Shown here: positions 1 through 64,000 of the stretch, piece after piece
Numbering within the stretch: position 1 is the first letter of the stretch
Layout of the letters: the number at the start of each line of letters is the position of its first letter
Assembly (NCBI GenBank): GCA_020054235.1
Contig: JAGVLQ010000025.1
Coordinates: 922 to 64,921 of the forward strand
Length of the DNA stretch: 64,000 nt
DNA from: Candidatus Babeliales bacterium
Lineage (GTDB): Bacteria > Babelota > Babeliae > Babelales > JACPOV01
Direction of reading: 5' to 3'
Position numbers and translations under genes: made by a program
Notes under the pieces: model-generated
What the model was told of the DNA's origin: nothing
What the model saw: only the letters and a program-made list of their open reading frames with translations
The model's database searches: none

Positions 1-91
1 GATATTCATAGCGTATGTTTACTCAATCTGGTACATTCAAGTATCCTAATAAAGAGTAGCATAAATTCAGCTTTTTTTGAGAGGAAAGGTA

Positions 92-1219
92 ATGACAGAC
101 TGGCGTGAAGAATCTCACAAATCATATTTTCTTGCCCTTTCCTTGCTTGTGCATCTAGCATTACTTATTGTGCTTTTAAAAATAACTGACACTGACCGTA
201 TGCTTTTTGAAAAAATTATTCCCACCCAACATACGCTTGAAAAGCAAGATGAACACTTTGATATGTACACACCGGCAGCACTCAAATCGCGTGCTTCCAA
301 CTTTGGAGCCCCGGTACACTTTCATGAAGAACCTGAAATGCAAGGTAATGATTCTGATGGCCCTGCTGAGCAAACGCAGGATGGCATGGATACACAACAG
401 CCGGAACAAGCTGTACAAACACTACCTATGCCAACCATCCAACAAAAACAAGATGCGCTTACACAACCCGCACAAGAACAACCTATGCCTGAAGAACCAA
501 AAAAAGCTGAAGCAACACCTGAACTTCACGAAGTAAAACTCCACCAGTCAACAGTGATTATAGAAAAAAATACCGGCAAACAAGAGCCAGAAAAAGCAAA
601 ACCAAAAATCGAAGAAAAAGAGCCTGCTAAAGAACCTGAAAAAAAAGAACCTCCTCAACCAAAGCCTGCACAAAAACAAGCGCAGCAAAAACCGGTGCAA
701 AACGTTGTACGCAAAAAAATAGCCCAACGCTCGCTGGGTGATGATCTACGTTCAGCAGCACCAATAAAAAAACAACTTACCTTGGCAGATTTAGCAGAAG
801 GTTTTATTAACACGTTAAACCGCGGCGGCAATGATTGGCTTGACCGTGATGGCGATGACAAAAAACGTCCTGACTTTGAAGATCTTAAATATTTGAGTTA
901 CACCAAAAAAGTTGTTTGGTACATGCAAAATGAATGGCGCGCAACGCAAGATAAACTTGGCATACAATTGCATCAAGAGTACATTTTAAGTTTAATTATT
1001 ACGTTCTTAAAAGATGGCTCAATTGGCGATGTGCGCGTGATTCATCCAAGTGGCAGCCCGCAACTTGATGAATTTTTAATCCGCGGCATCCGCAACGCCG
1101 GCCCGTATCCACCAATTCCGACGCATTTCAAAAGTGATTCATTTGATCTGCCACTCAATATTGTCAATGCCCGTGAACGCTCGCAACCGTGGCAAATGTA
1201 TTTATCACGATCACGGTAA
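92..1219 (+). CDS. TonB-family-like protein (membrane anchor, Pro/Glu/Lys-rich spacer, TonB C-terminal-like domain)
   Basis: The track ORF 77..1219 starts at TTG. The ATG at 92 follows GAGGAAAGG (81-89) and is preferred. Hydrophobic anchor YFLALSLLVHLALLIVLL. Long PEKKEPPQPKPAQKQ-type spacer. The C-terminal block ILSLIITFLKDGSIGDVRVIHPSGSPQLDEFLIRGIRNAGPYPPIP fits the TonB C-terminal domain pattern. Confidence 0.5.
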   Translation: MTDWREESHKSYFLALSLLVHLALLIVLLKITDTDRMLFEKIIPTQHTLEKQDEHFDMYTPAALKSRASNFGAPVHFHEEPEMQGNDSDGPAEQTQDGMDTQQPEQAVQTLPMPTIQQKQDALTQPAQEQPMPEEPKKAEATPELHEVKLHQSTVIIEKNTGKQEPEKAKPKIEEKEPAKEPEKKEPPQPKPAQKQAQQKPVQNVVRKKIAQRSLGDDLRSAAPIKKQLTLADLAEGFINTLNRGGNDWLDRDGDDKKRPDFEDLKYLSYTKKVVWYMQNEWRATQDKLGIQLHQEYILSLIITFLKDGSIGDVRVIHPSGSPQLDEFLIRGIRNAGPYPPIPTHFKSDSFDLPLNIVNARERSQPWQMYLSRSR

Positions 1220-1223
1220 AAGG

Positions 1224-1721
1224 CTAATATCGATACGAATATGGTGGATTTAAAATAAGATCTCCATACAATATAGCCGCACCAACAAAACTAAAAAACG
1301 TTACAATAAGCCCTCCAGAAGCGCGCTGGCTTGTTTTAAAGATTTCAGGAGCCACATCCATATATTTATTCCAATTGGTAGAAATAACATGAAGATCATC
1401 AAGGTTCGGATAATCCGGTAAAATTAAACGCCAATTTTTAACGGTAGAATGAACAGTATACGTTCCATAGTAATTACTATGATAATCGGTAGTCTCCTTT
1501 ATTTGTCCACCGCGACTTTTTATTTTTCTTTCAGACTCGTCCTTGATAGCCTGCAGATTTTGAATCTTCTCTATAATTTTTGAAAGAAAAATTGTACTAA
1601 AAGTGCCAAACAAAGTTAGCCCCGAAGCAACCAAAAATTGGACTCCCGGTTCAGGCATTATTTGTGCATTTGAATGATTTACATTCAACAAAAAAAGTAA
1701 CAATAAAAATAGTTTTTTCAT
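1224..1721 (-). CDS. hypothetical secreted/membrane protein
   Basis: The track ORF begins at GTG 1742. The ATG at 1721 gives the signal-like N-terminus MKKLFLLLLFLLNVNHSNA. A second hydrophobic segment lies near the C-terminus. No recognisable family. Confidence 0.6.
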   Translation of the reverse strand: MKKLFLLLLFLLNVNHSNAQIMPEPGVQFLVASGLTLFGTFSTIFLSKIIEKIQNLQAIKDESERKIKSRGGQIKETTDYHSNYYGTYTVHSTVKNWRLILPDYPNLDDLHVISTNWNKYMDVAPEIFKTSQRASGGLIVTFFSFVGAAILYGDLILNPPYSYRY

Positions 1722-1793
1722 CTGCAAGTTTTTTATCCCCACTAAAGTAACTAAATTTTCAATTTTGTTTTGGCTATTTTAAAAAACACTGGT

Positions 1794-2714
1794 CTAATAA
1801 AAATCAGATATACCTAGACCTACGGTATAGTTTTCTTTTCTCGATGCGATAAGCTTCTTTTTTTCTTCTGCACGCACTGATAAATAGTAATTAAAAAACG
1901 GTATACCGTCTGGTACATTTTTGATTTCTTGTTTTGCTTGCTCTGAAAGTTCGGCCCATGCAGGGTCATTTGCAAATTGACGAAGAATACCATATTCATC
2001 AAAAACGTAATTATAATAATAAGCAAAAATCTCATCTGCTGCACTATTGTTTAGTTCCTTAGCAATTTTTTGAGCAGTCTCAAAATTTAGCCTTTCGCAA
2101 CTTTTTATCATTGCGACAATTTCTTGATTTGTCTTATTTTCAACAACTTTTTCCATAAGCTCAATCCATAAAAAATCATGTAGGGTATAAAAACTCTGAT
2201 ACAAGCTACTTACACCCGTGTACCAGCTTTTTTGATCGACCCTATCAAGCAACCCTGCAAAGTCATGGGTTTCAATAAGCCTACCCAGCAGCTCCCACCA
2301 TTTATCAGTATGCCCGTGTCGATAATAATTAATAATAGGTTGCAATGCTTTATCGGTTGATATTGACGAACTTAAAAGCTCTCCAGTTTCATGATCAAAA
2401 AATAAAGGAGCGATCCAACATCGTATCTGAAAAATCCCATAATCAAAGGGTAAGCGCATTCCAAAAAATGCCGCAAGTGCATTAATTTTGCCCAACGGGG
2501 AAGATTCGGAAGCTAGGTTAATTACTGTTTCAATATCATGCTTGCATTGTATATCAATATTACTGCGAAACATAAAATCATGCTCATATTTCTGCATTAA
2601 CTCATGTTCATTAATTTCTGTTGATGAGAATCCATCATCATGCAATTGGCTATTGAAAGTTATCTGGCTATAAAAGCCCATAAAAAAGCACAGCAATTTG
2701 AGAAATAGTTTCAC
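1794..2714 (-). CDS. hypothetical secreted protein; stand-alone paralogue of the central domain of the 778-aa protein at 5284..7620
   Basis: GTG start at 2714 preceded by AAGGGA. Signal-like N-terminus. Long collinear similarity to the 778-aa protein, for example DPAWAELSEQAKQEIKNVPDGIPFFNYYLSVRA against DPAWAELSEQAKKEIKNVPDGIPFFNYYLSVRA. Confidence 0.75.
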   Translation of the reverse strand: MKLFLKLLCFFMGFYSQITFNSQLHDDGFSSTEINEHELMQKYEHDFMFRSNIDIQCKHDIETVINLASESSPLGKINALAAFFGMRLPFDYGIFQIRCWIAPLFFDHETGELLSSSISTDKALQPIINYYRHGHTDKWWELLGRLIETHDFAGLLDRVDQKSWYTGVSSLYQSFYTLHDFLWIELMEKVVENKTNQEIVAMIKSCERLNFETAQKIAKELNNSAADEIFAYYYNYVFDEYGILRQFANDPAWAELSEQAKQEIKNVPDGIPFFNYYLSVRAEEKKKLIASRKENYTVGLGISDFY

Positions 2715-2731
2715 TCAAATTCCCTTTTGAT

Positions 2732-3658
2732 TTAAAAATTAAAAAATATCGATTTATCACATGAGAACATTTCATCTATATTTATATCGTAGAGCCCAAT
2801 ACCTCTTTTTGCAGCCCACTTTTCAAACATTGAATTGAGAACTTGTATATCATTTTTTGTAATGATAAAACTGTAAAGAAAATGTGCGAGTTTTACGGCT
2901 GGAAATACATTGAAAATACCATATATGGTAGGAACATTTTGATAGAGGTCGATATCAGTTAAAATTTCTTTATAAAAATCTTTCAGAGATTTACAAACCA
3001 TATATTCTAATGTTTCAGTTTGACCATTCTGTTCAAGATTGGCTACTTTATTATCAAACTCATTAAACATACCCTTAATAATGTCCGTTGGATTTTGAGG
3101 ATCGCTATATAAGGTTTCAATCAGCTCAGAACTGTACATTTCTTTCATATTGCCCACTTCAAAAGCAAGGCGTGCTAAACAGTAACCGATTCTTGTGGCA
3201 GGTAAAAGAGTATTTGCAAATTTGCCAGCTTGATAGAATACGTCACCTTTAATATTTCTTGCCATACTTGTTGCCGTACTAAAAATGATATCAGTCAAGA
3301 CAAATTGATTTGCCGCTTGATAAGCATCTTGGATCAAAATTAGTTCTTCTCTATATCTCTGTTGAATGGCAAAATTTAATATTTCTTGAAGAGAATTTTG
3401 CAGCCCGCTCAGTGTTTTAATTCCCTTAATATTTTGAAAAATTACTTCAAAAGTTGGCCCTTCAAAAGTTACCTGTGTAACAAGTGGTGCATTCTTCAAT
3501 TCCTCTTGCTCTTCATTTATTAAACGCAAATATCGATCTTTAAATTCTTCAAACTCTAGATCAGTTTCACCTAAAGAATTCCCTACTTGAAAATCTAAAG
3601 CATCAGAAGCATTAAGTGCAGAAATTAAGGAAATACAAAAAAAGAAAGCAATTACCAT
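2732..3658 (-). CDS. hypothetical secreted protein (distant paralogue of 3663..4358)
   Basis: The track ORF starts at TTG 3673. The ATG at 3658 is preceded by AAGGA. Signal-like MVIAFFFCISLISALNA. Weak collinear similarity to the upstream 231-aa protein. Confidence 0.7.
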   Translation of the reverse strand: MVIAFFFCISLISALNASDALDFQVGNSLGETDLEFEEFKDRYLRLINEEQEELKNAPLVTQVTFEGPTFEVIFQNIKGIKTLSGLQNSLQEILNFAIQQRYREELILIQDAYQAANQFVLTDIIFSTATSMARNIKGDVFYQAGKFANTLLPATRIGYCLARLAFEVGNMKEMYSSELIETLYSDPQNPTDIIKGMFNEFDNKVANLEQNGQTETLEYMVCKSLKDFYKEILTDIDLYQNVPTIYGIFNVFPAVKLAHFLYSFIITKNDIQVLNSMFEKWAAKRGIGLYDINIDEMFSCDKSIFFNF

Positions 3659-3662
3659 AAAT

Positions 3663-4358
3663 TTATCCTTCAATGTTTTCTTGTGATAGAGTATTGGTAC
3701 AATTTATTTTTATTCCTTGCGCTACACTGATAGCAGGAATTACCGTGAAAGCATCAAGGGCAGGAATTATCTTTTCATATTCAACAATACTGTCTCGTGC
3801 ATTTGCAAAAAAATCGTACAAAATACTTGCTAATTTAAAGTAAAATTCGTTATTTTGTATTTTGAAATTTTCTTGAGAATCTTGTAATTCAAGCATGATA
3901 GCTCGCAATAGCTCAGATGGTTCATCACAATCGCTAACCCTATAGAAGTATTTTCCCTTCAATGCAACGACACTGCAACAAATACGATTAAGAAAATAAC
4001 ATGCCGGCCAGACACCACTCATCAAACTTTTAATTGATGAATATTTGTCAAAAAGAACTGCCTTATTAGAAAGCATTGAAAAGGCAACGTAAAGCTCCGT
4101 TAACTCTAAAGATTCTTTGATATAATCTTTTTCTAACCCTTCATTAATCAGTTTTTTTAGCTTTTTCAAGAATGATTTATGTCCGGAAAAATCTTTATAG
4201 AGACTCCCTATGAGCGCTAAACCTTGTTCATTAACATCAATGGTAAAATTTTCTGGTAATTTTGGTTTATATAGCTGGTTAGGTGCATAATTATAACTAT
4301 CGGCTATAAGAAATCCATACGAAAATAAAAGACTTAAAAAAAGATATTTTTTTTGCAT
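3663..4358 (-). CDS. hypothetical secreted protein
   Basis: ATG 4358 preceded by GAGG. Signal-like MQKKYLFLSLLFSYGFLIA. No recognisable family. Confidence 0.7.
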   Translation of the reverse strand: MQKKYLFLSLLFSYGFLIADSYNYAPNQLYKPKLPENFTIDVNEQGLALIGSLYKDFSGHKSFLKKLKKLINEGLEKDYIKESLELTELYVAFSMLSNKAVLFDKYSSIKSLMSGVWPACYFLNRICCSVVALKGKYFYRVSDCDEPSELLRAIMLELQDSQENFKIQNNEFYFKLASILYDFFANARDSIVEYEKIIPALDAFTVIPAISVAQGIKINCTNTLSQENIEG

Positions 4359-4456
4359 AAGCGGTACCTCTATGTAAAAATTGTTTCAGTAACTATATAC
4401 GATAATCTGTGAATAGACAAAGAACAAAAAGCCTAAATTTTGCGCTAGGCTGCTCA

Positions 4457-5284
4457 TTATATAATTCTAAAATCATTAATCCAAAAACCTTCAACTAATT
4501 GCAACGCAACTTCAATGTAAAAGGGCCAATCAAGCAAAAGCTCTTCATCTTCTTTGCTTACTTTTTTAAAGGGCTCCAGTGGCTTCAAACTTACACTAAA
4601 GCCATACATGCGTAACTCTATTGGATACCCTTGAGCAGTAAAATAGAGGTTTAGTGATTCTTTGGCATCGAGAGCTTTTTTTATTTCCTCAAACTCAACC
4701 TTATTTTCTTTATTGTCAGTAAATTCATACCCATGAATTAAACTATTTGTATAAAAATGCTTTAACTCATCGCCCTTTTTTAAATCTCTTAAATCAAAAT
4801 CGATCGATATAAAGCGAGATTCATCGCCTACATCAAGCACTGAATCTCGGTCATCAGAATCTCTCCGCAAAATAAAGTCAACAATGTCAAAATTTTTAAG
4901 CCACCTTAACAAGGTACGAAAATAACGAGGAAAATCTAAGTCATTTCTTTCACCAAAAGGCTTATTTAAAAACTCTTTATTCCAAAATGCAAATAATCCT
5001 GAAATGATAACGGCAGTATGATCTTTTATTGTTGATTCTTCTAAAATGAGGGCAATCATAAAAGTATCTTCAACTTTTATGTAAATTGCATTCATCTCAT
5101 CAATATTACCCTCAATTAGGTCGTATGCGGCTTTTTCTAACGAAATTGGTCTAAAATTCTCCAACCTTGAACCCTCATCAATCAAATACTGTCCATAAAA
5201 AAAATTCTGCTTTAATCCTTCAAGTAAAATTTTTTGAACAAGATTTTTTTCATATCTTTTTTTTAATATTACTTCTATTTCCAT
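4457..5284 (-). CDS. hypothetical acidic cytoplasmic protein; candidate immunity/partner of the upstream nuclease-like protein
   Basis: The in-frame ATG at 5282-5284 overlaps the upstream TGA (5284-5286) as ATGA, so it is preferred over the track start 5326. No signal peptide. Asp/Glu-rich. No recognisable family. Confidence 0.6.
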   Translation of the reverse strand: MEIEVILKKRYEKNLVQKILLEGLKQNFFYGQYLIDEGSRLENFRPISLEKAAYDLIEGNIDEMNAIYIKVEDTFMIALILEESTIKDHTAVIISGLFAFWNKEFLNKPFGERNDLDFPRYFRTLLRWLKNFDIVDFILRRDSDDRDSVLDVGDESRFISIDFDLRDLKKGDELKHFYTNSLIHGYEFTDNKENKVEFEEIKKALDAKESLNLYFTAQGYPIELRMYGFSVSLKPLEPFKKVSKEDEELLLDWPFYIEVALQLVEGFWINDFRII

Positions 5285-7620
5285 CAAGGTCCTTCTGAAA
5301 ATGAATACTTCCGATTTTTTAGCCAATTTTTAAACGCTTCAGGAATAGGTTTTTTTGATGCAAATTCAAATGTTTTATTTTTTGCAGTTGCTATTTCAAC
5401 CTGTGATGGAACTTTAGAACGACAATCACCAATTTTTTTATCATTCCATTCCATATTTTTACATTCAATAATTTTTTCGGCTGTTTCTATGTCTATATCT
5501 CTTTTGGGTTTGCCCGGCAATTGTACCTTCTCTCCAAACCTTATAACTTTTGAATTTTTTGATTCTCTCAAAGCAACTTCAACTTCGTATATTGCCCCAT
5601 TTACTGTCGACTGATGCGGGATATCTACAACACATTCCAGTAAAATTTTACTAACAGGGCCATCTTTATCTAAAAACCCTTCTACATCCTTAAATTTTTC
5701 TAGTGCTTCGATAATTATGTCTATTACTTCTTTACTAATACCCTTGGCTATGCCTTCTTTTAAAAACTCAATAACTTTTTCGCCATGGGTATCTACATCA
5801 ATATACGGTTGACCATTAACTCCTATAACCTCTGCCAACCTTTTTTTTGCTCTTTCTACATCCTCTTCTCGTCTTTGGCTCTCTTCACTTTTTTGAGGTC
5901 GCCATTTCTGTTTTTCAGGCTCAGCTGGCTTTTCTTCCGGCACATCAGGCGCTGGTTTATTTTTTTCTTGCTCTTGCGCATTTTCACTCAGTAAAGCACC
6001 CTGTATTTGCGTACCATAATTACAGCCTTGCTTCTGCTCCTGTTCTTGCGTTACTTCACAAGCTGGTGGCGTAGGAATTTCTTGTCCACCTTGTATGCAA
6101 ACGCCCTTTTGTTCAAATTCTTCAACGTCAACTATGCATTGCCCTTTTGGCACTTCAGGTTCTTTAATCAAACCGGTGCCACAGGGACGGTTTTTTTGTT
6201 CTTCTGCAATTTTTTGTCGCTCTTGGGCCCGCACTGATAAATAGTAATTAAAAAACGGTATGCCGTCTGGCACATTTTTTATTTCTTTTTTTGCTTGCTC
6301 AGAAAGCTCAGCCCACGCAGGGTCGCTTGCAAGTTCACGCCGGATACCATACGCATCAAACTTTTGGTTATAAAAATACGCAAAAATTTCATCTGCTACA
6401 GCGCTCTTTGCATCTCTTGCAATTCTGTTGGCTGTCTGAAAATTCTGCGCAAGGCAGCTTTCTATCACGGCCATTATTTTTTGGTTAGTAGCGTTATCGA
6501 TAACTTTGCTCGTTAGATGTGTCCATAAAAAATCACGGGCGACGTAAAATGCACGATACAAGGCATTAACTGTCTTATACCACCCTTGCTCATCAGCCAT
6601 ATCAAGTAACAAAGCAAACTCGTCAAGATCTAAATATTTGCCTAACTCCTCTCGCCATGCATCCCCATATTCTTGACGAAAATATTCAACAATCGGTCGC
6701 AAAGCTTTTACGGTAGAAATGGGCTCATTGGAAATCGCTCCTGTTCCATGATCAAAAAATAATGGTGCAAGCCAATACCGAATCTGATAAAGCCCACGAT
6801 TAAATTGCGCTGGTGCCCGTGTTGCAAAAAAAGTTTTAAGGGCACAGATTTTTCCTAGTGTAGCTGACTTGGCCACTGCATTTATAAGCGTGCGCATTTC
6901 CTCTTTGCACTGGCGGTCAATATCAACACGAAACTCTGGGTCATGGTCATAACGGTACTGCAAACGATGCTCGAGCAGTTCTTGCTCGGTTGCTCGGCGG
7001 TCAGGAAATGAATTTTTAAAACCTACTTGCGCGTAGACACGATGATTGCCAAGATTACATTCAGCCCGCGCAAAGCCTGGTCCGTTAATTATCTTGATTG
7101 TTTGCGGATTCGAAAATGCTGAAGCATCTAAGTAAACATCGGCAATGAGCGCAACGCCAGCTTCAAAAGGATTAGGAATTTCCACCTGTGCAACCTTTTT
7201 TTGTTCCGGTGTAAGTGGCGCACCAAGCTGTTGTTGCATAGATTGTTCAACTAAATCAGGAATACTAAAATTTTTGAAGGTATATGTTTCTGGTTGAGCT
7301 TGCGGTCTGCTTGCGCTGGGGGGGGTTACACTATGTTGTGCTGGATCATTTGGCATTGCTTGCACAGCAGAAATTTGCACGCAAGGCTTAGTTTCTTGGT
7401 TATGGACAGCTGGCTGGTAATGCCATTTTTCAATCTGCTTTTTTGCAACATATGCTGCAGCACCTGCAAACGCTAAAGCGGCTTGAGCACTCAAAACTAC
7501 TTGCTGCATAACCGGCGCTGCAACCGCCATTGATTCAATTTTGCGCTGAGATATAAAATCATTGAATAAAAATGCTATAAGAAAAACTAAAAAAAATCGC
7601 TTATGCTTTCTAAACTTCAT
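5284..7620 (-). CDS. large secreted multidomain protein with C-terminal PD-(D/E)xK nuclease-like module (candidate toxin/effector)
   Basis: The ATG at 7620 gives MKFRKHKRFFLVFLIAFLF; the track start 7644 is TTG. The central domain is shared with 1794..2714. A Cys-containing and PEK-rich linker follows. The C-terminus reads GAIYEVEVAL..VIRFGEKV..KRDIDIETAEKIIECKN, which places E, D and E-x-K in the canonical order. The coding call is strong; the nuclease call is moderate. Confidence 0.55.
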   Translation of the reverse strand: MKFRKHKRFFLVFLIAFLFNDFISQRKIESMAVAAPVMQQVVLSAQAALAFAGAAAYVAKKQIEKWHYQPAVHNQETKPCVQISAVQAMPNDPAQHSVTPPSASRPQAQPETYTFKNFSIPDLVEQSMQQQLGAPLTPEQKKVAQVEIPNPFEAGVALIADVYLDASAFSNPQTIKIINGPGFARAECNLGNHRVYAQVGFKNSFPDRRATEQELLEHRLQYRYDHDPEFRVDIDRQCKEEMRTLINAVAKSATLGKICALKTFFATRAPAQFNRGLYQIRYWLAPLFFDHGTGAISNEPISTVKALRPIVEYFRQEYGDAWREELGKYLDLDEFALLLDMADEQGWYKTVNALYRAFYVARDFLWTHLTSKVIDNATNQKIMAVIESCLAQNFQTANRIARDAKSAVADEIFAYFYNQKFDAYGIRRELASDPAWAELSEQAKKEIKNVPDGIPFFNYYLSVRAQERQKIAEEQKNRPCGTGLIKEPEVPKGQCIVDVEEFEQKGVCIQGGQEIPTPPACEVTQEQEQKQGCNYGTQIQGALLSENAQEQEKNKPAPDVPEEKPAEPEKQKWRPQKSEESQRREEDVERAKKRLAEVIGVNGQPYIDVDTHGEKVIEFLKEGIAKGISKEVIDIIIEALEKFKDVEGFLDKDGPVSKILLECVVDIPHQSTVNGAIYEVEVALRESKNSKVIRFGEKVQLPGKPKRDIDIETAEKIIECKNMEWNDKKIGDCRSKVPSQVEIATAKNKTFEFASKKPIPEAFKNWLKNRKYSFSEGP

Positions 7621-7814
7621 GCTGGACCTTTTTATAGGTAACAAAAACTTGCCTCAGCATATACCATCTGAACATAATTGAAAAGAAGATTTTTCAGAAA
7701 ATTTCTGGCGTGATCAATTAATAGAAATAGCACATTGCATAAAAATATTGCAAAATAAGCCTATTTATATATTCTAGAGATCAATTTACATAAAAAAATA
7801 AGGTTTAATAATCC

Positions 7815-8429
7815 ATGAAATCAAAACGTTTACTTTTTCTCTTTTTAGCATTTTCAGCTCACTCGTGCTTTTCTACCTCAATTTATAATTGTTTTAAAGA
7901 CCGCGAATGGGAATTAATGGAATACGTATTTGTAAAAAAAGTTCAAAACGATTGTTGGTCTATCCCTAAATTAGTAAAAAATTTTGCTGTAGGCATTGGT
8001 TCTTACTTAAGTTTATTTTTTCTTAATCGAGAAATTTGGGGTTGGCAAATTAATGATAAAGACTGGTACAATATATCAAAAATATCTTTTCCACAAGAAG
8101 TTACCCAAGAAACATTAGGAAAATATTATGCAACGGTTGGCCAAGATATAGGCAATAATCTAGTTTGTCATTTGCGTTCTATACCTCCTGCAATAATGCT
8201 ATTTTTTCTCTATCATTATTGGTATAAAAATACAGCTTCTTATAACGCAGCCTTTGAATTTATTGAAGATTGGCCGGAACATAAAGAGTTTACGCCTAAA
8301 GAGTTGCAAGAATCATTTGAGATGCTTTATCTAAAGAATGTTAAGGGCACGCTCAGAGATCAAGAAGTTTACGAAATAATTGGCGTTGTTAAAGAATTGC
8401 TCGAGAAACGAAAAAAAGTTTTTGGTTAA
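7815..8429 (+). CDS. hypothetical secreted/membrane protein
   Basis: ATG start, signal-like N-terminus MKSKRLLFLFLAFSAHS and internal hydrophobic segments. No recognisable family. Confidence 0.6.
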   Translation: MKSKRLLFLFLAFSAHSCFSTSIYNCFKDREWELMEYVFVKKVQNDCWSIPKLVKNFAVGIGSYLSLFFLNREIWGWQINDKDWYNISKISFPQEVTQETLGKYYATVGQDIGNNLVCHLRSIPPAIMLFFLYHYWYKNTASYNAAFEFIEDWPEHKEFTPKELQESFEMLYLKNVKGTLRDQEVYEIIGVVKELLEKRKKVFG

Positions 8430-8514
8430 AATTCAACAAGAATCTTAACCATCCTAGACATTTTTGGCCCGTCATTTTATAACTAATGCCAGAGCTTGTG
8501 CAAAAAGGAGTATT

Positions 8515-9879
8515 ATGGCAAAAGTTGTTATCATCGGGGCAGGACTGACCGGACTTTCAGCAGCGTATCACTTAGAAAAGCGCGGTTTTACTGATTATGT
8601 TTTGTTTGAAAAAGAAAAGACCGTAGGAGGTTTATGCCGTTCGGTTGTGCAAGACGGTTTTACCTTTGACTACACCGGCCACCTTTTGCATATTAACGAT
8701 TCGTATTTTCGCTCTTTGATCAATAACCTTGTGGGCATTGAAAATTTTAATGCCATTCACAGAAAATCATTTATCTATTCTCATGAACGCTATACGCGCT
8801 ATCCATATCAAATAAATTTATACGGCCTACCGGAAGCAACGATTGCCGATTGCATAGAAGGTTTTGTTAATAAAAAAACCATTCGCAAAAAAGTACGCTC
8901 GTTTCCTGAATGGGTACAATCGAACTTTGGTGCAGGTTTTGCACGCCACTTTTTTTTACCCTATCAACGAAAGATTTTTGCTTATAATTTACATGACATT
9001 ACTGCTTCTTGGACTGGGCGTTTTGTGCCGCAAACTTCGTTGCGTGAAATGATTGTCGGCGCACTGAAAGATAAAACGGATGATGCTATTGGCTACAATG
9101 CACACTTTTACTACCCAAAACAAGGTGGTATTGAATACTGGATTTTAAAACTTGCGCAAGCCATTGCAAAACCGATTATTACCGAATATTGCGTACAAAG
9201 TATCGATACCAAAAATAAAGTAGTCAAATTTACCAACGGTCATGAAGAACCGTATCACGTACTGATCAACACCATGCCGCTCGATACGTTATTGGGCATG
9301 CTCAAAGAACCAACAACAAGAAATTTTGCGCAGGCCCGCAAAAACTTAAAGTGCAACTCGGTAGTGAACTTTAACCTTGGTGTTGCGCGCCATGATTTGA
9401 GTGAAAAGCATTGGATTTATTTTCCGGAAACAGAATATCCTTTTTACCGCATCGGATTCCCGCATAATTTTGCTGACAGCATGGCACCACAAGGTTGCTC
9501 TTCATTGTATGGTGAATTTGCGCACATCGGTAAATCAAAAGCGTTTGTTCAACGAACGCTTAAACAAGCATTAGCACAAACAAAAAAGATTCTGGGCATA
9601 GCTGAACATGAAATTGTTACGGAAAAAATAATGCACATTTCACATGCCTATGTAATTTACAACTTCTGGCGGGAACAGCATTTACCTAAAGTGCACGCGC
9701 GCTTGCAAGAACATGACATTTATTCTGTCGGGCGTTATGGTGAATGGAAGTATGCAAGCATGCAAGAAGGTGTGCTTGATGGTAAAAAAATTGCTGAACA
9801 AATTACCATATTGCCGGCAAAAACAGCGTATTATCAAGAACAACCAATTATCAAAGAACAACAAAAAGAGGTGGCATAA
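8515..9879 (+). CDS. FAD/NAD(P)-binding oxidoreductase (amine oxidase / UDP-galactopyranose mutase-like superfamily)
   Basis: The ATG at 8515 is preceded by AAAGGAG (8503-8509), so the track start 8464 is an upstream extension. N-terminal dinucleotide-binding motif VVIIGAGLTGLSAAYHLEKRG. Its stop overlaps the next start as TAATG. Confidence 0.7.
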   Translation: MAKVVIIGAGLTGLSAAYHLEKRGFTDYVLFEKEKTVGGLCRSVVQDGFTFDYTGHLLHINDSYFRSLINNLVGIENFNAIHRKSFIYSHERYTRYPYQINLYGLPEATIADCIEGFVNKKTIRKKVRSFPEWVQSNFGAGFARHFFLPYQRKIFAYNLHDITASWTGRFVPQTSLREMIVGALKDKTDDAIGYNAHFYYPKQGGIEYWILKLAQAIAKPIITEYCVQSIDTKNKVVKFTNGHEEPYHVLINTMPLDTLLGMLKEPTTRNFAQARKNLKCNSVVNFNLGVARHDLSEKHWIYFPETEYPFYRIGFPHNFADSMAPQGCSSLYGEFAHIGKSKAFVQRTLKQALAQTKKILGIAEHEIVTEKIMHISHAYVIYNFWREQHLPKVHARLQEHDIYSVGRYGEWKYASMQEGVLDGKKIAEQITILPAKTAYYQEQPIIKEQQKEVA

Positions 9880-10778
9880 TGAATTTTTTTTCTGGATTAA
9901 CTGTTTTAGTAACCGGCGGTGCAGGTTTTATCGGTTCACATATTGTTGAAAAGTTAGTTAATCTTGGAGCACACGTTACCGTGCTTGATAATTTATCAAC
10001 CGGATCACTTGATAATTTACAAAACGTAAAGGGTCACTTTAACTTTATTCACGGTGACATTAATAATTTTGAAGATTGCCGCAAAGCATGTGCGGGGCAA
10101 AAAATAGTTTTCCATCTAGCAGCAAAAATTTCGGTCGCAGAATCGATAAAAAATCCTGCGCCTTGTTACGAGACTAATGTTGTGGGAACATTGCATATGC
10201 TCCAAGCTTGTGTTGCCCAGAACGTACAGCGCTTTGTCTTTTCATCCTCGGCAGCCGTGTACGGTGCGCAAGAAAATCCATGCCATGAAGAAATGGTTTG
10301 CCGACCAGAATCACCCTACGGTACATCAAAATTATTGGGCGAACTTTTATGCAAAGATTTTTATCAACAGCACAACTTAGAAACCGTATGCTTGCGCTAT
10401 TTTAATGTGTATGGCGAGCGCCAAAACCCGAATGGCACTTATGCCGCTGTTGTTGCTGCCTTTAAAAATTGTATGCAAAAACAAAAACCGATTACCATTT
10501 TTGGCGATGGCATGCAAACACGTGATTTTATTTCAGTTGATGAAGTTGCAAATGCAAATATTACCTTAGCAGCCGCACAAAAAAATTTAGTAGCGGGACA
10601 AATTTTTAATATCGGTACCGGTACCAGTATTACGTTGCTTGAACTTATTGAGAAGTTAAAAAAAGATTTTCCTGGTTACCAAGAACCAATAGAATTTTTA
10701 CCGGCGCGAACTGGTGATATTAAACATTCGCAAGCAGTATGTGAGAAATATAAAAATATTGGAAAATTCTTAGAATAA
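9879..10778 (+). CDS. NAD-dependent sugar-nucleotide epimerase/dehydratase (extended SDR)
   Basis: VLVTGGAGFIGSH Rossmann motif and YGTSKLLGE (YxxxK) catalytic motif. Translationally coupled to the upstream oxidoreductase. Confidence 0.85.
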   Translation: MNFFSGLTVLVTGGAGFIGSHIVEKLVNLGAHVTVLDNLSTGSLDNLQNVKGHFNFIHGDINNFEDCRKACAGQKIVFHLAAKISVAESIKNPAPCYETNVVGTLHMLQACVAQNVQRFVFSSSAAVYGAQENPCHEEMVCRPESPYGTSKLLGELLCKDFYQQHNLETVCLRYFNVYGERQNPNGTYAAVVAAFKNCMQKQKPITIFGDGMQTRDFISVDEVANANITLAAAQKNLVAGQIFNIGTGTSITLLELIEKLKKDFPGYQEPIEFLPARTGDIKHSQAVCEKYKNIGKFLE

Positions 10779-11168
10779 AAACATAAACATTGCAACTAAA
10801 GCATTAATCACTGCTCCCCAGGCAATATCAGCAAACACAACCACCGAAGGCCAGTAGGCAAGCGTAGCAAAGTTACTCAAATCATACACGCCGTATACAA
10901 TAAACCCAAAAAGAGCTCCATATAAACCCGCAGAAAATAACGTTGTTGCTTTTGGTAGCACAAAAATATAAAGACCTAGCACAAGCAACAACCAAACCAG
11001 TAATGCTGACGGCCAGTGCGGTGCCATGCCACCATTGGCAGTGCGCAATTGGGTTCCTAGTTTAGCTGCATAAAAATCACGCATCAAAAAACCCAACCAA
11101 AAAAGATCTATGACTATAAATACGACATAACCAAAAGTTATAACTTTGAGCGCTTGCCAAGAAATCAT
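10770..11168 (-). CDS. small integral membrane protein, DUF2177-like
   Basis: 132 aa with about four hydrophobic helices. The N-terminal pattern VIDLFWLGFLMRDFYAAKLG resembles the DUF2177 family as I recall it. Confidence 0.55.
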   Translation of the reverse strand: MISWQALKVITFGYVVFIVIDLFWLGFLMRDFYAAKLGTQLRTANGGMAPHWPSALLVWLLLVLGLYIFVLPKATTLFSAGLYGALFGFIVYGVYDLSNFATLAYWPSVVVFADIAWGAVINALVAMFMFLF

Positions 11169-11275
11169 CTGTTCTCCTTTGCTTTTACGCCTTTTTAAGC
11201 GGCTTTTTTCATGCTATACTAACGTTTATAAACAAAAATCTTATCGAACCTTTAAACAATCTGTAAAGAATCCTT

Positions 11276-12421
11276 ATGACCAAACGAGATTATTATGAAA
11301 TTCTTGGTGTTGCCAAATCCGCAAGCCAAGATGATATCAAAAAAGCATATCGCAAACTAGCACTCAAATACCACCCTGACCGCAACCCGGACAATAAAGA
11401 AGCGGAAGAAAAGTTCAAAGAAGCTGCAGAAGCTTATGAAGTGCTTTCTGACGCGCAAAAACGCAAAAAATATGACCAATATGGGCATTCAGGCCTTGAA
11501 GGCATGGGTGGCTTTTCATCACAAGATGTCAATATGGATGATATCTTTGAACAATTTGGTGATATCTTTTCTTCAATGTTTGGTGGTAGCGCTGGAGGTG
11601 GCCGCGGCAAACGGCGCGGAGCACCAGCAGGCCCAACACCAAAACGCGGGCATGATCTTGCAAAAGATATTTCAATCTCTTTAAAAGATGCCTTTGAAGG
11701 AACCAAACAAGAAATCAGTTACTATCATTTTGTACCGTGTGAAACCTGTAAAGGAAAAGGTTCGGAAGAAGGCACCGTACATCAAGCCTGTCAAACCTGC
11801 CATGGTAGCGGCCAACAAACATTCCAACAAGGATTTTTTGCGTTCAGCCAAACCTGCAGCTCTTGTATGGGCGAAGGCTTTATTATCACCTCCCCCTGCA
11901 AAACCTGTGGCGGTCAAACACGTATTCAAAAATTAGAAAAAATTACCGCAACCATTCCGCGTGGTATTTTTGATGGTGCTGAGCTGCGAATAGGTGGTAA
12001 AGGTGATGCTGGGGTTTTTGGTGGTTCGGCTGGCGATCTTTATTTACGCGTACATGTTATGCCAGACAAAAAATTCACCCGCATTGGTGATAACCTTGAA
12101 TGCAATATTCTACTTACCTATCCTCAACTGGTATTTGGTGCGCAAGTAGAAATAGAAAGCATTGATGGCAGTAAAGAAACAATAAAAATTCCAAAAGGCT
12201 GCCCAGTCGGTGAACGCATTGTGCTTGCTAAAAAAGGTTTTTACCGTGTACATAGCAACTTCCGTGGTGATTTAGTAGTGATCACGCAATGCCATATTCC
12301 TAAAAAATTATCCTCTGAAGCGCAAGATCTTTTGAAAAAATATTCAGAAGATATCGGCACTTCAACTGAAAATCATGATGAAGGTACGATTAAAGGATTT
12401 TTTAAAAAGTTTTTGGGATAA
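11276..12421 (+). CDS. dnaJ: molecular chaperone DnaJ
   Basis: J-domain with the HPD motif (KYHPDRNP). Gly-rich region. Four CxxCxGxG zinc-finger repeats ([32 protein letters not shown]). Typical C-terminal domains. Confidence 0.97.
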
Positions 12422-12433
12422 CATATCAAAAAA

Positions 12434-12463
12434 AGCCACGATTTTTTTTTCGTGGCTTTTTTT
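12434..12463 (+). terminator. rho-independent terminator after dnaJ
   Basis: Stem agccacg / cgtggct with a T-rich loop, followed by a T-run, directly after the dnaJ stop. Confidence 0.7.
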
Positions 12464-12490
12464 AGCAATTCAAAGCAAAAAGGAGTTTTT

Positions 12491-13420
12491 ATGATATTGA
12501 AGTATTCAAAATTATTATTCCTAACAACAATTATCACTGCATCAAATTACTGTTTTTGTAAAAACAACTTCCAAACTATTAATCAAATACGTTTAATCAT
12601 AAGCAAAAATGGCAACCCTTCTCAGGCGCTTAAAGAGTTGCTAGAAAAATGTGGTATTGCCCATGACAACACTTTAAAAACTATTGTAGAACAAACACAA
12701 AAAGAATTTTTACGCCCTGCCAATAAGGAGCGTTGGGAAGTTGGGTATGAAACAAAAATGAATCCTGAAACCGCAATGACCCTTTTTGATCAACTTGGGT
12801 TAATTAAAGAAGTTAAACCATCCGCGCAACAATACAATTATGCTTTTGTAATGGGCGCACTTGCACCACGGGTACGATTACGTCTCAATTATTTAGTTGA
12901 ACTTTTCAAGCAAGGCATTCAGGTTGAAAAAATTATTTTTCTTGGTGGCGCGCGTCCTTTAGAACGTGAATTAGAATCAGAAACTATTTTATGTAATCCT
13001 GATATTACCCAATTTCCAATAAATCCTGCATGGCATAAACCAAAAAAACTACCAAAAACTGAAATAGAAATGATGCACATGATTTATGAACAAATGGATT
13101 TGCCTTTAGAATTTCGAGCAATTCCTGTAGAATTCATTGATACACCAATGCAGCAGAATACAGACGGAACCATCCGACGACCTTCCACAAATGATATTAT
13201 TAAGCAGTGGTTGAAAACAAAGCCGGAATATGGATCAATTTTGCTTGTTTCAAATCAGCCTTATGTCGGCTTTCAGGATGCAACGGCCCGTTCACTCCTT
13301 TCCAAAAATTTTTCTATCGATTCGGTTGGTAGTAAAAGTACCGAACAAAAACAAAATATATATTTAGACAGCATTGCTCGTTGGTTATATCAAGAGCACA
13401 TTGCAGCAAATGCTGGTTAA
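12491..13420 (+). CDS. hypothetical secreted protein, tandem paralogue A (possible DUF218/YdcF-like fold)
   Basis: The ATG at 12491 follows AAAGGAG. The track start 12452 lies inside the dnaJ terminator. Signal-like N-terminus. Shares WLRP.NKER, NQP(Y/F)VG(F/Y)QDA and LD(S/T)(I/L)ARWLY(Q/E) with the next gene. Confidence 0.7.
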   Translation: MILKYSKLLFLTTIITASNYCFCKNNFQTINQIRLIISKNGNPSQALKELLEKCGIAHDNTLKTIVEQTQKEFLRPANKERWEVGYETKMNPETAMTLFDQLGLIKEVKPSAQQYNYAFVMGALAPRVRLRLNYLVELFKQGIQVEKIIFLGGARPLERELESETILCNPDITQFPINPAWHKPKKLPKTEIEMMHMIYEQMDLPLEFRAIPVEFIDTPMQQNTDGTIRRPSTNDIIKQWLKTKPEYGSILLVSNQPYVGFQDATARSLLSKNFSIDSVGSKSTEQKQNIYLDSIARWLYQEHIAANAG

Positions 13421-13481
13421 TTCAAGCAATATTTTTATATACTAAAATTATTTGAGTAGTTCCAAAAAAAGGAGTTGCAGG

Positions 13482-14354
13482 ATGGGAAAGACTCAGATGT
13501 CTTGGGTATCTTTAATTATATGTCTTTGTTTTACTCTCTTAAGTTCTGAACATAAAGAACTTACAATACAAAATGTACGCACTGCTGTTATTGATAACCA
13601 AAAAAAACCATCAAAATCATTACAGCACCTTTTAAAAGAGTTAAATATTATCCATAATGATACGCTGACAGGAATAATTTTTGAAACTCAAAAAAAATGG
13701 TTACGGCCAAAAAATAAAGAACGCGGACAACTAAAAGATACGTTATTTACAAAAAAAGAATTTTGTATGCCGCTCTTTAAAAATATGGGCATGCTCGATC
13801 AAGTTCATCCTTCATTTACTGAATATGATTATGCACTCATTTTAGGGGTTGAAGTTCCATTATGGGCATACCAGCGAATATTTTTTTGTAAGCAGTTACT
13901 TGATCAAGGAAAAATTAATGTTAAACACTTGGTTATTCTTGCTTGCCAAAGACGTGTAGACCTCATATTTCCTGAATTGAAAACAGAAACTAATTTAATG
14001 AAATTCCTTTTGGAAAGAACGGGTTTACAAGAAAAAACAAAGAGCCTTCCAACGACGTTTATTAATTTACCCATGAAAAAAGAAAAAGAAAATCAAGAAA
14101 TACCACCAAGTACCCGCGACACCGTTCAACAATGGCTTGAGCAAAAGCCTAAGCCAGGAAAATGCCTTATTTTTTCCAATCAACCTTTTGTTGGCTACCA
14201 AGATGCGGTTTTGCAAGAAACTTTACCGGAAGGTTTTACCGTTGATACGGTTGGCTTAGCTCCTAAAGAAGGCGTTAATGGTTCACTCTACCTTGATACA
14301 CTTGCGCGTTGGTTATATGAAAAACAATTCGGTAACATTTCATCGAATTACTAG
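13482..14354 (+). CDS. hypothetical secreted protein, tandem paralogue B
   Basis: The ATG at 13482 follows GGAG (13471-13474). Signal-like N-terminus. Collinear similarity to 12491..13420. Confidence 0.7.
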   Translation: MGKTQMSWVSLIICLCFTLLSSEHKELTIQNVRTAVIDNQKKPSKSLQHLLKELNIIHNDTLTGIIFETQKKWLRPKNKERGQLKDTLFTKKEFCMPLFKNMGMLDQVHPSFTEYDYALILGVEVPLWAYQRIFFCKQLLDQGKINVKHLVILACQRRVDLIFPELKTETNLMKFLLERTGLQEKTKSLPTTFINLPMKKEKENQEIPPSTRDTVQQWLEQKPKPGKCLIFSNQPFVGYQDAVLQETLPEGFTVDTVGLAPKEGVNGSLYLDTLARWLYEKQFGNISSNY

Positions 14355-15628
14355 TTATAGGTCAACGCTAGATAAGGGGAATTTTTAGATTGATTCATTT
14401 GATCATTGAATTGATTTCCAAAATTTACTAAATTTTGAATCTGAGTAAAATTTTGCATTCCTTGTTTATCTTGTTTCTTTTTTCCTTTTATTTGGAGAAA
14501 ATCAGGCAACGGTCGGCTTGGGCCAACTGGATAAGTCAATTCTTGCAGCAAGGTTGGCCAATCTTCTGGATTACCACCATTCATCAAGAATACCATTTTG
14601 CACATTTTGAGCTTGGTATCCTGCTGCACATAGCTTACATTTTGCAATTGATTCCCAAGCTTCTTTAATTTGTTTTCTTGATTATCAAAAGAAGTAATAA
14701 AAAAACCTAGTTGCTGAGCAATTTCTTTTTTTAATTGTTCTTTTTGTTCATTATCAAGTTTTTGATTATTCTGTAAATCTTGAAGTTTTTTTTGTAACGC
14801 GAGCAATTGTTGTTCTGTATTTTCAAATGGGTCATTTAATTGTAATAAAATTTGTTGTATTGGTTGTAAATTTTGCATTTGATTTTGGCATGCACTTATC
14901 TGTTGTTCTGAAAATTGAGATAGATCTTGACTAAATTGATTGCTTTGTTCAGACAAAGTATGTTGTACCTTCTCAAAACCTACATTTGATGTTTGCAATA
15001 ACTCAGCAAATTGCTTTCCAAGTTGAACTATTCCTGATAAATTTTTAGAACTTTTCATCAAACCAAGAAACTCAAAATAATTGGTTTGCAACAAACTATT
15101 ACAGGTATCTACTACGTCATTCAATTCTAATTTTCTTAAATTGAGCTTATTAAGATGATCTTTCTGAATTTGATCTTGATTCTGATCAAATATATTTAGG
15201 CAATTTTCTATTTTACCTGTTTTTTGTTCAACATTTTGCAAATGATTTTGCACCTTACGTGCGTCATCGTTAAATTTTTTCTTTTCTTGCTCTAGCGCTT
15301 GCGCAGTAACACTTAAAAAACTGTCATACCATTGCTTGAGATCATGCTTGGTTAAAAATCCAAGATATTTGATGCTCGCTATAAAACCAACAAACGTTCC
15401 CAAGCCTAGTGCAGTTCCCCAAAAAACATCTTTATTAAAAATTAAGGCTAATGGATTGAAAGATTTACTCTGTCTAATTTCTTCTTTGACAGATTCTTTT
15501 ACTAATTTTTTAAGCAAAATAGGATCCAACAAAAGATTTCCCGACACCGGACTTTCCATAGAAAATAGTGAAAATTGGAAAACTGAAAAAATACCTGCAA
15601 GTAAAAGTACGCGTTTGTTATTTTTCAT
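14351..15628 (-). CDS. membrane-anchored Gln/Asn/Lys-rich coiled-coil protein
   Basis: Signal-like N-terminus, one further hydrophobic helix (ALGLGTFVGFIASIKYLGF), then about 300 aa of heptad-like Q/N/K/L-rich sequence. Confidence 0.65.
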   Translation of the reverse strand: MKNNKRVLLLAGIFSVFQFSLFSMESPVSGNLLLDPILLKKLVKESVKEEIRQSKSFNPLALIFNKDVFWGTALGLGTFVGFIASIKYLGFLTKHDLKQWYDSFLSVTAQALEQEKKKFNDDARKVQNHLQNVEQKTGKIENCLNIFDQNQDQIQKDHLNKLNLRKLELNDVVDTCNSLLQTNYFEFLGLMKSSKNLSGIVQLGKQFAELLQTSNVGFEKVQHTLSEQSNQFSQDLSQFSEQQISACQNQMQNLQPIQQILLQLNDPFENTEQQLLALQKKLQDLQNNQKLDNEQKEQLKKEIAQQLGFFITSFDNQENKLKKLGNQLQNVSYVQQDTKLKMCKMVFLMNGGNPEDWPTLLQELTYPVGPSRPLPDFLQIKGKKKQDKQGMQNFTQIQNLVNFGNQFNDQMNQSKNSPYLALTYN

Positions 15629-15636
15629 AGAATTCT

Positions 15637-16683
15637 CTAATCAATCTGCTCAACAAATAATAATTTTTTCTCACTAGTAATTGTTCTTACTTGATTAAAA
15701 AATTTATTATTTTTTAAATTCACCATAAAGTTCATTCCCTCATTTATTTTGTGAGCATTCTGGTTAAGAGAATTCACCTTTGGCAATAATTTATTTTTCA
15801 CAAATTTGTTGTTTTTCTTATTTTTTTTCGTAAGTTTGTCCAATACCAATTGCAATGTTTTTAAGTCTTGATTAAATGTATTACTACGTTCATCCTGCGA
15901 TTGAGCAAATTGATTAAATAACCTAGAAAATTGTTCGATAACTTGCTGTTGTTCGAATTGTTTTTTTAATGCATCCTGCGCGCCAATTTGCAATTGCCGA
16001 ATCTGTTCTTTAACCTTTTTTTGCTCGCGCTGCAGTTTTTCTTGAGCCTCATTTAACTGTTGCAATTCCTTTTGATAGTTTTTTTGTATTTGGTCAGAAA
16101 GTTTGAAAAAGTTTTGATTAAAATGCTTTACAAGATCGTCTTCGTGTTTTTGAATATTTTCTAGTTGTTGGGCAATGTTGCTTTGATATTTCTTAAATTC
16201 TTCGAGCATAGATTGATAGTGCTCAGAAATGCTCTTTTTTAATTGAGCTTCAACAATTTTTATATTTTTACCAAGGCCACTGATAGCTTGACCAACCTCT
16301 TCATCTTGCTTGCTTCTTTTTTGAACCATGTTTTTAAAATTTTGGTCAAAATTGTTCACCTGGTTTTCAAGCTTTTTTCCTTGTTCTTCTAATGTTTCCA
16401 TTCCCTTTTTACGTATTTCTCTTAATTGCTCAAATTGAGTTTTTTGAGATTTCTCTATTTCGTCGGTAAAATTTTGAAACTCTTTTTTTGAAACAGGCCA
16501 CGCACGGTCCCGTAACCATTCGGGTGAAAAAAAGAATAAAATACCCAAGACTGAAGCACATGATAATTTAAAACTTGAAAGCCCCATAAAAAAAGAAAAA
16601 AAATCCAGAACATGCGCTTTCAAAGAAGAAGTAAACGCAAATAAAATAATGCACATTAGTTTTTTCAGATCGAAAATTTTCAT
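15637..16683 (-). CDS. membrane-anchored Gln/Glu/Lys-rich coiled-coil protein
   Basis: Same architecture as the downstream gene: signal-like N-terminus, hydrophobic segment, long coiled-coil-like tail. Confidence 0.65.
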   Translation of the reverse strand: MKIFDLKKLMCIILFAFTSSLKAHVLDFFSFFMGLSSFKLSCASVLGILFFFSPEWLRDRAWPVSKKEFQNFTDEIEKSQKTQFEQLREIRKKGMETLEEQGKKLENQVNNFDQNFKNMVQKRSKQDEEVGQAISGLGKNIKIVEAQLKKSISEHYQSMLEEFKKYQSNIAQQLENIQKHEDDLVKHFNQNFFKLSDQIQKNYQKELQQLNEAQEKLQREQKKVKEQIRQLQIGAQDALKKQFEQQQVIEQFSRLFNQFAQSQDERSNTFNQDLKTLQLVLDKLTKKNKKNNKFVKNKLLPKVNSLNQNAHKINEGMNFMVNLKNNKFFNQVRTITSEKKLLFVEQID

Positions 16684-16785
16684 GCAAAAACCTTTTAATC
16701 AAAACAAAAACAAGTAATTAGAAATTTTCAAAGATGTTAACAATGATGCCATATTTGTAAGTATAGTCAACCGGACAAATAGCCC

Positions 16786-17904
16786 TTAGACCCCAATTCT
16801 TATTTTTTTTTGGACTTTTTGCGACATGGCAATTTTTTTATTCTGTTGCATGCTCATTTTATGCATAAGATGATAAAAAAATTCACGGTCAGGGCCTTTG
16901 ACAACCGCTTGTTCATGCGCTTCGGCAATAGCAATTGGATAACCATAGCCTTTTTGCACTTGATTGGCAATTATTGCAGCAACGTTATCAACCAAATGCT
17001 GGTCATATGCAATCCAGGCAGGAATTTCTATGCGAGCAATTTCATTACCAAAATCTGCATAAAAAAAATGAGGACGAGAATGTTTTGGATAGTAGGCCGT
17101 TACGGGACTTTGGTTTTCAAAAACAATAGAGCGTGAAAATGGTTTTAAAAAAAAGCGTGCAATGGAAGCATCGACAAGATGATCAAGTTTATTATAATCT
17201 TCACATTGCGAAACATTAAAATTACATAATTGCAAGCGCAATAAATTCACTAACTCTTTGCTTTTGGGCAAACTAATGTAGCCAGCATATAAAATATTTT
17301 CTTGGTAAAACTGATCAAGTGATTGCAAGTAGCGACATAAAAAGTAATCTTTTACTTCAACTTCTTTTGCTTGCAAATGCCAAAAAATCAGCGAGCCATC
17401 GAATAACAATACAAAAGGAATAGTTGGTTGCTGTGCAATAATTTTTTTGCTTAATTCTAAACCTAGATCGAGTTCAAGTTCTTGACGCCTACAATTAACT
17501 AAATCAGTCGTTAAATCAAAGTCATGTTCATCAGGATATACAAAGGGCTGTGTTGAAAGCTGCGCTCCTTTGCCTGACACGCCATAAGAAAGGTCAACCA
17601 TGCCAATGTTCACTAAAAAGCATGCTGTGCCCTGATGGCGGTCTGGATAAATTTGTGAACCATCAACGGAAGCAACCGTATATGGTTTTTCAAACGGTTG
17701 CAAGGAATAAATCTTGTCCAAGGTTTCTTGCCAAGCAGGAACTAAAAGTTGTGTAGACGCTGCTTTTATTTTCTGATCAAAATACTGATCTGCTACAATT
17801 TGTTGCCAAAGCATTTTAGCAAGAGAAAGTTCATCAGAAAGGTCGACAAAAAGTTTTTCACTGACTTGATTTATTGCTTGGAAAAGTTTGGTACGATCAA
17901 GCAT
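16786..17904 (-). CDS. NurA-domain nuclease-like protein
   Basis: VASVDGSQIYPDRHQG (the DGS motif of NurA-type nucleases) and the C-terminal GYGYPIAIAEAHEQAVV block, as I recall for bacterial NurA-domain proteins. Its start overlaps the sufU stop by 8 nt. Confidence 0.5.
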   Translation of the reverse strand: MLDRTKLFQAINQVSEKLFVDLSDELSLAKMLWQQIVADQYFDQKIKAASTQLLVPAWQETLDKIYSLQPFEKPYTVASVDGSQIYPDRHQGTACFLVNIGMVDLSYGVSGKGAQLSTQPFVYPDEHDFDLTTDLVNCRRQELELDLGLELSKKIIAQQPTIPFVLLFDGSLIFWHLQAKEVEVKDYFLCRYLQSLDQFYQENILYAGYISLPKSKELVNLLRLQLCNFNVSQCEDYNKLDHLVDASIARFFLKPFSRSIVFENQSPVTAYYPKHSRPHFFYADFGNEIARIEIPAWIAYDQHLVDNVAAIIANQVQKGYGYPIAIAEAHEQAVVKGPDREFFYHLMHKMSMQQNKKIAMSQKVQKKIRIGV

Positions 17905-18283
17905 TGGAGCCTTTTTTTTGATACTTTTTTATACCTTCTTGCAAAGCTTCTAACGGCAAAAGCGCACACTTTAACCGTGTTGGCCCTAAATCTATACCAA
18001 CAAGTTCAAGCATAGCAGCTTCATCAAGATTCAAAAGTTCAACCATTGTTTTGCCTTTTGCTAGCTCAGTCAATAAAGAAGCGGTAGCTTGGCTGATCAC
18101 GCACCCTTTGCCCTCAAAGAAAATTTCTTTAATTCTATCATTCTGCAGCTTAGCATCAAGAGCTATGCTATCGCCACAAGAAGGATTAAATTGACCCGAA
18201 GAAAAATCTGGATTTTCCAATCGTCCCCTGTTACGCGGGTGGCGGTAGTGGTCCATGAGCCGTTCACGATATAAATTTATCAT
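17897..18283 (-). CDS. sufU: SUF Fe-S cluster assembly scaffold/sulfur-transfer protein SufU (IscU/NifU-like)
   Basis: YRHPRNRG, NPSCGD, GKGCVISQAS-like and RLKCALLP motifs, giving the three conserved Cys. Confidence 0.9.
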   Translation of the reverse strand: MINLYRERLMDHYRHPRNRGRLENPDFSSGQFNPSCGDSIALDAKLQNDRIKEIFFEGKGCVISQATASLLTELAKGKTMVELLNLDEAAMLELVGIDLGPTRLKCALLPLEALQEGIKKYQKKGSNA

Positions 18284-18427
18284 ACTTAATTCCTAATTTT
18301 TTCCATAAAGACTTTCAGCAAACAATTTTCAATAAAATTAAAAAAAACTCTACCAAAAAACTTGTTACAAATATTATAATCAAATTGTAATAAAATTTAA
18401 AGAACAATTTTGTTTCGGAGAAAGTTC

Positions 18428-18562
18428 ATGAAATCCCTAAATCCTTTTTCATTAGCCTTTAAGGTTTGCCTCTTAATTGTTTTGGCCTATTTGACAAAAC
18501 CATCGTTGCTACAAAAAAATACGCGTACTCAAAAAAACAGTATACACTATCGCAAATCTTGA
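18428..18562 (+). CDS. possible small membrane protein (44 aa)
   Basis: Not in the ORF track because it is too short. ATG preceded by GGAGAAAG. Product MKSLNPFSLAFKVCLLIVLAYLTKPSLLQKNTRTQKNSIHYRKS has one hydrophobic helix. There is no other support. Confidence 0.25.
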   Translation: MKSLNPFSLAFKVCLLIVLAYLTKPSLLQKNTRTQKNSIHYRKS

Positions 18563-18730
18563 TTAGCGTAACGAGGCGATACATCCAAACTCATCGAACC
18601 TATAGCGCTCATTGAGTAATCTTTCCTTTTTTCCAGGCCTCCATGGACAATCAGCCTTCTTGCTATATTGGCAATTCCTGTTATCCTTAAAAAGATTGCT
18701 ATTACCGCTAAAATCTGCTCTGGAGGCTTT

Positions 18731-19564
18731 ATGAAAACCGTTTTCCGATCTAAATTAATTTCTATTTGTGTATTATTTTCAATCCTAACTTCAACACTTT
18801 TTCCTGCAAACCTTATTTTTGACATGGAAGGCGTTTTAGTCAAACGAAGTAAGCTTTCAGCCTGCTTGAATATCGGCCTGAGCAAATTTTTAGGACTTTA
18901 TAATCCGTTAAACATAGAACAAAAACTTTTCGATTTTCTTAACCTTCTTATACCTCGCAATCCAGAATCACCTGAAGTTATTAACAATGGTAAAGTATTG
19001 CCACAAATTATGTGCGATTGGCTAACCGGCGATAAAACCACTGAAGAAATCCGTGCCATTGTTGAACTAGGCCTAGAAAAGCATGATTCCTTTTTTACTA
19101 CCAATAGCCAAAAAGGACTAATTGCTGCTATGGCGGAGTTTATGTTCACACCGGAAAGACTCATCAAAGCAATTTATCCGGTCAAAGATGCTGTAAAATT
19201 AGTAAAAAAATGTCATGGAAAAACAGACAAAAACGGACACAAAAATCGCATTTTTATTCTGACTAATTGGGATGCAGAATCCTTCCCGCTTTTATATCGC
19301 ACAAAAGCACTACGCCATCTTTTCCAACGGGCTGATGGGATTGTTGTTTCCGGCAGCGTGCATCTTCTAAAGCCTGATCCCACAATTTTTGCCTACCTTT
19401 GTGATACGTTCACCATTGATCCGGAAAAAGAACTCACTGTTTTTGTTGATGACACCTTAGCAAATTTGCAACCCGCTAAAGAGTTTGGCATTCATACAAT
19501 TCATTGCCAAAATACAAATATTCATGCAGTTAAAAGAGAGTTCAAGAATCTCGGTGTTCTTTAA
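18731..19564 (+). CDS. HAD-superfamily hydrolase with N-terminal signal/anchor
   Basis: The ATG at 18731 follows GGAGG; the track start 18668 is an extension. HAD motifs: I LIFDMEGVLV, II ILTNWD, III LLKPDP, IV FVDDTLAN. Confidence 0.75.
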   Translation: MKTVFRSKLISICVLFSILTSTLFPANLIFDMEGVLVKRSKLSACLNIGLSKFLGLYNPLNIEQKLFDFLNLLIPRNPESPEVINNGKVLPQIMCDWLTGDKTTEEIRAIVELGLEKHDSFFTTNSQKGLIAAMAEFMFTPERLIKAIYPVKDAVKLVKKCHGKTDKNGHKNRIFILTNWDAESFPLLYRTKALRHLFQRADGIVVSGSVHLLKPDPTIFAYLCDTFTIDPEKELTVFVDDTLANLQPAKEFGIHTIHCQNTNIHAVKREFKNLGVL

Positions 19565-19572
19565 TCTAAAAA

Positions 19573-20150
19573 ACCTCACGGCCCTATGCGGGCAGCACTA
19601 GATGTTTTGCTTGCCCAAAACATCTAGGACTAAAAGGGCACATAAGAGAAGGTTCTCTTATGTATCTCTCTACGCTCGTAACTCGGCCCTAATTTTAATA
19701 AAATTGAGGGCCTCAAACAGTGACGAGCTAATAATGTTAAAATTTCCTATTTATTCATTTCTTTATTCGGTAGCGCTCGAATAGTTCGCTATCGCTCATC
19801 TCTCGCAGAATTAAATTAATTTTTTTTCGTAGAAAAAATAATTTTGACTCGCGATTCTTCGACGAGCTCAGAATGAGCGGAATACATACCTTTTTCGCTT
19901 GCCCGCCATAGCTTTAGCGACGGCTGGGAGCGCTTCAAAATAAAAAAAATGACTAAATAAGATGTTTTTAACTTTTTTAGCTCGCCCTGTATGAGCGTTC
20001 TCAATTTTTTCTAAAAAAAAAATTAGAATGCGAGTTCGAGCGTACGGCAATCCAACAGCATGTTGGTGTATTTTTTGTCCAGCATTTTTTGTACAAGCAA
20101 AAAATACTGGTGCTGTGCGCAGAGCACCGAGAGATTTTAAAATGAAGTAA
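19573..20150 (+). repeat. copy 1 of a hairpin-rich noncoding repeat of about 0.55 kb (candidate structured RNA or nonautonomous element)
   Basis: Aligns end to end with 54717..55255 in the same orientation, except for an inverted central module. Multiple conserved or covarying hairpins. The track ORFs inside are not conserved between copies. The strand of any transcript is unknown. Confidence 0.8.
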
Positions 20151-20194
20151 TGTTCAAGTTTCAAAGAAAAAAAGAAAAAAAATTTTTTAAAAAA

Positions 20195-20992
20195 CTAGAC
20201 GTAATCCACTTTCTTTTTAAAAAAGTAGCACGCTAAAAAATAACAGAGTATCGAGAAAAAAAGTAGCGCAGCAACAACACTTGGTAATGAAAAGAACTTG
20301 TCTCCGCCAATAATAGCTGTTCTGATTCCTTCCGTAATATACAATAGCGGATTAAATAACGACACCGCACCAAGCAACGTTGAATATTTAACCATAACTG
20401 ACCAAGGGATAAATAAGCCACCGAGTGTAATCATCGGGTTATTAAAGCGCATCCAAAAGTTGCCGATTTTTTGCGTACTTTCAATAAAACATACCATGAA
20501 CATATTAAAAGCTGCACAAAAAAGTGAGCCAAGCAGCAACACCAGTATTAATGCCGGCCAAGAGAGCGCTGCTGCATAAAAATAGCTACCCAATAAAATG
20601 TTGGCAATAGGATAAAACAGCACCACCGACAAAAAAGTAATAACGGTAGAAAAGACAATTTTTTGCAGTAAAATTAGTGGCGGGTCAAGCGTTATCATTT
20701 GGTAATCAATAAAACGATCATGCTCAAGGTCAAACAACAAATCCAAGTTAAGTAAAAAAGCTAAGGGAAACATGCTCCACAAAATACAGCCAACAAAAAA
20801 AGTGGTTGTTTGCACCGGTGTTGGATTGATCATATTACTATTGGGCAAAAAGTAGCCAAACGCAATGGTCATAGTTATCGGTACAATCGTACCAAAATTT
20901 ATTAAGATGCGCCGCCAACTAGTGCGAAAGACATAAAAGTCACGCATCAAAAAATAACCAAAAACATGCACTCGGTGCATAATGGTATTCAT
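20195..20992 (-). CDS. ABC-2 type transporter permease
   Basis: The ATG at 20992 follows GAGGA; the track start 21010 is TTG. Six hydrophobic helices. Paralogous to the upstream permease. Located in an operon with the ABC ATPase. Confidence 0.75.
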   Translation of the reverse strand: MNTIMHRVHVFGYFLMRDFYVFRTSWRRILINFGTIVPITMTIAFGYFLPNSNMINPTPVQTTTFFVGCILWSMFPLAFLLNLDLLFDLEHDRFIDYQMITLDPPLILLQKIVFSTVITFLSVVLFYPIANILLGSYFYAAALSWPALILVLLLGSLFCAAFNMFMVCFIESTQKIGNFWMRFNNPMITLGGLFIPWSVMVKYSTLLGAVSLFNPLLYITEGIRTAIIGGDKFFSLPSVVAALLFFSILCYFLACYFFKKKVDYV

Positions 20993-20994
20993 AG

Positions 20995-21792
20995 TTATCC
21001 TCGCACCCAATCAAGGCGTTGTAATAAAATGGTTAGCAATAAACCAATACACAAACTAGAAAAAAACCAAATAACCGCAAAACAAATCCACACTGAAATA
21101 AAATGACCACCGCCCAATAAGCTTGCACGCAACCCTTCCACGCAATAGGTCATGGGATTAAATAACAATGCTGATGCAAATAATGGCGAAAAGGCATACG
21201 CTTTGCTCCAGGGATAAAATAAACAACCAAGCAAATGGAGCGGGGATAAAACGCGCTGCCAAATATTAAACTTGAACCATTCAAATGAAACAGCATATAC
21301 CAATGACGAAAAAAATGCTGAAAGCAAAAGCATAACCCCGCAGTAAACACCAATAAAAGCAAACCAATTGGCAGCTGAAAGGTCAAGGCGTGCGCCAAGC
21401 ATTATTTTGCCCATAATTAAAATTGGCAATGTTGTGCACAAACAATGTAATGCATAACTTGCAACCTGCGCTCCTAAAAACCAGCGATTGCCAATAGGCA
21501 AAATTCTCCGGTAATCAATAAAATATGAAAATTCTCGATCAGCCAAATCATTAATTGCACGCGAGAAACCTACAAAAAGTATGCTGCCTATAACGGTCCC
21601 TAAAAAGGTTGAAGCAACGAGCTTCGTGTCAATTCCCACGAGCGGGCCAAGCGAACCAAAAACAAAATTGAAAAAAAATACCGTAATACCGGTATTGATC
21701 AAATCATCCCACAGACGCTTGAGAATAATTACGCGCATATCACGCGCAATCAATTGGTAGGCAACCAACACATTTTGTTTAAGGCTGTTCAT
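20995..21792 (-). CDS. ABC-2 type transporter permease
   Basis: Polytopic membrane protein that overlaps the ATPase gene end by 14 nt. Confidence 0.75.
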   Translation of the reverse strand: MNSLKQNVLVAYQLIARDMRVIILKRLWDDLINTGITVFFFNFVFGSLGPLVGIDTKLVASTFLGTVIGSILFVGFSRAINDLADREFSYFIDYRRILPIGNRWFLGAQVASYALHCLCTTLPILIMGKIMLGARLDLSAANWFAFIGVYCGVMLLLSAFFSSLVYAVSFEWFKFNIWQRVLSPLHLLGCLFYPWSKAYAFSPLFASALLFNPMTYCVEGLRASLLGGGHFISVWICFAVIWFFSSLCIGLLLTILLQRLDWVRG

Positions 21793-22534
21793 TTTCTTCT
21801 TTCACCAACTCTAAAAAAATCTCTTCGAGCGTTTCTTTTTTATGCCTTTCTTTCAGGTCATGGACCGTTGCGGTCATGATAATTTTGCCACGAGAAAGCA
21901 TGCACACGCGATCTGAAAGTTTTTCCGCTTCTTCAAGATAGTGCGTAGTTAAAATAACCGTTTTGCCTTGTTGTTTTAACGCGCGAATCACGTCCCACAA
22001 TTGGCGCCGAATGTCTGGGTCTAGCCCAACGGTTGGTTCATCAAGAATAACAAGTTTAGGTTCATGCATTAAAGCCCGCGCAATGAGCACACGCTGCTTG
22101 TAGCCGCCTGAAAGTGCATTGACGTTAAATTTGGCATACTTTTCTAATCCAAACTGCTGCATTAAGCGCTCAACGCGCTCATTGATGGTTTTTGCATCAA
22201 GCAAAAAGTAGCGCCCGGCAAAAACAAGATTTTCCCGCACATTCAATTGGGTATCCAGATTTGCTTTTTGTGGGCAAAAACCCATAGCATAACGATATGG
22301 TAATAAGTTGGAATAAATCGAAGCATCGTGATACAAAACGTCGCCGCTGGTTGGCGGATGTAACGTTGCTATAATTGAAGAAAGCGTTGTTTTGCCTGCA
22401 CCATTGACTCCAAGCAATGAGAGAATTTCACCTTGGTAAATGTCGAGGCTAATATCATTGAGCGCATGAACAGCGCCAAGAGCAGCCTGATAAATTTTTG
22501 AAACATTTTTGACATGCACTAAGCGTTGAGCCAT
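21779..22534 (-). CDS. ABC transporter ATP-binding protein
   Basis: Walker A GVNGAGKTT, signature LSGGYKQRV, Walker B LVILDEPTVGLD, H-loop TTHYLEE. Confidence 0.92.
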   Translation of the reverse strand: MAQRLVHVKNVSKIYQAALGAVHALNDISLDIYQGEILSLLGVNGAGKTTLSSIIATLHPPTSGDVLYHDASIYSNLLPYRYAMGFCPQKANLDTQLNVRENLVFAGRYFLLDAKTINERVERLMQQFGLEKYAKFNVNALSGGYKQRVLIARALMHEPKLVILDEPTVGLDPDIRRQLWDVIRALKQQGKTVILTTHYLEEAEKLSDRVCMLSRGKIIMTATVHDLKERHKKETLEEIFLELVKEENEQP

Positions 22535-22665
22535 AAAAAATCCTTTGTAGTTTTAATTATGATAGCAAAAAAAATGCAATATAAAAAGGATATTCTTTAC
22601 ATGAAAAGCTTTGATTGCGTAGACTAAAAGTAGAAAGAACGGGAATTAACAAATGAAAGCTCATC

Positions 22666-23445
22666 ATGAAAAAAATAGTTTTTTTATTATTAGCTATCGC
22701 CCAAAATCTTGGGGCCGCACCTGGACTGCGCATAAACACACAGCAGGCGCAAGAAATTGGTAAAAAAATTTGGCAGAATGAATGTAACGGCACCGTTGAA
22801 GGCTTAACCAGCTGGAATGATGGCGAACAATTTGCATCGTTAGGTATAGGCCATTTTATCTGGTACCCAAAAGGCAAAAAGGGACATTTTAAAGAATCGT
22901 TTCCTTCATTGCTTTCGTACTTGAAAAATCACAATAAAAAAGTGCCACAATGGCTACAACAAGATAATGGGGCACCCTGGTCAGATAAAGCAACCTTCGA
23001 TAAAGCAAAAACCGATAAAAAAATGGAAGAGCTGCGCACACTGTTGCTTGATAGCATTGACTTGCAAACTAAATTTATGGTTGATCGCTTAATTAAAGCA
23101 TTCGCTCATGTTGAAAAAAAGTTTCCTGCAATAAAAGCAGCGCATATCAAAAAACAGTTTTATCGGGTTGCTCACAGCCCTAATGGCCTGTATGCCTTAA
23201 TTGATTACGTAAATTTTAAAGGTGAAGGTTTTGACGCTAAAGAAGCGTATAACAATCACGGCTGGGGGCTTATGCAAGTACTTGAAGAAATGCAAGGAAC
23301 TACGCACGGAAAACCTGCGTTGCAAGAATTTGCCGATGCAGCAAAAAAAGTGCTCACGCGGCGCGTTGAAAATGCACCAAAAAATCGTGATGAAAGTCGC
23401 TGGCTCAAAGGATGGTTCAACCGCATTGAAACCTACGTTTCATAA
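22666..23445 (+). CDS. hypothetical secreted protein
   Basis: Signal-like MKKIVFLLLAIAQNLGA. Conserved-looking block WQNECNGTVEGLTSWNDGEQFASLGIGHFIWYP. I cannot name the family. Confidence 0.65.
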   Translation: MKKIVFLLLAIAQNLGAAPGLRINTQQAQEIGKKIWQNECNGTVEGLTSWNDGEQFASLGIGHFIWYPKGKKGHFKESFPSLLSYLKNHNKKVPQWLQQDNGAPWSDKATFDKAKTDKKMEELRTLLLDSIDLQTKFMVDRLIKAFAHVEKKFPAIKAAHIKKQFYRVAHSPNGLYALIDYVNFKGEGFDAKEAYNNHGWGLMQVLEEMQGTTHGKPALQEFADAAKKVLTRRVENAPKNRDESRWLKGWFNRIETYVS

Positions 23446-23480
23446 AAAAAAAGGCCATTGATTTTCAACAGCCTTTTTTG
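23445..23480 (+). terminator. hairpin plus T-run between convergent genes
   Basis: aaaaaaaggcc..(loop with ttga/tcaa)..ggcctttttt-like imperfect stem followed by TTTTTT. AT-rich, so confidence is moderate. Confidence 0.4.
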
Positions 23481-23504
23481 AAATTAAAAAAATGAAATGA
23501 GTTA

Positions 23505-24074
23505 CTAAAATGGCAGCACACCTAATTTTTGTAATAACCAATAAGCACTAAAGCCTCCAACAAAGGTCATAGTATATTTCAGTAGTGGTGAATTGCCGAA
23601 TCCGTTATATTTATTTAAGCTGGTTGGTTTATTTTCAGTCGATTCTTCACTTGCTTTGCTCATCTGTCTTAATTGTTTTCTTGACTCAGTCGATTCGCAC
23701 ATCTGTCTTAATCGTTTTCTTAAGTTTGTCAGTTGTACAGAATCAAAGCTTAGTAATGCAGCACCTTCTTGTGCAGGAATAGGACTAATTGCTGTAACAT
23801 TTTCTAGAAATGCACAGAACGCACCGACAAATTGTTGCTCCTTTTGACGTGGTGTCAAATTTCCTGTAATCGTAGGTATATTTAATGCACGATGTTGGCC
23901 AAGTACGTCTAATCCTTCATGAGCTTTTTGATTTATTTTGAGTACATTCAGTAGCATTGATGGTTTTTTTTGTTCTGTTTGTTGATTTTCAATTTCTTGC
24001 AACTGATTTTCATCCATTGCCCACAAGGCGCCTGAACTGAGCGTAAGTAAACTTAATAAGAAAAGTTTTTTCAT
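23505..24074 (-). CDS. hypothetical secreted protein with C-terminal hydrophobic anchor
   Basis: Signal-like N-terminus and a C-terminal hydrophobic segment. Contains an internal approximately 15-aa duplication, RKRLRQMCESTES / RKQLRQMSKASEES. Confidence 0.6.
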   Translation of the reverse strand: MKKLFLLSLLTLSSGALWAMDENQLQEIENQQTEQKKPSMLLNVLKINQKAHEGLDVLGQHRALNIPTITGNLTPRQKEQQFVGAFCAFLENVTAISPIPAQEGAALLSFDSVQLTNLRKRLRQMCESTESRKQLRQMSKASEESTENKPTSLNKYNGFGNSPLLKYTMTFVGGFSAYWLLQKLGVLPF

Positions 24075-24221
24075 CGAGATCTCCTGTGTAAAAAAGTTTA
24101 TTATTTGCTGGTAAACTACTCTGATTTCTTTTATTTGTCAAAAACAAAAAGCGGTTGCATTTATTTGAATATGTTTCAAACTTGAAATTTAAAATATAGC
24201 GACAAAAATGAAAGGATCCTC

Positions 24222-24953
24222 ATGAAAAAATTAATAGCCCTTATAGTATTAATCATGATTCCCAATCTTTCGCAAACCATGGAATTAGAAAAAACAACCA
24301 AAAAAATCAAAATAAGTCCCGAAGACAATAAAAAATACGAAAGGGCCGCTTTGTATTGCGCTTGTTTAATAACATGGTTTAAACAAAATTATTACTTTGA
24401 TGAATTTACTACGATTTATTACCATGCAGAAAAGCTCACACCCTTAGAAAAAGAACTTTTTGAAAATATCTTTAAATCAGACGATGACTTTACCAGAAAA
24501 AAACAAATTGCTATTTATAGGGGAATTAAAAAAAACTCTATGATCCACCAAGAAGAAATTTTTTCTTCCCTTGAACAGATCGTTTCTTTATTAGGATATG
24601 CTGATGATCAACCAGAAGATTATTATCTCCTTTCTCGCGAATTGCGTTCTCTATATTCACGATTCTTTACCTGGCCAAAACTCATACAAGATGATGCAAT
24701 TTTGCGTGGCATACACAATAGTCAAATACCGGGACTAAAAAGACAAGAATTGTTAAAAGCTACGCAAGAAGATCAAAAAAGACTTGCTAAACTTTTTAAA
24801 ACTCAAGGTTACAATATCGAAGAACCTAACAAGAGCACAAGTCTTCTATTCAAAAGTCTTGAAGAAATTACTAATAAAAAAGCTGCCGTCAAAATAATCA
24901 CAACTTTCATCAGAAAAAAACAAAAAGAAGTTACTTTAAAGATTACCGGATAA
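24222..24953 (+). CDS. hypothetical secreted protein
   Basis: ATG preceded by AAAGGA. Signal-like MKKLIALIVLIMIPNLS. No recognisable family. Confidence 0.6.
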   Translation: MKKLIALIVLIMIPNLSQTMELEKTTKKIKISPEDNKKYERAALYCACLITWFKQNYYFDEFTTIYYHAEKLTPLEKELFENIFKSDDDFTRKKQIAIYRGIKKNSMIHQEEIFSSLEQIVSLLGYADDQPEDYYLLSRELRSLYSRFFTWPKLIQDDAILRGIHNSQIPGLKRQELLKATQEDQKRLAKLFKTQGYNIEEPNKSTSLLFKSLEEITNKKAAVKIITTFIRKKQKEVTLKITG

Positions 24954-25709
24954 ATAAGCAACTCTTTCATCGAGGTTTGGATGCGTTGAAAATTTGTCAG
25001 CAACCCAAGCTTTTAATTTCGTAAAAACCGACTTGTCTTCATTTGGTAGTTGGTACAACTTCCACAGATCTGCCGCACCCTTGTGGCATTGCAACAACTC
25101 AGCTGATTTGAGATCGGCAGTTCGCTCTTGATAGCGCGCGTAGGCCAATAAGCCAAGCACAATAGCGGTCACATTTGCTGCCGTACCAGCCGTAAAGAGC
25201 GAAAGGCTTTTAATATCTGTTATTTTATTAAGCATAAATACTTCAGAACCTACATACAAAGTAAGCCCCAAACAAAGCACAAGTAACCGACAAAGAACAT
25301 GGTTATCTTTTATATGAATACCCTCATGACCAATTAAAGCTCGCCGTTGTTCAGGTGATAAATAATGCATAAATTTTTCATCAACATAAATGGCATTGGC
25401 TGTAGCTATTGCATTTGCCCTACTAACAACACTAGCAAGACGATCACTCATTTGCTTTACATGGATCTTTTCCTGTTGCAAACCAAGTTCTGACAGAATA
25501 GTACGAATAGAATCTTCTAAGGGGCGAGAGACATTTTCTGAACCTAATACACGAAATTGAAAATCAGTGCTTATCAAAGAACTTATGGTCGCCCAACCTA
25601 CGATGGAGCAATCAACGAAATTTTTGAATTTTTCCGTAACGGAAAATGCTCCACTTTGCCCTATAAAACTGGTAAGCAAAAAAAATAAGAAAAAATATTT
25701 TTTAGACAT
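24936..25709 (-). CDS. M48-family (HtpX/Ste24-like) zinc metallopeptidase
   Basis: The ATG at 25709 follows GGAGG; the track start 25793 is an extension. HEXXH motif in LIGHEGIHIKDNH, followed by hydrophobic helices and a distal Glu region (YQERTADLKSAE). Confidence 0.75.
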   Translation of the reverse strand: MSKKYFFLFFLLTSFIGQSGAFSVTEKFKNFVDCSIVGWATISSLISTDFQFRVLGSENVSRPLEDSIRTILSELGLQQEKIHVKQMSDRLASVVSRANAIATANAIYVDEKFMHYLSPEQRRALIGHEGIHIKDNHVLCRLLVLCLGLTLYVGSEVFMLNKITDIKSLSLFTAGTAANVTAIVLGLLAYARYQERTADLKSAELLQCHKGAADLWKLYQLPNEDKSVFTKLKAWVADKFSTHPNLDERVAYLSGNL

Positions 25710-25886
25710 GTAAAAAACCTCCAAAAAACTTTTTAGTAAACCATAAAATAAAGGTAGCATTCTGCAGCAAAATCCGCAACAGCAAGGCCGCACAGGTTAA
25801 AATATCAAATAATTTCAGATTGAAACAACACTCATTGCAAGCTTACTTGTGTGCTCCATCCCTATCCAAAAACGGCTTAAAATACT

Positions 25887-26687
25887 TTAAACACTCTTGG
25901 GGTATTGCTTTTCTTGTCTTTCACCAATAAAGGGTTTTTCAAATGGTTCATCTATTTTTTTGCTCGTCCCGAAATGCTCCCGTTTTTTATTGCGAATCAA
26001 ACTAACAAAGCGCTTTGCCATGTTAAAGACTGCTGGAATCATTGCAACTTTAAATAAAACAAAAATAGTAAAAGCCAGCATTACGGAAGGTGAAAAGAAA
26101 TCATTAGGACTTGCAAGGCTGGCCAATTGAATGCCAGCAAAAATGTAAACAACCGAAACGGGTATCAGCCCAAGAACCGTAACCCCAACAAAGGATCTGA
26201 GTGAAAGCTTGGTTAAACCAGAAAGCATATTGACCAAACAAAAGGGTAGTACCGCAATCAAGCGAACAATTAAAAGATAATAGCGCCCATGCGTATCAAT
26301 TTCTTGATTAAAGCCGGCTAACTTTTTTTGATATCGATGTTGAACCCAACTGCCAATAAAATAACGAACAGCTAAAAACAACAATAATGCACCTGTTGTA
26401 GCGCCAGCCAAAGCGTAAAGCAATCCTGCCCATCCAAATAAAAGTCCTGCTGCTATAGTAAAAATAGAGGAACCCGGAATCGAAAAGGCCGTAGCGATAA
26501 TAAAACTAACCAAATAAACAGACACTGAAAAAAAATAGTGCTGCGTACAATGCGCTTGCAAACTATGCATATGACTATGCAAATAATCAAGCGTTAAATA
26601 TTCAGAAATATTAAAATATTTGATACAAAAAAAAGTCAGAATAATTATACCAAAAGCTACAAAGGGCTTTTTCGATTGATATGCCAT
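25887..26687 (-). CDS. TVP38/TMEM64 (DedA-superfamily) membrane protein
   Basis: Polytopic. Pattern SIPGSSIFTIAAGLLFGWAGLLYALAGATTGALLLFLAVRY plus LIVRLIAVLPFCLVNMLSGLT is typical of the SNARE-associated/DedA fold. Confidence 0.75.
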   Translation of the reverse strand: MAYQSKKPFVAFGIIILTFFCIKYFNISEYLTLDYLHSHMHSLQAHCTQHYFFSVSVYLVSFIIATAFSIPGSSIFTIAAGLLFGWAGLLYALAGATTGALLLFLAVRYFIGSWVQHRYQKKLAGFNQEIDTHGRYYLLIVRLIAVLPFCLVNMLSGLTKLSLRSFVGVTVLGLIPVSVVYIFAGIQLASLASPNDFFSPSVMLAFTIFVLFKVAMIPAVFNMAKRFVSLIRNKKREHFGTSKKIDEPFEKPFIGERQEKQYPKSV

Positions 26688-26699
26688 AAAAAGTCCTAT

Positions 26700-27389
26700 T
26701 TACTCAAGTGGAGCAGTGGGTTTAATTTTTTTTATCACTAGTGGCACTAATGCTACACAAGCAAGTAATGTCAATGCAATAATCATGGGCCACGATAAAA
26801 TATCCGATGCTTTTTCAAGCGTCATCAATTGCTGTCCAGCAAAGGCATAAATAAAGGACCCTGGCGCAATACCAACCATGGTTGTCCAGACAAAGGTCCA
26901 CCATGAAACACTTGATAAACTAGAAATAATAATAATTATTAGAAATGGCGTAATTGGCAGCAACTGCATAAATAATAAATAACTTGCACCTTGCTTTTGA
27001 AATTGTGCATTAAATTTTTGCAAGGAATTGCCATAACGATGTTCCACCGCAGCGCGCAACAAATAACGAAAAGTAAAAAAAGAAAGCGTAGCACCCAGCG
27101 TAGAACCTAAAATCGCATAAACCGCACCAAGAATTGTCCCAAAAAAAAAGCCGCTTGCTAACGTTAAAAACGGTGTTACGGGAATTGCAAGCATTACGGT
27201 TGCAGCAAAAATTCCAATAAGGGATAAAACAGAAAATCCATAAAATTCTTGAATAAAATTTTGGACAAGCAAACTATCTTTGCGTATTGCCTCCAACGTA
27301 AAATAGTTATGGATACCTAAAATACGCAAAAGAATTATAATGCCGATTAGTGCCAGACCAATTAAAAGACGTTTTTGTATTGCTTTCAC
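26700..27389 (-). CDS. TVP38/TMEM64 (DedA-superfamily) membrane protein, tandem paralogue
   Basis: GTG start preceded by AAGG. Collinear with the upstream paralogue (FLTLASGFFFGTILGAVYAILGSTLGATLSFFTFRY). Confidence 0.75.
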   Translation of the reverse strand: MKAIQKRLLIGLALIGIIILLRILGIHNYFTLEAIRKDSLLVQNFIQEFYGFSVLSLIGIFAATVMLAIPVTPFLTLASGFFFGTILGAVYAILGSTLGATLSFFTFRYLLRAAVEHRYGNSLQKFNAQFQKQGASYLLFMQLLPITPFLIIIIISSLSSVSWWTFVWTTMVGIAPGSFIYAFAGQQLMTLEKASDILSWPMIIALTLLACVALVPLVIKKIKPTAPLE

Positions 27390-27535
27390 GTGATACCTTT
27401 TTTTAGTTTTTTTCCAATTTCATCAGTTTTTGCAAAAAACACAAGTAAACATTTAAATTAACTCTTGCATGAGTTAGCATAATGAGAAAAAAAGAAAAAA
27501 GGCAATTACTTGAACATTAAAAAAAAGGAAAAAAG

Positions 27536-28111
27536 ATGATCGAATCTCAGGTCCGCGTTAAAATGCAACCGTGGTTTGACAAACTTGGTATGTTTCTGAT
27601 GCACACTACACCAAATACTATTACCGGCATGGCGTTCATCTTCGGCGTTTGCGCAACAATTGGCATAGTTTTTGACTACCGGTTTACCGCACTGTGTTGT
27701 TTATGGCTTTCCGGCCTTTGCGATGTACTTGATGGCACTGTTGCACGCTTAAGTAACACTAGCCAAAAAATTGGCGCATACATAGATTTGATTTCTGACC
27801 GCATGGTTGAAGCAGCTTTGATTTTGGGATTTGCTATTGCATACCCAGAACATCATTTTGCCTATCTGGTTTTTATGATCGCCCTGCTTTTGCACTTTTC
27901 TACCTTTTTGGCTGCCGGTGCATTATTTACAAACACAGGGCACAAAAGCATGCATCATGACCACAGCATGGTTGAACGCGCTGAGGCCTTTGTTGTTTTT
28001 AGCCTCATGCTCTTACAACCGAATTATATTTTTGTAATTTTGATGGCATTTAATGGCCTGATATTATTGGATGGGTTTTTGAGATTTTATAGAGTGGTTA
28101 GAAACAATTGA
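27536..28111 (+). CDS. CDP-alcohol phosphatidyltransferase family protein
   Basis: Signature D-x2-DG-x2-AR-x8-G-x3-D-x3-D in CDVLDGTVARLSNTSQKIGAYIDLISDRMVE. Polytopic membrane protein. Confidence 0.85.
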   Translation: MIESQVRVKMQPWFDKLGMFLMHTTPNTITGMAFIFGVCATIGIVFDYRFTALCCLWLSGLCDVLDGTVARLSNTSQKIGAYIDLISDRMVEAALILGFAIAYPEHHFAYLVFMIALLLHFSTFLAAGALFTNTGHKSMHHDHSMVERAEAFVVFSLMLLQPNYIFVILMAFNGLILLDGFLRFYRVVRNN

Positions 28112-28114
28112 AAG

Positions 28115-29164
28115 TTATTGTTTCTTAATTGTGTTATTGTATTTTGGTATAAGAACAGTATCAATTAAATTCTGAATTTGCTGTACTAAATTTGGATTTA
28201 ATTTTTTATACTTTTCAATTTCTCCACCTAAAGCTAAGACTAAGGTAAAAGCTTGTTTTGGATCAATTTCACTTACTCTTTTTTCTGCAGCCTGTAAAAT
28301 TTCTTCAAAGTCACAAATTTTACGTTGTTCTTCTAAATATTTTCGCTCAATATCGCTCATTCCATTCTGAATTGAATGATGGCAACTTTCTACAAGTTTT
28401 TTCTGTAGCGGCTTTTTTATAGTTTTATTGAGAACATACTGCGTTGTTCCCAAAATAAATGCACTAATAAAAAATGATGAAATACCCTTTGCCAAGCCTG
28501 TTGTGGAGAAAAATGATTCTGTGGGTGAATTTAAATCAGGACCTAAAGCATCTTTTATAATACTTGTAATAGCTCCATAACCCCACTGATAGCTTTTGGA
28601 AGTAAGATAACCACAGACTGCTGCGGTTAAATAGTGCGATGTCGTAAGTTTTGTGTATGAATTGTTCATGTAGTGCAAAAGCGCACTTTTTATTAAAGTT
28701 TTTTGATCTTCGGGAGTTTGGGTCTTTAAATATTCTTCATCCAAATACAAGGTGCCATTGGTTGGATGCACCCCAACAAACTGATATTCTTGTGCGATCA
28801 TGCAAACCGATTGTGGATTCATTTTTTTTACTATAATTTTTATATGTTCGGATAATTTTAACTCAGTCATCACATCAGACACTAAATCCAATAATTTTTC
28901 CGAAACGTTTTCTCTACCAAATTTTGAATTTTGCATACTTTGGCTCGATAACTCAAGAGCACCTTGTGCGAGAGGGATTAATGAACCAGCATTTGAAAAA
29001 AATAGAGGTGAAATAGTTAGAGCATTAGAAACAAACTCTGGATCTTTCATTAAAGCTATTAACTTATCCATACCTTGAGCGGGCACAGAAAAGTTGGCAA
29101 GGGAAATGCCTAAGAAAAGGGGTAATAAAAGAATGCGTGAATGCCTTTTTTTATTGACAGACAT
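28115..29164 (-). CDS. secreted M48-like protein with degenerate active site (probable pseudo-peptidase)
   Basis: ENVSEKLLDLVSDVMTELKL...LYLDEEYLKTQTPEDQKTLIKSALLHYMNN aligns with ENVSRPLEDSIRTILSELGL...IYVDEKFMHYLSPEQRRALIGHEGIHIKDN of 24936..25709. HEGIH is replaced by SALLH. Confidence 0.55.
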   Translation of the reverse strand: MSVNKKRHSRILLLPLFLGISLANFSVPAQGMDKLIALMKDPEFVSNALTISPLFFSNAGSLIPLAQGALELSSQSMQNSKFGRENVSEKLLDLVSDVMTELKLSEHIKIIVKKMNPQSVCMIAQEYQFVGVHPTNGTLYLDEEYLKTQTPEDQKTLIKSALLHYMNNSYTKLTTSHYLTAAVCGYLTSKSYQWGYGAITSIIKDALGPDLNSPTESFFSTTGLAKGISSFFISAFILGTTQYVLNKTIKKPLQKKLVESCHHSIQNGMSDIERKYLEEQRKICDFEEILQAAEKRVSEIDPKQAFTLVLALGGEIEKYKKLNPNLVQQIQNLIDTVLIPKYNNTIKKQ

Positions 29165-29246
29165 ACATTAACCTCCATAAATTATTCCATTTTTTGTTAC
29201 ATATTGAGAATAACAGGTTATGAAGGAGGTGTCAACGGGTTTAAGG

Positions 29247-30440
29247 CTACCGTAGCTCCTGGAGAGCTTCAAGAAGGCGATCGACTTCTTCCAGGGTATT
29301 ATAGAGGTAAAAACTAGCCCTGATTGAGCCATCAATGCCAAGCTTGCTTGCCAGGGGTTGAGCGCAATAGTGACCCGTGCGCACGCAGATTTTTTTCTGG
29401 TTTAAATAGGCTGCAACATCATGAAAATGGTATTTTTTATGCACAAAACTAACCAAGTGTCCTTCTTTTTTTAGTTGATCAAGGGGACCTAAAATTCTAA
29501 TATCGGGCATTTTTTCAAGCCCTTCGATCAAACGAGAACACAATGCAGCTTCGTGTTGCTTGAGCCAGGCAAAATCAACGTTATTAAGGTAATCCACGGC
29601 CGCTGCTAGGCCTATTGCTTGAGCAATCGGCGGGGTGCCTGCTTCATAGCAATAAGGCGGCTTGAGAAAGCTTGTTTCTTGGTAGTCTGCCTGGAAAATC
29701 ATACCTCCACCAAATTGATACGGTGGGACCTCATGCTGGATCTCTTTTTTTATATACAAAAGACCTATTCCGGTAGGCCCAAGCATTTTATGGCCAGAAA
29801 AGGCCAAGAAATCACAACCGTATTTTTTGACATCAACTTTTTGATGCGGGACTGATTGGCAAGCATCAACAAATACTTTTGCCCCAACTTCTTGTGCTCG
29901 TTTTACTAATGCATCCACCGGCAGGTGCGTACCTAAAACATTGGAAACATCTAAAAAACTTATCAGCTTGGTTTTTTTTGTAATAATAGCATCAAGATTG
30001 GTAATATCTAACAATCCATCTAACCCTACTGGAATAAATTTCAGAACGGTTCCTGTTTTTTTAGCACATTCTTGCCACGGAATTAAATTGGAATGATGCT
30101 CAAGCTCGGTCAGCACAATTTCATCACCTTTTTTAAGATTTTTGACGCCCCAAGTTGCGGCAATAAAATTGATACTTTCCGTTGCGCCGGAAGTAAAAAT
30201 AATTTCATTGGGTTGCGCATTAATAAAACGCGCAATGGTTGTTCGCGCTTGCTCAAAGCGCTCGGTTGCCTGTTCTGCTAAATCATACAAACTACGCTTT
30301 ATTGGGGCATTATAATTAGTATAATAATACAATAAGGCATCAATCATACATTGGGGTTTTTGGCTGGTAGCTGCATTATCAAAAAAAATCAAATCGTTAT
30401 GTTTTTTAAAAAAATAAAAATCACTTCTTACTTTTTTCAT
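29247..30440 (-). CDS. sufS: cysteine desulfurase SufS (class V aminotransferase)
   Basis: PLP-lysine motif FSGHKMLGPTGIG and catalytic Cys loop RTGHYCAQP. Length and context fit the SUF system. Confidence 0.92.
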   Translation of the reverse strand: MKKVRSDFYFFKKHNDLIFFDNAATSQKPQCMIDALLYYYTNYNAPIKRSLYDLAEQATERFEQARTTIARFINAQPNEIIFTSGATESINFIAATWGVKNLKKGDEIVLTELEHHSNLIPWQECAKKTGTVLKFIPVGLDGLLDITNLDAIITKKTKLISFLDVSNVLGTHLPVDALVKRAQEVGAKVFVDACQSVPHQKVDVKKYGCDFLAFSGHKMLGPTGIGLLYIKKEIQHEVPPYQFGGGMIFQADYQETSFLKPPYCYEAGTPPIAQAIGLAAAVDYLNNVDFAWLKQHEAALCSRLIEGLEKMPDIRILGPLDQLKKEGHLVSFVHKKYHFHDVAAYLNQKKICVRTGHYCAQPLASKLGIDGSIRASFYLYNTLEEVDRLLEALQELR

Positions 30441-30457
30441 TTTTACCTTTTTAAAAT

Positions 30458-33400
30458 TTAGTTTTCTTTTACAAACTCAACCAAATCTAGTAAAGACTTA
30501 TCCGAACCAGAAGATATATCAACCACGAGCCTTGGTTTTATACCTTTTTCTTTAAGAGTATTGTTGAAAAGATTATAATCTTCAACCTTAAGTTTTGCTT
30601 GAGAGTATAAAAAAAATAATCGTGTGTAAATATCACTAATGCATAGATATATAATTTGATTTTCACATTTCTGATCTTTAACTTCTAGCTTTTTGATGAT
30701 TGGTACCATATTTTTGATAATTTCTTGGGCTTTGATACCAGAATTATCAAAAGCAATTTCATGGGCATACTTTATACATTGAGCTGTTAGATTAATTTTT
30801 TCATCCTGCGATGAACATAATTTTTGAATAAAATTGCGTAGATCAATACTCTCGTTTGACTGAGGAGATGCTGTTTGCATAAGGGTTGTTAAATAATCAA
30901 AATATGCAATCAGGACCATACCATGTTCTGTTGTTATCTTCATTGAAGATAATAACTTTACTTTTAATATTTGATCCCAAATATCTCTTCTTCGCTGCTC
31001 ATGGCAAGCTACCAACGTCTTTTCTAAATAATTTAAAGCTTCAACAGGAGACTCATCGCTCAAAATTACTGTTTTATATAAATTAGCTATCGGATGATTG
31101 ATAAGCAAATCATGTTGAAAATATTTGAGTGCATTCGGTAAATTACCGCTATAAATAGAACATTGACCCAGTTCTATAAGAGCTTCACTATTTTTTGGGT
31201 CGAATTTAAAAGCATCTGTGTAATATTTTTTTGCTTTTTTTACAAAGCGAACATCAGAATTACCACTAGCTAAACCATTTAAATATCTATGTTTCCAAAT
31301 ATTGCCTAACATTACTGCTGCTTGAGAATCGCTCTGCTTATAAGCAAGATTCAAGTACTGCATCGCTTTTTCTTCATCACGCACTATCTTTTGATAACAA
31401 GCAGGAAAAGCGGCTCCTTCCAAATAAAAATTAGCAAGATATTTTAAAATTTCTACATTTTTATTATTGGCTGCAGATTCTAAAATAGCCATTCCTTTTT
31501 TGAATGCACTATTAGGATCTATACCCGGTTTATTATCAAAATAAAATTCAGCAAAGTTTTTAATCATAGCTTCAGAACTCGGATTAAGATCTATTGATCG
31601 TTGATAAAATTTTATTCTATTTTCAACAGAAAGATTTTCTAGTTGAGCCACTGAATGATAAAGACTTGCAACCAATTCAGACCTTTTATTAGCAGTTTGA
31701 AGATCCAAGTTTGGAATTTCTAATGCATTTTTAAGCAAACGATCTATTTCATTGCAATAATCTAATAGGTCAAACTCCTTGTCAAAAAAATTCAACTCTT
31801 TTTTTGCAATCGATAAAAGCGCAAATCCAAGTACATAAGAAGCCAAATATGACCTTTTTTGATATTCTTGAATAATATTAAACATCTCTTTGATATGCGG
31901 CAAATCTGAATTTTCGAGAGTTTCTTTATTCATATGATCTTTAAACAACTGAAATATTCTAGGACTAGACCCTATAAATAGCGCACTATCCGTACTTTTT
32001 TTAAACCTTTCATATTCAAACTTAATTAGCTCTTTGGCAAAAACACTATCTTTTCTAGCAAAATCATATAACAATTCAGCAGATTCTTGCAAAAGATTTA
32101 GGATATCAAAACTGTTAGCAAAATCAGGTAGAACAAAAAACTCCTTAAAATATTTTAACGCCTTAAATATATCCTTTTCTATACCATTTCCTTTTGCCAA
32201 CAAAAGACCAAGATGACCCAGCGCATACTTATTACCAGCTTCATGTGCACGTTCAAACCATGTATATGCTTTTGTATATTCACCCATCAACTTACACGCT
32301 AAAGCAAATTCATAGCATGCCGTGGGATTATTTTTTTCAAGCTCCTCTTTTAAACTAAGCTCTATATTTTCACAATTTATGGATAAAGCTCTTTTTTCTA
32401 ATTTTGCTAACATAGATTCAGCATAAAGCGTATGACTCAGTAAAGGTTTTTCTACTTTTTTTAAAAGCTCTATGATTTCAGATTTTTTCAAAGAACAAAT
32501 AGCTTCTTTATTTAAAAAGATATTGGCAATTTCAAGAACCGCGTTGATATCATAGGGTGCAGCAGAAATCAAAAAATCAAATCCATTTTTAATATCAAAA
32601 TGCTGATGCAACAAACCATGGCCAATATGAAATTCACAACGACTCTTTGTCTCATTAGAAAATTTAGCTAAATACTTTTTAACATTTTCAAAGTCCTTTT
32701 GAACAAAATAGTATTTCACCAACTTCTTAAAAACTTCGTCTGCAAACAATGTATTGCTAAAACAGTTATCAATTTTTATCGCCTTTTCAAGGGATGATAC
32801 AGCCAACATAACTTTCTCAAGCTTTTTTTTAGAATCTTTTTGAGAAATTGAATCAGCATATACCTTAGCTGCATAAAGATATGCAATCGCAGCATTACTA
32901 TTCTTAAGTCTTTCATAATCTTGATTGTTATAAGGATTTAATCCAGCATCTCCTGCGCAGACAAAAAAGTCTGAAACCTCTTCTGGCTTATGATATTGCA
33001 ATAAAAAAGAAAAAATTGCTGGCGCCAGATCACTTTTTGGCTCATTATGCACTATTTCCTGCGCTTCTTTTTTTATATCAACATCTTTACTTCTAGCCAT
33101 CAAAAGGCAAAGCTGAATGAAAGCTTCAGGAATTTTATCATTATCTTTTTTACCAAAAATTGATTTTAATACTTTTAATCTAGCTCCTTCATGCCCCTCT
33201 TGAGCAGCTTGCCTTAAAAAAGAATGACCATTTTCTAAATCTCCATTTTCGTAAAACAGCAATGCTATTTTATAAAAAACTTCATGAATAAAATATTCAT
33301 ACCACTCAGGACCATCTACCTTTAAAGTCATTTCTTTTAATTTTTCAAATATCGGCTGATGAAAATAAAAACGTTGTTTTAACACTAGTCGTGAATAATC

Positions 33401-34072
33401 TAAACCAAGCTGCTGAGTTCTTTTAAACTCTTCTGGGCTCAAAATCTCAAAGATGGAGGAACGCTCATCACTATTTTTACATAGACGGGGAAAACGCTCC
33501 CTTTCTTTATTATATTCTTGTTGGGTTTCAACAGGTTTCTTGTAAGGATACCAGACGCTTGCCGCACATCCCTTTTGCCAGGATTTCCCTGCATTCACTA
33601 GATCATTTTCTTCATAATACATATCTCCTAAAAACTCTTTTGCTAGTGGGTGGTACGACATTTCATAATACATTTTTGCCTCACCTCTGTTACCATCGGC
33701 TTGGTATAATTCACCTAAAAGACCTTGTGCAAAAGGATGTGGATTTTGGGCTGAAGCATTATTTCTTAGCTTCTCAAGCCCTTTCTGTTTAGTTTCAGAT
33801 TTTTGAGTCAAAATATAAGCCCTTTGTAATTCATCATTTTTTGGATGGTCTGCAGCAATAATCTTGTTAAATTCTTCAAAACTCATGGAAGCATCATTAG
33901 TGAAGATTTTTTTTTTGCTTAAATCTGTTTGCGCAAAAACCGGCTTGGCCGTATTCTGCCTTAAAACCGTTTGATGGCGTGAAGATTTTTTTTTCTTTTT
34001 CTTGTTCCCTGCTTGCGTAGGAAAAACAACTAACGAAATAAAAACTGCTGCAATTGCTAATTTTTTATGCAT
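30458..34072 (-). CDS. giant secreted Sel1-like/TPR repeat protein (1204 aa)
   Basis: Signal-like N-terminus followed by GNKKKKKKSS. Clear Sel1 units, for example WFERAHEAGNKYALGHLGLLLAKGNGIEKDIFKALKYFKE. Confidence 0.8.
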   Translation of the reverse strand: MHKKLAIAAVFISLVVFPTQAGNKKKKKKSSRHQTVLRQNTAKPVFAQTDLSKKKIFTNDASMSFEEFNKIIAADHPKNDELQRAYILTQKSETKQKGLEKLRNNASAQNPHPFAQGLLGELYQADGNRGEAKMYYEMSYHPLAKEFLGDMYYEENDLVNAGKSWQKGCAASVWYPYKKPVETQQEYNKERERFPRLCKNSDERSSIFEILSPEEFKRTQQLGLDYSRLVLKQRFYFHQPIFEKLKEMTLKVDGPEWYEYFIHEVFYKIALLFYENGDLENGHSFLRQAAQEGHEGARLKVLKSIFGKKDNDKIPEAFIQLCLLMARSKDVDIKKEAQEIVHNEPKSDLAPAIFSFLLQYHKPEEVSDFFVCAGDAGLNPYNNQDYERLKNSNAAIAYLYAAKVYADSISQKDSKKKLEKVMLAVSSLEKAIKIDNCFSNTLFADEVFKKLVKYYFVQKDFENVKKYLAKFSNETKSRCEFHIGHGLLHQHFDIKNGFDFLISAAPYDINAVLEIANIFLNKEAICSLKKSEIIELLKKVEKPLLSHTLYAESMLAKLEKRALSINCENIELSLKEELEKNNPTACYEFALACKLMGEYTKAYTWFERAHEAGNKYALGHLGLLLAKGNGIEKDIFKALKYFKEFFVLPDFANSFDILNLLQESAELLYDFARKDSVFAKELIKFEYERFKKSTDSALFIGSSPRIFQLFKDHMNKETLENSDLPHIKEMFNIIQEYQKRSYLASYVLGFALLSIAKKELNFFDKEFDLLDYCNEIDRLLKNALEIPNLDLQTANKRSELVASLYHSVAQLENLSVENRIKFYQRSIDLNPSSEAMIKNFAEFYFDNKPGIDPNSAFKKGMAILESAANNKNVEILKYLANFYLEGAAFPACYQKIVRDEEKAMQYLNLAYKQSDSQAAVMLGNIWKHRYLNGLASGNSDVRFVKKAKKYYTDAFKFDPKNSEALIELGQCSIYSGNLPNALKYFQHDLLINHPIANLYKTVILSDESPVEALNYLEKTLVACHEQRRRDIWDQILKVKLLSSMKITTEHGMVLIAYFDYLTTLMQTASPQSNESIDLRNFIQKLCSSQDEKINLTAQCIKYAHEIAFDNSGIKAQEIIKNMVPIIKKLEVKDQKCENQIIYLCISDIYTRLFFLYSQAKLKVEDYNLFNNTLKEKGIKPRLVVDISSGSDKSLLDLVEFVKEN

Positions 34073-34093
34073 AACCTATTTTTCCTTAACTTT

Positions 34094-37000
34094 CTACTTT
34101 GTGAACGGATCTTCCTGTAAAACTAGCTTCATACCTTTTTTAGCTAGCAAATCTTCTATTGGTTTTAATAATTCTCTTACTTTTTCAGCTTCTTCAGATT
34201 TTAATTTCATCTTAAATGTAGCATTGATAATTTCGTCTAAAGCCATATAAACCGTACCATCAATTGACTGGTTATTATTTATTACACGCTGCAATATTTC
34301 TAATAATTTATTCCATGAGTTTTGCGTATACTTAATGTCTTTTTCTTTAGTGTCATACCATTCACGTAAGAGTAAAAAAGCTTCAATCTGATTATAAATC
34401 ATACTTGCTTTAAAATATTCTTTGATTACATGAAGCCTCTTTATGTCTTCTTTTCTATCAGATATCGATTTTTTACTTATTAAGGACATAACATCACTAA
34501 TGATCAGATTTAAATTTTTTTCAGTTATTAAATCTAGACACTGATTTCTTTTATTGCCTATTTTTATTAACTCCCCGATTGATTCTTTTACAAAAGTATC
34601 GGTTTTATTAGGGGTTTCTTGCCATTTTTTAAGTAAACTAAAACTGCGTGCTTGATCCTGAATACACACGTTTGGTGACTTTACAAGAATTTCTAAAATT
34701 TCATCAATCTTATTTGAAAATTCTTTCGTTATTTCTCTAGAGAAATCGACAGAATTATTATTATAATTAAGAACACCAACCAAATAACGAACGCATAACA
34801 TATGAGCTTCTTCAGAGGTTGCTTTTGTTATAAAAAATAGTGGTTTCTGCTTTGCAAAAAAGCCCCATACCATTTTATCATTACTCTGCTCTGCAAGGCT
34901 TAAAGCATTTTCAAAATATTTTAATCCTTCTTTATAATTTTGCTGACCAAATATGAGCGCAAGCTCATAAATCGCATAAATATTGTTTTGTTTCGCTAAG
35001 GTTAAAAGACCTTCCGTTAAAATTTTCCCTTTTTTTATTATATCCTTTTCACATTTAGCTTTTATGTATGCTTTGGTAAACGCAAAAAAACTGGTAGGGT
35101 CAAAAGAAAGGGCCTCAAGTTCTTGATCAAATGTTCGTAATTTTTTTGTATCGTTATCATAAAGAGAGTATAATTTGAAAAAAATCTGCTCAAATAAAAC
35201 AAACTCCGGCGAGTCTTTGATGCTTTTATTTAATACAGCAGCCTTAACATAAGGAAATGCCTTTTCATAATAGACCATTTCATCAAATGGTTCATTTAAC
35301 AATTCCTTCTTTTCTTTCGCACACCTAAAATAAAATGGCGCCAAACATACTGCAATATCCTCATTTTTTTTCTCATATTTTTTTAATTTGTTTAGCACGC
35401 TAGAATAACATTTCATCCATTCTTTGCTCTCTTTGTCAGGAAGCTTTAAAACTTGCTCTAAACCATCACCAAAGAGATTCAAAATCATATCAAAAAGTGC
35501 ATCTTGCCGATCATTTTCATACGAATAAAAAAACCAATCTATGCAAAATTGGCGCGCTACCAAGTCTCCTGATTTAGCCAGGATTTCAAATGCATCAATT
35601 ATCTTATTTATAATATATTGAGATTCAAAATCAGAAAACGAATACGGGCCTTTTACAAAAGAATATAATTTCTTTAAACCCTTTTCCATATTTTGCTCAA
35701 CGCCTTCCCCTTTATAAAGCATAAGCCCCTCCATCCCCTCAGCAAATGATGCCGGTTTGCTAGCTTTTGTAAAACATGCAAACGCATCTTTATAATTCTG
35801 AGTAAAATAATACGAAAGACCTTGTGCATACCAAGCACGATCGTTTTGTTGACCTTCCTTTAAAAGAGGCTCTATAGAGCGAACAAACTCATCAGCAGAA
35901 AATTCTCTTTGTTCCATTTTTGCTAATAAATACTGGCGAAAAAATTCAGCTTCTGGCTTATCAAAAGTTTTTTGTAAAAGGTCAGCAAGAATTTCCTTTG
36001 CATGCAATCCTGACTTTTCACAAGATTCAGTTTTTTTTAAATAAAAATCAGCTAAAAATAATGTTCCCTTTGAAGAATCCTGGATATACCTTAACCCTTT
36101 CTCAAATAATTCTTGTTTATCAACAAAATCTAAAAAATGCATGCCCAAGATATATATAAACTCTTTATTGCCGTAATCACGTGCGATAAGGCCAAACTTT
36201 TCTGACCTTTCAATATTTCCTTTGATAAAATTAAAATAAGCTTGGATAAAATAGTAATCACCTAATAATTTCTTTAGTTCTTCATCCAAATACTTAATAG
36301 CGCAACGTCCCTTTTCAACTAATTCTAAAGATTGTTCCCGTAAATCTATAATTCGTTCTTTTACTGCGCGATCTAATTTCACAAATCCTAAAAGAATTTG
36401 TGAAAATGGGTCTTTTATTTTTTCTGCCTTTTCCTCTAAATACTTATAACCACCAACATCTTCCAAAAAACGCTGCAACGACGAATTTGGTCTATTTTTT
36501 AGATTCTCAAAAAATGCCCAAAAAATATCCAGCCCTTCTTTTATACGTTTGTGCGAAAATAACAATTTTTCAATTTCGGATAGAGTTTCTAATTTGTAAT
36601 TATTAACGCAAATCTTTTTTACTTTGTTGATAGCATTAGCTATTAACTCTTCGCTCAGATTTTTACTCTTAAGCGCAATAAGGAAACAGTCCAAAGCTTT
36701 ATTTTCATCTTTTGCAACATATTTTCCCTCCAAATGCCATGTGCCCAAAAGCCATGCGGTATGACCATGTCCTTTTTCTATATTTTTATTAAGAACTTCA
36801 AGTCCTTTTGCACTATTTTTTCCTAAAATTTGATCAATACCATCGATATGTAATAAGCCATATTCCTCAGCAACTACACAATTTTTCTCTGCTAACTTTT
36901 CCATACGCTGTAGCTCATTTTTTATGAGTTCACTAAGTAGAATAATTTGCTCTTGGTCCTTTTCTTGATTTAGCATTTCAAGAATATTTGTAAAAAATTC

Positions 37001-38629
37001 TAAGTATAGTAAAGGATCAGTCTTTGATATAAAATCAAAATATAATTGCATTGCCTTTAAATGCCCATTCAATGCTAAATGCTCACAAAGACTTTGAGCC
37101 TCTTTGCAAAAGCAATTAAGCTTTCCTTGAGTTGACAATACAGCATCTACTAATAAAAACTGAAATTCCGGATCTTTACATGCTCCAGCATACTCAAAAA
37201 GCCTTTTTAGCGTTTCTTCATCGTTTAATAAGATATCAGGATTCATGATCGGCAAATTAGGAATAAGTTTTTTCAGCTCTGCTTTATTACGTTTTAATTT
37301 ATCATAGCCACCCGTATGAATTTTAAGCAATAATGCGTAAGCATGCGATGACTTAAATTGATCTTGCAATACATGAAGTTTTTCGAGCACCTCATCGGTA
37401 TTCTCATTTTTTGACACTAGATGAGTAAATAGCTTCTCTAACGCATTACAAACTATTTTGAGATTATCTTTATTAGATTTAGATTTTTCATTTAATTGCT
37501 TAAATGCTTCATCGAGCAGTTGAGTAAATTCAGTCAATTGAAAAAATTCTGATTGCTGATTTTTTTTTAATTTCTGAAATAAAGATTCACTATTTGATTT
37601 TTGATCATCATTTAGAGAATTTACCACTAGAATTTCATCATAAAACCCTTTTTTTTCTTCCCTTTTTTGTTTTTTTCTTTGGTTTTTTTGTTCTCTTTTT
37701 TCTTTTAGTTCTTCTTCATAATTTTCATTTAAGGGCAATCTGCTGTTTTCAGTATTTATGAAATTACTTTGTCCTTTTATTGGAGACTGGGTAATTACCT
37801 TATTTTTAATTAATTCACGGGTATTTTTTCCCAAAGTCAGTACTTTTTCCCAATTTTTTATTTTTTTCTGTAGTTTTTTTGGTTTGCCTGATCTTAAGGT
37901 TATATTTTCTTTGGGGCTTCCTAATAGAGGAAAATCTTGAAGCTGAAAAAAACTTTCATCCTGATTTTTAGTTTCTCCTTCAAAACTTTTTTGCAATTGC
38001 TTTTGAGTCTCAGGTAATACTACTATTTCTTCTTTTTCTTTTTTCAAATTTTCTTCCAAGAGTTTAAGCTTTTGAAATGCCGTAAATGCTGGCATATGAC
38101 GGTATGTATACAACATCAATATGCTAGGATCATAAGGATTAATTCCACTAAAGCAGATCTGCTGTTGAGCAAAATTAAGTAATTTTTTTGCACATTCAAA
38201 ATCATGTTCTTCCATCGCTATTTCTGCCCGTTTTACCAAAGCTTCTGGATGATGACTTTTACCAAAATACTCCTTAGCCGCTTGCTTATCTCCTTTTTTT
38301 AAATAAAAAAGTCCTAAAGCATTTAAAGCTAATGAATGTGGGGGTAATTGAGTAGAAGCTTTCTGAGAAACAACTTTTTCTAATTTTTTTATGGCTCGTT
38401 TTTCTGTATCTGGTGATTTGATAAGCTGAATAGCTTTTAAATAACGTTGATTGTCCTTTTGCTCATTATGTAGCATATAAGAACGATCTAAATCTTGTAA
38501 GCTGCCAATAATGTTTAATTGGTGTGAATATTTTACAGGGTTTTTACGTGGTTCCATGCCAAAAACAAAGGGTGTTAAAAAAACGCATAAAACAAAAATA
38601 TGGCTATATTTTCTCGATACTACGTTCAT
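34094..38629 (-). CDS. giant secreted Sel1-like/TPR repeat protein (1511 aa)
   Basis: Signal-like N-terminus. Sel1 unit GHTAWLLGTWHLEGKYVAKDENKALDCFLIALKS. Lys/Glu-rich basic tract EKREQKNQRKKQKREEKKG. Confidence 0.8.
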   Translation of the reverse strand: MNVVSRKYSHIFVLCVFLTPFVFGMEPRKNPVKYSHQLNIIGSLQDLDRSYMLHNEQKDNQRYLKAIQLIKSPDTEKRAIKKLEKVVSQKASTQLPPHSLALNALGLFYLKKGDKQAAKEYFGKSHHPEALVKRAEIAMEEHDFECAKKLLNFAQQQICFSGINPYDPSILMLYTYRHMPAFTAFQKLKLLEENLKKEKEEIVVLPETQKQLQKSFEGETKNQDESFFQLQDFPLLGSPKENITLRSGKPKKLQKKIKNWEKVLTLGKNTRELIKNKVITQSPIKGQSNFINTENSRLPLNENYEEELKEKREQKNQRKKQKREEKKGFYDEILVVNSLNDDQKSNSESLFQKLKKNQQSEFFQLTEFTQLLDEAFKQLNEKSKSNKDNLKIVCNALEKLFTHLVSKNENTDEVLEKLHVLQDQFKSSHAYALLLKIHTGGYDKLKRNKAELKKLIPNLPIMNPDILLNDEETLKRLFEYAGACKDPEFQFLLVDAVLSTQGKLNCFCKEAQSLCEHLALNGHLKAMQLYFDFISKTDPLLYLEFFTNILEMLNQEKDQEQIILLSELIKNELQRMEKLAEKNCVVAEEYGLLHIDGIDQILGKNSAKGLEVLNKNIEKGHGHTAWLLGTWHLEGKYVAKDENKALDCFLIALKSKNLSEELIANAINKVKKICVNNYKLETLSEIEKLLFSHKRIKEGLDIFWAFFENLKNRPNSSLQRFLEDVGGYKYLEEKAEKIKDPFSQILLGFVKLDRAVKERIIDLREQSLELVEKGRCAIKYLDEELKKLLGDYYFIQAYFNFIKGNIERSEKFGLIARDYGNKEFIYILGMHFLDFVDKQELFEKGLRYIQDSSKGTLFLADFYLKKTESCEKSGLHAKEILADLLQKTFDKPEAEFFRQYLLAKMEQREFSADEFVRSIEPLLKEGQQNDRAWYAQGLSYYFTQNYKDAFACFTKASKPASFAEGMEGLMLYKGEGVEQNMEKGLKKLYSFVKGPYSFSDFESQYIINKIIDAFEILAKSGDLVARQFCIDWFFYSYENDRQDALFDMILNLFGDGLEQVLKLPDKESKEWMKCYSSVLNKLKKYEKKNEDIAVCLAPFYFRCAKEKKELLNEPFDEMVYYEKAFPYVKAAVLNKSIKDSPEFVLFEQIFFKLYSLYDNDTKKLRTFDQELEALSFDPTSFFAFTKAYIKAKCEKDIIKKGKILTEGLLTLAKQNNIYAIYELALIFGQQNYKEGLKYFENALSLAEQSNDKMVWGFFAKQKPLFFITKATSEEAHMLCVRYLVGVLNYNNNSVDFSREITKEFSNKIDEILEILVKSPNVCIQDQARSFSLLKKWQETPNKTDTFVKESIGELIKIGNKRNQCLDLITEKNLNLIISDVMSLISKKSISDRKEDIKRLHVIKEYFKASMIYNQIEAFLLLREWYDTKEKDIKYTQNSWNKLLEILQRVINNNQSIDGTVYMALDEIINATFKMKLKSEEAEKVRELLKPIEDLLAKKGMKLVLQEDPFTK

Positions 38630-38711
38630 ATTTTTTTTGATTCCTGAAAAAATTTTTTATATAAAAACTAATGCAAATGAAACTATAGTTTGATGAATAA
38701 TTATGTTAATT

Positions 38712-39392
38712 TCAAGTTTTTTTACTTATTGTTTGCAAAATTTCATCCGGAACTATTGACCAAACTTCTTGCAAAAAACCTTCTGCAAATATTTTTTTTG
38801 CAGCATCACATGATAATCCACGTGATTGCACATAAAATAATTGTTGGTCATGGACTCTTCCCATAGCACTTGCATGCTTGCACTGGACTTCATTTGTTTT
38901 TACTTCTAAATTTGGCATAGAAATTGCACAAGCAGCATCAAACAAAAAATTTTTATTCGATTGTGCTGCTTTACTAAACCGTGCTCCTTCATCAATAACA
39001 ATCGTTCCATAATAATCTGCTTGCGCTTTATCAAACAAAACACCATGCAATCTTAAACTACTACTTGTTAATGGTGCTTGATGATGCTGTACTGTTTTAA
39101 AAGTACTTTGCTGCGTTTGGTGTAATCTATAATAACCACAAATGGTTGCACTTGCCTGTATTTCCTGCAAATACACGTTTAAGGATAAGGAACTTTCACT
39201 GAAAAGTTTTGTCAAAAAATACAGTTGCGCACCTCGCGCTAAAAAAAAGGTAAAGTCTGCTCTGTTAACTTGATGTTCAGGAATATACCAGTATATTAAC
39301 AAAGCATTTTCTTCAATATACATTGTTTTGACATCATTTGATGGCAACCCTTCATCAAAAAGTACTTCTTGACTATTTTTTTTAATTCTCAC
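38712..39392 (-). CDS. sufD: Fe-S cluster assembly protein SufD (short form)
   Basis: C-terminal SufBD-type region ([35 protein letters not shown]). Overlaps the sufB stop by 4 nt. At 226 aa it is shorter than typical SufD. Confidence 0.8.
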
Positions 39393-40768
39393 CCGATTGA
39401 TCCTTCCATTTCAAGTTCAATCAAACGATTAATTTCAACGGCATATTCCATCGGTAATAACTGAACAAAAGCATCAATAAACCCATTGACGATCATTGCC
39501 TGAGATTGCTGCTGACTCAGGCCTCGCGACATTATATAAAAAAGTTGTTCTTCACTCAATTTGGTAACAGAAGCTTCATGCCCCATAGAAACATCTGTTT
39601 CACGAACATCATTGGTTGGATAGGTATCTGAACGTGAATGTTCGTCAAGCAATAATGCTTCACAAGCAATCGTAGATTTGGCCTGCTTGGCACCTTTAAT
39701 AATTTTACACAAACCACGATAACTTGCTCTCCCACCATTTTTACAAATAGATTTTGAAATAACATTTGACGTGGTACCGGGAGCCAAATGAATGACCTTA
39801 CCACCTGCATCTTGATGTTGATTTTTACCGGCAACTGCAATAGATATAATTTCTCCCCGTGCACCTTCTTCTTTTAAAATTATGCTTGGATATTTCATGG
39901 TTACTTTGCTACCAAAGTTGCCATCAACCCATTCCATTTTTGCATTACGATACGCAACCGCACGCTTGGTAACTAAGTTGTAAATATTGGAAGACCAATT
40001 TTGTATAGTAGTATAACGCACATGTGCACCTTCCAGCACTGCAATTTCAACCACTGCGCTGTGCAAAGAGTTATTGCTATACACCGGTGCGCTACAGCCT
40101 TCCACGTAATGCACAAAACTTCCAGGCTCTGCAATAATCAAGGTACGCTCAAACTGCCCCATTTGTGCTTCATTGATTCTAAAGTACGCTTGCAAGGGCA
40201 TATCAACATACACACCAGCAGGCACATACACAAAGCTCCCGCCACTCCAGACCGCAGAATTAAGTGCTGCAAATTTATTGTCATGCGCTGGTACAATCGT
40301 AGCAAAATATTTTTGAATGATTTTAGGATGGGTTTTTAAAGCCTCCGAAATATCAGAAAAAATTACACCTTGCTCTTGCAAATCTTTGCGCAATTTTTTA
40401 TACACTAATTCTGATTCAAACTGTGCGCCAACACCTGCAAGCATGGCACGCTCTGCTTGTGGAATACCAAGATATTCAAATGTTTTTTTTATCTCTTCGG
40501 GCACCGCATCCCAAGAACTTTCCCTTTTTTCAGTAGGCTTAATGTAGTAATAAATATCATTAGGATCAAGAGCTGACAGATCAGCCCCCCATATTGGCAT
40601 CGGTTTTTGCTCAAAAATTTCTAGGGCTTTTAAACGAAAATCTATCATCCATCCTGGTTCATTTTTGTGCTCAGCAATTTCCAGCACTCGTTCTCGATTT
40701 AAGCCTTTTTGGCTTTTGTAAAAATAACAAACGTCTGTTTTTTTATTGAGTGCTTCTGATGCCATCAT
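39389..40768 (-). CDS. sufB: Fe-S cluster assembly protein SufB
   Basis: Full-length SufB-like sequence ([18 protein letters not shown]-like, [21 protein letters not shown]). Confidence 0.95.
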
Positions 40769-41492
40769 AACCCTCTTGGTCTATTGCCTGCGCCAAAGAA
40801 GCATCGCCCGATTTTATCAAATAACCATCTTGCATTACATGCACAAAATCCGGCTCAATATAATTTAAAATCCTCTGATAATGCGTAATTAAAAGAATCG
40901 AAAGGTTTGGACTTTCTTTGCGTGCAATCGCAAGCCCATGCGCAACAACCTTGAGTGCATCAACATCTAAACCAGAATCAATCTCATCTAAAATAGCAAG
41001 CTTGGGCTTAAGCATGAGTAACTGCAACAGTTCAAAACGTTTTTTTTCTCCACCTGAAAAACCTTCATTAACATTTCGATACGCAAAAGATTCATCCATA
41101 GAAAGAAGTTGTAAATAATTACACAGTTGATCATATAATTCTTCAACAGGAATATCGTTACCTGTCAAAGCTCGTTGTACTTCTTTTAAAAAAGTAAAAA
41201 CTTGTACACCAGGTATTTCTTGAGGATATTGAAAAGCTAAAAACAAACCTTGCTTTGCACGTTTGTCAGGTGAAAAGTTGGTGATATCAATTTCGTTAAA
41301 AAAAATAGTACCACCTTTTACGCTATAACGCGGATGGCCCATCAAAGTATTTGCTAAACTACTTTTACCAGAACCATTTGGACCCATCAAGGCATGAATG
41401 GAACCAGCTTCAATTTCCAGATTAAAATTTTTGATAATTTCTCGATCTTCGATCGAGACGGCAAGATTTTTGATACTAAGTATTGGTTTCAT
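40743..41492 (-). CDS. sufC: Fe-S cluster assembly ATPase SufC
   Basis: The track start 41522 is GTG. The ATG at 41492 gives [14 protein letters not shown], typical of SufC N-termini. Walker [10 protein letters not shown], signature FSGGEKKR, Walker [13 protein letters not shown]. Confidence 0.93.
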
Positions 41493-41531
41493 AATCAAGA
41501 AGAATACCACAATCACGACCACAAACCAAAT

Positions 41532-41559
41532 TTGACAATAAAAAACAAAAATTTATAAT
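41532..41559 (+). promoter_or_regulatory. consensus sigma70-type promoter (TTGACA-N16-TATAAT)
   Basis: TTGACA at 41532-41537, a 16-nt spacer, and TATAAT at 41554-41559, about 70 nt upstream of the ATG at 41630. TATAAT-like strings are common in AT-rich DNA, but perfect -35 and -10 hexamers with near-optimal 16-nt spacing are not. Confidence 0.55.
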
Positions 41560-41629
41560 GAAATCACTTTTTAATTAAATATATTTTCAAAAAAATTACA
41601 AAAAAATAACTTTTACACGGAGTCTCTTC

Positions 41630-42175
41630 ATGAACAAAAAAATGCTCTTTTTAATTTTTTCATTTCCTTCTTTTGCTCTCATACATCCTTGGGGCGAAAC
41701 ACAAAAGCCAAGTTTTGCAAGTCAAAAATCTGAATATAAATCAAAAAAATTAGAACGAGAATTTGCATTCACCTTGTTTCCTGCATCGAATGAAGCAGTT
41801 TCTATGGCAAATAAATGTTTTAATGAATGGGACAGTTGCGAACAATGCAAAATTTTTAGAAGATTGATCCAAATGGCAGCATTAAAATTACCGATTGAAA
41901 AAAATATATACACCCAATAAGATTTTAACAAAGCGCTAGAAAAAACACCAAATCATAAACGAGAATTAACCGCTATTGTTAAAGGTCAACTTAAAGATCT
42001 AGAAGAAGAAATTTCTGACAAAGAAGTTAAAGAACAATTGGCAACGCTTTTTGAAGCAATGCATGGTCGTAAATTAAATGATGAAGAAAAAGAAATAATG
42101 GTTAATGATTTTAATCAAAAACTGCTTTCAAAAAGTATTGCTGCACATTTTAAAACACCTAAAAAACAATCTTAA
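41630..42175 (+). pseudogene. secreted hypothetical protein gene interrupted by one in-frame TAA (41918-41920)
   Basis: ATG 41630 preceded by ACGGAG. The 96-codon ORF ends at a TAA, and the same frame then stays open for 84 more codons of plausible coding sequence (DFNKALEKTPNHKRELTAIVKGQLKDLEEE...) up to the TAA at 42173-42175. That second part has no start codon until well inside it. Confidence 0.5.
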
Positions 42176-42177
42176 TT

Positions 42178-43356
42178 CTACAAAATCACTCGCACTAATT
42201 CTTGTAATGAAATAATTCCCTGTTTGACTTTGTCTTTGGCATCTTCAAGCAGGGGTTTGTAACCTTCTTTTTCTGCTTGAGCAAAAATTGCTTCAAAAAC
42301 TGGTTGCTGAACAATCAAAGCCCGTAAAGCATGCGACATTTCCAACAGCTCGTAAATACCAATACGCCCTTTGTAACCTACCTTAAAACATGCATCACAA
42401 CCGCGCGCATCAGATATTGTTTCCAGATCTAGCTTAATTTTTTTTAAAATAACCTGTTCTTGGTCAGCAGGTTTTCTGAAAAACTTACATGCATTGCATA
42501 ATTTTCTTGCAAGACGCTGCGAAAGCACTCCAGTCAGTGCAGCATTTAATAAAAATGGTTCAATCCCCATGTCCATCAAACGCATAATTGTACTTGGAGC
42601 ATCGTTGGTATGCACCGTACTCAAGACCATATGGCCCGTTAATGCTGCTTCTATAGCACTGCGCGCCGTTTCTTTATCACGAACTTCACCAATCATAACG
42701 ATATCAGGATCTTGGCGTAACATAGAACGAATGCCTTTTGCAAAGGTAAAACCAGCATCTGGTTTAATTTGCCCCTGGGTTACGTTGATAAGATTGTATT
42801 CCACGGGATCTTCAAGCGTAATGATATTTTTTTCTGGGCTATTCAACAGCAAAAGCGCTGCATACAAGGTAGTAGTTTTTCCTGAACCAGTCGGTCCAGT
42901 AACTAATAAAAAACCATTTTGCTTCTGGATTAATGCAGAAAATTTCTCATACAGAGACTGCTGCATGCCCAGTGTTTTGAGCGCAATAACCATATGCGAA
43001 CGATCTAAAATACGAATTACTAATTTTTCGCCATAGACTGATGGAAAACTGGAAACACGCAAATCAATAGCATGGCTATTATGCACGACAGAAAACTTAC
43101 CATCCTGCGGAATTCTTTTTTCTGCAATATTTAAATGAGCAAGAATCTTTATTCGCGAAAGAATTTGGGCCGCTTGTGAAAGTGGAAAATTAGATTGATC
43201 ATAAAGTAATCCATCTATACGAAAACGTATTCTGAGCTTGTCCTGAGTTGACTCTAAGTGAATATCAGAAGCTGAACGATTAATTGCAGAAAAAACAACA
43301 TTATCAACTATCTTAACTACCGACAATTCATCAAAATTCTGGCCATGTATACTCAA
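42178..43356 (-). CDS. type II/IV secretion / type IV pilus assembly ATPase (GspE/PilB family), ATPase portion
   Basis: ASDIHLE..LRIRFRIDGLLY N2-domain pattern. Walker A GPTGSGKTTT. Asp box, Walker B and His box region (IMIGEVRD, VLSTVHTND). C-terminal tetracysteine-like CNACK..CDAC. TTG start overlapping the upstream stop as TTGA, preceded by AGGAA. Confidence 0.9.
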   Translation of the reverse strand: MSIHGQNFDELSVVKIVDNVVFSAINRSASDIHLESTQDKLRIRFRIDGLLYDQSNFPLSQAAQILSRIKILAHLNIAEKRIPQDGKFSVVHNSHAIDLRVSSFPSVYGEKLVIRILDRSHMVIALKTLGMQQSLYEKFSALIQKQNGFLLVTGPTGSGKTTTLYAALLLLNSPEKNIITLEDPVEYNLINVTQGQIKPDAGFTFAKGIRSMLRQDPDIVMIGEVRDKETARSAIEAALTGHMVLSTVHTNDAPSTIMRLMDMGIEPFLLNAALTGVLSQRLARKLCNACKFFRKPADQEQVILKKIKLDLETISDARGCDACFKVGYKGRIGIYELLEMSHALRALIVQQPVFEAIFAQAEKEGYKPLLEDAKDKVKQGIISLQELVRVIL

Positions 43357-43901
43357 TCTTGTTCCTCTTCCTCTAAAACAAGCCGACGTACTTCATTTGC
43401 TTCTTGTTCTTCTTTTTTTATGCCAACATCGATCATCTCAGGATATTCAGCAATCGAATATTCGCTAAACTCCCGCGCAGCATCAATAATATCGCGGGCA
43501 AGACCAACATTAAAACGAATATCATATGAAACGTAATTTCCAATAAGAGGAAGAAGTTGTTCATTAGCAGGATCACCCGCTACAACAACTAATACATTTT
43601 CCTCGCGCTCAAGAGGTATAAAAACATTTCTTACCATAACATCAACAGGAAACATATGAACATAGTGTTCATCAAAAAAATGACCTACAACATCAAAAGC
43701 TGGTTTTTCATAATAGGTACTAAGAGCATTCAATAAATCTTTTCGCTCAACAAAACCTTCTTCTTGCAAAAAATCAACAAAAGTAGCTTTAGAACGTTGT
43801 TTGAATAATTTTTTAAACTCTTCGGCGCGCTTGGCACTAATGGTACCTTGTTTTTGTAATATTGTAGAAAATTTCTCTACAAAGTCTTGGCTCTTTTTCA
43901 T
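43353..43901 (-). CDS. stand-alone GspE/PilB N-terminal (T2SSE_N/MshEN-like) domain protein
   Basis: FVDFLQEEGFVERKDLLNALSTYYEKPAFDV...VFIPLEREENVLVVVAGDPANEQLLPLI fits the N-terminal domain pattern of PilB/GspE ATPases. Ends in an acidic linker, EEEEQD. Confidence 0.7.
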   Translation of the reverse strand: MKKSQDFVEKFSTILQKQGTISAKRAEEFKKLFKQRSKATFVDFLQEEGFVERKDLLNALSTYYEKPAFDVVGHFFDEHYVHMFPVDVMVRNVFIPLEREENVLVVVAGDPANEQLLPLIGNYVSYDIRFNVGLARDIIDAAREFSEYSIAEYPEMIDVGIKKEEQEANEVRRLVLEEEEQD

Positions 43902-43911
43902 AGCAACCCTA

Positions 43912-44295
43912 CTAAGCTGTTTTAAACCCTATTAAAAAGCCAATTGTAGCCATAAAAACAGTACCAATATGGTTCATTGCCCATTGCCAATATTCTTGGA
44001 ATAATCCTTCTAGAGTCTCTTTTGGCGCAAAGCCTACAAATTCACTAATTTTTGTCCAATCTATGGTAATTATTTCTAAATAACTAAGACCTACCAAAAA
44101 TACTGACAAAAATAAAATTGTTACCAGCGTTTGTCGACCATAACGATTTATTAAAAACCCTGCCAAAATTCCCCCGCCTAGTGCTATGCCGTACTCGGTT
44201 AATTTAGGCCAAGAAAGATCCAATTGATGAGTAAATTCTTGAAATTTTAGTTTGATGGCTTCAATCCATCCATGAGTAACTTTTTGTGCTTCCAT
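43912..44295 (-). CDS. hypothetical membrane protein
   Basis: 127 aa with three hydrophobic helices. No recognisable family. Confidence 0.55.
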   Translation of the reverse strand: MEAQKVTHGWIEAIKLKFQEFTHQLDLSWPKLTEYGIALGGGILAGFLINRYGRQTLVTILFLSVFLVGLSYLEIITIDWTKISEFVGFAPKETLEGLFQEYWQWAMNHIGTVFMATIGFLIGFKTA

Positions 44296-44370
44296 TATAC
44301 AAACTCCCCTTAAATTCTTAAAATCGTCCCTTTTTATTTACCAGTATATAGAAAGGAGCTTCTTAAAAGC

Positions 44371-44405
44371 AATAAAAAAGGATGCCTTTTAAAAGCATCC
44401 TTTTT
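44371..44405 (-). terminator. rho-independent terminator after hup (potentially bidirectional)
   Basis: Stem aaaaaggatgc / gcatccttttt (44375-44385 / 44395-44405). On the minus strand it is followed by TTTTTTATT. Confidence 0.7.
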
Positions 44406-44426
44406 GGATAGTCAAAAGACTTAAAT

Positions 44427-44699
44427 TTATGCAACTAAATCTTTTAATGCTTTTCCTGGTTTGAATTTAGGAACTTTTTTCGCAGGAATTTGCATTTTTT
44501 TACCAGTAGCTGGGTTAACACCAGTACGCGCTTTTCTTTTTAAAACAGAGAATGTACCAAAATCAGTTAGAACAACTGGTTTGTTTTTTTTGAGAGAATC
44601 ACTGACAATGTCCATGAAAGATTCTAAACAGCGTTTGCACGTAGCTTTAGATTCTTTAGTAACTTTTGACATTAGCTCAACGACCATAGCCTTATTCAT
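44427..44699 (-). CDS. hup: DNA-binding protein HU/IHF family
   Basis: 90 aa. GFGTF-like DFGTFSVLKRKARTGVNPATGKKMQIPAKKVPKFKPGKALKD, the typical HU arm. Confidence 0.93.
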   Translation of the reverse strand: MNKAMVVELMSKVTKESKATCKRCLESFMDIVSDSLKKNKPVVLTDFGTFSVLKRKARTGVNPATGKKMQIPAKKVPKFKPGKALKDLVA

Positions 44700-44891
44700 T
44701 TTTTTCCTTTTCAGCTAAATGGGCCTTCGATCTTACCTTTCACCAAACATGTCAACGAAACATGTTCTAATTCGTAACTTATAATTCCTATCAGTTTTGT
44801 CAAGAAAATTTTTTATTGCAAAATCCTTTTATATAAAGTTTTTCGTTAACTTTTTCATTATTTTCAGGAAAAAATTTAATAAAATTTTTAG

Positions 44892-45401
44892 TTAAACAAT
44901 TTCACAAAAAGATTTATTTTCAGACTCTTTTTTTTCAAATTTTTGTTCAAAAGATTCCAAATCCATTTCTTCATCATTACCCAGAATAATAACAATGTTA
45001 TATTCTTCATTAATATTTAATGCTTTAATATCAGGAATTTCCTTGAGTGGGTTTAATGGAAATACACTGGAACCCCAAGTCCAACCTGTAGGATATTGAT
45101 ACCAACAACCAATTTTTATTTCAAGAAGATTCTCAAGGGTATTATTCATTTGATCACTATTTTTATAATAACCAAGTCCAGCAAAGACATTATTTTTTGT
45201 ACAAAATGCTAATGTTTGATTTTTAGGTAAATGTCCCTGCACTTGCTTCATAAAATATTCATGTTGTGGAGTAGATGGTTTTAAGTCACTTATGTAAGGC
45301 TTAATACGCTGCATCGAATTTTTAACATGTACTTGTGTGCCGACCATTGCAGAAACAGATAGGATATTGAACGCACAGAAAGTAAACAATAGTTTTTTCA
45401 T
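44892..45401 (-). CDS. hypothetical secreted protein
   Basis: Signal-like MKKLLFTFCAFNILSVSAMV. No recognisable family. Confidence 0.6.
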   Translation of the reverse strand: MKKLLFTFCAFNILSVSAMVGTQVHVKNSMQRIKPYISDLKPSTPQHEYFMKQVQGHLPKNQTLAFCTKNNVFAGLGYYKNSDQMNNTLENLLEIKIGCWYQYPTGWTWGSSVFPLNPLKEIPDIKALNINEEYNIVIILGNDEEMDLESFEQKFEKKESENKSFCEIV

Positions 45402-45610
45402 ATTTCCCTTTTAATTTTGGTGTTGAATTTTCTCTCAACATTATAATAAAAATATTTGATGCAAAAAATATTTTTATTATAAGCTTTTAGTAAAGATTTT
45501 TTTAAAGACAAAAAATTAAAGACTGGCGGTGCCATCCGTAGCTTGCCAAGCCTGTAAGCGTTAATCCGTCAGTTGTTCGTTCGGACTATGCCCGACTTGT
45601 AAGCGAAGGA

Positions 45611-45697
45611 TGGTGCCGAGGACCGGACTCGAACCGGTACAGACAAAAGTCCGAAGGATTTTAAGTCCTTTGCGTCTACCTATTCCGCCACCTCGGC
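45611..45697 (-). tRNA. tRNA-Leu (anticodon UAA), CCA encoded
   Basis: The reverse complement gccgaggtggcggaataggtagacgcaaaggacttaaaatccttcggacttttgtctgtaccggttcgagtccggtcctcggcacca folds as a class II tRNA. Acceptor GCCGAGG/CCTCGGC, anticodon loop cTTAAaa, long variable arm, T-arm accgg-ttcgagt-ccggt. Confidence 0.95.
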
Positions 45698-45770
45698 ATC
45701 ACAAGATATGATAAAATATGATTACTTAATATGCCTTATTTTTAGGCAAAATAAAAGATTTTTTTTGAGC

Positions 45771-45844
45771 TGGAGGCGGCACCCGGATTCGAACCGGGGA
45801 TCAGGGATTTGCAGTCCCATGCCTTACCACTTGGCTATGCCGCC
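45771..45844 (-). tRNA. tRNA-Cys (anticodon GCA), CCA encoded
   Basis: The reverse complement is ggcggcatagccaagtggtaaggcatgggactgcaaatccctgatccccggttcgaatccgggtgccgcctcca. Acceptor GGCGGCA/TGCCGCC, anticodon loop ctGCAaa, T-arm cccgg-ttcgaat-ccggg. Discriminator U, as expected for Cys. Confidence 0.95.
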
Positions 45845-45859
45845 TAAAAAATATTAAAT

Positions 45860-46381
45860 TTAAGAATCAAACTTCTCTATTTTTTCTTTAAGCTCTTCTG
45901 CTGTAATGGAAGGAACATCAGCAGGAACTTCATGCCCTTCAGGCTTTTCAAACTGATTCAAATATCCTTTGGTGCATGCTCCTACTACAGCATAGCCTTT
46001 GTGTTTCCACTCAGCAGTACCACCTTCATAGGCCCAAACATTCTTGAATCCTAAATCTTTAAGCATTTTAGCAGATTCAGCACTCGCTGTACACATATAA
46101 TTTGCACAATATACCACAAGATGAGTATTCTCTTTATCCCAATTCTTTTTAGCATATTCTTCAAGATCATCCATTGAAATATTTAATGAAACTACATTCT
46201 TGCCTGGTATTGCAAGCTTAGATGGATCAATATGACAATCTTCGTACAAAATTTTATCAAGAACATTTACAATAATTAAACCAGGCAGAGCCTCTGCCTT
46301 CTTTTCTGGCAATCTGCATGAAGTACCAAAAAGAGCGAGAATACAAACTCCCGCTAGCATTAAGAAGCTTCGAGTTTTCAT
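45860..46381 (-). CDS. rhodanese-domain sulfurtransferase lipoprotein
   Basis: The ATG at 46381 follows AAGGA; the track start 46492 is an extension that overlaps lepB. Lipobox-like LFGTSC. Rhodanese active-site loop VVYCANYMCTAS. Confidence 0.7.
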   Translation of the reverse strand: MKTRSFLMLAGVCILALFGTSCRLPEKKAEALPGLIIVNVLDKILYEDCHIDPSKLAIPGKNVVSLNISMDDLEEYAKKNWDKENTHLVVYCANYMCTASAESAKMLKDLGFKNVWAYEGGTAEWKHKGYAVVGACTKGYLNQFEKPEGHEVPADVPSITAEELKEKIEKFDS

Positions 46382-46446
46382 AATTTTTCCTTTTTTTAAT
46401 TGTGTACCTCTACTGTACCAAAAAATGTACGCAGCGCAATAGTTTT

Positions 46447-47328
46447 TTAATAAACCAATTGCATAAAGCGGCTCCAACGAACGCGCTTCCAAAAACTAAT
46501 TGGATTTGAAAGCAAGTCAAAAATCAACCAAGAATCATTACTATCTATAGAAATCAAGCGCAAAACAATTTTGCCATGAATAAGATCACCATCGAGGGGT
46601 CCCCAAAAACGTGAATCATTACTGCCTCGACGATTATCACCTAAGACCCAATATTCATTGGCTCCAAGTTTAATATCATATTCATCAAGATTTTTTCCTT
46701 GAGCATCATAGACTGGTGTATAAGGATAACGCACAGGGTCTTCACCATAGCGAGTCAAAAAACGCTTAGCAAAAATTACATCTTTTTCATCCATAGCATA
46801 ATAGGGCTGATCTTCAAAATTTTTTTTAGGATCCCATGATTTATATAATCCTGATGCTGGCATTTTGCCATCTTTAAAGGCTGCAATGAGCGGATACGGA
46901 TTTATGTAAGGTTCATCTAATTTCTCACCGTTGATATAAATAACTGGCTTGCCATCTTCCATGATACCTTGAACATGATCTCCCGGTAAACCAATTACGC
47001 GCTTTGTCCAATTTGATGGGCCCCATACATATTTTTGAAATGTTCTTATATAAGGATTTTTAGAATAATCAAAAGTCGCATCATTAAACGTGATAATATC
47101 ACCCCGCTTTGGTGAAGAAAAAAGCACCGTAAACTTATCTGCAAAAAAACGCTCCCCAATAAGCATGGTTACTTCCATAGAACCTGTAGGCACTTGATAA
47201 AGACCATAAAAAAAAGTACGAATAAAAAAAGCAATCGGCAAAATAATAATAAATGTTTCAACATATTGTGCAAACGTTGATTTATTCGGCCGATTATACC
47301 ATCTTCGTAATTTTTGCAAAGCATTCAT
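46447..47328 (-). CDS. lepB: signal peptidase I
   Basis: Catalytic Ser box PTGSMEVTM, Lys box KRVIGLPGD and GDNRRGSNDSRFWG box. Confidence 0.92.
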   Translation of the reverse strand: MNALQKLRRWYNRPNKSTFAQYVETFIIILPIAFFIRTFFYGLYQVPTGSMEVTMLIGERFFADKFTVLFSSPKRGDIITFNDATFDYSKNPYIRTFQKYVWGPSNWTKRVIGLPGDHVQGIMEDGKPVIYINGEKLDEPYINPYPLIAAFKDGKMPASGLYKSWDPKKNFEDQPYYAMDEKDVIFAKRFLTRYGEDPVRYPYTPVYDAQGKNLDEYDIKLGANEYWVLGDNRRGSNDSRFWGPLDGDLIHGKIVLRLISIDSNDSWLIFDLLSNPISFWKRVRWSRFMQLVY

Positions 47329-47341
47329 ATTTTTTCCTTTA

Positions 47342-48226
47342 TTATGCAGCTAAAACCTTTAAAGGGTCTATATGTTTTTTACATCGTTTGACTTCAAAAT
47401 GTAAATGGTAAGCATTTTTACCACCTTTTTTTCCTCGTACAGCACCAGTATTACCAACGGTCCCAACTTTCTGTCCAGCAAAGACTCGCTGTCCATCTTT
47501 TACCGTAATATGATCTAGATGAGCATAACGGGTTTGAAATATGCCATCTGCATGGCCAATTAAAATTGTTTTTCCATAACCGTTGTTTATTCCTGCTTCC
47601 AAAACTATCCCCAATCCAGCTGCTTTTACGGGAGTACCTTTTGGCGCCGCCATATCAATACCATAATGAAACCCTTCAGAACCATCTTCTTTTTTGCGAG
47701 GTCCAAATCGAGAACTTAACCAAAATTTTTTTCGATCCATAGGCCAATGTAGCAACCCAATTCGATATGTTTTTTTTGTTGATTGTTTCAATGGTTGTTT
47801 AGAGATCAATTTTTTAGTTGCTTTTGTTTCTGATCGTGCTATACCTGCTTCATGCTCTGGTACAAAAGAAGACTTATAAAAATTTTTGATTTCCTGTTCT
47901 AAATTATATTTTTTTGCATAATCGAGAGCATCCTGCTCCAGATAAAGTTGATCACGATTTACCATTACAAATTGCTGGTTTTTTTCCTTGGCAGAAAAAT
48001 CACCTTCTATCCATTTTTGCTGAAAGTTTTGAACATCACTCTGCTCTTGAGAAACACAGGTATAGGTACTTAAATAAATTTTTGAAAAATTAATTTCTCT
48101 ATAATTATGCATAAAATCTTCATATTCAAAATACAATCCTACAGCAATTACCATGAGAAGTACACAAAAAAATAAGCAGAAAAATCGCAAAAAAAGAAGA
48201 TTATTTTGTTTCTGTGGATATTTCAT
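47342..48226 (-). CDS. M23-family (LytM-type) peptidase
   Basis: HYGIDMAAPKGTPVKAA (HxxxD) and AYHLHFEV (HxH) motifs, with an N-terminal membrane anchor. Confidence 0.88.
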   Translation of the reverse strand: MKYPQKQNNLLFLRFFCLFFCVLLMVIAVGLYFEYEDFMHNYREINFSKIYLSTYTCVSQEQSDVQNFQQKWIEGDFSAKEKNQQFVMVNRDQLYLEQDALDYAKKYNLEQEIKNFYKSSFVPEHEAGIARSETKATKKLISKQPLKQSTKKTYRIGLLHWPMDRKKFWLSSRFGPRKKEDGSEGFHYGIDMAAPKGTPVKAAGLGIVLEAGINNGYGKTILIGHADGIFQTRYAHLDHITVKDGQRVFAGQKVGTVGNTGAVRGKKGGKNAYHLHFEVKRCKKHIDPLKVLAA

Positions 48227-48227
48227 G

Positions 48228-48941
48228 TCATATTTCTATAACGGCATCGTGAGGTAACCACCCAAAAGTATTCTGCCCTACTTCAATTTTATACCAACCC
48301 TCTTTTTCTGCCTTAATAATCACTTCTTGTCCTCTTTTGAGATTGCCAATCACTGCCAATTTATCACTGGGGCCAACAAAAAAAGATCCATCCTGCATAA
48401 CAAGAGCATATCTTGTTGTATGCTCTAAATATTTGCTTTTTAAAATACCTCCAATACAAACCAAAGCCAATAACAGAATACTTACAATAAAATAACGCCG
48501 GCCAATAATAATTTTTGCAATAAAAAAACAAAACAGAAACCAAATCAATAAGAAAATTAGTTGGCTTATAAATAATGATAATCGATGGGCTGTCATTCTT
48601 ACAAAATCTGAAATCCATGACTGCTCGTGTAACAAACCAAGCTTTTCTGATTCAATTTTTTTTATCTGTTCTTGAATCTCAGCATAAAAAGGCATAGAAG
48701 CGCTTTTTGCGGCACGCTTATAAAAAAGCAGTGCTTTGACAAATTCTTCCTGCATATAACAACAGTGACCCATATTATACCAAACTGCCGAACCTTTATT
48801 TTTTATGCTTTCATATACTAAAAAAGCCTTTTTATAATCTTTCTGGTCATACAATTGATTTGCTTTTAAAAAAAGCTCTTGATTATTATGCGCTCCTAAA
48901 AAAGAAAAAAATAAACAAAAAAATAGACTTCTTTTTTTCAT
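48228..48941 (-). CDS. batE: BatE-like TPR + SH3 domain protein
   Basis: The ATG at 48941 overlaps the batD stop as ATGA. Signal, TPR-like segment (YDQKDYKKAFLVYESI), two TM helices, and a C-terminal SH3-like GWYKIEVGQNTFGWLPHDAV. Confidence 0.6.
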   Translation of the reverse strand: MKKRSLFFCLFFSFLGAHNNQELFLKANQLYDQKDYKKAFLVYESIKNKGSAVWYNMGHCCYMQEEFVKALLFYKRAAKSASMPFYAEIQEQIKKIESEKLGLLHEQSWISDFVRMTAHRLSLFISQLIFLLIWFLFCFFIAKIIIGRRYFIVSILLLALVCIGGILKSKYLEHTTRYALVMQDGSFFVGPSDKLAVIGNLKRGQEVIIKAEKEGWYKIEVGQNTFGWLPHDAVIEI

Positions 48942-50638
48942 TGTTTTTCCAAAATCTCTAACCACTGACGCGCCTGAGAAAACAACTGTTCTTGATCTTT
49001 CATGGGATATCGCTCAAAAAATCTTTGTTGCGAAATTGTGTTAAAAAAATCCTGCCATTGAGCTTTATATTCAGCAAAATTACTATTTTGTTTCAGATAT
49101 TGTTCAATTAATTCTGCTGTTACTTGCTCTGATGAAATCATAAGCCGATGAGCGAAAAACAAAATAAATATTCCATATAGCGCTTGTGTATCATTAACAT
49201 CATGCGCATAACTCAGTGATTTTTTTGCATTTTTAAAAGCATTTTTTTTAAGTGCAAATATCTTATTTTTTGCCTGATAACGCGTACTTAAAAAATGAAC
49301 AAATTTATAAAGAGGAATAAAACTAATCAAACTACAAACAATAAAAAATAACACCCATGACATTGAACGCTCTTTGGGTTCAGACCACGGCCCATCTTGC
49401 TGCAAAGGAAGCACCTGCACAGCACTTTCTTCTTCTTTTGCTGCATCTTGAGATTGTTTTTCAGCTTCACGCAAACCATTTTCAAGAACTTCTATTTCAA
49501 GAGGATTACTTTCTATAGTTTTGATATTTCGAGTAGTAAGATCAAAATAGGTAAAATATTGGGAAGGAATAGACCAACTTCCTGGCTTAATTCCTTGCAC
49601 AATATATTCGAATGTCTTTCTGTTTTTTGCTTGATCAATGAAACTTTTAGATTCATAAAATTTAAGGCCCTCAGGCATAACCAATGCTGGTGCAACAATC
49701 GATTGCAAATCACCCTCACCTTCTATGACTAAAGAATAGACAATCCCCTCTCCTTCATGAGCTTGGGCATGATCAACAAAGGCAGAAATGCTGGCAAATC
49801 TACCAATAGCATCGATAGCTTTATCATGTGCAGGTAATTCGCTAACCACAATCGACAGTGCATTTGAATAAATCTGCTTTTTATCAAGACCTCCATCAAA
49901 CAAACGATCAAATATATCTAAAGCATTACTTCGAAAAGTACGCTGCATTTTATAAATGGCTGAAACAGACGGAATTTTAAGCGCTCCCGCTTTTTTGGGA
50001 TAAATTTTATTGCGCCATTCGATATAATTTACCACATTACCATCTATCATTTCTGAACCACTATAGGGCCCTTCTAATTTGGTAGCAGAAAAATCTTTAA
50101 ATGAAGGCTCCGACATTCCTTCTAAATTTACTGACTTTACAGGATAAAATCGTATTTTAAAATTTATCGGTTCACCAATAACAGCATCCTTTTTATCAAC
50201 TGATAGGGAAATAAAAGGCTCAGATAACTTGCTTACTTTTTGTTCATTGACCACTTCAAGCGTCAAAATATTGGATTGCAATCGTCGTTTATTGCTCACC
50301 AGAAGTGCTGGTCCAAAAGTATGAATCCCAGGTTTATCAATAAGTACATGATATTGATAAATTTTTTTTGTTGATCGAACACCATTAATAATACTATTAA
50401 TCGTACTTACATGCCCTTTATCATCCACAGAAACATGTTCAAGGCCTGCAACTTGTGGTGTTCCAGGAATACTGTTCTGACTCGTTACCCGAACTTCAAG
50501 AATGAATGGCATATTCGTTACAGCTTGTGTTATTGATTTGCCATTCATATCGAGGGCTTGCAATATAATTTCATCAGCACCTAATGAAAAACAATACAAA
50601 AAAAATAAAAAAACTATCTTACCAATTTTTTTGTCCAT
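48938..50638 (-). CDS. batD: BatD-like (oxygen tolerance) protein
   Basis: Size, signal peptide, beta-rich N-terminal two-thirds, a single TM (WVLFFIVCSLISFIPLY) and its position after batA-batB-batC. Confidence 0.6.
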   Translation of the reverse strand: MDKKIGKIVFLFFLYCFSLGADEIILQALDMNGKSITQAVTNMPFILEVRVTSQNSIPGTPQVAGLEHVSVDDKGHVSTINSIINGVRSTKKIYQYHVLIDKPGIHTFGPALLVSNKRRLQSNILTLEVVNEQKVSKLSEPFISLSVDKKDAVIGEPINFKIRFYPVKSVNLEGMSEPSFKDFSATKLEGPYSGSEMIDGNVVNYIEWRNKIYPKKAGALKIPSVSAIYKMQRTFRSNALDIFDRLFDGGLDKKQIYSNALSIVVSELPAHDKAIDAIGRFASISAFVDHAQAHEGEGIVYSLVIEGEGDLQSIVAPALVMPEGLKFYESKSFIDQAKNRKTFEYIVQGIKPGSWSIPSQYFTYFDLTTRNIKTIESNPLEIEVLENGLREAEKQSQDAAKEEESAVQVLPLQQDGPWSEPKERSMSWVLFFIVCSLISFIPLYKFVHFLSTRYQAKNKIFALKKNAFKNAKKSLSYAHDVNDTQALYGIFILFFAHRLMISSEQVTAELIEQYLKQNSNFAEYKAQWQDFFNTISQQRFFERYPMKDQEQLFSQARQWLEILEKQ

Positions 50639-51857
50639 ACTGTTCCGGCATTATTTTCTTTATTGTTCCCTTAAGAGCATGTTTTACCATTGTGGCATCT
50701 TTTTCTTCAAGCGCTTGCAAAAAGGCCATTTCTTGTTCATTTAAGCGGTCATCAATCTCCTTTGTTTCTTGTTGCTCAGCTTGCTCAAGCATCGCTGCTT
50801 CTTTTTCTTGCCCTTTTTCATCTGCTTTCGTATCATCAAAAGATAACCCTTGTTGTCCAGAAGGACCTTCATGCTCTTGTTTTTGTTCGTGCCCATTTTG
50901 ACCTTGATCAGCGGAATCTTCTTCGTGCGCTTGTTCGTTCATGTTCTTTTTAGACTTCCCCTGCGATTGATCAATGGATTGATTATGTTTTTGTTCTGCC
51001 CCTTTTTGCTGATCATCTTTCCTATTATTTTTATTATCAAAATCTTGTCGTTTTTGGTTGGATTGGGATTTCTCATTTTCAGCGTTATTTGGTTTTTCAA
51101 GCGATTCTGACATCCCTTGATCTTCACTTCTTTGAGATTTATTTTCATCGCTCTGAGTATCATCTTGCTTGGCTCCTTGTTGCTCAGATGATTCTTGCCC
51201 AGGTTTTTCTTGGTTATTTTCTTTAGTTTTTTCTTGTTTATCATTCTTCTTCTGCTGCTGATTCCCTTTTTTTTCATTCTGCTCATCATTTTTTTCATTA
51301 TCTGAATCAGATTGCTGGTTATTTTGGTCTTTATTTTGATCTTTTTGCTGTTGCTGTTTTTGCTCCTGATCCTTCTTTTTTTGTTCTTCTTCCTTCTTTT
51401 GCTGCTCCTGTTGTTTTTGCTGCTCAAGCAACTCTTTAATTTGATTAATCATATCTTGGGCTTGTGTATGCTGCAAATCAATTTCCAAAACTTTTTCATA
51501 CGCCTCTAGGGCTTCTATTAATTTTTTTTGTTGAACTCTGGCATTACCAAGATCAAAAAGTCCTCTTTTTTTAAGTTCATCAGAAAGTGTACTGTTTTTC
51601 AGAAACTCTTCAAAACATCCTTCTGCTTGCTTGAAATCTTTCTTTGCATAGGCAACTTTACCCAAATTATACAATGACTGCGTATCGCCATCATTATGTA
51701 CAACAAGATCTTGAAACAATCGCTCTGCTTTATCATAATCTTTTTGATTATAAGCAGAAACTGCACGCTGCTGGTTAATGAGTGAATTTATACCAGCAAA
51801 CAACTGAAAATTTATACCTAGCAAAAAAAAAGTCCAATAAAAACATAGCATAATCAT
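50619..51857 (-). CDS. batC: BatC-like TPR protein with very long Gln/Lys/Glu/Asp-rich low-complexity tail
   Basis: The start is uncertain. The ATG at 51857 overlaps the batB stop as ATGA; the track start is 51887. TM helix, TPR units (YNQKDYDKAERLFQDL, YNLGKVAYAKKDFKQAEGCFEEF), then about 250 aa of low complexity. Confidence 0.6.
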   Translation of the reverse strand: MIMLCFYWTFFLLGINFQLFAGINSLINQQRAVSAYNQKDYDKAERLFQDLVVHNDGDTQSLYNLGKVAYAKKDFKQAEGCFEEFLKNSTLSDELKKRGLFDLGNARVQQKKLIEALEAYEKVLEIDLQHTQAQDMINQIKELLEQQKQQEQQKKEEEQKKKDQEQKQQQQKDQNKDQNNQQSDSDNEKNDEQNEKKGNQQQKKNDKQEKTKENNQEKPGQESSEQQGAKQDDTQSDENKSQRSEDQGMSESLEKPNNAENEKSQSNQKRQDFDNKNNRKDDQQKGAEQKHNQSIDQSQGKSKKNMNEQAHEEDSADQGQNGHEQKQEHEGPSGQQGLSFDDTKADEKGQEKEAAMLEQAEQQETKEIDDRLNEQEMAFLQALEEKDATMVKHALKGTIKKIMPEQYGQKNW

Positions 51858-52861
51858 ACTAACCATTCGAGTGCAAAACAAACACATGAAACTGCTGCAA
51901 AATAAGCATAGCGTTCAATTAAATTTGAAAATTTTTTATCCTCAATCCCTTCTTTTTCAAACTGCTGCAACTGCTGTAATAATGATCGAATGTCTTCATC
52001 GCTCTCTTGAGCGAGCAAATAATTACCGCCTGTCTCTCGGGCCAAGGCACGCAAAATCCCTTCATTCAAACGTGAAATTACAACAGTACCTTTATCATCC
52101 TTTTGATGACCCAATGAATTGCCATGATCATCGTACAATGGAATCGGTGCACCTTCTTGTGTACCAAGACCAATAGTAAAAATAGTCAAACCAAGATCTA
52201 CTGCTTTTGCCTTTACTCCTGCCAAATTACTTGAAAAATCCTCACCATCAGTAAAAATAGTAAGTAATTTATTTTTTTTAGAACCCATATCCTCAAAAAT
52301 TTTTATAGATTTTAAAATTGCTTGATCTAAAGCCGTTGTACCAGAGGAAATAGTTTGTTCATCAATTTGATCCAAAAACATAAAAAATGATTTGTAATCA
52401 CTGGTAAGAGGACAAAGAACTATTGTCGAACCTGCAAAAATAATAAGACCAACACGCTCGCATTCCAGCGTTTTTACCAGCTTTTTTATCTTTGTTTTTG
52501 CAAATTCTAAACGGTTTGGGTTACGATCTTGTGCTAGCATACTTTTAGAAACATCAAGTGCAATCAAAAGATCTCTTCCCTCTTGCGCAACAATTTCATC
52601 CCTTTTTCCCCACGCCGGCTGCAAAAAAGTAATAAAAAGAAAAAATAACCCAAGCATAAACACAAAGGTTTTTATTAAAAATTTTGTTGTTGAAGCATGC
52701 AACAACAATGATGATCGCCACTTTGGTGAAGCTAAAAGCTTAACAATCAAAAGCTTCTTATAAAGCTGATAATTATAAAGCAAACCAATTACTAAAAAAA
52801 GTGGCAGGTATTTCCAAACATGCCATGCCTGAAACTGAATATCTAAACTGAGAATGTTCAT
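51854..52861 (-). CDS. batB: BatB-like von Willebrand factor A domain membrane protein
   Basis: N-terminal TM helices. VWA MIDAS motif LLIALDVSKSM. ATGA overlap with batA. Confidence 0.8.
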   Translation of the reverse strand: MNILSLDIQFQAWHVWKYLPLFLVIGLLYNYQLYKKLLIVKLLASPKWRSSLLLHASTTKFLIKTFVFMLGLFFLFITFLQPAWGKRDEIVAQEGRDLLIALDVSKSMLAQDRNPNRLEFAKTKIKKLVKTLECERVGLIIFAGSTIVLCPLTSDYKSFFMFLDQIDEQTISSGTTALDQAILKSIKIFEDMGSKKNKLLTIFTDGEDFSSNLAGVKAKAVDLGLTIFTIGLGTQEGAPIPLYDDHGNSLGHQKDDKGTVVISRLNEGILRALARETGGNYLLAQESDEDIRSLLQQLQQFEKEGIEDKKFSNLIERYAYFAAVSCVCFALEWLV

Positions 52862-53853
52862 AATCTAAACCATACAAACGTAGTTAATAAAAGTTCACTC
52901 AGTAAAAAAATAAGTATTGCAATGATAAACGGAAATACTAATTCATAATAATTGCTAAAAACATCCGTTTCGATTTCCGTCTTTTCTAAAGTATCTATGG
53001 TATCATAAATTCTAGCAATATCATCAGGGTTTTGTGCTGCAAAAAATTGGCCTCCTGTTTGTTGCGCAATCGCTTGAAGTAACTGTTTATTCATTTTAAA
53101 GCCCATGGAACGAATGCCAAATAATGGGTCATGCCACAAGCCCCCATGTTCGCCACCAACACCAATGGTATAAATTTTTATACCTAATTTTCTTGCTAAT
53201 TCAACTGGAATACTTGGCTCAATATCAATACCCGGGGTTGGTTCACCATCGGTAAGTAAAATAATCAATTTTGTTTTGGCTTTGGATTTCTTAAGACGAT
53301 TTGCCGCCATACTTATTGCGATGCTCAAAACAGTACCATCTGGATTTATATCACCCAACTTAAGATCTTTAATAATGCTTTTTAAAATATTTTTATCAAG
53401 CGTTAATGGACATCGAGAAATAGCATCTCTACCAAAAAGTACAAGACCTATTTGATCATGTTCTCTTTTTTCAATAAACCGTATTGCTTCTTGCTTTGCA
53501 ACTTCAAAGCGAGGGCGTTGATCTCTGATATCATCAAAGCATTGCATACTACCAGATGCATCAAGCACCAACATAATATCATGACCTTCTATATGTACTT
53601 TCGAATGAACATTAACTAATTGCGGCCTAGCCACAAGCAAACCAAGAGTCAATAAAGCAAAGAGACGCAATACAAAAGGCATATAGTGTTGAATATGTGA
53701 AATTGTATAATTTGTTCTTTTTAGTTCACTGGTTAGCGAATACCGATACAAAACTGGCTTGTAAAATTTGTGGCGAATAAAAGCAATAAGAACCACAATA
53801 ATTATGTTTGCTACTGCTACCCACGGATGCGCAAAGCGAAAGAAATATTCCAC
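52858..53853 (-). CDS. batA: BatA-like von Willebrand factor A domain membrane protein
   Basis: GTG start preceded by AGGAAA. TM helices at both ends. MIDAS motif IMLVLDASGSM. Confidence 0.8.
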   Translation of the reverse strand: MEYFFRFAHPWVAVANIIIVVLIAFIRHKFYKPVLYRYSLTSELKRTNYTISHIQHYMPFVLRLFALLTLGLLVARPQLVNVHSKVHIEGHDIMLVLDASGSMQCFDDIRDQRPRFEVAKQEAIRFIEKREHDQIGLVLFGRDAISRCPLTLDKNILKSIIKDLKLGDINPDGTVLSIAISMAANRLKKSKAKTKLIILLTDGEPTPGIDIEPSIPVELARKLGIKIYTIGVGGEHGGLWHDPLFGIRSMGFKMNKQLLQAIAQQTGGQFFAAQNPDDIARIYDTIDTLEKTEIETDVFSNYYELVFPFIIAILIFLLSELLLTTFVWFRL

Positions 53854-53856
53854 GAT

Positions 53857-54582
53857 CTATTTTCCTGTTTGTTCTAAAAACCACGCATGTACACGTTTGA
53901 CAAATTCTTCTTCAGTTTCTCCTATTTGGAAAATAAAAGGCTTTCCAATAACTAAGCGTATCGGAAATGGACGAATAAAAAAAGCGTACGGTGGATAGAC
54001 CTCACCAACATTGTACATCATCACGGGAAATACTGGCCTGCCTGTACCTTTGGCAAGTATAGCAAAGCCATAAAAAAATGAATGAATTTCACCATCAATA
54101 TAACGTCCACCTTCAGGAAAAAGCATAAGATGGCTTTTGCGTTCTTTGACAATATCAACTGCTTTTTCAAGCGAACCAACTAACTTTCGCAAACCGCTGT
54201 GGTCAACTACCACATTCATACGTCGTGCGACAAAACCAAAAAGAGGAATTTTTGCATAGCGCACCAAAAAAAGCCATACATGCGGTGCACCATTGACTAA
54301 AAAGCCAAGCAGAGGTATATCAAATGCTGATTGATGATTGGCCACAAAAATAGCTGGGTCCTTTGGTAAATTTTCTTTGCCCTCAACCGTTACCGGCACA
54401 AGAGAACCATAAACCGCTGCTTTGTACACTAGATTAGTAAACCAATAATAGACGCGGTTGTCATAACGCCATTTTTGTGGCAAACACGCGATAAAAAAAC
54501 AAGGAACAAAGGCAATTGCTATGGCAATAGACACAATAATATAGGTAAAAATTGTACGCAAAAATAACAAGAATGTATTCAT
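53857..54582 (-). CDS. plsC: 1-acyl-sn-glycerol-3-phosphate acyltransferase
   Basis: Acyltransferase motifs ANHQSAFDIP (NHxxxxD) and LFPEGGR, with an N-terminal TM. Confidence 0.88.
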   Translation of the reverse strand: MNTFLLFLRTIFTYIIVSIAIAIAFVPCFFIACLPQKWRYDNRVYYWFTNLVYKAAVYGSLVPVTVEGKENLPKDPAIFVANHQSAFDIPLLGFLVNGAPHVWLFLVRYAKIPLFGFVARRMNVVVDHSGLRKLVGSLEKAVDIVKERKSHLMLFPEGGRYIDGEIHSFFYGFAILAKGTGRPVFPVMMYNVGEVYPPYAFFIRPFPIRLVIGKPFIFQIGETEEEFVKRVHAWFLEQTGK

Positions 54583-54716
54583 AAAAAAACCTTTCAGGCT
54601 ATTCTTTTAGTTTAGCCACAATGGGTTCTTACTTCAATAATACAAATTTATTATCTTTAATTTTCTATTTTTTTAATTCAAACATTTTTATACAAATGAG
54701 ATTAATCAAAGCATTT

Positions 54717-55255
54717 TCTCTCACGCTCCTCATGCCGGTGAGGCACAAAGGTATTGCCTGCCCAATACCTTTGATACAAGGGCACATAAGAGAAGAATCT
54801 CTTATGTAACTCTCTGCGCTCGTAACTCGGCCCTAATTTTAATAAAATTGAGGGCCTCAAACAGTGACGAGCTAATATGGCTTTAAACATCTTAGTTATT
54901 CATTCTTTTATTCGGTAGCGCTCGAATGGGAAGTTTTTCTTGCGAAAAACTTTGCTCTCGCGAGTCCAAATTATTTTTTTCTACGAAAAAAAATTAATAA
55001 ATATCGCGAGAGACAAGCGTAGCGAGCTATTCGAGCGCTTCAAAATAAAAAAAATGGTTAAATAAGACATTTTAACCTAATTAGCTTATCTGTATGAGAC
55101 TCTGAATTTTTACTGGTAAAAATTAGAGGCGAGTTATAAGCGTACGGCAGTCCAGCAACATGCTGGTGTCTTTTTTATCCAATATTTTTTAGACAAGTAA
55201 AAAATATTGGTGCCGTGCGCAGAGCACCGTGAGATAAAATAATTAAAATGAATGT
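54717..55255 (+). repeat. copy 2 of the hairpin-rich noncoding repeat of about 0.55 kb
   Basis: Aligns with 19573..20150. The central module 54928-55028 is bounded by the perfect 11-bp inverted repeat agcgctcgaat / attcgagcgct and is inverted relative to copy 1. Confidence 0.8.
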
Positions 55256-55289
55256 ACGTTTTTAAAAAAATTTAACTTAAAAACTTTCT

Positions 55290-56201
55290 TCAAAAATAAA
55301 GCTCATAATTTTCATGCACTCGTTTGAGATAAAAGTTATTGAAAATTGCTGCAAAGAGAATATAGGCAAGCCAGGTTACAAACAAACCTAAAATAGGACC
55401 AACATACTTGATGAAAAAAAACACATCGATAAAAGGTATTCGAGGAAAAATTTCCATTAAAAAAATGTACATTGTGATCATGGTTATAATTAAAAAAGGA
55501 TAGTTATAAAAAACCATTTTTAATCCACGCCACCAGCATTTAATAGAATTGATAAAACTCCCATTTGAGTCCAAATAAAAATAAGCTGCAAAAATTCCAA
55601 TTGGTGAATAACGGATCATCTCTGTTTCCAAGGGAGCCGGATAAAGAAATATAATTTTCATTAATAACAATTGAAGATTTGGTCTAATAAAGCTAAAAAA
55701 AAACCAAATTATCTGACCTATAACGATCAAAAAGAAAATAAAAAAAATATATTGCAGAATATAAGAAAAATAATAATGATAGTTTTTTTGTTTAACGGAG
55801 GGTCTAATTGCTAGAAACATAAAAAAAAATGGTAAACATTCAAAAAAAACCCAAGGACGAAAGGAAACTCCAAAAAAGTGAACATGATAAAGAATAGTTT
55901 TTGAAGCAAATTGAACAAATCCAAGCATTGTCCCTGTTTTTTGGAAGAATTGTACTAAAAAATTATTTTCTGGCAAAAGTATTTTCAACAATTCATATAT
56001 CAAGTGATGAAATTCATGGCTTTGAAAAAAAAGAAATACAAAAAAAAGCCACCAAAAATATTTAAAAAAACTTTTTACTCCGTGCCACCATGCATTGATA
56101 GTTACAAGACTAAAAAGCTTAAAATTCTTTGGTAAAAAAAACTTAAGTGAACTGAGCCATTGCTGCCCCAAAAATACAAACCTATTCACTATTGCTTGCA
56201 T
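55290..56201 (-). CDS. hypothetical polytopic membrane protein (tandem paralogue)
   Basis: Many hydrophobic helices. The N-terminal block FLGQQWLSSLKFFLPKNFKLFSLVTINAW matches FTGQQWLNSLKIFLPPEINFFSLLSLNSF of the upstream gene. Confidence 0.65.
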   Translation of the reverse strand: MQAIVNRFVFLGQQWLSSLKFFLPKNFKLFSLVTINAWWHGVKSFFKYFWWLFFVFLFFQSHEFHHLIYELLKILLPENNFLVQFFQKTGTMLGFVQFASKTILYHVHFFGVSFRPWVFFECLPFFFMFLAIRPSVKQKNYHYYFSYILQYIFFIFFLIVIGQIIWFFFSFIRPNLQLLLMKIIFLYPAPLETEMIRYSPIGIFAAYFYLDSNGSFINSIKCWWRGLKMVFYNYPFLIITMITMYIFLMEIFPRIPFIDVFFFIKYVGPILGLFVTWLAYILFAAIFNNFYLKRVHENYELYF

Positions 56202-56227
56202 ACCAACTCTCCTATTTAAGAAATCTC

Positions 56228-57016
56228 CTAAAAATAGCGTACAAAAGTTTCAGCAATGCGTTTATTGTAAAAAATATTAAACATGCAAAGCAACAGAGAA
56301 AATAAAATAAAATACGAACCATAGACTAAAACAACTGAAAACAGCGGTGCTTTAAGATACAAAAGTCCATAAATAAAATGTTTCACGGTCTTTTCTAAAA
56401 GATTAAAAACCGCTAAACAAAGCAAAATAAAGGGCAAACCATACCAAACCATTTTAGTACCACGCCAAAAACTCAAATTCAAATTTTTAAAACTTAGTTG
56501 AGAATCTAGAAAGAAAAAAAATGAAAACATAAACACGGCAGTTCCTAATGTTGAGCAAACATGAATAGCAAAGGCTAGAAAACCACCAAAATAAATCGAA
56601 AAAGCCATAATTAAGGCAACTGAAAAAAGACCTGACGCAGCTACCATAAGAACTATAAAATAGAACCCAAAAATTAAACAATGCTTTGCATAGCTAACAA
56701 AGTATTGATAATCCTTTGGTTGAACTGATGGGCGAATAGCCAAATACAAAATAAAAAGTACGAGAGTCTGAATAATTGAAAGCCCAATATTTGCATAAAA
56801 AGAATACTGAATCGCATATGATTGCAAAAAAATAATTGCTGGTATTGCTACTAACAGCCACCAAAAATATTGCAATACAATCTGCCATGTTCGGATAAAA
56901 CTATTTAAACTCAATAAAGAAAAAAAATTTATTTCGGGCGGCAAAAAAATTTTTAAACTATTCAGCCACTGTTGACCAGTAAAGACTAACCAAGTAGATT
57001 TAACCTGTGTATTCAT
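56228..57016 (-). CDS. hypothetical polytopic membrane protein (tandem paralogue)
   Basis: See 55290..56201. Also shares the C-terminal F(N/Y)NF-Y-KR-(V/I)-E-(N/T)-(Y/F) pattern. Confidence 0.65.
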   Translation of the reverse strand: MNTQVKSTWLVFTGQQWLNSLKIFLPPEINFFSLLSLNSFIRTWQIVLQYFWWLLVAIPAIIFLQSYAIQYSFYANIGLSIIQTLVLFILYLAIRPSVQPKDYQYFVSYAKHCLIFGFYFIVLMVAASGLFSVALIMAFSIYFGGFLAFAIHVCSTLGTAVFMFSFFFFLDSQLSFKNLNLSFWRGTKMVWYGLPFILLCLAVFNLLEKTVKHFIYGLLYLKAPLFSVVLVYGSYFILFSLLLCMFNIFYNKRIAETFVRYF

Positions 57017-57269
57017 ATAAAAACCTCTTATAATCGATAATTAAAAACTTATTTTTATCTCTGGAAAGCACTCTAGAAATTTTAAACCCCACTTGCATTT
57101 ATTGTATAAATCTCTTATAAAGAAAACTCAGCATGTTTGACTTTTTGTATTTTTTTTAGATACCCTAGTTAAAGAAGACCTTTATGTTTTACAACGGGCC
57201 CAACTTGCTGTATAGCTAAGATAATCTAAAAAAGGTTAAGAAAAATCAAGTAAAGAATATACGGTTGGC

Positions 57270-59534
57270 ATGAAGAAACTGATAATTGTAGAATCTCCGG
57301 CAAAAATTAAAACAATCTCCAAGTTCTTGGGCAAAGACTATAAAATTATGTCTACCCTTGGACATATCAAAGATTTACCAGCAAAAAAGATTGGCGTTAC
57401 TATCAATGATGGTATCGATATTGACTATGTAGTTATTGAAAAAAAAGAATCTGTCATTGCCGATATTTGTAAACAAGCTCAAAAAGCTGATGAAATTTAC
57501 CTAGCTCCTGACCCTGACCGAGAAGGGGAAATTATAGCTTGGCACATTGAACAAGAAATAGAAAAAGTTACTGATGCTGATAAAATCCATCGAATATGGT
57601 TTAATGAAATTACCAAACCTGCAGTAACGGAAGCATTAGAACATCCAACCTCCGTTGATTTAGAAAAAGTTGCTGCTCAGCAAGCACGCCGTGTGCTAGA
57701 TCGTTGGGTGGGTTATGAAGTTTCACCCGTATTATGGCGCAAAATAAAAAAAGGCCTTTCTGCCGGTCGCGTACAATCCGTTGCTCTGAAATTAATTTGC
57801 GATCGTGAAGAAGAAATTAGAAACTTCAAGCCAAAAGAATATTGGTCAATTGATGGTATTTTTGCTCATAAAAAAAGTAAATTTTCTGCTCCGTTGATTC
57901 AAATTGGTGGCAAAAAAATTGATATCAATAATGAAAAACAAGCAAAAACAATTATCGAAAAAATAAAAAAAGCTTCCTATCTTATTGATTCAATTCAAGA
58001 TAAAGAACGTAAAAAAAATCCATACCCCCCTTTTATGACCAGTACTTTACAGCAAGCAGCATATAACCAACTTGGTTTTAATGTAAAAAAAACCATGCAA
58101 TTAGCACAAAATCTCTATGAAGGTATTCCGCTGGAAGATTCGCAATCGCCTGTTGCGTTAATTACCTATATGCGTACTGATTCATTACGTTTATCCGATA
58201 CGGCAACCAAAGCTGCACGCTCTTATATAGATGAAAATTTTGGCAAAAATTATTTACCTTCAAAAGCTCAGGTATATGTCAAAGGGGGCGGGAAAGCGCA
58301 AGATGCTCACGAAGCAATTCGCCCTATTGATGTTAAAATAACACCTGATTATGTGCGTAAATTTATTCCTGCCGATGCAGCAAAATTATATGATCTTATT
58401 TGGAAACGCTTTGTTGCCTGTCAAATGAATCCTGCAGAATATGCACAACGCCAAGTAACTATTACCGGCGGAGAGTTTACCTTCCGCGTTACCGGTTCCA
58501 CCTTAATTTTTGATGGTTATTTACGCGTATACAGCGCCAGCGATGATGAAGAGGAAGAAGAGAAAAAAATTGTTATTCCAAAAACGCTCAAAGAAAAAGA
58601 TCCTGTTGATTTAACCGATCTTGATTCTAAACAACATTTTACACAACCTCCTCCACGTTATACTGAAGCATCATTAGTAAAAGGCTTAGAAAAAGAAGGT
58701 ATTGGGCGACCAAGTACCTACGCAACTATTTTAAATACGATACGGACACGGGATTACACTACCCTTGAAAAAAAGAAATTTCACCCTACCGAATTAGGTA
58801 TGACGGTTACTAAACTATTAACCGAAAATCTACCTAAAATTATGGATGTCAAATTCACCGCGCATTTAGAAGAAGATCTCGATAAAATTGCAAAAGGCGA
58901 ATTAAAACGCGACACCTTGCTGAAAGAATTTTATAAAGATTTCATGAAAGATCTTGAAATATTTAAAGGCGAAAAAGGCAAGCATGCTGAACCAACCGAT
59001 ATAAAATGTCCAAAATGCAAAAAAAATAAACTTGCTATTCGCATTTCTAAAACAGGTTCCTTCCTTGGTTGTTTGGGCTTTCCGGAATGCACTTTTACGA
59101 GTAATTTTAAACGCGATGAATCAGGTAACATCCAACTTATAAAAACTGAAGGCCCTAAGCTCCTTGATGAAATTTGTCCAAAATGTAAAAAACATCAATT
59201 ACGCCAAATGGTCGGCCGCTTTGGCCCTTTTATTTCCTGCTCCGGCTACCCTGAATGCAAATATATCCCTGCCACAAAAGCAAATTTTAAGTGCCCGCTT
59301 GATAAAAAAGGTGATGTTGTCAAAAAACAATGGAAAGGAAGAGTTTTTTGGGGCTGCTCAAATTATCCAAAATGCAAATTTGTTGTATTTGGAGATATTG
59401 AAGAAACAAAATGCCCAGACTGCAAATTACCATTCTTAATCAAAAAATATGACAAACAAGGGAATCTCACCCTCACCTGCTCTAACAAAGAATGCGGTTA
59501 CAAAAAAGCGGTTAAGCAAGCGGATGAAGAATAA
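57270..59534 (+). CDS. topA: DNA topoisomerase I
   Basis: TOPRIM N-terminus (LIIVESPAKIKTISKFLG, DPDREGE). Catalytic Tyr region ITYMRTDS. Four C-terminal Cys4-type zinc ribbons (CPKCKK..C..C). Confidence 0.97.
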   Translation: MKKLIIVESPAKIKTISKFLGKDYKIMSTLGHIKDLPAKKIGVTINDGIDIDYVVIEKKESVIADICKQAQKADEIYLAPDPDREGEIIAWHIEQEIEKVTDADKIHRIWFNEITKPAVTEALEHPTSVDLEKVAAQQARRVLDRWVGYEVSPVLWRKIKKGLSAGRVQSVALKLICDREEEIRNFKPKEYWSIDGIFAHKKSKFSAPLIQIGGKKIDINNEKQAKTIIEKIKKASYLIDSIQDKERKKNPYPPFMTSTLQQAAYNQLGFNVKKTMQLAQNLYEGIPLEDSQSPVALITYMRTDSLRLSDTATKAARSYIDENFGKNYLPSKAQVYVKGGGKAQDAHEAIRPIDVKITPDYVRKFIPADAAKLYDLIWKRFVACQMNPAEYAQRQVTITGGEFTFRVTGSTLIFDGYLRVYSASDDEEEEEKKIVIPKTLKEKDPVDLTDLDSKQHFTQPPPRYTEASLVKGLEKEGIGRPSTYATILNTIRTRDYTTLEKKKFHPTELGMTVTKLLTENLPKIMDVKFTAHLEEDLDKIAKGELKRDTLLKEFYKDFMKDLEIFKGEKGKHAEPTDIKCPKCKKNKLAIRISKTGSFLGCLGFPECTFTSNFKRDESGNIQLIKTEGPKLLDEICPKCKKHQLRQMVGRFGPFISCSGYPECKYIPATKANFKCPLDKKGDVVKKQWKGRVFWGCSNYPKCKFVVFGDIEETKCPDCKLPFLIKKYDKQGNLTLTCSNKECGYKKAVKQADEE

Positions 59535-59542
59535 AAAAATTC

Positions 59543-60184
59543 ATGGAATTACTAACTCGTCCCCTACTTAAAAAATACCTTCCTGAAAATCCAGTAATTA
59601 TTGAAGCCGGCGCCCATAAAGGTCGCGATAGTCTCAAATTACATAAATTATTTCCACAAGCAACAATCTATGCTTTTGAGCCAGTGCCTTATTTGTATGG
59701 ACATCTTAACAAAGCAGTTGCAGGAATTGGCCAAATAAAAACTTTCAATGTCGCGTTAAGCAACAAAACAGGCATAACAACCATGCATGTTTCTCCAGAG
59801 CTTGGCGCCGTCAGCTCGTTACTCGAACCAACAACACTCAAACAAGAAAAACCCAATATTTCCTTTGAAAAAATAGAAGTGCCAACCATCACGCTTGATG
59901 ACTGGGCGCAACAATATAACATAGAAAAAATAGATTTTTTGTGGCTTGATTTGCAAGGACATGAGCTAACTGCCTTAAAATCTGGGACAAACGTTTTAAA
60001 AACCGTTAAAGCTATCTACACTGAAGCAACCTTAGAGCCCCGCTATGAAGGACAAGCGCTTTATCCTGAACTAAAAGCATGGCTTGAACATCAAGGTTTC
60101 CAAGTCATTGCAGAACATTTTCACCACTCAACCTGGGGAAATGTTTTGTTAATAAGAAATTTAAAAAAAAGCTTTAAAACTTAA
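59543..60184 (+). CDS. FkbM-family methyltransferase
   Basis: VIIEAGAHKGRDS SAM-binding-like N-terminus and IDFLWLDLQGHEL block, typical of the FkbM family. Confidence 0.7.
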   Translation: MELLTRPLLKKYLPENPVIIEAGAHKGRDSLKLHKLFPQATIYAFEPVPYLYGHLNKAVAGIGQIKTFNVALSNKTGITTMHVSPELGAVSSLLEPTTLKQEKPNISFEKIEVPTITLDDWAQQYNIEKIDFLWLDLQGHELTALKSGTNVLKTVKAIYTEATLEPRYEGQALYPELKAWLEHQGFQVIAEHFHHSTWGNVLLIRNLKKSFKT

Positions 60185-60251
60185 TATTTTTCTGTAAAAT
60201 TAAAATTATTCTTATCTTCAATCAAATTCTTATTTTTTAATGCTATAAACC

Positions 60252-60704
60252 ATGAAATTTAAACTATTAGTTGTATTTTTGATTCTATTAATTGATGTAA
60301 CATCGTTAGCCAATGAAGAATTACTTAAAAACGCAAAAGAAAATTTAAAAAATAAAAATTATGAGGCAGCTCATACTCAGTTCACTCAACTTCTTAATTA
60401 CGATACCTATCGCTCTAAAGCTTTTTTCGGAATTGGACACGTTCTTGTTATGCAAGACAACATACAAGAAGCTAAAGAACAATTTGCCTTTGGCCTAAAT
60501 GCCAATACAACGTATGGCCCAAACCATTCAGCTTCCTATCTCAATTTCCAAATAGGGGAATTATTTTTTAAACATAAAAATCTTGATGAGGCGCTTGTAT
60601 ATTTTAAAAGATCTAAACTATTATATAATCCCAACAATAAGCAAGATAAAGATCCCGAAGACTACGTGAAGCAAATAACACTATTAAAATATTCTAAAAT
60701 TTAA
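60252..60704 (+). CDS. small secreted TPR-repeat protein
   Basis: Signal-like N-terminus. TPR-like units (KNKNYEAAHTQFTQLL, AFFGIGHVLVMQDNIQEAKEQF, LDEALVYFKRS). Confidence 0.6.
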   Translation: MKFKLLVVFLILLIDVTSLANEELLKNAKENLKNKNYEAAHTQFTQLLNYDTYRSKAFFGIGHVLVMQDNIQEAKEQFAFGLNANTTYGPNHSASYLNFQIGELFFKHKNLDEALVYFKRSKLLYNPNNKQDKDPEDYVKQITLLKYSKI

Positions 60705-62562
60705 TCATAATCTCAGCGTTGATTGTCCAATCTTTACCATGTGCAACTAATCTTTTACAAGGTATTTTAATTCCATACGCTGAAGAATAAAATCCATCTA
60801 TCATTAAAAAATTCAATGTTGATTGCATGTTCATAATTTCTTTTTTTTCATACAAAAAAGACCAACCCTCATCGTTTTTTTTCAATTCTATATTTGGAGC
60901 CACCGTAAAGTTCCAGATTGTTTTTAGGGCATCCTTGTTTTGAATTTCATCTAATATTTCCCAATTATCTCGAATCGTTATAGCATGTTCTTCGAACACT
61001 ATATTTCGATGTGCCCGTAATCCATACTGCACATAAAGGTCGTGATGCGCTTCTAATTTTTGTTCTTTTTGTTTCAGTTTATTTTCTGGCAAGTTCAAAT
61101 AAAAAAGTTGTTCATCAAATGGTACAGGTTCTATGCCTTCGATAAAAAAAGTGTTATGCACCTGGACTGATCTAAAATAATTCCGCCAAACTGCCGAAGG
61201 CGTATAAACATAACTTCCCGGATCAACAAAAACATCTATATCTTTTATAGCTAATGTAATGCTCCCAACATCATTATGAAAATGAGCCGTTGGTTGTTGA
61301 GGTTGATATGCATGATGGCGCAAACTCAAATGAACATTTTCTGTTTTTACTATCGATAGACCAAATTCTGCAAAGTGCTTTAACCCATAAACGTTTTCAT
61401 GCTTCATCTTATTTATCAAGGCTTGAGAAATCCCTGCAAGAACGAAACTAGAATCATTATCACCAATTTGAATCAGAGTACCAGATTGCGTGGTACACCA
61501 ATCTAAAAAACCAAACATTTTCTTGAGCTTTTCTACAAAAGTACCCGGCAATAAAAAATCTAAGTAAGGAGCCAACAAATAAAAATTATAAAACAGTTCG
61601 GTCACTAATTTATGATAATAGGTAGTACTTTCATAATCAGTCCCTTCATTAAAAACCTGTTTTTCAAACTCTTTTAAAATTTCTTGATAACACCAGGTTG
61701 CTCTAGTTTGTATCCCAGGCAAACCTTGAAAAAACCAACACAAATAAAAATAGCCAATTAAATCAGACAAATAATGATTTGATGTTATAGAATCGTATAT
61801 TTCCCAATTATTTTCCAAATACAATAAATGATCATAAAGACTACAAATAAATCTTTGCCAGAAAGACTCATCAATTTTAGCATTTCTAAAATAGAAAAAG
61901 CCAACAACCAAATTGGCTGCACGCAACCCAACATCCATGGGACATACCCAATTTGGCCCCAATAAATAGGGGTTTTTATCGAGCCAATCGGCTATATGTT
62001 CAACAAATGCATCTATATACTTTTTATTCTGTGTTTTTTCATAAGCTTTGCCGAAAACTATTAGATGCTGCAAACGCGAAAGTTCCCAGGGCAATTTAAT
62101 ATCACGTTCTAAGGTTTCTTTTTTTCCCGATTTTATTGCGATATCTTTGTAAAAAATATTTTTTTCAAAAGAATAGTTTGCTCGAGCATTTTGATGTTTC
62201 AAACGAAAATCATCATGCCATGGAATGTTTAAAAACATTTGTCTTCCTGAACCTAAAAGATCAAACGTTTTATTACAAAAGGCATCGGCTTTTTCAATAA
62301 CTTTTATTTCATCGAAAAAAAGTTCATTTAAACAATACAATTGCTTTTTTCTCAATGCTTGAAAAAATGAAGAAAAATCCAAAATGTTATTTTTTTTTGC
62401 AAATACGTCCCAAGACATTGCAGCACGATTTTGCAAAGCTTTTTTTCGATTCAAATTTTCATAAAAATTACTACGCAAACGCTCATAAACAATTTTTGCA
62501 GTCTTTTGCGGACCCAAGGCAATTGCTTTTTTTAGGTATTTATTTAATTTTACAAAATGCAC
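60694..62562 (-). CDS. heparinase II/III-like (polysaccharide lyase-like) protein
   Basis: The track ORF extends to 62634 and overlaps the upstream gene. The GTG at 62562 lies just after the upstream stop, but the start remains uncertain. PWELSRLQHL..WLDKNPYLLGPNWVCPMDVGLRAANL, SNHYLSDL and TAHFHNDVGS blocks match heparinase II/III family patterns. Confidence 0.65.
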   Translation of the reverse strand: MHFVKLNKYLKKAIALGPQKTAKIVYERLRSNFYENLNRKKALQNRAAMSWDVFAKKNNILDFSSFFQALRKKQLYCLNELFFDEIKVIEKADAFCNKTFDLLGSGRQMFLNIPWHDDFRLKHQNARANYSFEKNIFYKDIAIKSGKKETLERDIKLPWELSRLQHLIVFGKAYEKTQNKKYIDAFVEHIADWLDKNPYLLGPNWVCPMDVGLRAANLVVGFFYFRNAKIDESFWQRFICSLYDHLLYLENNWEIYDSITSNHYLSDLIGYFYLCWFFQGLPGIQTRATWCYQEILKEFEKQVFNEGTDYESTTYYHKLVTELFYNFYLLAPYLDFLLPGTFVEKLKKMFGFLDWCTTQSGTLIQIGDNDSSFVLAGISQALINKMKHENVYGLKHFAEFGLSIVKTENVHLSLRHHAYQPQQPTAHFHNDVGSITLAIKDIDVFVDPGSYVYTPSAVWRNYFRSVQVHNTFFIEGIEPVPFDEQLFYLNLPENKLKQKEQKLEAHHDLYVQYGLRAHRNIVFEEHAITIRDNWEILDEIQNKDALKTIWNFTVAPNIELKKNDEGWSFLYEKKEIMNMQSTLNFLMIDGFYSSAYGIKIPCKRLVAHGKDWTINAEIMIKF

Positions 62563-62572
62563 AGATAGCTTC

Positions 62573-63847
62573 TCATGGATTAATATCAATATTATCAAGT
62601 AAACCACCAGTTCCTGATGGCAATCCAACGCCACTGTTGGACAAACTACCTACAACCCGCGGCAAAGTAATACCACTCGGATAATTTACTACATAATTAA
62701 TGCCATTATTAAAAGCATTATTACGGATAACCAAACTGGTACTTTCTGCTTTTTCATCATAAATGCCAAAACTATAATTTGCACCTTTGGTATACGCAAT
62801 ATAATTATCATGAATATCACAGTTATCATTATCCGCTGATAATAAAATACCAAAAGCGGTGCCTGTGCTTATTGTTTCATTTAACGTACTTTCAGAATGA
62901 ATCAAATTTGCTCTACTTGAACTATGTAGTTCAAAGCCACAAGCGCCAGTAGCTCCTGAATTACCTTCCGATTCACAATATTGCATAACATTGCGTGTAC
63001 CAAATTGGGAGTAAAATCCTACCCCTTTACCCGCTATATTTTTATTTGAAGAACTGCGACAATGATCCAGGGTTACTTTGTTACAAGTATTAAGGTAAAA
63101 CCCAGCAGCAAATGACGAACTATCAGAACTTCGAGCAACATTGCTTGCTGCAATACAATTACTAAATAAACAACTGGTAGACAAACTAACCGAAACACCT
63201 GCTGCAAAATTATAGCCTCCATTGGCATCCATATAACAATCAAAACATTTTATATAAGAACAACCAACTACTTGCAAACCATAACCAGAACTTGTTAAAC
63301 CTGCATCATTATGTAAAAGAAAACAATCATTTATAAGTGCTTCTGAAGTATTTACTAATTTAACACCAAATGCTGCGGAACCATTAACGCCAGTACAGCC
63401 CGTAATGAGTGATTTATCAATTAAAAGACCCGCAACACCAGTACCAGTAATAATATTGCCCTCAACTGAAATGCCACCTTTAAAGCACCCACTAATATGC
63501 ATATCTGTTATACGAACATTAGTGCAACCGTCTTTTACCACTAAACCACAACCAGTCAAACCAGCAATATTACCATTTTTAATTTCAATATCGGTTAATC
63601 CGGGATTAACAATAATACCATTCAAACCAGGTACTTTATTATTGGTTTCCTGACTCAAACAACCACCTTCCAAATCTAAAACAACATGGTTAGAGGAAAT
63701 CGTAATGATAGCATCATCAGCATCAGTAGGACTTGCTGGTATTGCAACACGATAATTGTAGGTACCAGATTTATTAACAATATCAGTAATAGAAGTAGCA
63801 TAAGAACTACAAAAACTTAGAAACAAAAACAAGAACTTCAATTTCAT
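62573..63847 (-). CDS. secreted right-handed parallel beta-helix repeat protein
   Basis: The ATG at 63847 follows GAGGA; the track start 63859 is TTG. Signal-like N-terminus. Repeated G/N/C-rich beta-helix turns (NGNIAGLTGCGLVVKDGCTNVRITDMHISGCFKGGISVEGN). Confidence 0.7.
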   Translation of the reverse strand: MKLKFLFLFLSFCSSYATSITDIVNKSGTYNYRVAIPASPTDADDAIITISSNHVVLDLEGGCLSQETNNKVPGLNGIIVNPGLTDIEIKNGNIAGLTGCGLVVKDGCTNVRITDMHISGCFKGGISVEGNIITGTGVAGLLIDKSLITGCTGVNGSAAFGVKLVNTSEALINDCFLLHNDAGLTSSGYGLQVVGCSYIKCFDCYMDANGGYNFAAGVSVSLSTSCLFSNCIAASNVARSSDSSSFAAGFYLNTCNKVTLDHCRSSSNKNIAGKGVGFYSQFGTRNVMQYCESEGNSGATGACGFELHSSSRANLIHSESTLNETISTGTAFGILLSADNDNCDIHDNYIAYTKGANYSFGIYDEKAESTSLVIRNNAFNNGINYVVNYPSGITLPRVVGSLSNSGVGLPSGTGGLLDNIDINP

Positions 63848-63862
63848 TAGAATCCTCAATTT

Positions 63863-64000
63863 TTATGGAATGATGATTACGTTTGCCCATGGTGTCGGCG
63901 CACTATTCAGGTTTTTAACGTTTAATTGCGCAACAGAACCAAAGGGAACTCCGCTCATTTGATTTCCAGGAATATTGCCATTATCATACGCAAAATTTTT
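63863..64000 (-). CDS. 3' end of a further gene (partial, runs off the window), Gly/Asn-rich like the beta-helix neighbour
   Basis: The frame is open from the window edge to the TAA (complement of 63863-63865). It translates as ...KNFAYDNGNIPGNQMSGVPFGSVAQLNVKNLNSAPTPWANVIIIP. Only 45 codons are visible. Confidence 0.4.
   Translation of the reverse strand, partial: KNFAYDNGNIPGNQMSGVPFGSVAQLNVKNLNSAPTPWANVIIIP

What the first reader, a model, noticed from the sequence alone, without database searches (positions are those of the whole stretch)
4457..7620. Secreted multidomain protein ending in a PD-(D/E)xK nuclease-like module, translationally coupled to an acidic cytoplasmic partner (toxin-immunity-like pair)
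Seen in sequence, for the 778-aa product (ATG 7620):
- A signal/anchor N-terminus.
- A domain of about 280 aa shared with the 306-aa neighbour.
- A linker with five Cys, followed by a PEK-rich stretch.
- A C-terminal region of about 150 aa containing GAIYEVEVAL ... VIRFGEKV ... KRDIDIETAEKIIECKN. This places E, D and E-x-K in the order and spacing of the Hjc/Mrr-type PD-(D/E)xK nuclease core.

Its TGA (5284-5286) overlaps the ATG (5282-5284) of a 275-aa Asp/Glu-rich ORF that has no signal peptide.

Established knowledge: polymorphic toxins and many secreted nuclease effectors carry the toxic domain at the extreme C-terminus, with the cognate immunity gene immediately downstream.

Inference: this is a nuclease toxin or effector plus a self-protection protein. 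I cannot assign either the N-terminal/central domain or the partner to a named family.
Basis: partly seen in the sequence, partly recalled or inferred. Interest (0 to 1): 0.62.

Follow-up and report, generated by a model that had tools for sequence, protein, structure and literature searches.

The report
Nuclease toxin and immunity gene pair
A two-gene operon in a probable Dependentiae (protist-parasite) genome encodes an exported multidomain protein that ends in a restriction-endonuclease-fold toxin domain, followed directly by its dedicated immunity protein. This is a new family-level example of the well-known polymorphic-toxin design, not a new kind of system.

Summary

- **Toxin gene.** The 778-aa gene (7620..5284, minus strand) has a signal-like N-terminus, a ~290-aa domain shared with the 306-aa neighbour, a five-Cys linker and a 151-aa C-terminal domain.
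- **C-terminal fold.** AlphaFold models this domain at pLDDT 95.8 as an alpha-beta-beta-beta-alpha-beta restriction-endonuclease core. Its best PDB matches are PD-(D/E)xK nucleases such as Card1, Can2 and NucS.
- **Domain family.** An exhaustive search found 182 cluster representatives. The domain is always at the extreme C-terminus, behind differing N-termini. G675, E679, D710, E719 and K721 are invariant.
- **Variable C-termini.** The only two full-length homologues share the N-terminal ~550 residues, then switch to an EndoU domain or to an unknown C-terminus.
- **Partner.** The 275-aa partner belongs to a family found directly after this toxin domain in 11 of 11 other loci. It is a fusion of two such modules (50 and 38 bits against profiles built without it). 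The EndoU homologue has an unrelated downstream gene.

The toxin domain scores below threshold for Pfam Tox-REase-3. The immunity and delivery modules match no known family. Nuclease activity, neutralisation, export route and target (rival bacteria or host) are untested.

The parts
5284..7620 (-). Toxin gene, 778 aa including the TGA stop. It is the first gene of a two-gene operon.
   Evidence: The ORF and start codon are supported by alignment with P0002. The protein is 100% identical to database protein P0001.
7546..7620 (-). Signal-peptide-like N-terminus (residues 1-25): a basic n-region followed by an 11-residue hydrophobic run.
   Evidence: Read from the sequence and from hydropathy. No dedicated signal-peptide predictor was available.
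7441..7530 (-). Second hydrophobic, Ala/Val-rich stretch (residues 31-60), conserved in P0002 and P0003.
   Evidence: The Kyte-Doolittle maximum of 1.75 is at residue 41. Conservation is shown in alignment A1.
6169..7035 (-). Central ~290-aa domain (residues 196-484). It is a putative delivery or trafficking module and is shared with the 306-aa paralogue.
   Evidence: It is 52% identical over 290 aa to the paralogue, E = 3e-109. It also occurs at residues ~200-480 of several large toxins that carry the same C-terminal domain. It has no Pfam or PDB match.
6022..6183 (-). Five-Cys linker (C480, C495, C508, C521, C533). It is the last block conserved among homologues before the C-termini diverge.
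5740..6000 (-). P/E/K/Q-rich, then helical, spacer (residues 541-627) between the linker and the toxin domain.
   Evidence: Composition is. This region has no similarity to P0002 or P0003.
5287..5739 (-). C-terminal restriction-endonuclease-fold toxin domain (residues 628-778). The predicted catalytic residues are E679 (5584-5586), D710 (5491-5493), E719 (5464-5466) and K721 (5458-5460).
   Evidence: The family has 182 cluster representatives, always with the domain at the C-terminus. The catalytic residues are invariant. The AlphaFold model has pLDDT 95.8 and an alpha-beta-beta-beta-alpha-beta core. Foldseek matches Card1, Can2, Cdn1, NucS and AF1548. Matches to Pfam Tox-REase-3 are below threshold.
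5290..5296 (-). Shine-Dalgarno-like AGAAGGA, 5 nt upstream of the partner's ATG and inside the end of the toxin gene.
4457..5284 (-). Immunity gene, 275 aa including the stop. It is acidic and cytoplasmic, and its ATG overlaps the toxin TGA by one base.
   Evidence: Family membership is shown.
4865..5278 (-). Immunity module A (residues 3-140).
   Evidence: A profile of 12 ORFs found directly downstream of this toxin domain at other loci, with the window excluded, scores 50.0 bits (E = 1.8e-11 at Z = 1e6). BLASTP to the L007 ORF gives 29% identity over 138 aa, E = 1.6e-13.
4469..4810 (-). Immunity module B (residues 159-272), a paralogous second module.
   Evidence: A profile of 5 second ORFs or second halves at other loci scores 37.7 bits (E = 1.1e-7 at Z = 1e6). 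Fused A+B proteins also occur in L012, L013 and L006.
4430..4451 (-). Terminator-like hairpin followed by a T-run, immediately after the immunity stop codon. It closes the two-gene operon.
   Evidence: Consensus scan only.
1794..2714 (-). 306-aa secreted paralogue of the central domain. It ends exactly where the toxin's Cys linker begins and has no toxin tail.

Best explanation
This is a polymorphic-toxin/immunity operon.

**The toxin protein.** The 778-aa protein is made with a Sec-type signal and is exported. Residues 1-540 are a constant 'delivery' region made of two hydrophobic segments, a ~290-aa domain of unknown fold and a five-Cys linker. This region carries an exchangeable C-terminal toxin.

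**The toxin domain.** In this genome the toxin is a 151-aa metal-dependent PD-(D/E)xK nuclease with predicted catalytic residues E679, D710, E719 and K721. It would kill or arrest a cell by cutting its nucleic acid, most probably DNA.

**The immunity protein.** The translationally coupled 275-aa acidic cytoplasmic protein is the cognate immunity protein. It is a fusion of two paralogous modules, and the first is the one found at every locus. It is inferred to bind and block the nuclease domain in the producer before export, and in sibling cells that receive the toxin.

**What is shown and what is inferred.** Shown here:
- the fold
- the invariant catalytic residues
- the C-terminal position of the domain on differing N-termini
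- the swap of C-termini among close homologues
- the conserved tight linkage with the immunity family

Inferred:
- nuclease activity and substrate
- inhibition by binding
- export route
- the target

I favour competing related bacteria that share a protist host as the target, because a dedicated immunity gene is retained. The host itself is not excluded.
For: **Fold and active site**
- The AlphaFold model of residues 628-778 has pLDDT 95.8 and pTM 0.89. E679 lies on helix alpha-1, D710 on strand beta-2, and E719 and K721 on strand beta-3.
- The top Foldseek PDB hits are all PD-(D/E)xK nucleases: Card1 6xl1 (E = 3.8e-4), VC1899, Cdn1, Can2, AF1548 and NucS.
- A profile search of PDB sequences aligns G..E / D / ECK with the Cdn1 nuclease domain.
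- Nine of 30 family members give sub-threshold hits to Pfam Tox-REase-3 and to no other recurring family.

**Polymorphic architecture**
- There are 182 cluster representatives with E <= 1e-3. All listed hits carry the domain at the extreme C-terminus of proteins of 140-1359 aa.
- Their N-terminal regions fall into 19 similarity clusters.
- 42 of the 69 long members have a signal-like N-terminus by a crude heuristic.
- P0002 and P0003 are near-identical to each other as far as residue ~550 and then unrelated.
- P0002 ends in EndoU_bacteria PF14436 (38.5 bits against a cutoff of 25.3). The window protein shares ~54-57% identity with both over the same N-terminal region only.
- L013 carries a standalone 141-aa toxin cassette with its own immunity gene.

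**Immunity**
- In 11 of 11 other loci with downstream sequence, an ORF of one family starts between -4 and +5 nt of the toxin stop.
- Profiles built without the window hit the partner at 50.0 and 37.7 bits, and hit no other window ORF.
- The gene downstream of the EndoU homologue scores <= 4.7 bits against these profiles, so the immunity gene changes with the toxin.
- L002 has an array of several such ORFs.

**Operon**
- The stop and start overlap as TGATG with an upstream SD-like motif.
- A terminator-like hairpin follows the immunity stop.
Against: - No activity, toxicity or binding data exist.
- Foldseek E-values are modest (best 3.8e-4) and TM-scores are ~0.5-0.6, although the hits are consistent.
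- The window protein and every relative tested (full proteins) score below Pfam's Tox-REase-3 threshold (the tested relatives 13-19 bits, cutoff 25). The named family is therefore a lead, not a membership.
- The AlphaFold model of the partner was useless (pLDDT 32), so nothing supports a toxin-partner interface.
- The signal peptide was judged by hydropathy only.
- None of the known polymorphic-toxin trafficking domains (RHS, LXG, PAAR, haemagglutinin repeats, MafB-N) was detected. How an exported protein would reach another cell's cytoplasm is therefore unknown.
- The published view of the lineage treats its secreted nucleases as host-directed (PMC6561590, PMC4378268).
Confidence: 0.8

Rival explanations
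1. The protein is a host-directed effector. The nuclease is secreted into the protist host to damage or digest host nuclear or organellar DNA. The partner only protects the bacterium's own genome until export.
For: - Dependentiae are obligate intracellular parasites. About 44% of their proteins carry signal peptides, and their secreted nucleases are interpreted as host-directed (PMC6561590).
- Only a type II/Sec secretion route was detected in Babela (PMC4378268).
- No interbacterial delivery domain was found.
- TopA in the window is 78% identical to that of a Dependentiae MAG.
Against: - Zhang et al. 2012 (PMC3482391) note that host-directed REase effectors of endosymbionts (Tox-REase-8) lack immunity genes. 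Here the immunity gene is present in 11 of 11 other loci.
- Immunity arrays, an orphan cassette with its own immunity gene, and swapping of C-termini are the signatures of conflict between bacteria.
Confidence: 0.25
2. The pair is a secreted digestive nuclease with an intracellular inhibitor, as in barnase/barstar or NucA/NuiA. Its role would be nutrient scavenging, not antagonism.
For: - The genetic layout is the same: an exported nuclease followed by an acidic cytoplasmic inhibitor gene.
- Dependentiae depend on imported nucleotides (PMC6561590).
Against: - A scavenging enzyme would not be expected to be replaced by an EndoU RNase or by an unrelated domain on the same conserved N-terminal region in sister strains.
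- It would also not be expected to come with orphan cassettes and immunity arrays.
- A ~630-aa N-terminal region is not needed for a digestive enzyme.
Confidence: 0.08
3. The pair is an intracellular toxin-antitoxin or anti-phage defence module that is not exported.
For: - The two genes are tightly coupled, and a PD-(D/E)xK effector is typical of many defence systems.
- The nearest structural neighbours are the CRISPR ancillary nucleases Card1 and Can2.
Against: - No PADLOC model matches either protein.
- The toxin is 778 aa long and has a signal-like N-terminus.
- Most long relatives also have signal-like N-termini.
- No sensor domain such as CARF is present.
Confidence: 0.04

Closest known systems
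Tox-REase-3 (Pfam PF15647), a restriction-endonuclease-fold C-terminal toxin domain of polymorphic toxin systems (Zhang et al. 2012, PMC3482391)
   Same: - It is a PD-(D/E)xK fold at the extreme C-terminus of secreted multidomain proteins, with an immunity gene downstream.
- The family consensus REFD matches the [KR]ExD signature.
- It is the only Pfam family hit repeatedly by relatives (9 of 30).
   Different: - All scores are below the Pfam cutoff (13-19 bits against 25), and the window protein itself gives no hit.
- The third motif is ECK, not ExQxK.
- The associated immunity protein is not Imm-SUKH or Imm7.
- The reported taxa are proteobacteria and firmicutes, not Dependentiae.
Nuclease colicins and pyocins with their immunity proteins (for example colicin E9/Im9). 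This comparison is from general knowledge.
   Same: - The toxin is a multidomain exported protein with N-terminal delivery domains and a C-terminal nuclease.
- A small acidic immunity protein is encoded immediately downstream and co-expressed.
- Nuclease domains are exchangeable on a conserved N-terminal region.
   Different: - The nuclease fold differs: HNH in colicin E9, REase here.
- This protein has a Sec-type signal, whereas colicins have none and are released by lysis proteins.
- No translocation or receptor domain is recognisable, and no lysis gene is present.
Sec-dependent polymorphic toxins such as Neisseria MafB (the class labelled 'T2SS' in Zhang et al. 2012)
   Same: - A signal peptide is followed by a conserved N-terminal domain and a variable C-terminal toxin.
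- The immunity gene lies downstream, and orphan cassettes with their own immunity genes occur.
   Different: - The N-terminal domain is unrelated, with no Pfam match.
- A conserved five-Cys linker marks the junction.
- The lineage is obligately intracellular.
Nuclease domains of the CRISPR ancillary nucleases Card1, Can2 and Cdn1 (PDB 6xl1, 7bdv, 8bao, 8z4i)
   Same: - They are the best structural matches and share the G..E / D / E-x-K arrangement.
   Different: - They are cytoplasmic, fused to CARF sensors and activated by cyclic oligoadenylates.
- Sequence identity is 13-20%, and they have no immunity protein.
Tox-REase-8 of Wolbachia and Amoebophilus, and expanded secreted families with a PD-DExK domain in Babela massiliensis (PMC3482391; PMC4378268, Figure 5 legend)
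   Same: - These are REase-fold domains on secreted proteins of intracellular bacteria that live in protists or arthropods.
- Signal-bearing AAA+ ATPase genes lie next to the large toxins in L002-L004. AAA ATPase proteins with predicted signal peptides are also reported in Babela, in a figure of host-interaction genomic islands.
   Different: - Tox-REase-8 lacks immunity genes and is fused to ankyrin repeats.
- The Babela paper treats such proteins as host-interaction factors and does not describe a toxin-immunity pairing.
- I could not check whether the Babela PD-DExK proteins belong to this family.

Membership tests
PD-(D/E)xK (restriction-endonuclease-like) nuclease superfamily | Core alpha-beta-beta-beta-alpha-beta fold | tested here: met
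   The AlphaFold model (pLDDT 95.8) has elements H43-59, E65-72, E80-86, E89-94, H100-119 and E123-128. The Foldseek PDB top hits are all members of this superfamily.
PD-(D/E)xK (restriction-endonuclease-like) nuclease superfamily | Acidic residue on helix alpha-1, D on strand beta-2 and (D/E)xK on strand beta-3, all conserved | tested here: met
   E679, D710, E719 and K721 are invariant in 30 aligned members and lie on the expected elements.
PD-(D/E)xK (restriction-endonuclease-like) nuclease superfamily | Metal-dependent phosphodiester cleavage | not testable with these tools
   This needs a biochemical assay.
Polymorphic toxin systems (sensu Zhang/Aravind 2012) | Close homologues share the N-terminal region but carry unrelated C-terminal toxin domains | tested here: met
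   The window protein, P0002 (EndoU) and P0003 (unknown domain) diverge after the five-Cys linker.
Polymorphic toxin systems (sensu Zhang/Aravind 2012) | The same toxin domain occurs at the C-terminus of proteins with different N-terminal regions | tested here: met
   There are 182 cluster representatives, all with the domain at the C-terminus. The N-terminal regions fall into 19 clusters.
Polymorphic toxin systems (sensu Zhang/Aravind 2012) | A cognate immunity gene lies immediately downstream and changes when the toxin domain changes | tested here: met
   One family is found in 11 of 11 other loci. The window partner scores 50.0 and 37.7 bits. The ORFs downstream of the EndoU homologue score <= 4.7 bits.
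Polymorphic toxin systems (sensu Zhang/Aravind 2012) | An N-terminal secretion or trafficking determinant | tested here: inconclusive
   The N-terminus is signal-like by hydropathy. No signal-peptide predictor was available, and no known trafficking domain was detected.
Polymorphic toxin systems (sensu Zhang/Aravind 2012) | Orphan toxin cassettes and/or immunity arrays | tested here: met
   These occur in related loci but not in the window. L013 has a standalone 141-aa cassette plus a second immunity gene. L002 has an array of downstream ORFs.
Polymorphic toxin systems (sensu Zhang/Aravind 2012) | The toxin is toxic and is neutralised by the immunity protein | not testable with these tools
   This needs expression and rescue experiments. 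The AlphaFold model of the partner failed.
Pfam Tox-REase-3 (PF15647) | Score at or above the Pfam gathering threshold (25 bits) | tested here: not met
   The window domain gives no hit. Relatives score 13.5-19.1 bits.
Pfam Tox-REase-3 (PF15647) | Signature [KR]ExD, K, ExQxK (PMC3482391) | tested here: inconclusive
   The family consensus REFD fits the first motif (the window has RDID), and a conserved K precedes the third motif. The third motif itself is IECK[ND], not ExQxK.
Pfam Tox-REase-3 (PF15647) | Associated immunity families Imm-SUKH or Imm7 | tested here: not met
   None of the 13 immunity-family sequences has any recurring Pfam hit.
Type II toxin-antitoxin or anti-phage defence systems | Match to a known defence or TA protein model, with a cytoplasmic toxin | tested here: not met
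   There is no PADLOC hit for either protein. The toxin is 778 aa long and has a signal-like N-terminus.

The most novel reading that the evidence does not exclude
Dependentiae, which are obligate intracellular parasites of protists, carry a large lineage-specific polymorphic-toxin system. It is built from parts that are all undescribed at family level:
- a REase toxin family outside Pfam
- a one- or two-module immunity family
- a delivery region made of a ~290-aa domain plus a five-Cys linker, which also exists as a standalone secreted protein

In this reading the system is used for warfare between strains that co-infect the same host cell. The toxin would reach the rival's cytoplasm after Sec export by a route that no known trafficking domain explains.
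Probability: 0.35. Interest if true: 0.6.

Novelty: new member of a known kind. Interest (0 to 1): 0.42.

Why it matters
Polymorphic toxin-immunity systems are well known in free-living and host-associated bacteria. I found no paper linking them to Dependentiae. In that phylum, secreted nucleases are assumed to be aimed at the host.

A toxin domain with 182 cluster representatives and a strictly linked immunity family suggests that these reduced-genome parasites also invest in self/non-self discrimination or competition.

The finding assigns testable functions to three sets of 'hypothetical' proteins: the toxin domain, the immunity modules and the delivery domain. It also provides a compact nuclease/inhibitor pair for biochemical study. 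The conceptual advance is modest, because the design itself is textbook.

Tried and rejected
**Searches that found nothing**
- Pfam, NCBIfam and PADLOC scans of the toxin, the partner and the neighbouring genes gave no significant hit.
- PDB sequence searches of the C-terminal region, the whole-protein alignment and the immunity alignment found nothing. The only exception was a weak Cdn1 match for the toxin-domain profile.
- Genome and metagenome scans with the full-length alignment found no relative.
- The first domain alignment was too diverse to scan with.
- Exact-sequence look-ups of P0001, P0003 and the window's TopA found no contig on record.
- A word-indexed search for the partner found only the partner itself. 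The same search with the immunity alignment added only the two L013 proteins.
- Foldseek against viral structures gave nothing at E <= 1e-3.

**Structure prediction of the partner**
- A 3-row alignment gave pLDDT 32, which is too poor for a fold search.
- No complex prediction was possible.

**Ideas considered and dropped**
- *A GCGT/PCGT Cys motif as a general pre-toxin junction.* Only a few family members have it.
- *A second toxin or immunity copy in the window.* None exists.
- *The conserved sequence upstream of the 231-aa gene as a repeated genomic element.* It is single-copy in the window.

**Caveat on the immunity alignment**
In three rows of alignment A4, adjacent single-module ORFs from L002, L003 and L007 were concatenated by me. 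The profiles used for the statistics did not use concatenated rows.


Full report
**1. Observation**

The minus strand carries a 778-aa ORF (ATG 7620 to TGA 5286-5284). Its stop overlaps the ATG (5284-5282) of a 275-aa ORF, read as TGATG. An AGAAGGA motif lies 5 nt upstream of that ATG. Both shorter starts are supported by alignment with homologues.

- **N-terminus.** It is basic and then hydrophobic, with a second hydrophobic stretch at residues 41-59.
- **Shared domain.** Residues 196-484 are 52% identical (E = 3e-109) to the 306-aa neighbour at 1794..2714.
- **Linker.** Five Cys lie at 480, 495, 508, 521 and 533, followed by a P/E/K/Q-rich spacer.
- **Nuclease motifs.** GAIYEVEVAL, VIRFGEKV, KRDIDIET and KIIECKN lie between residues 675 and 722.
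- **Partner.** It is acidic (pI 4.77) and has no hydrophobic segment.

None of these proteins has a significant Pfam, NCBIfam or PADLOC match.

**2. The C-terminal domain is a restriction-endonuclease-fold domain of a large family**

An exhaustive HMMER search with residues 580-778 against 1.84 billion representatives found 182 proteins at E <= 1e-3 and 64 at E <= 1e-10. In every listed hit the ~145-aa match ends at or within a few residues of the C-terminus, in proteins of 140 to 1359 aa.

In an alignment of 30 copies, G675, E679, D710, E719, K721, W725 and W766 are invariant, and E681 is nearly so.

AlphaFold2 with this alignment gave pLDDT 95.8 and pTM 0.89. Two N-terminal helices precede an alpha-beta-beta-beta-alpha-beta core. 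E679 sits on the first core helix, D710 on the second strand, and E719 and K721 on the third.

The leading Foldseek hits against the PDB are all PD-(D/E)xK nucleases:
- Card1 (E = 3.8e-4)
- VC1899
- Cdn1
- Can2
- AF1548
- NucS
- a XisH-like protein

TM-scores normalised to the query are about 0.5-0.6. A profile search of PDB sequences gave the Cdn1 nuclease domain as its only relevant hit, with the three motifs aligned (E = 0.07).

Nine of the 30 members give weak hits to Pfam Tox-REase-3. No other family recurs. All full-length proteins tested score below the 25-bit cutoff.

The published Tox-REase-3 signature is [KR]ExD, K, ExQxK (PMC3482391). This family has REFD..K..IECK. I therefore treat it as a sister family, not a member.

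**3. The architecture is that of a polymorphic toxin**

Only two full-length homologues exist among 5.8 billion clustered proteins. All three proteins share the region up to the five-Cys linker and then diverge.

P0002 and P0003 are near-identical to each other until about residue 550 and unrelated afterwards. P0002 ends in a full-length EndoU_bacteria domain (38.5 bits against a cutoff of 25.3). P0003 ends in ~250 aa with no family match.

Conversely, the window's toxin domain sits on N-terminal regions that fall into 19 similarity clusters. By a crude heuristic, 42 of 69 long members have a signal-like start.

An iterative search restricted to these proteins showed that the window's central domain recurs at residues ~200-480 of several ~700-1070-aa toxins (P0034, P0070, P0062, P0048, P0043, P0130). 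The first link is a direct BLASTP hit to P0034 at E = 2.8e-7. The central domain is therefore a shared N-proximal module, plausibly concerned with delivery. Its function is unknown (no PDB or Pfam match).

**4. The partner is the cognate immunity protein**

Pattern scans with the toxin domain retrieved 12 loci:
- L002, from a Candidatus Dependentiae MAG
- L003 and L004, from one ~1-Mb contig of an uncultured-bacterium MAG
- L005-L013, from metagenomes

In all 11 loci that extend past the toxin gene, an ORF starts between -4 and +5 nt of the toxin stop. These ORFs align with each other. They typically begin MS.xY and end with a motif similar to IDFxxYIxxxLxLCxxFxIlEl.

A profile of 12 such ORFs, with the window excluded, hits partner residues 3-140 at 50.0 bits (E = 1.8e-11 for a nominal database of 1e6). 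A profile of five second ORFs or second halves hits residues 159-272 at 37.7 bits (E = 1.1e-7). No other ORF in the window scores.

Direct BLASTP supports this: 29% identity over 138 aa to the L007 ORF, and 25% over 298 aa to the two-module L012 protein.

The 275-aa partner is thus a fusion of two paralogous modules. L012, L013 and L006 have the same fusion. In L007, L002 and L003 the two modules are adjacent genes. L004 and L008-L011 have only the first module.

The ORFs downstream of the EndoU homologue score <= 4.7 bits against these profiles, so the downstream gene changes with the toxin domain.

L013 also has a standalone 141-aa toxin cassette followed by a second immunity gene. L002 has an array of several downstream ORFs. 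These are typical of polymorphic-toxin loci.

The immunity family has no Pfam or PDB match. Its structure could not be predicted (pLDDT 32).

**5. Operon and genomic setting**

A terminator-like hairpin (4451-4430) follows the immunity stop. A promoter-like TTGTCT-17-TATAGT follows it, ahead of the next gene. The pair therefore looks like a self-contained bicistronic unit.

The window is chromosomal. It encodes TopA, SufB, SufS, DnaJ, a TonB-like protein and BatD.

No tool named the organism. However, a TopA fragment at the end of L002 (the Dependentiae MAG) is 78% identical to the window's TopA. The low G+C content and the abundance of signal-bearing orphan genes also fit that phylum (PMC6561590).

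**6. Mechanism and rivals**

The best-supported reading is a Sec-exported polymorphic nuclease toxin plus a cytoplasmic immunity protein that blocks it by binding (confidence 0.8 for the toxin/immunity identity).

The target is unresolved. I favour related bacteria, because dedicated immunity genes, immunity arrays, orphan cassettes and C-terminal swapping are hallmarks of conflict between bacteria. Host-directed REase effectors of endosymbionts are reported to lack immunity genes (PMC3482391).

The absence of any known interbacterial delivery domain and the intracellular lifestyle keep a host-directed role alive (0.25). A scavenging nuclease with an inhibitor (0.08) and an unexported TA or defence module (0.04) fit the data poorly.

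**7. Comparison and novelty**

In function, this works like nuclease colicins and like MafB-type Sec-dependent polymorphic toxins. In structure, the toxin domain is nearest to the Card1/Can2 nuclease domains. By sequence, it is nearest to Tox-REase-3, but it fails that family's threshold.

The kind of system is well known. What is new is at family level: the toxin subfamily, the immunity family, the delivery module, and the occurrence in Dependentiae. For that phylum I found no report of polymorphic toxins. The Babela paper does mention a PD-DExK domain among its expanded secreted families (PMC4378268).

The finding is a solid but conceptually ordinary new member of a known kind.

Noticed in passing
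window 4349-4439 (minus strand); L001 1110-1175: A ~50-nt non-coding core (AGATTATCGTATATAGTTACTRAAACA.TTTTTACATA) is ~90% identical between two places. In the window it lies between the immunity gene and the 231-aa gene. In L001 it lies directly upstream of the toxin homologue P0002. The proteins are only ~54% identical. The core contains the promoter-like TTGTCT-17-TATAGT and is single-copy in the window. It may be a conserved promoter or leader, or a recombination footprint.
   Followed up: partly
window 1860-1965 and 6217-6322: These two stretches form an island of 87-96% DNA identity between the 306-aa paralogue and the toxin gene. It covers the last ~35 codons of the shared domain, just before the Cys linker. 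The rest of the shared domain is ~60-70% identical. This suggests gene conversion or a recombination handle at the constant/variable junction.
   Followed up: partly
window 1224-4358 (minus strand): Four consecutive genes with signal-like N-termini and no family match (231, 313, 306 and 172 aa) lie downstream of the toxin operon. Only the 306-aa product is related to the toxin.
   Followed up: partly
L002 1855-3180; L003 537-2150 (minus strand); L004 1376-3010 (minus strand): AAA+ ATPase genes with hydrophobic N-termini lie next to the ~1070-aa toxins that carry the same C-terminal domain. They recall the signal-bearing AAA ATPase/Ulp1-like family reported in Babela massiliensis (PMC4378268). 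The window has no counterpart next to its toxin.
   Followed up: partly
L013 2224-2649 and 2562-3485: A standalone 141-aa copy of the toxin domain has no N-terminal region. A second two-module immunity gene follows and overlaps it. This is an orphan cassette.
   Followed up: partly
L002 6422-8527: Four consecutive small ORFs (150, 128, 267 and 153 aa) follow the toxin gene. At least the first three resemble the immunity family, so this is a possible polyimmunity array.
   Followed up: partly
P0003 residues ~535-796: The third homologue ends in ~260 aa with no Pfam or NCBIfam match. This may be an undescribed toxin domain. Its genomic context could not be retrieved.
   Followed up: no
L001 3409-3792 and 3783-4025: Two small ORFs follow the EndoU-ended homologue. 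The first overlaps the toxin stop. They are candidate EndoU immunity proteins with no family match, apart from a weak Ntox17 hit (E = 0.04).
   Followed up: no
window 12452-13420 and 13452-14354 (plus strand): Two tandem paralogous genes (322 and 300 aa) have signal-like N-termini and shared motifs (NQPYVGFQDA, LDSIARWLY). Their function is unknown.
   Followed up: no
window 30458-34072 and 34094-38629 (minus strand): Two adjacent very large ORFs encode 1204 aa (no Pfam match) and 1511 aa (a single TPR match only).
   Followed up: no
P0007, P0030, P0087, P0153 (relatives of the toxin domain): Repeated GCG[TD] Cys motifs occur in the ~200 residues before the toxin domain. They recall the window's PCGTG-initiated five-Cys linker but are not general to the family.
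   Followed up: partly
window 57270-59534; L002 1-597: The window's TopA is 78% identical over 186 aa to the TopA fragment of a Candidatus Dependentiae MAG. This is the only direct clue to the window's taxon.
   Followed up: partly

Follow-up and report, generated by a model that had tools for sequence, protein, structure and literature searches.

A hairpin-rich palindromic DNA repeat family in non-coding regions of Candidatus Babeliales

Background

Several classes of bacterial and viral DNA are built around palindromes. MITEs with long hairpin-forming bodies include the Correia elements of Neisseria, ERIC of enterobacteria and RUP of pneumococcus. REP units are 20-40 bp long, have GTAG or CGTC heads and are accompanied by a RAYT gene in the genome; the BIMEs of E. 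coli are bound by gyrase and IHF. Palindrome-associated elements derived from IS200/IS605 carry sub-terminal hairpins on the same strand and have no terminal inverted repeats. The ITRs of parvoviruses are large palindromes in which small internal palindromes form side arms, and their asymmetric tip occurs in flip and flop orientations.

Prokaryotic MITEs are typically shorter than 500 bp and lack a transposase gene; they have TIRs of 4-30 bp, occupy AT-rich intergenic sites and form stable stem-loops, and their flanking direct repeats fade with age (PMC10969869). Examples are QMITE2 of Coxiella and BOX/SPRITE of pneumococcus (PMC10969869).

The DNA analysed here (the window) is a 64-kb stretch of a Candidatus Babeliales contig. 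Babeliales are amoeba-associated bacteria. To our knowledge, members of Dependentiae/Babeliales are uncultured or amoeba-dependent and their non-coding DNA is essentially unexplored.

Results and discussion

Two homologous intergenic copies

The window contains two copies of the element. Aligned with each other and delimited from terminal repeat to terminal repeat, copy 1 spans 19574-20135 (562 nt) and copy 2 spans 54719-55235 (517 nt). The copies are homologous (82% identity, MAFFT) and share a 55-nt block without differences, for which the number of chance matches expected from shuffles is 0. Copy 1 lies between a HAD gene (18668-19564, + strand) and an ABC-2 permease gene (20195-21010, - strand), which are convergent. 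Copy 2 lies between plsC (53857-54582, - strand) and a 303-aa ORF (55290-56201, - strand). The original prediction, in which two homologous intergenic stretches were placed near these positions with internal ORFs in no conserved frame, is borne out in each respect: the ORFs are present, none is in a common frame, and the longest (a 62-aa ORF in copy 2) has no protein relatives in the protein collection, in which miscalled ORFs might have revealed further copies. The element had also been described as having two copies only; this does not hold, as relatives are found in further Babeliales genomes. The copies belong to a hitherto undescribed family of palindromic, hairpin-rich and non-coding DNA repeats in Candidatus Babeliales, of which the literature searched contains no description. 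In our main reading, to which we assign a probability of roughly one half, the element is foldback DNA akin to MITEs or BIMEs: it is non-autonomous, and its folded form is recognised by a factor encoded elsewhere.

A composite transposon or island spanning both copies was rejected because the 35 kb between them carries housekeeping genes and because the gene order at the copy 2 end is as in L013 and L023.

Element architecture

The element is made up of two inverted arms of approximately 70 nt, an asymmetric conserved core and an apical segment in the middle (Table 1). From outside to inside, an arm comprises the terminal repeat TCTCWCGG, a small hairpin H0, the hairpin H1 (a conserved GCTTGYMC loop on a freely covarying stem) and a junction. 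The core has H2, a linker and H3 on one side and H4 on the other, and the apical segment has its own 11-bp inverted repeat at its borders. The two arms of a copy are homologous to each other in inverted orientation, and from outside to inside the H1 loop is oriented alike in 9/9 arms. The ends of the element had been predicted to pair, and the terminal repeats (TCTCACG(G/C)...CCGTGAGA) do so at 7/8 positions in copy 2 (Watson-Crick), 6/8 in copy 1 and 7/8 plus one G.T in L013.

Copy 1 H1, a training sequence of the H1 covariance model, scores 46 bits with it, and the same model matches copy 1 H5 on the - strand (20080-20109, 39 bits). The H1 stem type of copy 2 is also found in the left arm of L013 and the right arm of L017. 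Copy 1 H6 has its homologue in the left arm of L017, the hairpin GGTCCT..AGGACC, from which it is set apart by a compensated change (G-C to C-G), and the copy 1 junction read from the ABC-2 side (ATTTTAAAATCTCTCGGT) is the same in L017. The sequence GCTCG/CGAGC occurs six times in copy 1 (counted by eye).

Table 1. Features of the two copies (window coordinates)
Feature	Position	Strand	Remark
Copy 1 left terminal inverted repeat CCTCACGG	19574-19581	+	6/8 paired with right end; family consensus TCTCWCGG
Copy 1 left-arm hairpin H0 (CCC-TATGC-GGG), then CAGCA	19582-19597	+	Five covarying arm versions
Copy 1 hairpin H1, 11-bp stem, conserved 8-nt loop GCTTGCCC	19598-19627	+	Covariation, nine arms
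Copy 1 conserved core: junction AAGGGCA, H2, linker ATCTCTCTAC	19628-19673	+	57-nt core conservation
Copy 1 H2 ACATAAGAGA/TCTCTTATGT	19640-19663	+	Part of conserved core
Copy 1 hairpin H3: outer stem GCTCGT/ACGAGC around inner GGCCCT..AGGGCC	19674-19728	+	Same in copy 2
Copy 1 central (apical) region, borders AGCGCTCGAAT (19772-19782) and degenerate AGCGCT (19929-19934)	19772-19934	.	Alignments
Copy 1 extra sequence without counterpart in copy 2	19855-19928		Indel in alignment of copies 1 and 2
Degenerate H1-loop motif GCTTGCCC inside copy 1 extra sequence	19897-19904		
Copy 1 hairpin H4 (CCAACA-GCA-TGTTGG), then T-run on + strand	20052-20066	+	Covaries
Copy 1 hairpin H5 = right-arm H1, loop GCTTGTAC on - strand	20079-20110	-	
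Copy 1 right-arm hairpin H6 (GGTGCT..AGCACC), then T-run on - strand	20109-20128	-	
Copy 1 right terminal inverted repeat CCGAGAGA	20127-20134	+	
Copy 2 left terminal repeat TCTCACGC	54719-54726	+	
Copy 2 hairpin H1 CAAAGGTATT-GCCTGCCC-AATACCTTTG	54745-54774	+	
Copy 2 H2 (54784-54807) and H3 (54818-54872)	54784-54872	+	
Copy 2 central region, perfect 11-bp inverted repeat AGCGCTCGAAT (54917-54927) / ATTCGAGCGCT (55029-55039)	54917-55039	.	
Copy 2 right part	55152-55235	.	H4 55152-55166, H5 55179-55210, H6 55209-55228
Copy 2 right terminal repeat CCGTGAGA	55227-55234		

Foldback on both strands

The hairpins had been taken for a set of independent structures. Instead, each copy is one long interrupted foldback in which the left half mirrors the right half, that is, a single nested imperfect palindrome of which both strands fold equally well. 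The fold z-scores are -11.5 (+ strand) and -14.7 (- strand) for copy 1 and -13.4 (+ strand) and -13.1 (- strand) for copy 2; the L013 copy, folded on one strand only and with approximately 110 nt of flanking sequence, has a z-score of -7.2.

Strand differences bear on a rival explanation that we consider unlikely, namely that the element is a gene or a cis-acting mRNA segment for a large (0.4-0.56 kb) Babeliales-specific structured RNA. The hairpins would then be selected RNA helices, and the H1 loop and the core would be binding or tertiary-contact sites. At copy 2, which has - strand genes on either side, such an RNA would be read from the - strand. Folds of the - strand are slightly more stable than those of the + strand, and the transition mismatches inside H1/H5 stems (in copy 1 H5, L010 H1 and L017 H1; paired by eye) are in 3/3 cases A.C on the + strand and G.U on the - strand, both of which would suit an RNA. 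However, the 3/3 count is not significant, and neither is the strand asymmetry in G.U pairs (36 in the + strand folds versus 41 in the - strand folds of four copies). Picking a functional strand from G.U counts was rejected for lack of significant asymmetry.

Hairpin covariation

From the two copies it had been proposed that H1, H4, H5 and the tct..aattttt stem differ in sequence and keep their pairing, and that the cataagaga and gctcgt..acgagc hairpins are the same in both; we find both statements to be correct. Across nine arms, 93.9% of H1 cells are paired, both sides have changed in 9/11 pairs (24 double-changed cells) and G.U occurs in 1/99 cells. This level of pairing and covariation is reached by 0/500 shuffles, a count that is not a probability; the arms compared are paralogues, and one bulged C was taken out of the right arm of L013. 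H0 exists in five covarying versions among the arms (CCC/GGG, CCT/AGG, TGC/GCA, TCC/GGA and CCCC/GGGG) and H2 has one symmetric C-G to A-T change in L017. The outer stem of H3 is GCTCAT/ATGAGC in L013 and GCTCA/TGAGC in L017, and H4 is CCAGCA/TGCTGG in copy 2 and CCAACT/AGTTGG in L017. In H0, H2, the H3 outer stem and H4, all pairs are Watson-Crick, the changes are compensated and there are no G.U pairs. Unrelated hairpins take the place of the H3 inner hairpin in L013 and L017.

The strong covariation of H1, the compensated changes in H0, H2, H3 and H4 and the conserved loop on variable stems are what a structured RNA would be expected to show, but the near absence of G.U pairs from the covarying stems is not. 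H2 also argues against an RNA hairpin. It is a 10-4-10 palindrome with a conserved stem sequence and a freely varying loop or spacer, as would be expected where a protein binds double-stranded DNA. Two site-specific recombination candidates were considered for these hairpins. A dif/Xer-like nature of H2 (CATAA..TTATG) was rejected on our own reading of its spacer (12 nt versus 6-8), and a lox-like nature of H1 was rejected because its arms vary and its spacer is conserved, the reverse of recombinase core sites.

Compensated changes may also arise without selection. Template switching at quasipalindromes is a documented mutational route to more perfect inverted repeats (PMC7202029). The copies might then be a decaying, unconstrained duplicate, with apparent covariation produced by chance or by mutational self-correction of the palindrome only. 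This is very improbable given that the observed pairing is reached by none of the shuffles, that the same architecture is found in four genomes and that genomes with third codon positions only 43-47% identical have kept the core and the H1 loop.

Inverted segments

The two copies had been predicted to align end to end in the same orientation. Their homology stands, but the central 83 nt are inverted: 19772-19854 of copy 1 matches approximately 54958-55039 of copy 2 as the reverse complement (local score 110 versus 36 direct). The core also occurs in two orientations, its direction relative to the ABC-2 gene in L017 and L016 being opposite to that in copy 1. Such inversions would be incompatible with a defined RNA fold, so the inverted apex and the core inverted relative to its neighbours in relatives both argue against the structured RNA.

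The presence of two nested segments in both orientations, the inner one with an exact 11-bp inverted repeat, suggests another explanation, one that we consider quite unlikely. The element could be a host cis-acting DNA site that is not mobile: either a cruciform-prone platform between transcription units, bound by a nucleoid, topoisomerase or recombinase protein, or an invertible switch flipped by a recombinase encoded elsewhere. The exact repeat borders the copy 2 apex, and the two orientations come from two different copies. H2, with its 10-4-10 palindrome and variable spacer, resembles the operator of a protein that binds as a dimer; the core is more conserved than neutral sequence would be; every copy lies in a gap between genes, and in three cases these genes are convergent; and the repeated GCTCG/CGAGC (6x in copy 1) would also fit a binding site. 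On the other hand, no recombinase gene was found near the apex among the 48 window ORFs scanned, and no recombinase or regulator gene is adjacent. The H1 stems are too variable for a sequence-specific duplex-binding site, and the position of the element is not conserved across Babeliales, where there are empty orthologous sites and arm stubs that suggest insertion and decay.

Related copies in other Babeliales genomes

At least three further genomes of Babeliales contain related copies, some at the loci of copies 1 and 2 and some elsewhere. L013 (GCA_050250855.1) has a full 396-nt copy at a locus different from those of copies 1 and 2, L017 and L016 have copies at the copy 1 locus and L010 has one at the copy 2 locus. 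All six element loci are intergenic (6/6), with convergent neighbours in three. Conservation is higher in the internal core than at the element ends: the 57 nt of the core are 82-93% identical between genomes (five copies, four genomes), and synonymous sites between the core-bearing genomes are saturated. Such conservation of the core despite saturated synonymous sites would also be expected of a structured RNA. At the ABC-2 locus, the element is kept in three lineages with third codon positions 47-54% identical (near saturation), and this persistence of the element, a sign of purifying selection and perhaps of a function for the host, counts against the main reading.

The plsC locus is empty in L011, L012 and L013. 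The ABC-2/HAD locus is empty in L021, where the two genes overlap, and the ABC-2 locus of L018 has a 225-nt spacer without the element. That no copy was found in L021-L023, and only two in the 64 kb of the window, counts against the main reading. Arm stubs are present as well. One in L013 directly abuts the left terminal repeat (score 39 versus a shuffle maximum of 20), and two in L010 lie beside the full copy (scores 38 and 30 versus shuffle maxima of 22 and 27). Arm stubs and filled and empty sites are typical of mobile DNA and count against the structured RNA.

Short-read contig ends fall inside the element in L010, L014, L016 and L017. For PlsC, the one exact match is on a 1-kb contig, whose sequence departs from that of the window before the element is reached, and exact look-up of the window topoisomerase and of P0121 returned no record.

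Searches for RNA families, mobility genes and further copies

The element had not been recognised as RNase P, tmRNA, SRP, 6S or rRNA, and the Rfam scan agrees, with no family match. At the gathering threshold, only two tRNAs are found in the whole window. At E <= 10, the two copies give scattered sub-threshold matches that differ between copy 1 and copy 2. The families that do not reach the gathering threshold include RNase P, tmRNA, 6S, SRP, ROOL, GOLLD, OLE, HEARO, raiA and the group I/II introns. The best scores (MIR821, 38 bits versus a threshold of 249; AaHKsRNA69, 31 versus 43) were judged to be noise. The lack of a family match even at E <= 10 weighs against the structured RNA, as does the lack of a conserved promoter in the element. 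Terminator-like sites of a hairpin and a T-run inside the element, such as copy 1 H4 on the + strand, weigh in its favour.

No transposase, reverse transcriptase or recombinase domain was found among the 48 window ORFs scanned (Pfam), in agreement with the original prediction that none lies in or beside the copies. The Y1/HUH transposase domain (RAYT) is absent from the scanned window ORFs, and transposase, recombinase and HUH domains are absent from the precomputed Pfam lists of the relatives' loci. The target-site duplications and the autonomous IS with the same termini that would mark an ordinary MITE were both looked for, and neither was found. No larger or autonomous element with the same termini was found in the window or in approximately 160 kb of Babeliales loci. 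There is no consistent target-site duplication at the ends; the two flanks of copy 1 have no direct repeat in common, nor do those of copy 2. These negative results count against the main reading. For a duplication, the sole candidate is TGTACAAAA, which lies on both sides of the L013 copy with the right one offset by 7 nt.

Over 226 kb, the H1 covariance model finds the known arms and one 24-bit match (27254-27281), which is inside a coding gene and was judged to be chance. A scan of genome contigs with CGCTCGTAACTCGGCCCT gave eight matches in high-GC genomes (L001-L008), which were discarded as chance. The metagenome collections scanned for more copies and the viral collections gave 0 matches each, and blastn against plasmids and phages gave no match; the source genome is in neither the genome nor the metagenome collections scanned.

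Proposed model

A DNA element is favoured over an RNA because the apex is inverted between the copies and the core lies in opposite orientations beside the same gene; because the arms are inverted homologues with the same H1 loop orientation; because there are arm stubs and both filled and empty orthologous sites; and because the stems are almost purely Watson-Crick, with G.U counts alike on both strands. The original prediction held that base pairing is under selection, in an RNA or in DNA hairpins. Its premise is strengthened by the covariation of H1 in nine arms (0/500 shuffles); of its two options, the DNA hairpins are favoured and the RNA is weakened.

We propose that the element spreads or persists as DNA. 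When the DNA is replicated or mobilised, its hairpins would be extruded in single-stranded or cruciform form. A transposase, nickase or recombinase encoded elsewhere would read three features, namely the terminal repeat, the loop of H1 and the palindromic core formed by H2, and recognition would be alike at both element ends. The nested inverted repeats could give flip-flop inversions through recombination or replication template switching, and template switching may also help to maintain full complementarity in the stems. Transcripts of copies located in a 3' UTR or operon spacer would form a long hairpin, probably a terminator or RNA-stability barrier; we regard this role as a side effect and not as the cause of conservation.

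More tentatively, the functional form may be a folded single strand that presents an H1 hairpin at each end, with the 8-nt loop GCTTGYMC read by a factor and a stem that can covary freely. In that case the element would be either a new foldback or hairpin-intermediate mobile DNA with parvovirus-like tip flip/flop or a new 0.4-0.56 kb class of structured RNA restricted to Dependentiae, and not a degenerate IS derivative. We think this possible but doubtful.

Compensatory hairpin change is the usual signature of an RNA gene, and it can arise in a DNA palindrome that flips its inner parts. Pipelines for RNA discovery should be alert to this. If the hairpin loops and the core are recognition sites for a factor encoded elsewhere, the family would provide a handle on a new system of this phylum for mobilisation or for binding DNA structures. 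A practical effect is that the element breaks short-read assemblies, four contigs ending within it.

Comparison with known systems

The element resembles the large RNAs of Rfam (ROOL, GOLLD, OLE, HEARO/omega RNA and raiA) in being 0.4-0.6 kb long and intergenic with many covarying hairpins, and its helices have the covariation support expected of an RNA gene (double changes in 9/11 pairs of H1; H0, H2, H3 outer stem and H4). It differs from them in that no covariance model matches it, it folds equally on both strands, its modules are inverted between copies and its pairing is essentially Watson-Crick only; neither a single functional strand nor a fixed order and orientation of modules is seen. 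Unlike elements derived from IS200/IS605, it carries its end hairpins on opposite strands as inverted arms and has terminal inverted repeats.

The likeness to parvovirus ITRs is a mechanistic analogy only and consists of side-arm palindromes, a tip in two orientations and motifs placed symmetrically at both ends. The Babeliales repeat is chromosomal and not the end of a linear single-stranded DNA genome, no Rep/HUH gene was found, and its inversion could equally stem from ordinary inverted-repeat recombination.

REP/BIME sequences (see also PMC3733652) are likewise mosaics of palindromic units in alternating orientation that lie between genes, typically at 3' ends and between convergent genes, and have secondary effects on termination and mRNA stability; an enzyme encoded elsewhere presumably recognises their DNA in folded form. 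The H1 units, however, are 30 nt long and start with CTAG, CAAA, CCAG or TCAG, not with a GTAG/CGTC head. No RAYT gene is present among the scanned ORFs, and the Babeliales element, rather than a tandem cluster, forms one large nested palindrome whose termini are defined.

With MITEs, the element shares its non-coding nature, its AT-rich intergenic sites, often at gene 3' ends, its terminal inverted repeats, a whole-element stem-loop that is stable on either strand, presence/absence polymorphism and a modular mosaic build (compare BOX). The lengths of 396 (L013), 517 and 562 nt are at or slightly above the usual limit, and there is no transposase gene. TCTCACG(G/C) and its right-end partner form the TIR, and the approximately 70-nt arms are inverted homologues as well. 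All six loci are intergenic, with fold z-scores of -7 to -15. The observations on mobility are mixed: there are empty sites in relatives and arm stubs next to full copies, there are two copies in the 64 kb of the window, and one locus is common to three lineages. Target-site duplications are absent from copies 1 and 2, which is compatible with MITE membership because direct repeats fade with age (PMC10969869). The element differs from MITEs in that no target duplication is seen and no cognate IS is known for it. It differs further in its internal core, which is better conserved than its ends (unusual for a MITE), in its side hairpins with conserved loops on covarying stems and in its nested segments, which occur in both orientations.

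Structure and extent of the two copies

The ends of the two noncoding copies in the window were set by the terminal inverted repeat (see table). The copies share 82% column identity in a MAFFT alignment (19540-20200 against 54680-55300) and an identical 55-nt block (19674-19728 and 54818-54872). This block is unique to the pair within the window, shuffled sequences gave no matches, and repeat finding agrees with the shared-block picture. The original prediction of two homologous, intergenic stretches is upheld; the internal ORFs it listed are present and no frame is common to both copies. Its end-to-end, same-orientation alignment holds for homology but not for colinearity, as the central 83 nt of copy 1, part of its apex (central region), match copy 2 only as the reverse complement (score 110, versus 36 direct). 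The copy 1 apex also has approximately 70 nt of additional sequence relative to copy 2. The H1 loop motif GCTTGCCC is repeated in this extra sequence (19897-19904) with no paired stem, and resembles a piece derived from some other arm.

Coordinates and composition of the element and its relatives (L010 to L017 are contigs of related Babeliales genomes)
Feature	Location	Length or sequence	Setting
Copy 1	19574-20135	562 nt	HAD hydrolase gene 18668-19564 (+) and ABC-2 permease gene 20195-21010 (-), converging on the copy
Copy 2	54719-55235	517 nt	303-aa ORF 55290-56201 (-); plsC 53857-54582 (-)
Copy 1 apex, inverted segment	19772-19854	83 nt	
Copy 2 apex boundary	54917-54927 and 55029-55039	AGCGCTCGAAT and ATTCGAGCGCT	exact 11-bp inverted repeat
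Arm, outside to inside		terminal repeat TCTCWCGG; small hairpin H0; hairpin H1; junction AAGGGCA or AAAAATACA	
Core, one side		H2 (ACATAAGAGA-N3-4-TCTCTTATGT), linker ATCTCTCTRC, H3	
H3		outer stem GCTCGT/ACGAGC around CTCAAACAG	inner hairpin wholly different between genomes
Core, other side		H4 CCAACA-GCA-TGTTGG	
L013 (NCBI GCA_050250855.1)	6013-5618	complete copy, 396 nt	separate locus, flanked by converging heparinase and FkbM-methyltransferase genes
L017 (JGI 3300022690)	3166-3486	copy cut by contig end	immediately after ABC-2 gene
L016		first 30 nt of element	after ABC-2 gene, as in L017
L010		left 120 nt of element	upstream of plsC (locus of copy 2)
L014		contig begins within element	

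In minimum-energy folds, the whole element forms a single long interrupted foldback: its left and right halves pair with each other, and the named hairpins branch off at the sides. Folding is similarly extreme on either strand of both copies (z-scores of -11.5 (+) and -14.7 (-) for copy 1, -13.4 (+) and -13.1 (-) for copy 2). An asymmetric core lies between the arms, with the apex in the middle. Nine comparable arms were available, each read from outside to inside. H0 has at least five compensated versions among them, and H1 has a 10-12 bp stem and an 8-nt loop, GCTTGYMC. Loop orientation is identical in 9/9 arms, which makes them genuine inverted repeats approximately 70 nt long. H6 is the right-arm H0. 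The compensated stems predicted as H1, H4 and H5 are all present, as are the hairpins identical between copies; H5 is retained as a stem but not as a separate hairpin, as it is the right-arm H1.

Gene context

Pfam scans covering 48 ORFs of the window revealed housekeeping functions (SUF system, DnaJ, topoisomerase I, NurA, ABC transporters, VWA/BatD and large TPR proteins). No transposase, recombinase, reverse transcriptase or HUH protein was found among these ORFs; for the first three, this agrees with their absence in and beside the copies noted from the sequence. A genomic island in the 35 kb between the copies is unlikely, given this content and a gene order at the copy 2 end that matches the related contigs L013 and L023. 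On the + strand, a terminator-like hairpin with a T-run occurs at H4 in both copies (scan) and in L013 (by eye); on the - strand, one occurs at H6 in the two window copies only. No promoter-like site common to the copies was found.

Several other features of the window were recorded. The only Rfam/ARAGORN RNA genes are tRNA-Leu(TAA) and tRNA-Cys(GCA) (45611-45844, -). Direct-repeat blocks at 1864-2447 and 6221-6804 (300 nt at 74% and 156 nt at 71%, 4357 nt apart) lie inside ORFs 1794-2714 and 5284-7644, neither with a Pfam match, and probably represent paralogous domains of uncharacterised proteins. At 30458-38629 (-), two very long ORFs (1204 and 1511 aa) with weak TPR matches only lie side by side, between the gene for a SufS-like aminotransferase and those for SufD/SufB. 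A 39-nt tandem repeat (23647-23724; 2 copies, 79% identical) lies in ORF 23505-24074 (no Pfam match). The NurA-domain nuclease gene (16786-17904, -; also L021:13367-14467) stands beside NifU, an arrangement conserved in these Babeliales. In the window, Pfam finds nothing in the ORFs beside it (14351-15628 and 15637-16683), so no HerA partner is recognisable there.

Covariation and constraint

H1 pairing was assessed in a gap-free alignment (A4) of nine hairpins, with one bulged C taken out of L013R. Standard pairs make up 93.9% of cells, versus 65.9% in shuffles. Both sides change in 9/11 pairs (24 double-changed cells), and none of 500 shuffles matched the observed pairing or covariation score. 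Sliding the register lowers pairing to 33-58%. H4 has two compensated changes, the H3 outer stem changes from G-C to A-T in L013 and L017, and H2 from C-G to A-T in L017. Pairing is thus maintained. The sample comprised three complete and three incomplete copies, in roughly four genomes, and their arms are paralogous, so the covariation counts are non-independent events.

The character of this pairing is unusual for RNA. G.U pairs occupy 1/99 H1 cells and are absent from H0, H2, H3 and H4. Whole-element folds have 36 on + strands and 41 on - strands, and so show no strand preference. Stems of H1 type contain three transition mismatches, each of them A.C when read on the + strand and G.U on the -, which at n=3 is not significant. 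A weak H1-model match at 27254-27281 (-) (24 bits, E-value: 0.005), within VTT-domain gene 26700-27389, is probably due to chance.

When the window is compared with L013 or L017, neighbouring genes show 43-47% identity at third codon positions, close to saturation given this composition. The 57-nt core, made up of junction, H2, linker and H3 start, is 82-93% identical among the five copies, which come from four genomes. Either purifying selection acts on the element, therefore, or its spread is recent.

Relatives, filled and empty sites

The window was assigned to Candidatus Babeliales (Dependentiae/TM6) by its PlsC and ABC-2 homologues. Related contigs were reached through these neighbouring genes, and element members were found by blastn. 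The plsC locus is filled in the window and L010 (PlsC 86% identical) and empty in L011 (81%), L012 (70%) and L013 (70%). The ABC-2/HAD locus is filled in the window, L016 (81%) and L017 (77%); in L021 (61%) the genes overlap by 4 nt, with no space for the element, and L018 (62%) has a 225-nt spacer without it. The empty plsC site of L011 carries a small terminator-like hairpin, AAGGGAGCGCT..AGGAGCGCTCCCTTTTTT (215-256), whose GGAGCGCT is similar to the AGCGCT motif bounding the element apex, possibly by coincidence.

The core side facing ABC-2 is H2 in L017 and L016 and H4 in the window. Despite this difference, the window and L017 share the ABC-2-proximal terminal repeat variant, the H0 type and an identical 18-nt junction (ATTTTAAAATCTCTCGGT), which makes an in-place inversion of the interior the favoured explanation. 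Independent insertion is a possible alternative; the arm type beside ABC-2 differs in L016. The H1 in the right arm of L017 has 95% identity with the one in the left arm of L013, so arm modules swap sides and are common to different genomes.

Arm stubs adjoin the element in two relatives; none was seen in the window flanks. The L013 stub scores 39 (shuffle maximum 20). This truncated arm (6014-6058; terminal repeat, H0 and half of H1) stops exactly at the left terminal repeat of the full element, and TGTACAAAA is found again 7 nt past the right end; the full element may have inserted, nested, into an older arm and duplicated 9 bp. L010 has two stubs (scores 38 and 30), TCTCACGCACCCCATGCCGGTGAG and TCGCTCGGTGCTCTGCGACA, just beyond the left end of the element (165-290; Logan SRR28401850). 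They are in tandem with the left arm in the same orientation, suggesting repeated insertion and decay at one site.

Proposed nature of the element

A DNA-level, non-autonomous foldback repeat is favoured by the equal folding of both strands, the inverted and homologous arms, the occurrence of nested segments in either orientation, stems with Watson-Crick pairs only, arm stubs, filled and empty sites, and assemblies that break at the element. Of the two readings first offered, DNA hairpins are thus preferred. A large structured RNA is unlikely, as it would have to tolerate inversion of the apex and core. An invertible switch, or a DNA site serving the host, is considered slightly less likely again.

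The maintained hairpins, and the conservation of the H1 loop, suggest that a factor encoded elsewhere recognises the element when folded, as a single strand or a cruciform. Template switching at quasipalindromes (PMC7202029) offers a mutational route to compensated changes and to inversions, and could have yielded both in this element.

The nearest known kinds are bacterial MITEs (as defined in PMC10969869) and mosaic REP/BIME-type elements. Several points speak against a simple MITE. The proposed check for target-site duplications at the copy ends found none that was consistent, and a partner IS was not seen in the window or in about 160 kb of Babeliales loci. The core is better conserved than the termini, which departs from the usual MITE pattern, and three diverged lineages have kept the element at one locus.

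Follow-up and report, generated by a model that had tools for sequence, protein, structure and literature searches.

Opposite orientations at the centre of a nested palindromic repeat in a Candidatus Babeliales genome: probable historical inversion between the repeat's own arms

The systems closest to a DNA segment that is found in both directions between inverted repeats fall into four groups. The invertons are phase-variable invertible switches, such as fimS of E. coli, hin of Salmonella and the capsule promoters of Bacteroides. The mosaic palindromic repeats and MITEs include the REP/BIME repeats of enterobacteria, the Correia elements of Neisseria, ERIC and the Rickettsia palindromic elements. 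In the parvoviruses the flip and flop forms of the terminal hairpins arise by hairpin transfer at the ends of the linear genome, in the course of rolling-hairpin replication. Finally, there are the small inversions that belong to hairpins themselves, where template switching within an imperfect inverted repeat leaves, as its signature, homogenisation of the arms together with inversion of the spacer (PMC8604942; also PMC8794818, PMC5453318), and where minute inversions associated with hairpins are a classic feature of the non-coding DNA of plastids (Kelchner & Wendel 1996; Kim & Lee 2005, cited in PMC7393888).

To which of these does a repeat belong whose centre points one way in one copy and the other way in the next? 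The repeat in question occurs twice in the window, by which is meant the whole 64,000-nucleotide stretch that was analysed, and which is part of contig 15 of a draft genome of 1.25 Mb, 35% GC and 29 contigs. Copy 1 lies at 19574-20136, between convergent genes, and copy 2 at 54717-55236, likewise intergenic; both are supported by their folds, copy 2 by a module map in addition, and no strand is assigned to either of them or to the features within them. Full copies are nested quasi-palindromes of about 520 nt with the modules A B C D E F E' D' C' B' A'. As single-stranded DNA, copy 2 folds into one branched hairpin of -121.3 kcal/mol (z = -13.4), and the corresponding fold of copy 1 has -122.3 kcal/mol (z = -10.9). 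The left inner arm of copy 2 (54813-54927) consists of modules D and E in the variant called V1 and the right inner arm (55029-55145) of modules E' and D' in the variant V2, the two being 72% complementary; in the copies C6a and C4 it is across the centre, on the opposite side, that the V1 variant is found. The left arm terminates in the sequence agcgctcgaat (54917-54927), which is the region of the inversion breakpoint, and the right arm starts with attcgagcgct (55029-55039), such that this perfect 11-bp inverted repeat forms the inner end of the E/E' stem, by which the central module F (54928-55028) is closed. Module F is itself asymmetric, with a first hairpin, F1 (54928-54954), a long, AT-rich second hairpin with a 9-bp GC clamp, F2 (54955-55012), and a tail of 16 nt, F3 (55013-55028). 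The apex loop, ctacg (54981-54985), is the symmetry centre of the whole element.

The repeat has no credible open reading frame, and a comparison with the Rfam RNA families gave none at threshold, the best E value being about 0.1 and the scores well below gathering scores; with no known RNA family reaching threshold, the reading of the repeat as an RNA gene was rejected. Terminator-like hairpins are also present, in the outer modules C' and A', and their T-runs lie on opposite strands, at 55152-55176 (+) and 55228-55199 (-) in copy 2 and at 20052-20076 (+) and 20128-20099 (-) in copy 1, and, as the hairpins lie just downstream of gene ends, the repeat may supply terminators to the flanking genes. 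Other repetition within the window includes two direct repeats, one of 300 nt and one of 156 nt, at 1864-2447 and 6221-6804 (71-74% identity, 4357 nt apart), which are presumably paralogous coding sequence, and a 39-nt unit that is tandemly duplicated with 79% identity at 23647-23724.

The preliminary description of this DNA had reported the 11-bp repeat around the copy-2 module, the same left arm in copy 1 followed by the module in the opposite direction, and flanks that are collinear in the forward direction on both sides, and all of these stand, with exact coordinates for the repeat and for the copy-1 arm (agcgctcgaat, 19772-19782). The flanks are represented by 19631-19733 and 54775-54877, which are 95% identical in the forward orientation. 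Between them, the copy-1 segment 19783-19854, which reads as the reverse complement of F3 and then of F2, agrees with the reverse complement of 54958-55028 in 64 of the 74 columns of a global alignment (86%), a closer match than the roughly 80 percent estimated by eye at the outset. Aligned forward, the same two segments agree in 40 of 79 columns (51%), against a mean of 53% and a maximum of 64% for mononucleotide shuffles. A reverse-complement match of this strength, with a forward match at the level of shuffled sequence and collinear flanks, means that the inverted centre is real, and the earlier claim that the module has inverted at least once is upheld by it, as a change relative to the flanks at some point in the family's history, the breakpoints lying inside the 11-bp repeat. 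The module is partly self-complementary (46/88), but its orientation is nevertheless unambiguous, since three features give its direction: the apex loop, which is cgtag in one copy and ctacg in the other, the inequality of the inner arms, and the tail F3.

Copy 1 does not, however, mirror copy 2 cleanly. At its far junction 74 nt of other sequence (19855-19928) stand in place of F1 and of the right repeat's first 5 nt, and of this repeat only the remnant agcgct (19929-19934) is left. The arms are consequently 146 nt apart in copy 1 as against 101 nt in copy 2, which bears out the 45 extra nucleotides and the shortened right arm that had been described. The last 28 nt of the copy-1-specific segment, 19901-19928, are a small separate hairpin unit, gcccgccatagctttagcgacggctggg, which recurs in the genome near 3097-3129 of contig C23 and near 9006-9044 of contig C24.

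How much weight can an 11-bp repeat bear? Perfect 11-bp inverted repeats with arms 20-200 nt apart number 17 in the window, where a first-order Markov model leads one to expect 12.8, and among GC-rich ones there is 1 where 0.3 are expected; such pairs as a whole are thus not rare in this AT-rich DNA, but GC-rich ones are. That the repeat is significant by itself was rejected, comparable AT-rich pairs being present in the window at chance frequency. The repeat is meaningful rather because it is one stem of a far larger palindrome, and because the 11-mer agcgctcgaat, which has 7 exact matches in the genome, has all of them inside copies of the element.

These copies belong to a family of about ten loci in the genome, all of them intergenic, of which eight carry the centre: copies 1 and 2, C24:8495-8960, C18:69004-69458, C6:1-461 (C6a), C6:9166-9689 (C6b), C5:28972-29260 and C4:1-446. 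Contigs C19 and C20 provide the missing ends of the copies C6a and C4. Beyond this genome the outer modules A-B-C are present in 8 of 61 related genomes, while a search of 261 genomes of the order for the inner D-E-F-E'-D' block, with two candidates scored per genome, matched the genome itself alone. Searched as patterns in public metagenome contigs, the F2 and D hairpins had 0 matches each, a 16-mer from module D found only chance matches, in unrelated phyla, among the contigs of other genomes, and exact look-ups of four flanking proteins led to a single other contig, of 1006 nt, which ends where the repeat begins. Copy 2 is flanked by a membrane-protein gene and by plsC, 707 nt from one another here, whereas their homologues in a relative of the same genus, G001, are separated by 24 nt, from which it follows that copy 2 fills a site that is empty in that relative. 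The comparison of 54583-55289 with the G001 locus L163:1474-1497 places the element together with about 190 nt of other sequence in the insertion, and the insertion site looks like an operon.

The family is also host to other small sequences. In three of the five elements of G001 a hairpin of about 30 nt sits inside the D loop, and in another a larger foreign repeat sits in the E region. The small hairpin unit of 19901-19928 (ccgccatagc...gcgacggctgg, with a related form cccaggcttcgc...gctacgccggg) recurs at the G001 loci L130, L137, L142 and L147 as well, and it is nested in other hairpins of the family, in G001 including the loop of module D. A different repeat family (…gatacttcgatcaactcagtagtaaacgct…) lies beside or inside elements at C5:28850-28970, C12:87560-87660 and L147:1270-1400. 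At C6:9260-9450 and C4:150-340, both approximate, an unrelated segment of about 190 nt stands where the element's left half, with C, D, E, F1 and some of F2, would otherwise be.

With eight centres available, each module of copy 2 was scored in both orientations against every copy, and whole arms were then compared both ways. Orientation proves to differ at three nested levels, namely the 5-nt apex loop, the 101-nt centre and an inner block of about 330 nt, and every flipped piece is bounded by a short stem, with a GCGCTCG core in both of the larger stems. As an element-specific site GCGCTCG was rejected, since it occurs 70 times genome-wide. At the first level, that of the centre relative to its arms, the V1 arm adjoins F1 in copy 2 and C24 and adjoins F3 in copy 1, C6a and C4; the reverse complement of V2 adjoins F1 in C6a (82%) and C5 (96%), against 69-71% for the alternative. 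With C6b and C18 included, the arrangement of centre to arm is split 4:4 among the eight copies, so that the orientation of the module in the other copies follows no single direction and both arrangements stand on independent contigs. The comparison of C6a with copy 2 is a cleaner case than that of copy 1, as the exchange is exact at both 11-bp repeats and both junctions are intact, where copy 1 against copy 2 has one. At the second level the whole D to D' block of C6a and C4 is reversed relative to the outer C/C' modules, with breakpoints inside a 13-14-bp stem, cgctcgtaactcg / cgagttacgagcg. At the third, the apex loop is cgtag in C18 and ctacg in C6b, and the right halves of F2 in these two copies match from the loop onward. 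Measured against the outer frame, the centre has the same direction in all copies but copy 1, which is the very contrast that the preliminary description had picked up.

Orientation is not independent of descent. The centres fall into two sequence types, type II in copy 1, C6a and C5 and type I in copy 2, C24, C6b, C18 and C4; type II centres all have one arrangement and type I centres the other in four cases of five, the exception being C4, although the association of type with orientation is a weak one on so small a number of copies (n = 8, Fisher one-sided p about 0.07). As the two types are about 93% identical, the inversion of the centre is not recent. For about 107 nt or more the right arms of C4 and C6a do not differ at all, and for this reason that of C4 was probably acquired from a C6a-like copy. 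C4 and C6b have the same 190-nt replacement of the left half and a type I centre, yet unlike types of right arm, and a shared left replacement with differing right arms is a pattern that inversion cannot produce. C5 couples an arm 96% identical to that of copy 2 with a centre identical to that of copy 1 at 67 of 67 positions. On the strength of the C4/C6b and C5 combinations, the family is to be seen as a recombining mosaic. A further kind of change is seen in C24, which has a perfect 20-bp repeat, ttattcggtagcgctcgaat / attcgagcgctaccgaataa, that in copy 2 is broken by a 4-nt patch: cggt/accg in C24 stands against cggt/tcaa at the same positions of copy 2, a single example of the homogenisation of one arm with the other.

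What process could turn the same repeat over at three depths? The module is best regarded as the asymmetric apex of a mosaic hairpin repeat that behaves as a mobile element, and its opposite orientations probably go back to historical inversion mediated by the inverted arms of the repeat itself. The arms would pair with one another during replication or the repair of a break, and the spacer between them would then be copied or rejoined in reverse, either by a replication template switch within the hairpin or by repair after SbcCD has cut the hairpin. The same process could have acted at all three levels, at the T/A stem that encloses the 5-nt loop, at the 11-bp stem agcgctcgaat and at the 13-14-bp stem cgctcgtaactcg, and could have homogenised the 4-nt patch in one arm, with later exchange between copies spreading and reshuffling the variants. 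Since the orientation of the centre tracks its sequence type, one old inversion per level together with exchange between copies suffices to account for the pattern, and we infer that the flips are rare evolutionary events and not an operating switch.

The details of the breakpoints agree with this account of arm-mediated inversion: spacers are inverted between stem-forming repeats, the breakpoints are inside those repeats, and several stems are involved that have no site in common. Both RecA and SbcD are encoded in the genome, so that cleavage and repair of a hairpin are open to the cell. The perfect identity between the arms extends to only 11-20 bp, which is short of the usual minimum for RecA-mediated exchange, and on account of that short identity template switching is favoured over break repair initiated by SbcCD. 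Inverted spacers, several stems, a homogenised patch and no associated enzyme gene amount to the published template-switch signature, which is likewise that of the minute inversions of plastids, and the type of event is long known from plastid and yeast DNA, the repeat family itself being apparently undescribed.

Modular assembly is the alternative that fares best, and it is possible though rather doubtful. Here there would be no inversion in place; instead hairpin units would insert in either orientation and be moved on by gene conversion or crossing-over, so that the centre of copy 1 would have arrived, or been replaced, the other way round. Insertion or exchange of modules in either direction can indeed also yield the pattern seen among the copies, and the ingredients are at hand in the nested insertions of the family (the D-loop hairpins in G001), in the extra units at the centre of copy 1 and in the inter-copy exchange that is evident from C4 and C6b and from C5, where a copy-2-like arm is joined to the centre of copy 1. 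Module F has, however, no terminal inverted repeats of its own and no solo copies outside the element in a search of the genome, and an empty counterpart, in which E is joined directly to E', is absent from the genome. The flip of the 5-nt loop in C18 cannot be an insertion, and the junctions lie exactly in the stems, as events mediated by the arms predict. Moreover, the first copy to have the opposite orientation would still require a step resembling an inversion.

A programmed inverton, in which a trans-acting site-specific recombinase flips the centre reversibly at the GCGCTCG-containing repeats and so alters the output of the element, is quite improbable. In its favour are the perfect inverted repeat around the segment, which is more conserved than other parts of the arms, the equal division of the arrangements among the copies, the core common to both larger breakpoint stems, which could in principle be a recognition site, and the presence in the genome of four large serine and two tyrosine recombinases. 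Yet the window was already said to show no invertase gene, and this extends further, as there is no recombinase gene on the window's contig or beside any copy, all recombinase genes being on other contigs or far from any copy, and the 11-mer is found nowhere near them.

The four serine recombinases (C6:21469-22962, C14:56787-58244, C5:62424-63989 and C17:102240-103697) are paralogues of 485-521 aa with 70-89% DNA identity and an integrase architecture of Resolvase, Recombinase and Zn-ribbon domains. Integrases of integrative elements typically abut tRNA genes, and three of the four genes adjoin a tRNA gene at its 3' end or overlap it there (tRNA-Glu, tRNA-Arg and tRNA-Asp); from this position the loci look like small tRNA-targeting integrative elements. 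Three of the loci also have a conserved gene of about 385 aa, without a family, 1.5 kb upstream, which is inverted in the C17 copy. The two tyrosine recombinases, of 300 and 315 aa, look like the usual XerC/XerD pair by their length and Phage_integrase match alone. Neither a small Hin-type invertase nor a Y1/IS200-RAYT transposase was found in the genome, and inspection by eye recognised no target-site duplication at the ends of the element. The search for serine and tyrosine recombinases elsewhere in the genome, which the preliminary description had proposed, leads to large integrases and a Xer-like pair, all distant from the copies.

Promoter prediction speaks the same way. No sigma-70-like site was found on either strand of 54928-55028 or 19783-19928, and the counts were no higher than in shuffled sequence, although the test, being based on a consensus, is a weak one. 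The flips themselves are at three different stems with unlike sequences, one of them pure T/A, and a 5-nt loop is too small to be bracketed by recombinase sites. A fast switch does not predict that orientation tracks sequence lineage, but rare old events do. Six of the eight copies assemble straight through the centre, and a shared repeat accounts for the two contig breaks, which are not at the repeat around the centre: a segment common to two loci, and identical there over at least 99 nt, makes a two-in, two-out junction, for which reason heterogeneity of orientation was rejected as their cause. The inverton-type switch that the preliminary description had entertained is accordingly the part of it that finds no support, for want of a Hin-type invertase and a promoter-like site in the module, and in view of an inverted repeat that is the base of one stem in a far larger palindrome, of three flipped stems and of an orientation that goes with lineage.

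It is very improbable that an unrecognised structure-specific activity, for which one of the four large serine recombinases or a hairpin nuclease acting at the GCGCTCG stems would be a candidate, still flips the apex and the inner block at each locus; the non-coding repeat would then be a 'hairpin shufflon', carried by a protist-associated bacterium whose genome is reduced. That an assembler merely chose the wrong orientation for the centre of one copy is hardly credible, since, for all that the draft is in 29 contigs and four contig ends lie inside the repeat family, the overlaps of contig ends show assembly words of up to 99 nt, and words that cross the junction fix the orientation, the perfect repeat being of 11 bp (20 bp at most) and the arms beyond the core only about 70% alike, and both arrangements recur on several independent contigs.

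Arm-mediated inversion, if it is the right account, makes the repeat a clean bacterial example of a long quasi-palindromic repeat that remodels itself, with the contents of three nested stems flipped and the variants reshuffled, and a natural record of mutagenesis by template switching or hairpin repair. It adds to the description of a repeat family that is apparently undescribed and that belongs to a small, host-associated genome. It is also a caution for pipelines that look for invertons, in which repeat-flanked segments within palindromic repeats get called candidate switches. To a new regulatory mechanism it does not at present point.

How, then, does the locus stand beside the systems described at the outset? 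With the parvovirus terminal hairpins it shares an asymmetric hairpin tip that occurs in two orientations at roughly equal frequency, but there is no sign here of a linear or single-stranded replicating intermediate. With the invertons it shares short inverted repeats around a segment of about 100-150 bp and the occurrence of both orientations, which here are at different loci; it differs in that it has no promoter or coding payload and no adjacent or Hin-type invertase, and in that its flips are at several unrelated stems. The resemblance to the mosaic palindromic repeats and MITEs is broader, as these too are multi-copy, intergenic, non-coding and hairpin-forming, with modules in varied combinations and orientations, outer hairpins that are terminator-like and an insertion that is missing from the corresponding site of a related genome, whereas the present repeat is far longer, is nested and not tandem, has inner modules found in this genome alone, and is accompanied by no RAYT/IS200-type transposase found in the genome and no recognised target-site duplication. 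As for the small inversions of hairpins and quasi-palindromes, whether from template switching or as the minute inversions of plastids, the spacers here are larger (101-146 nt and about 330 nt, besides the 5-nt loop), the events are stacked within a single multi-copy element of 520 nt in a bacterium of small genome, and the route is inferred; the points in common are that the inverted piece is exactly the spacer between short stem-forming repeats, that the breakpoints are inside the repeat, that an arm has been homogenised, that no enzyme gene is associated and that the events are nested and prone to homoplasy.
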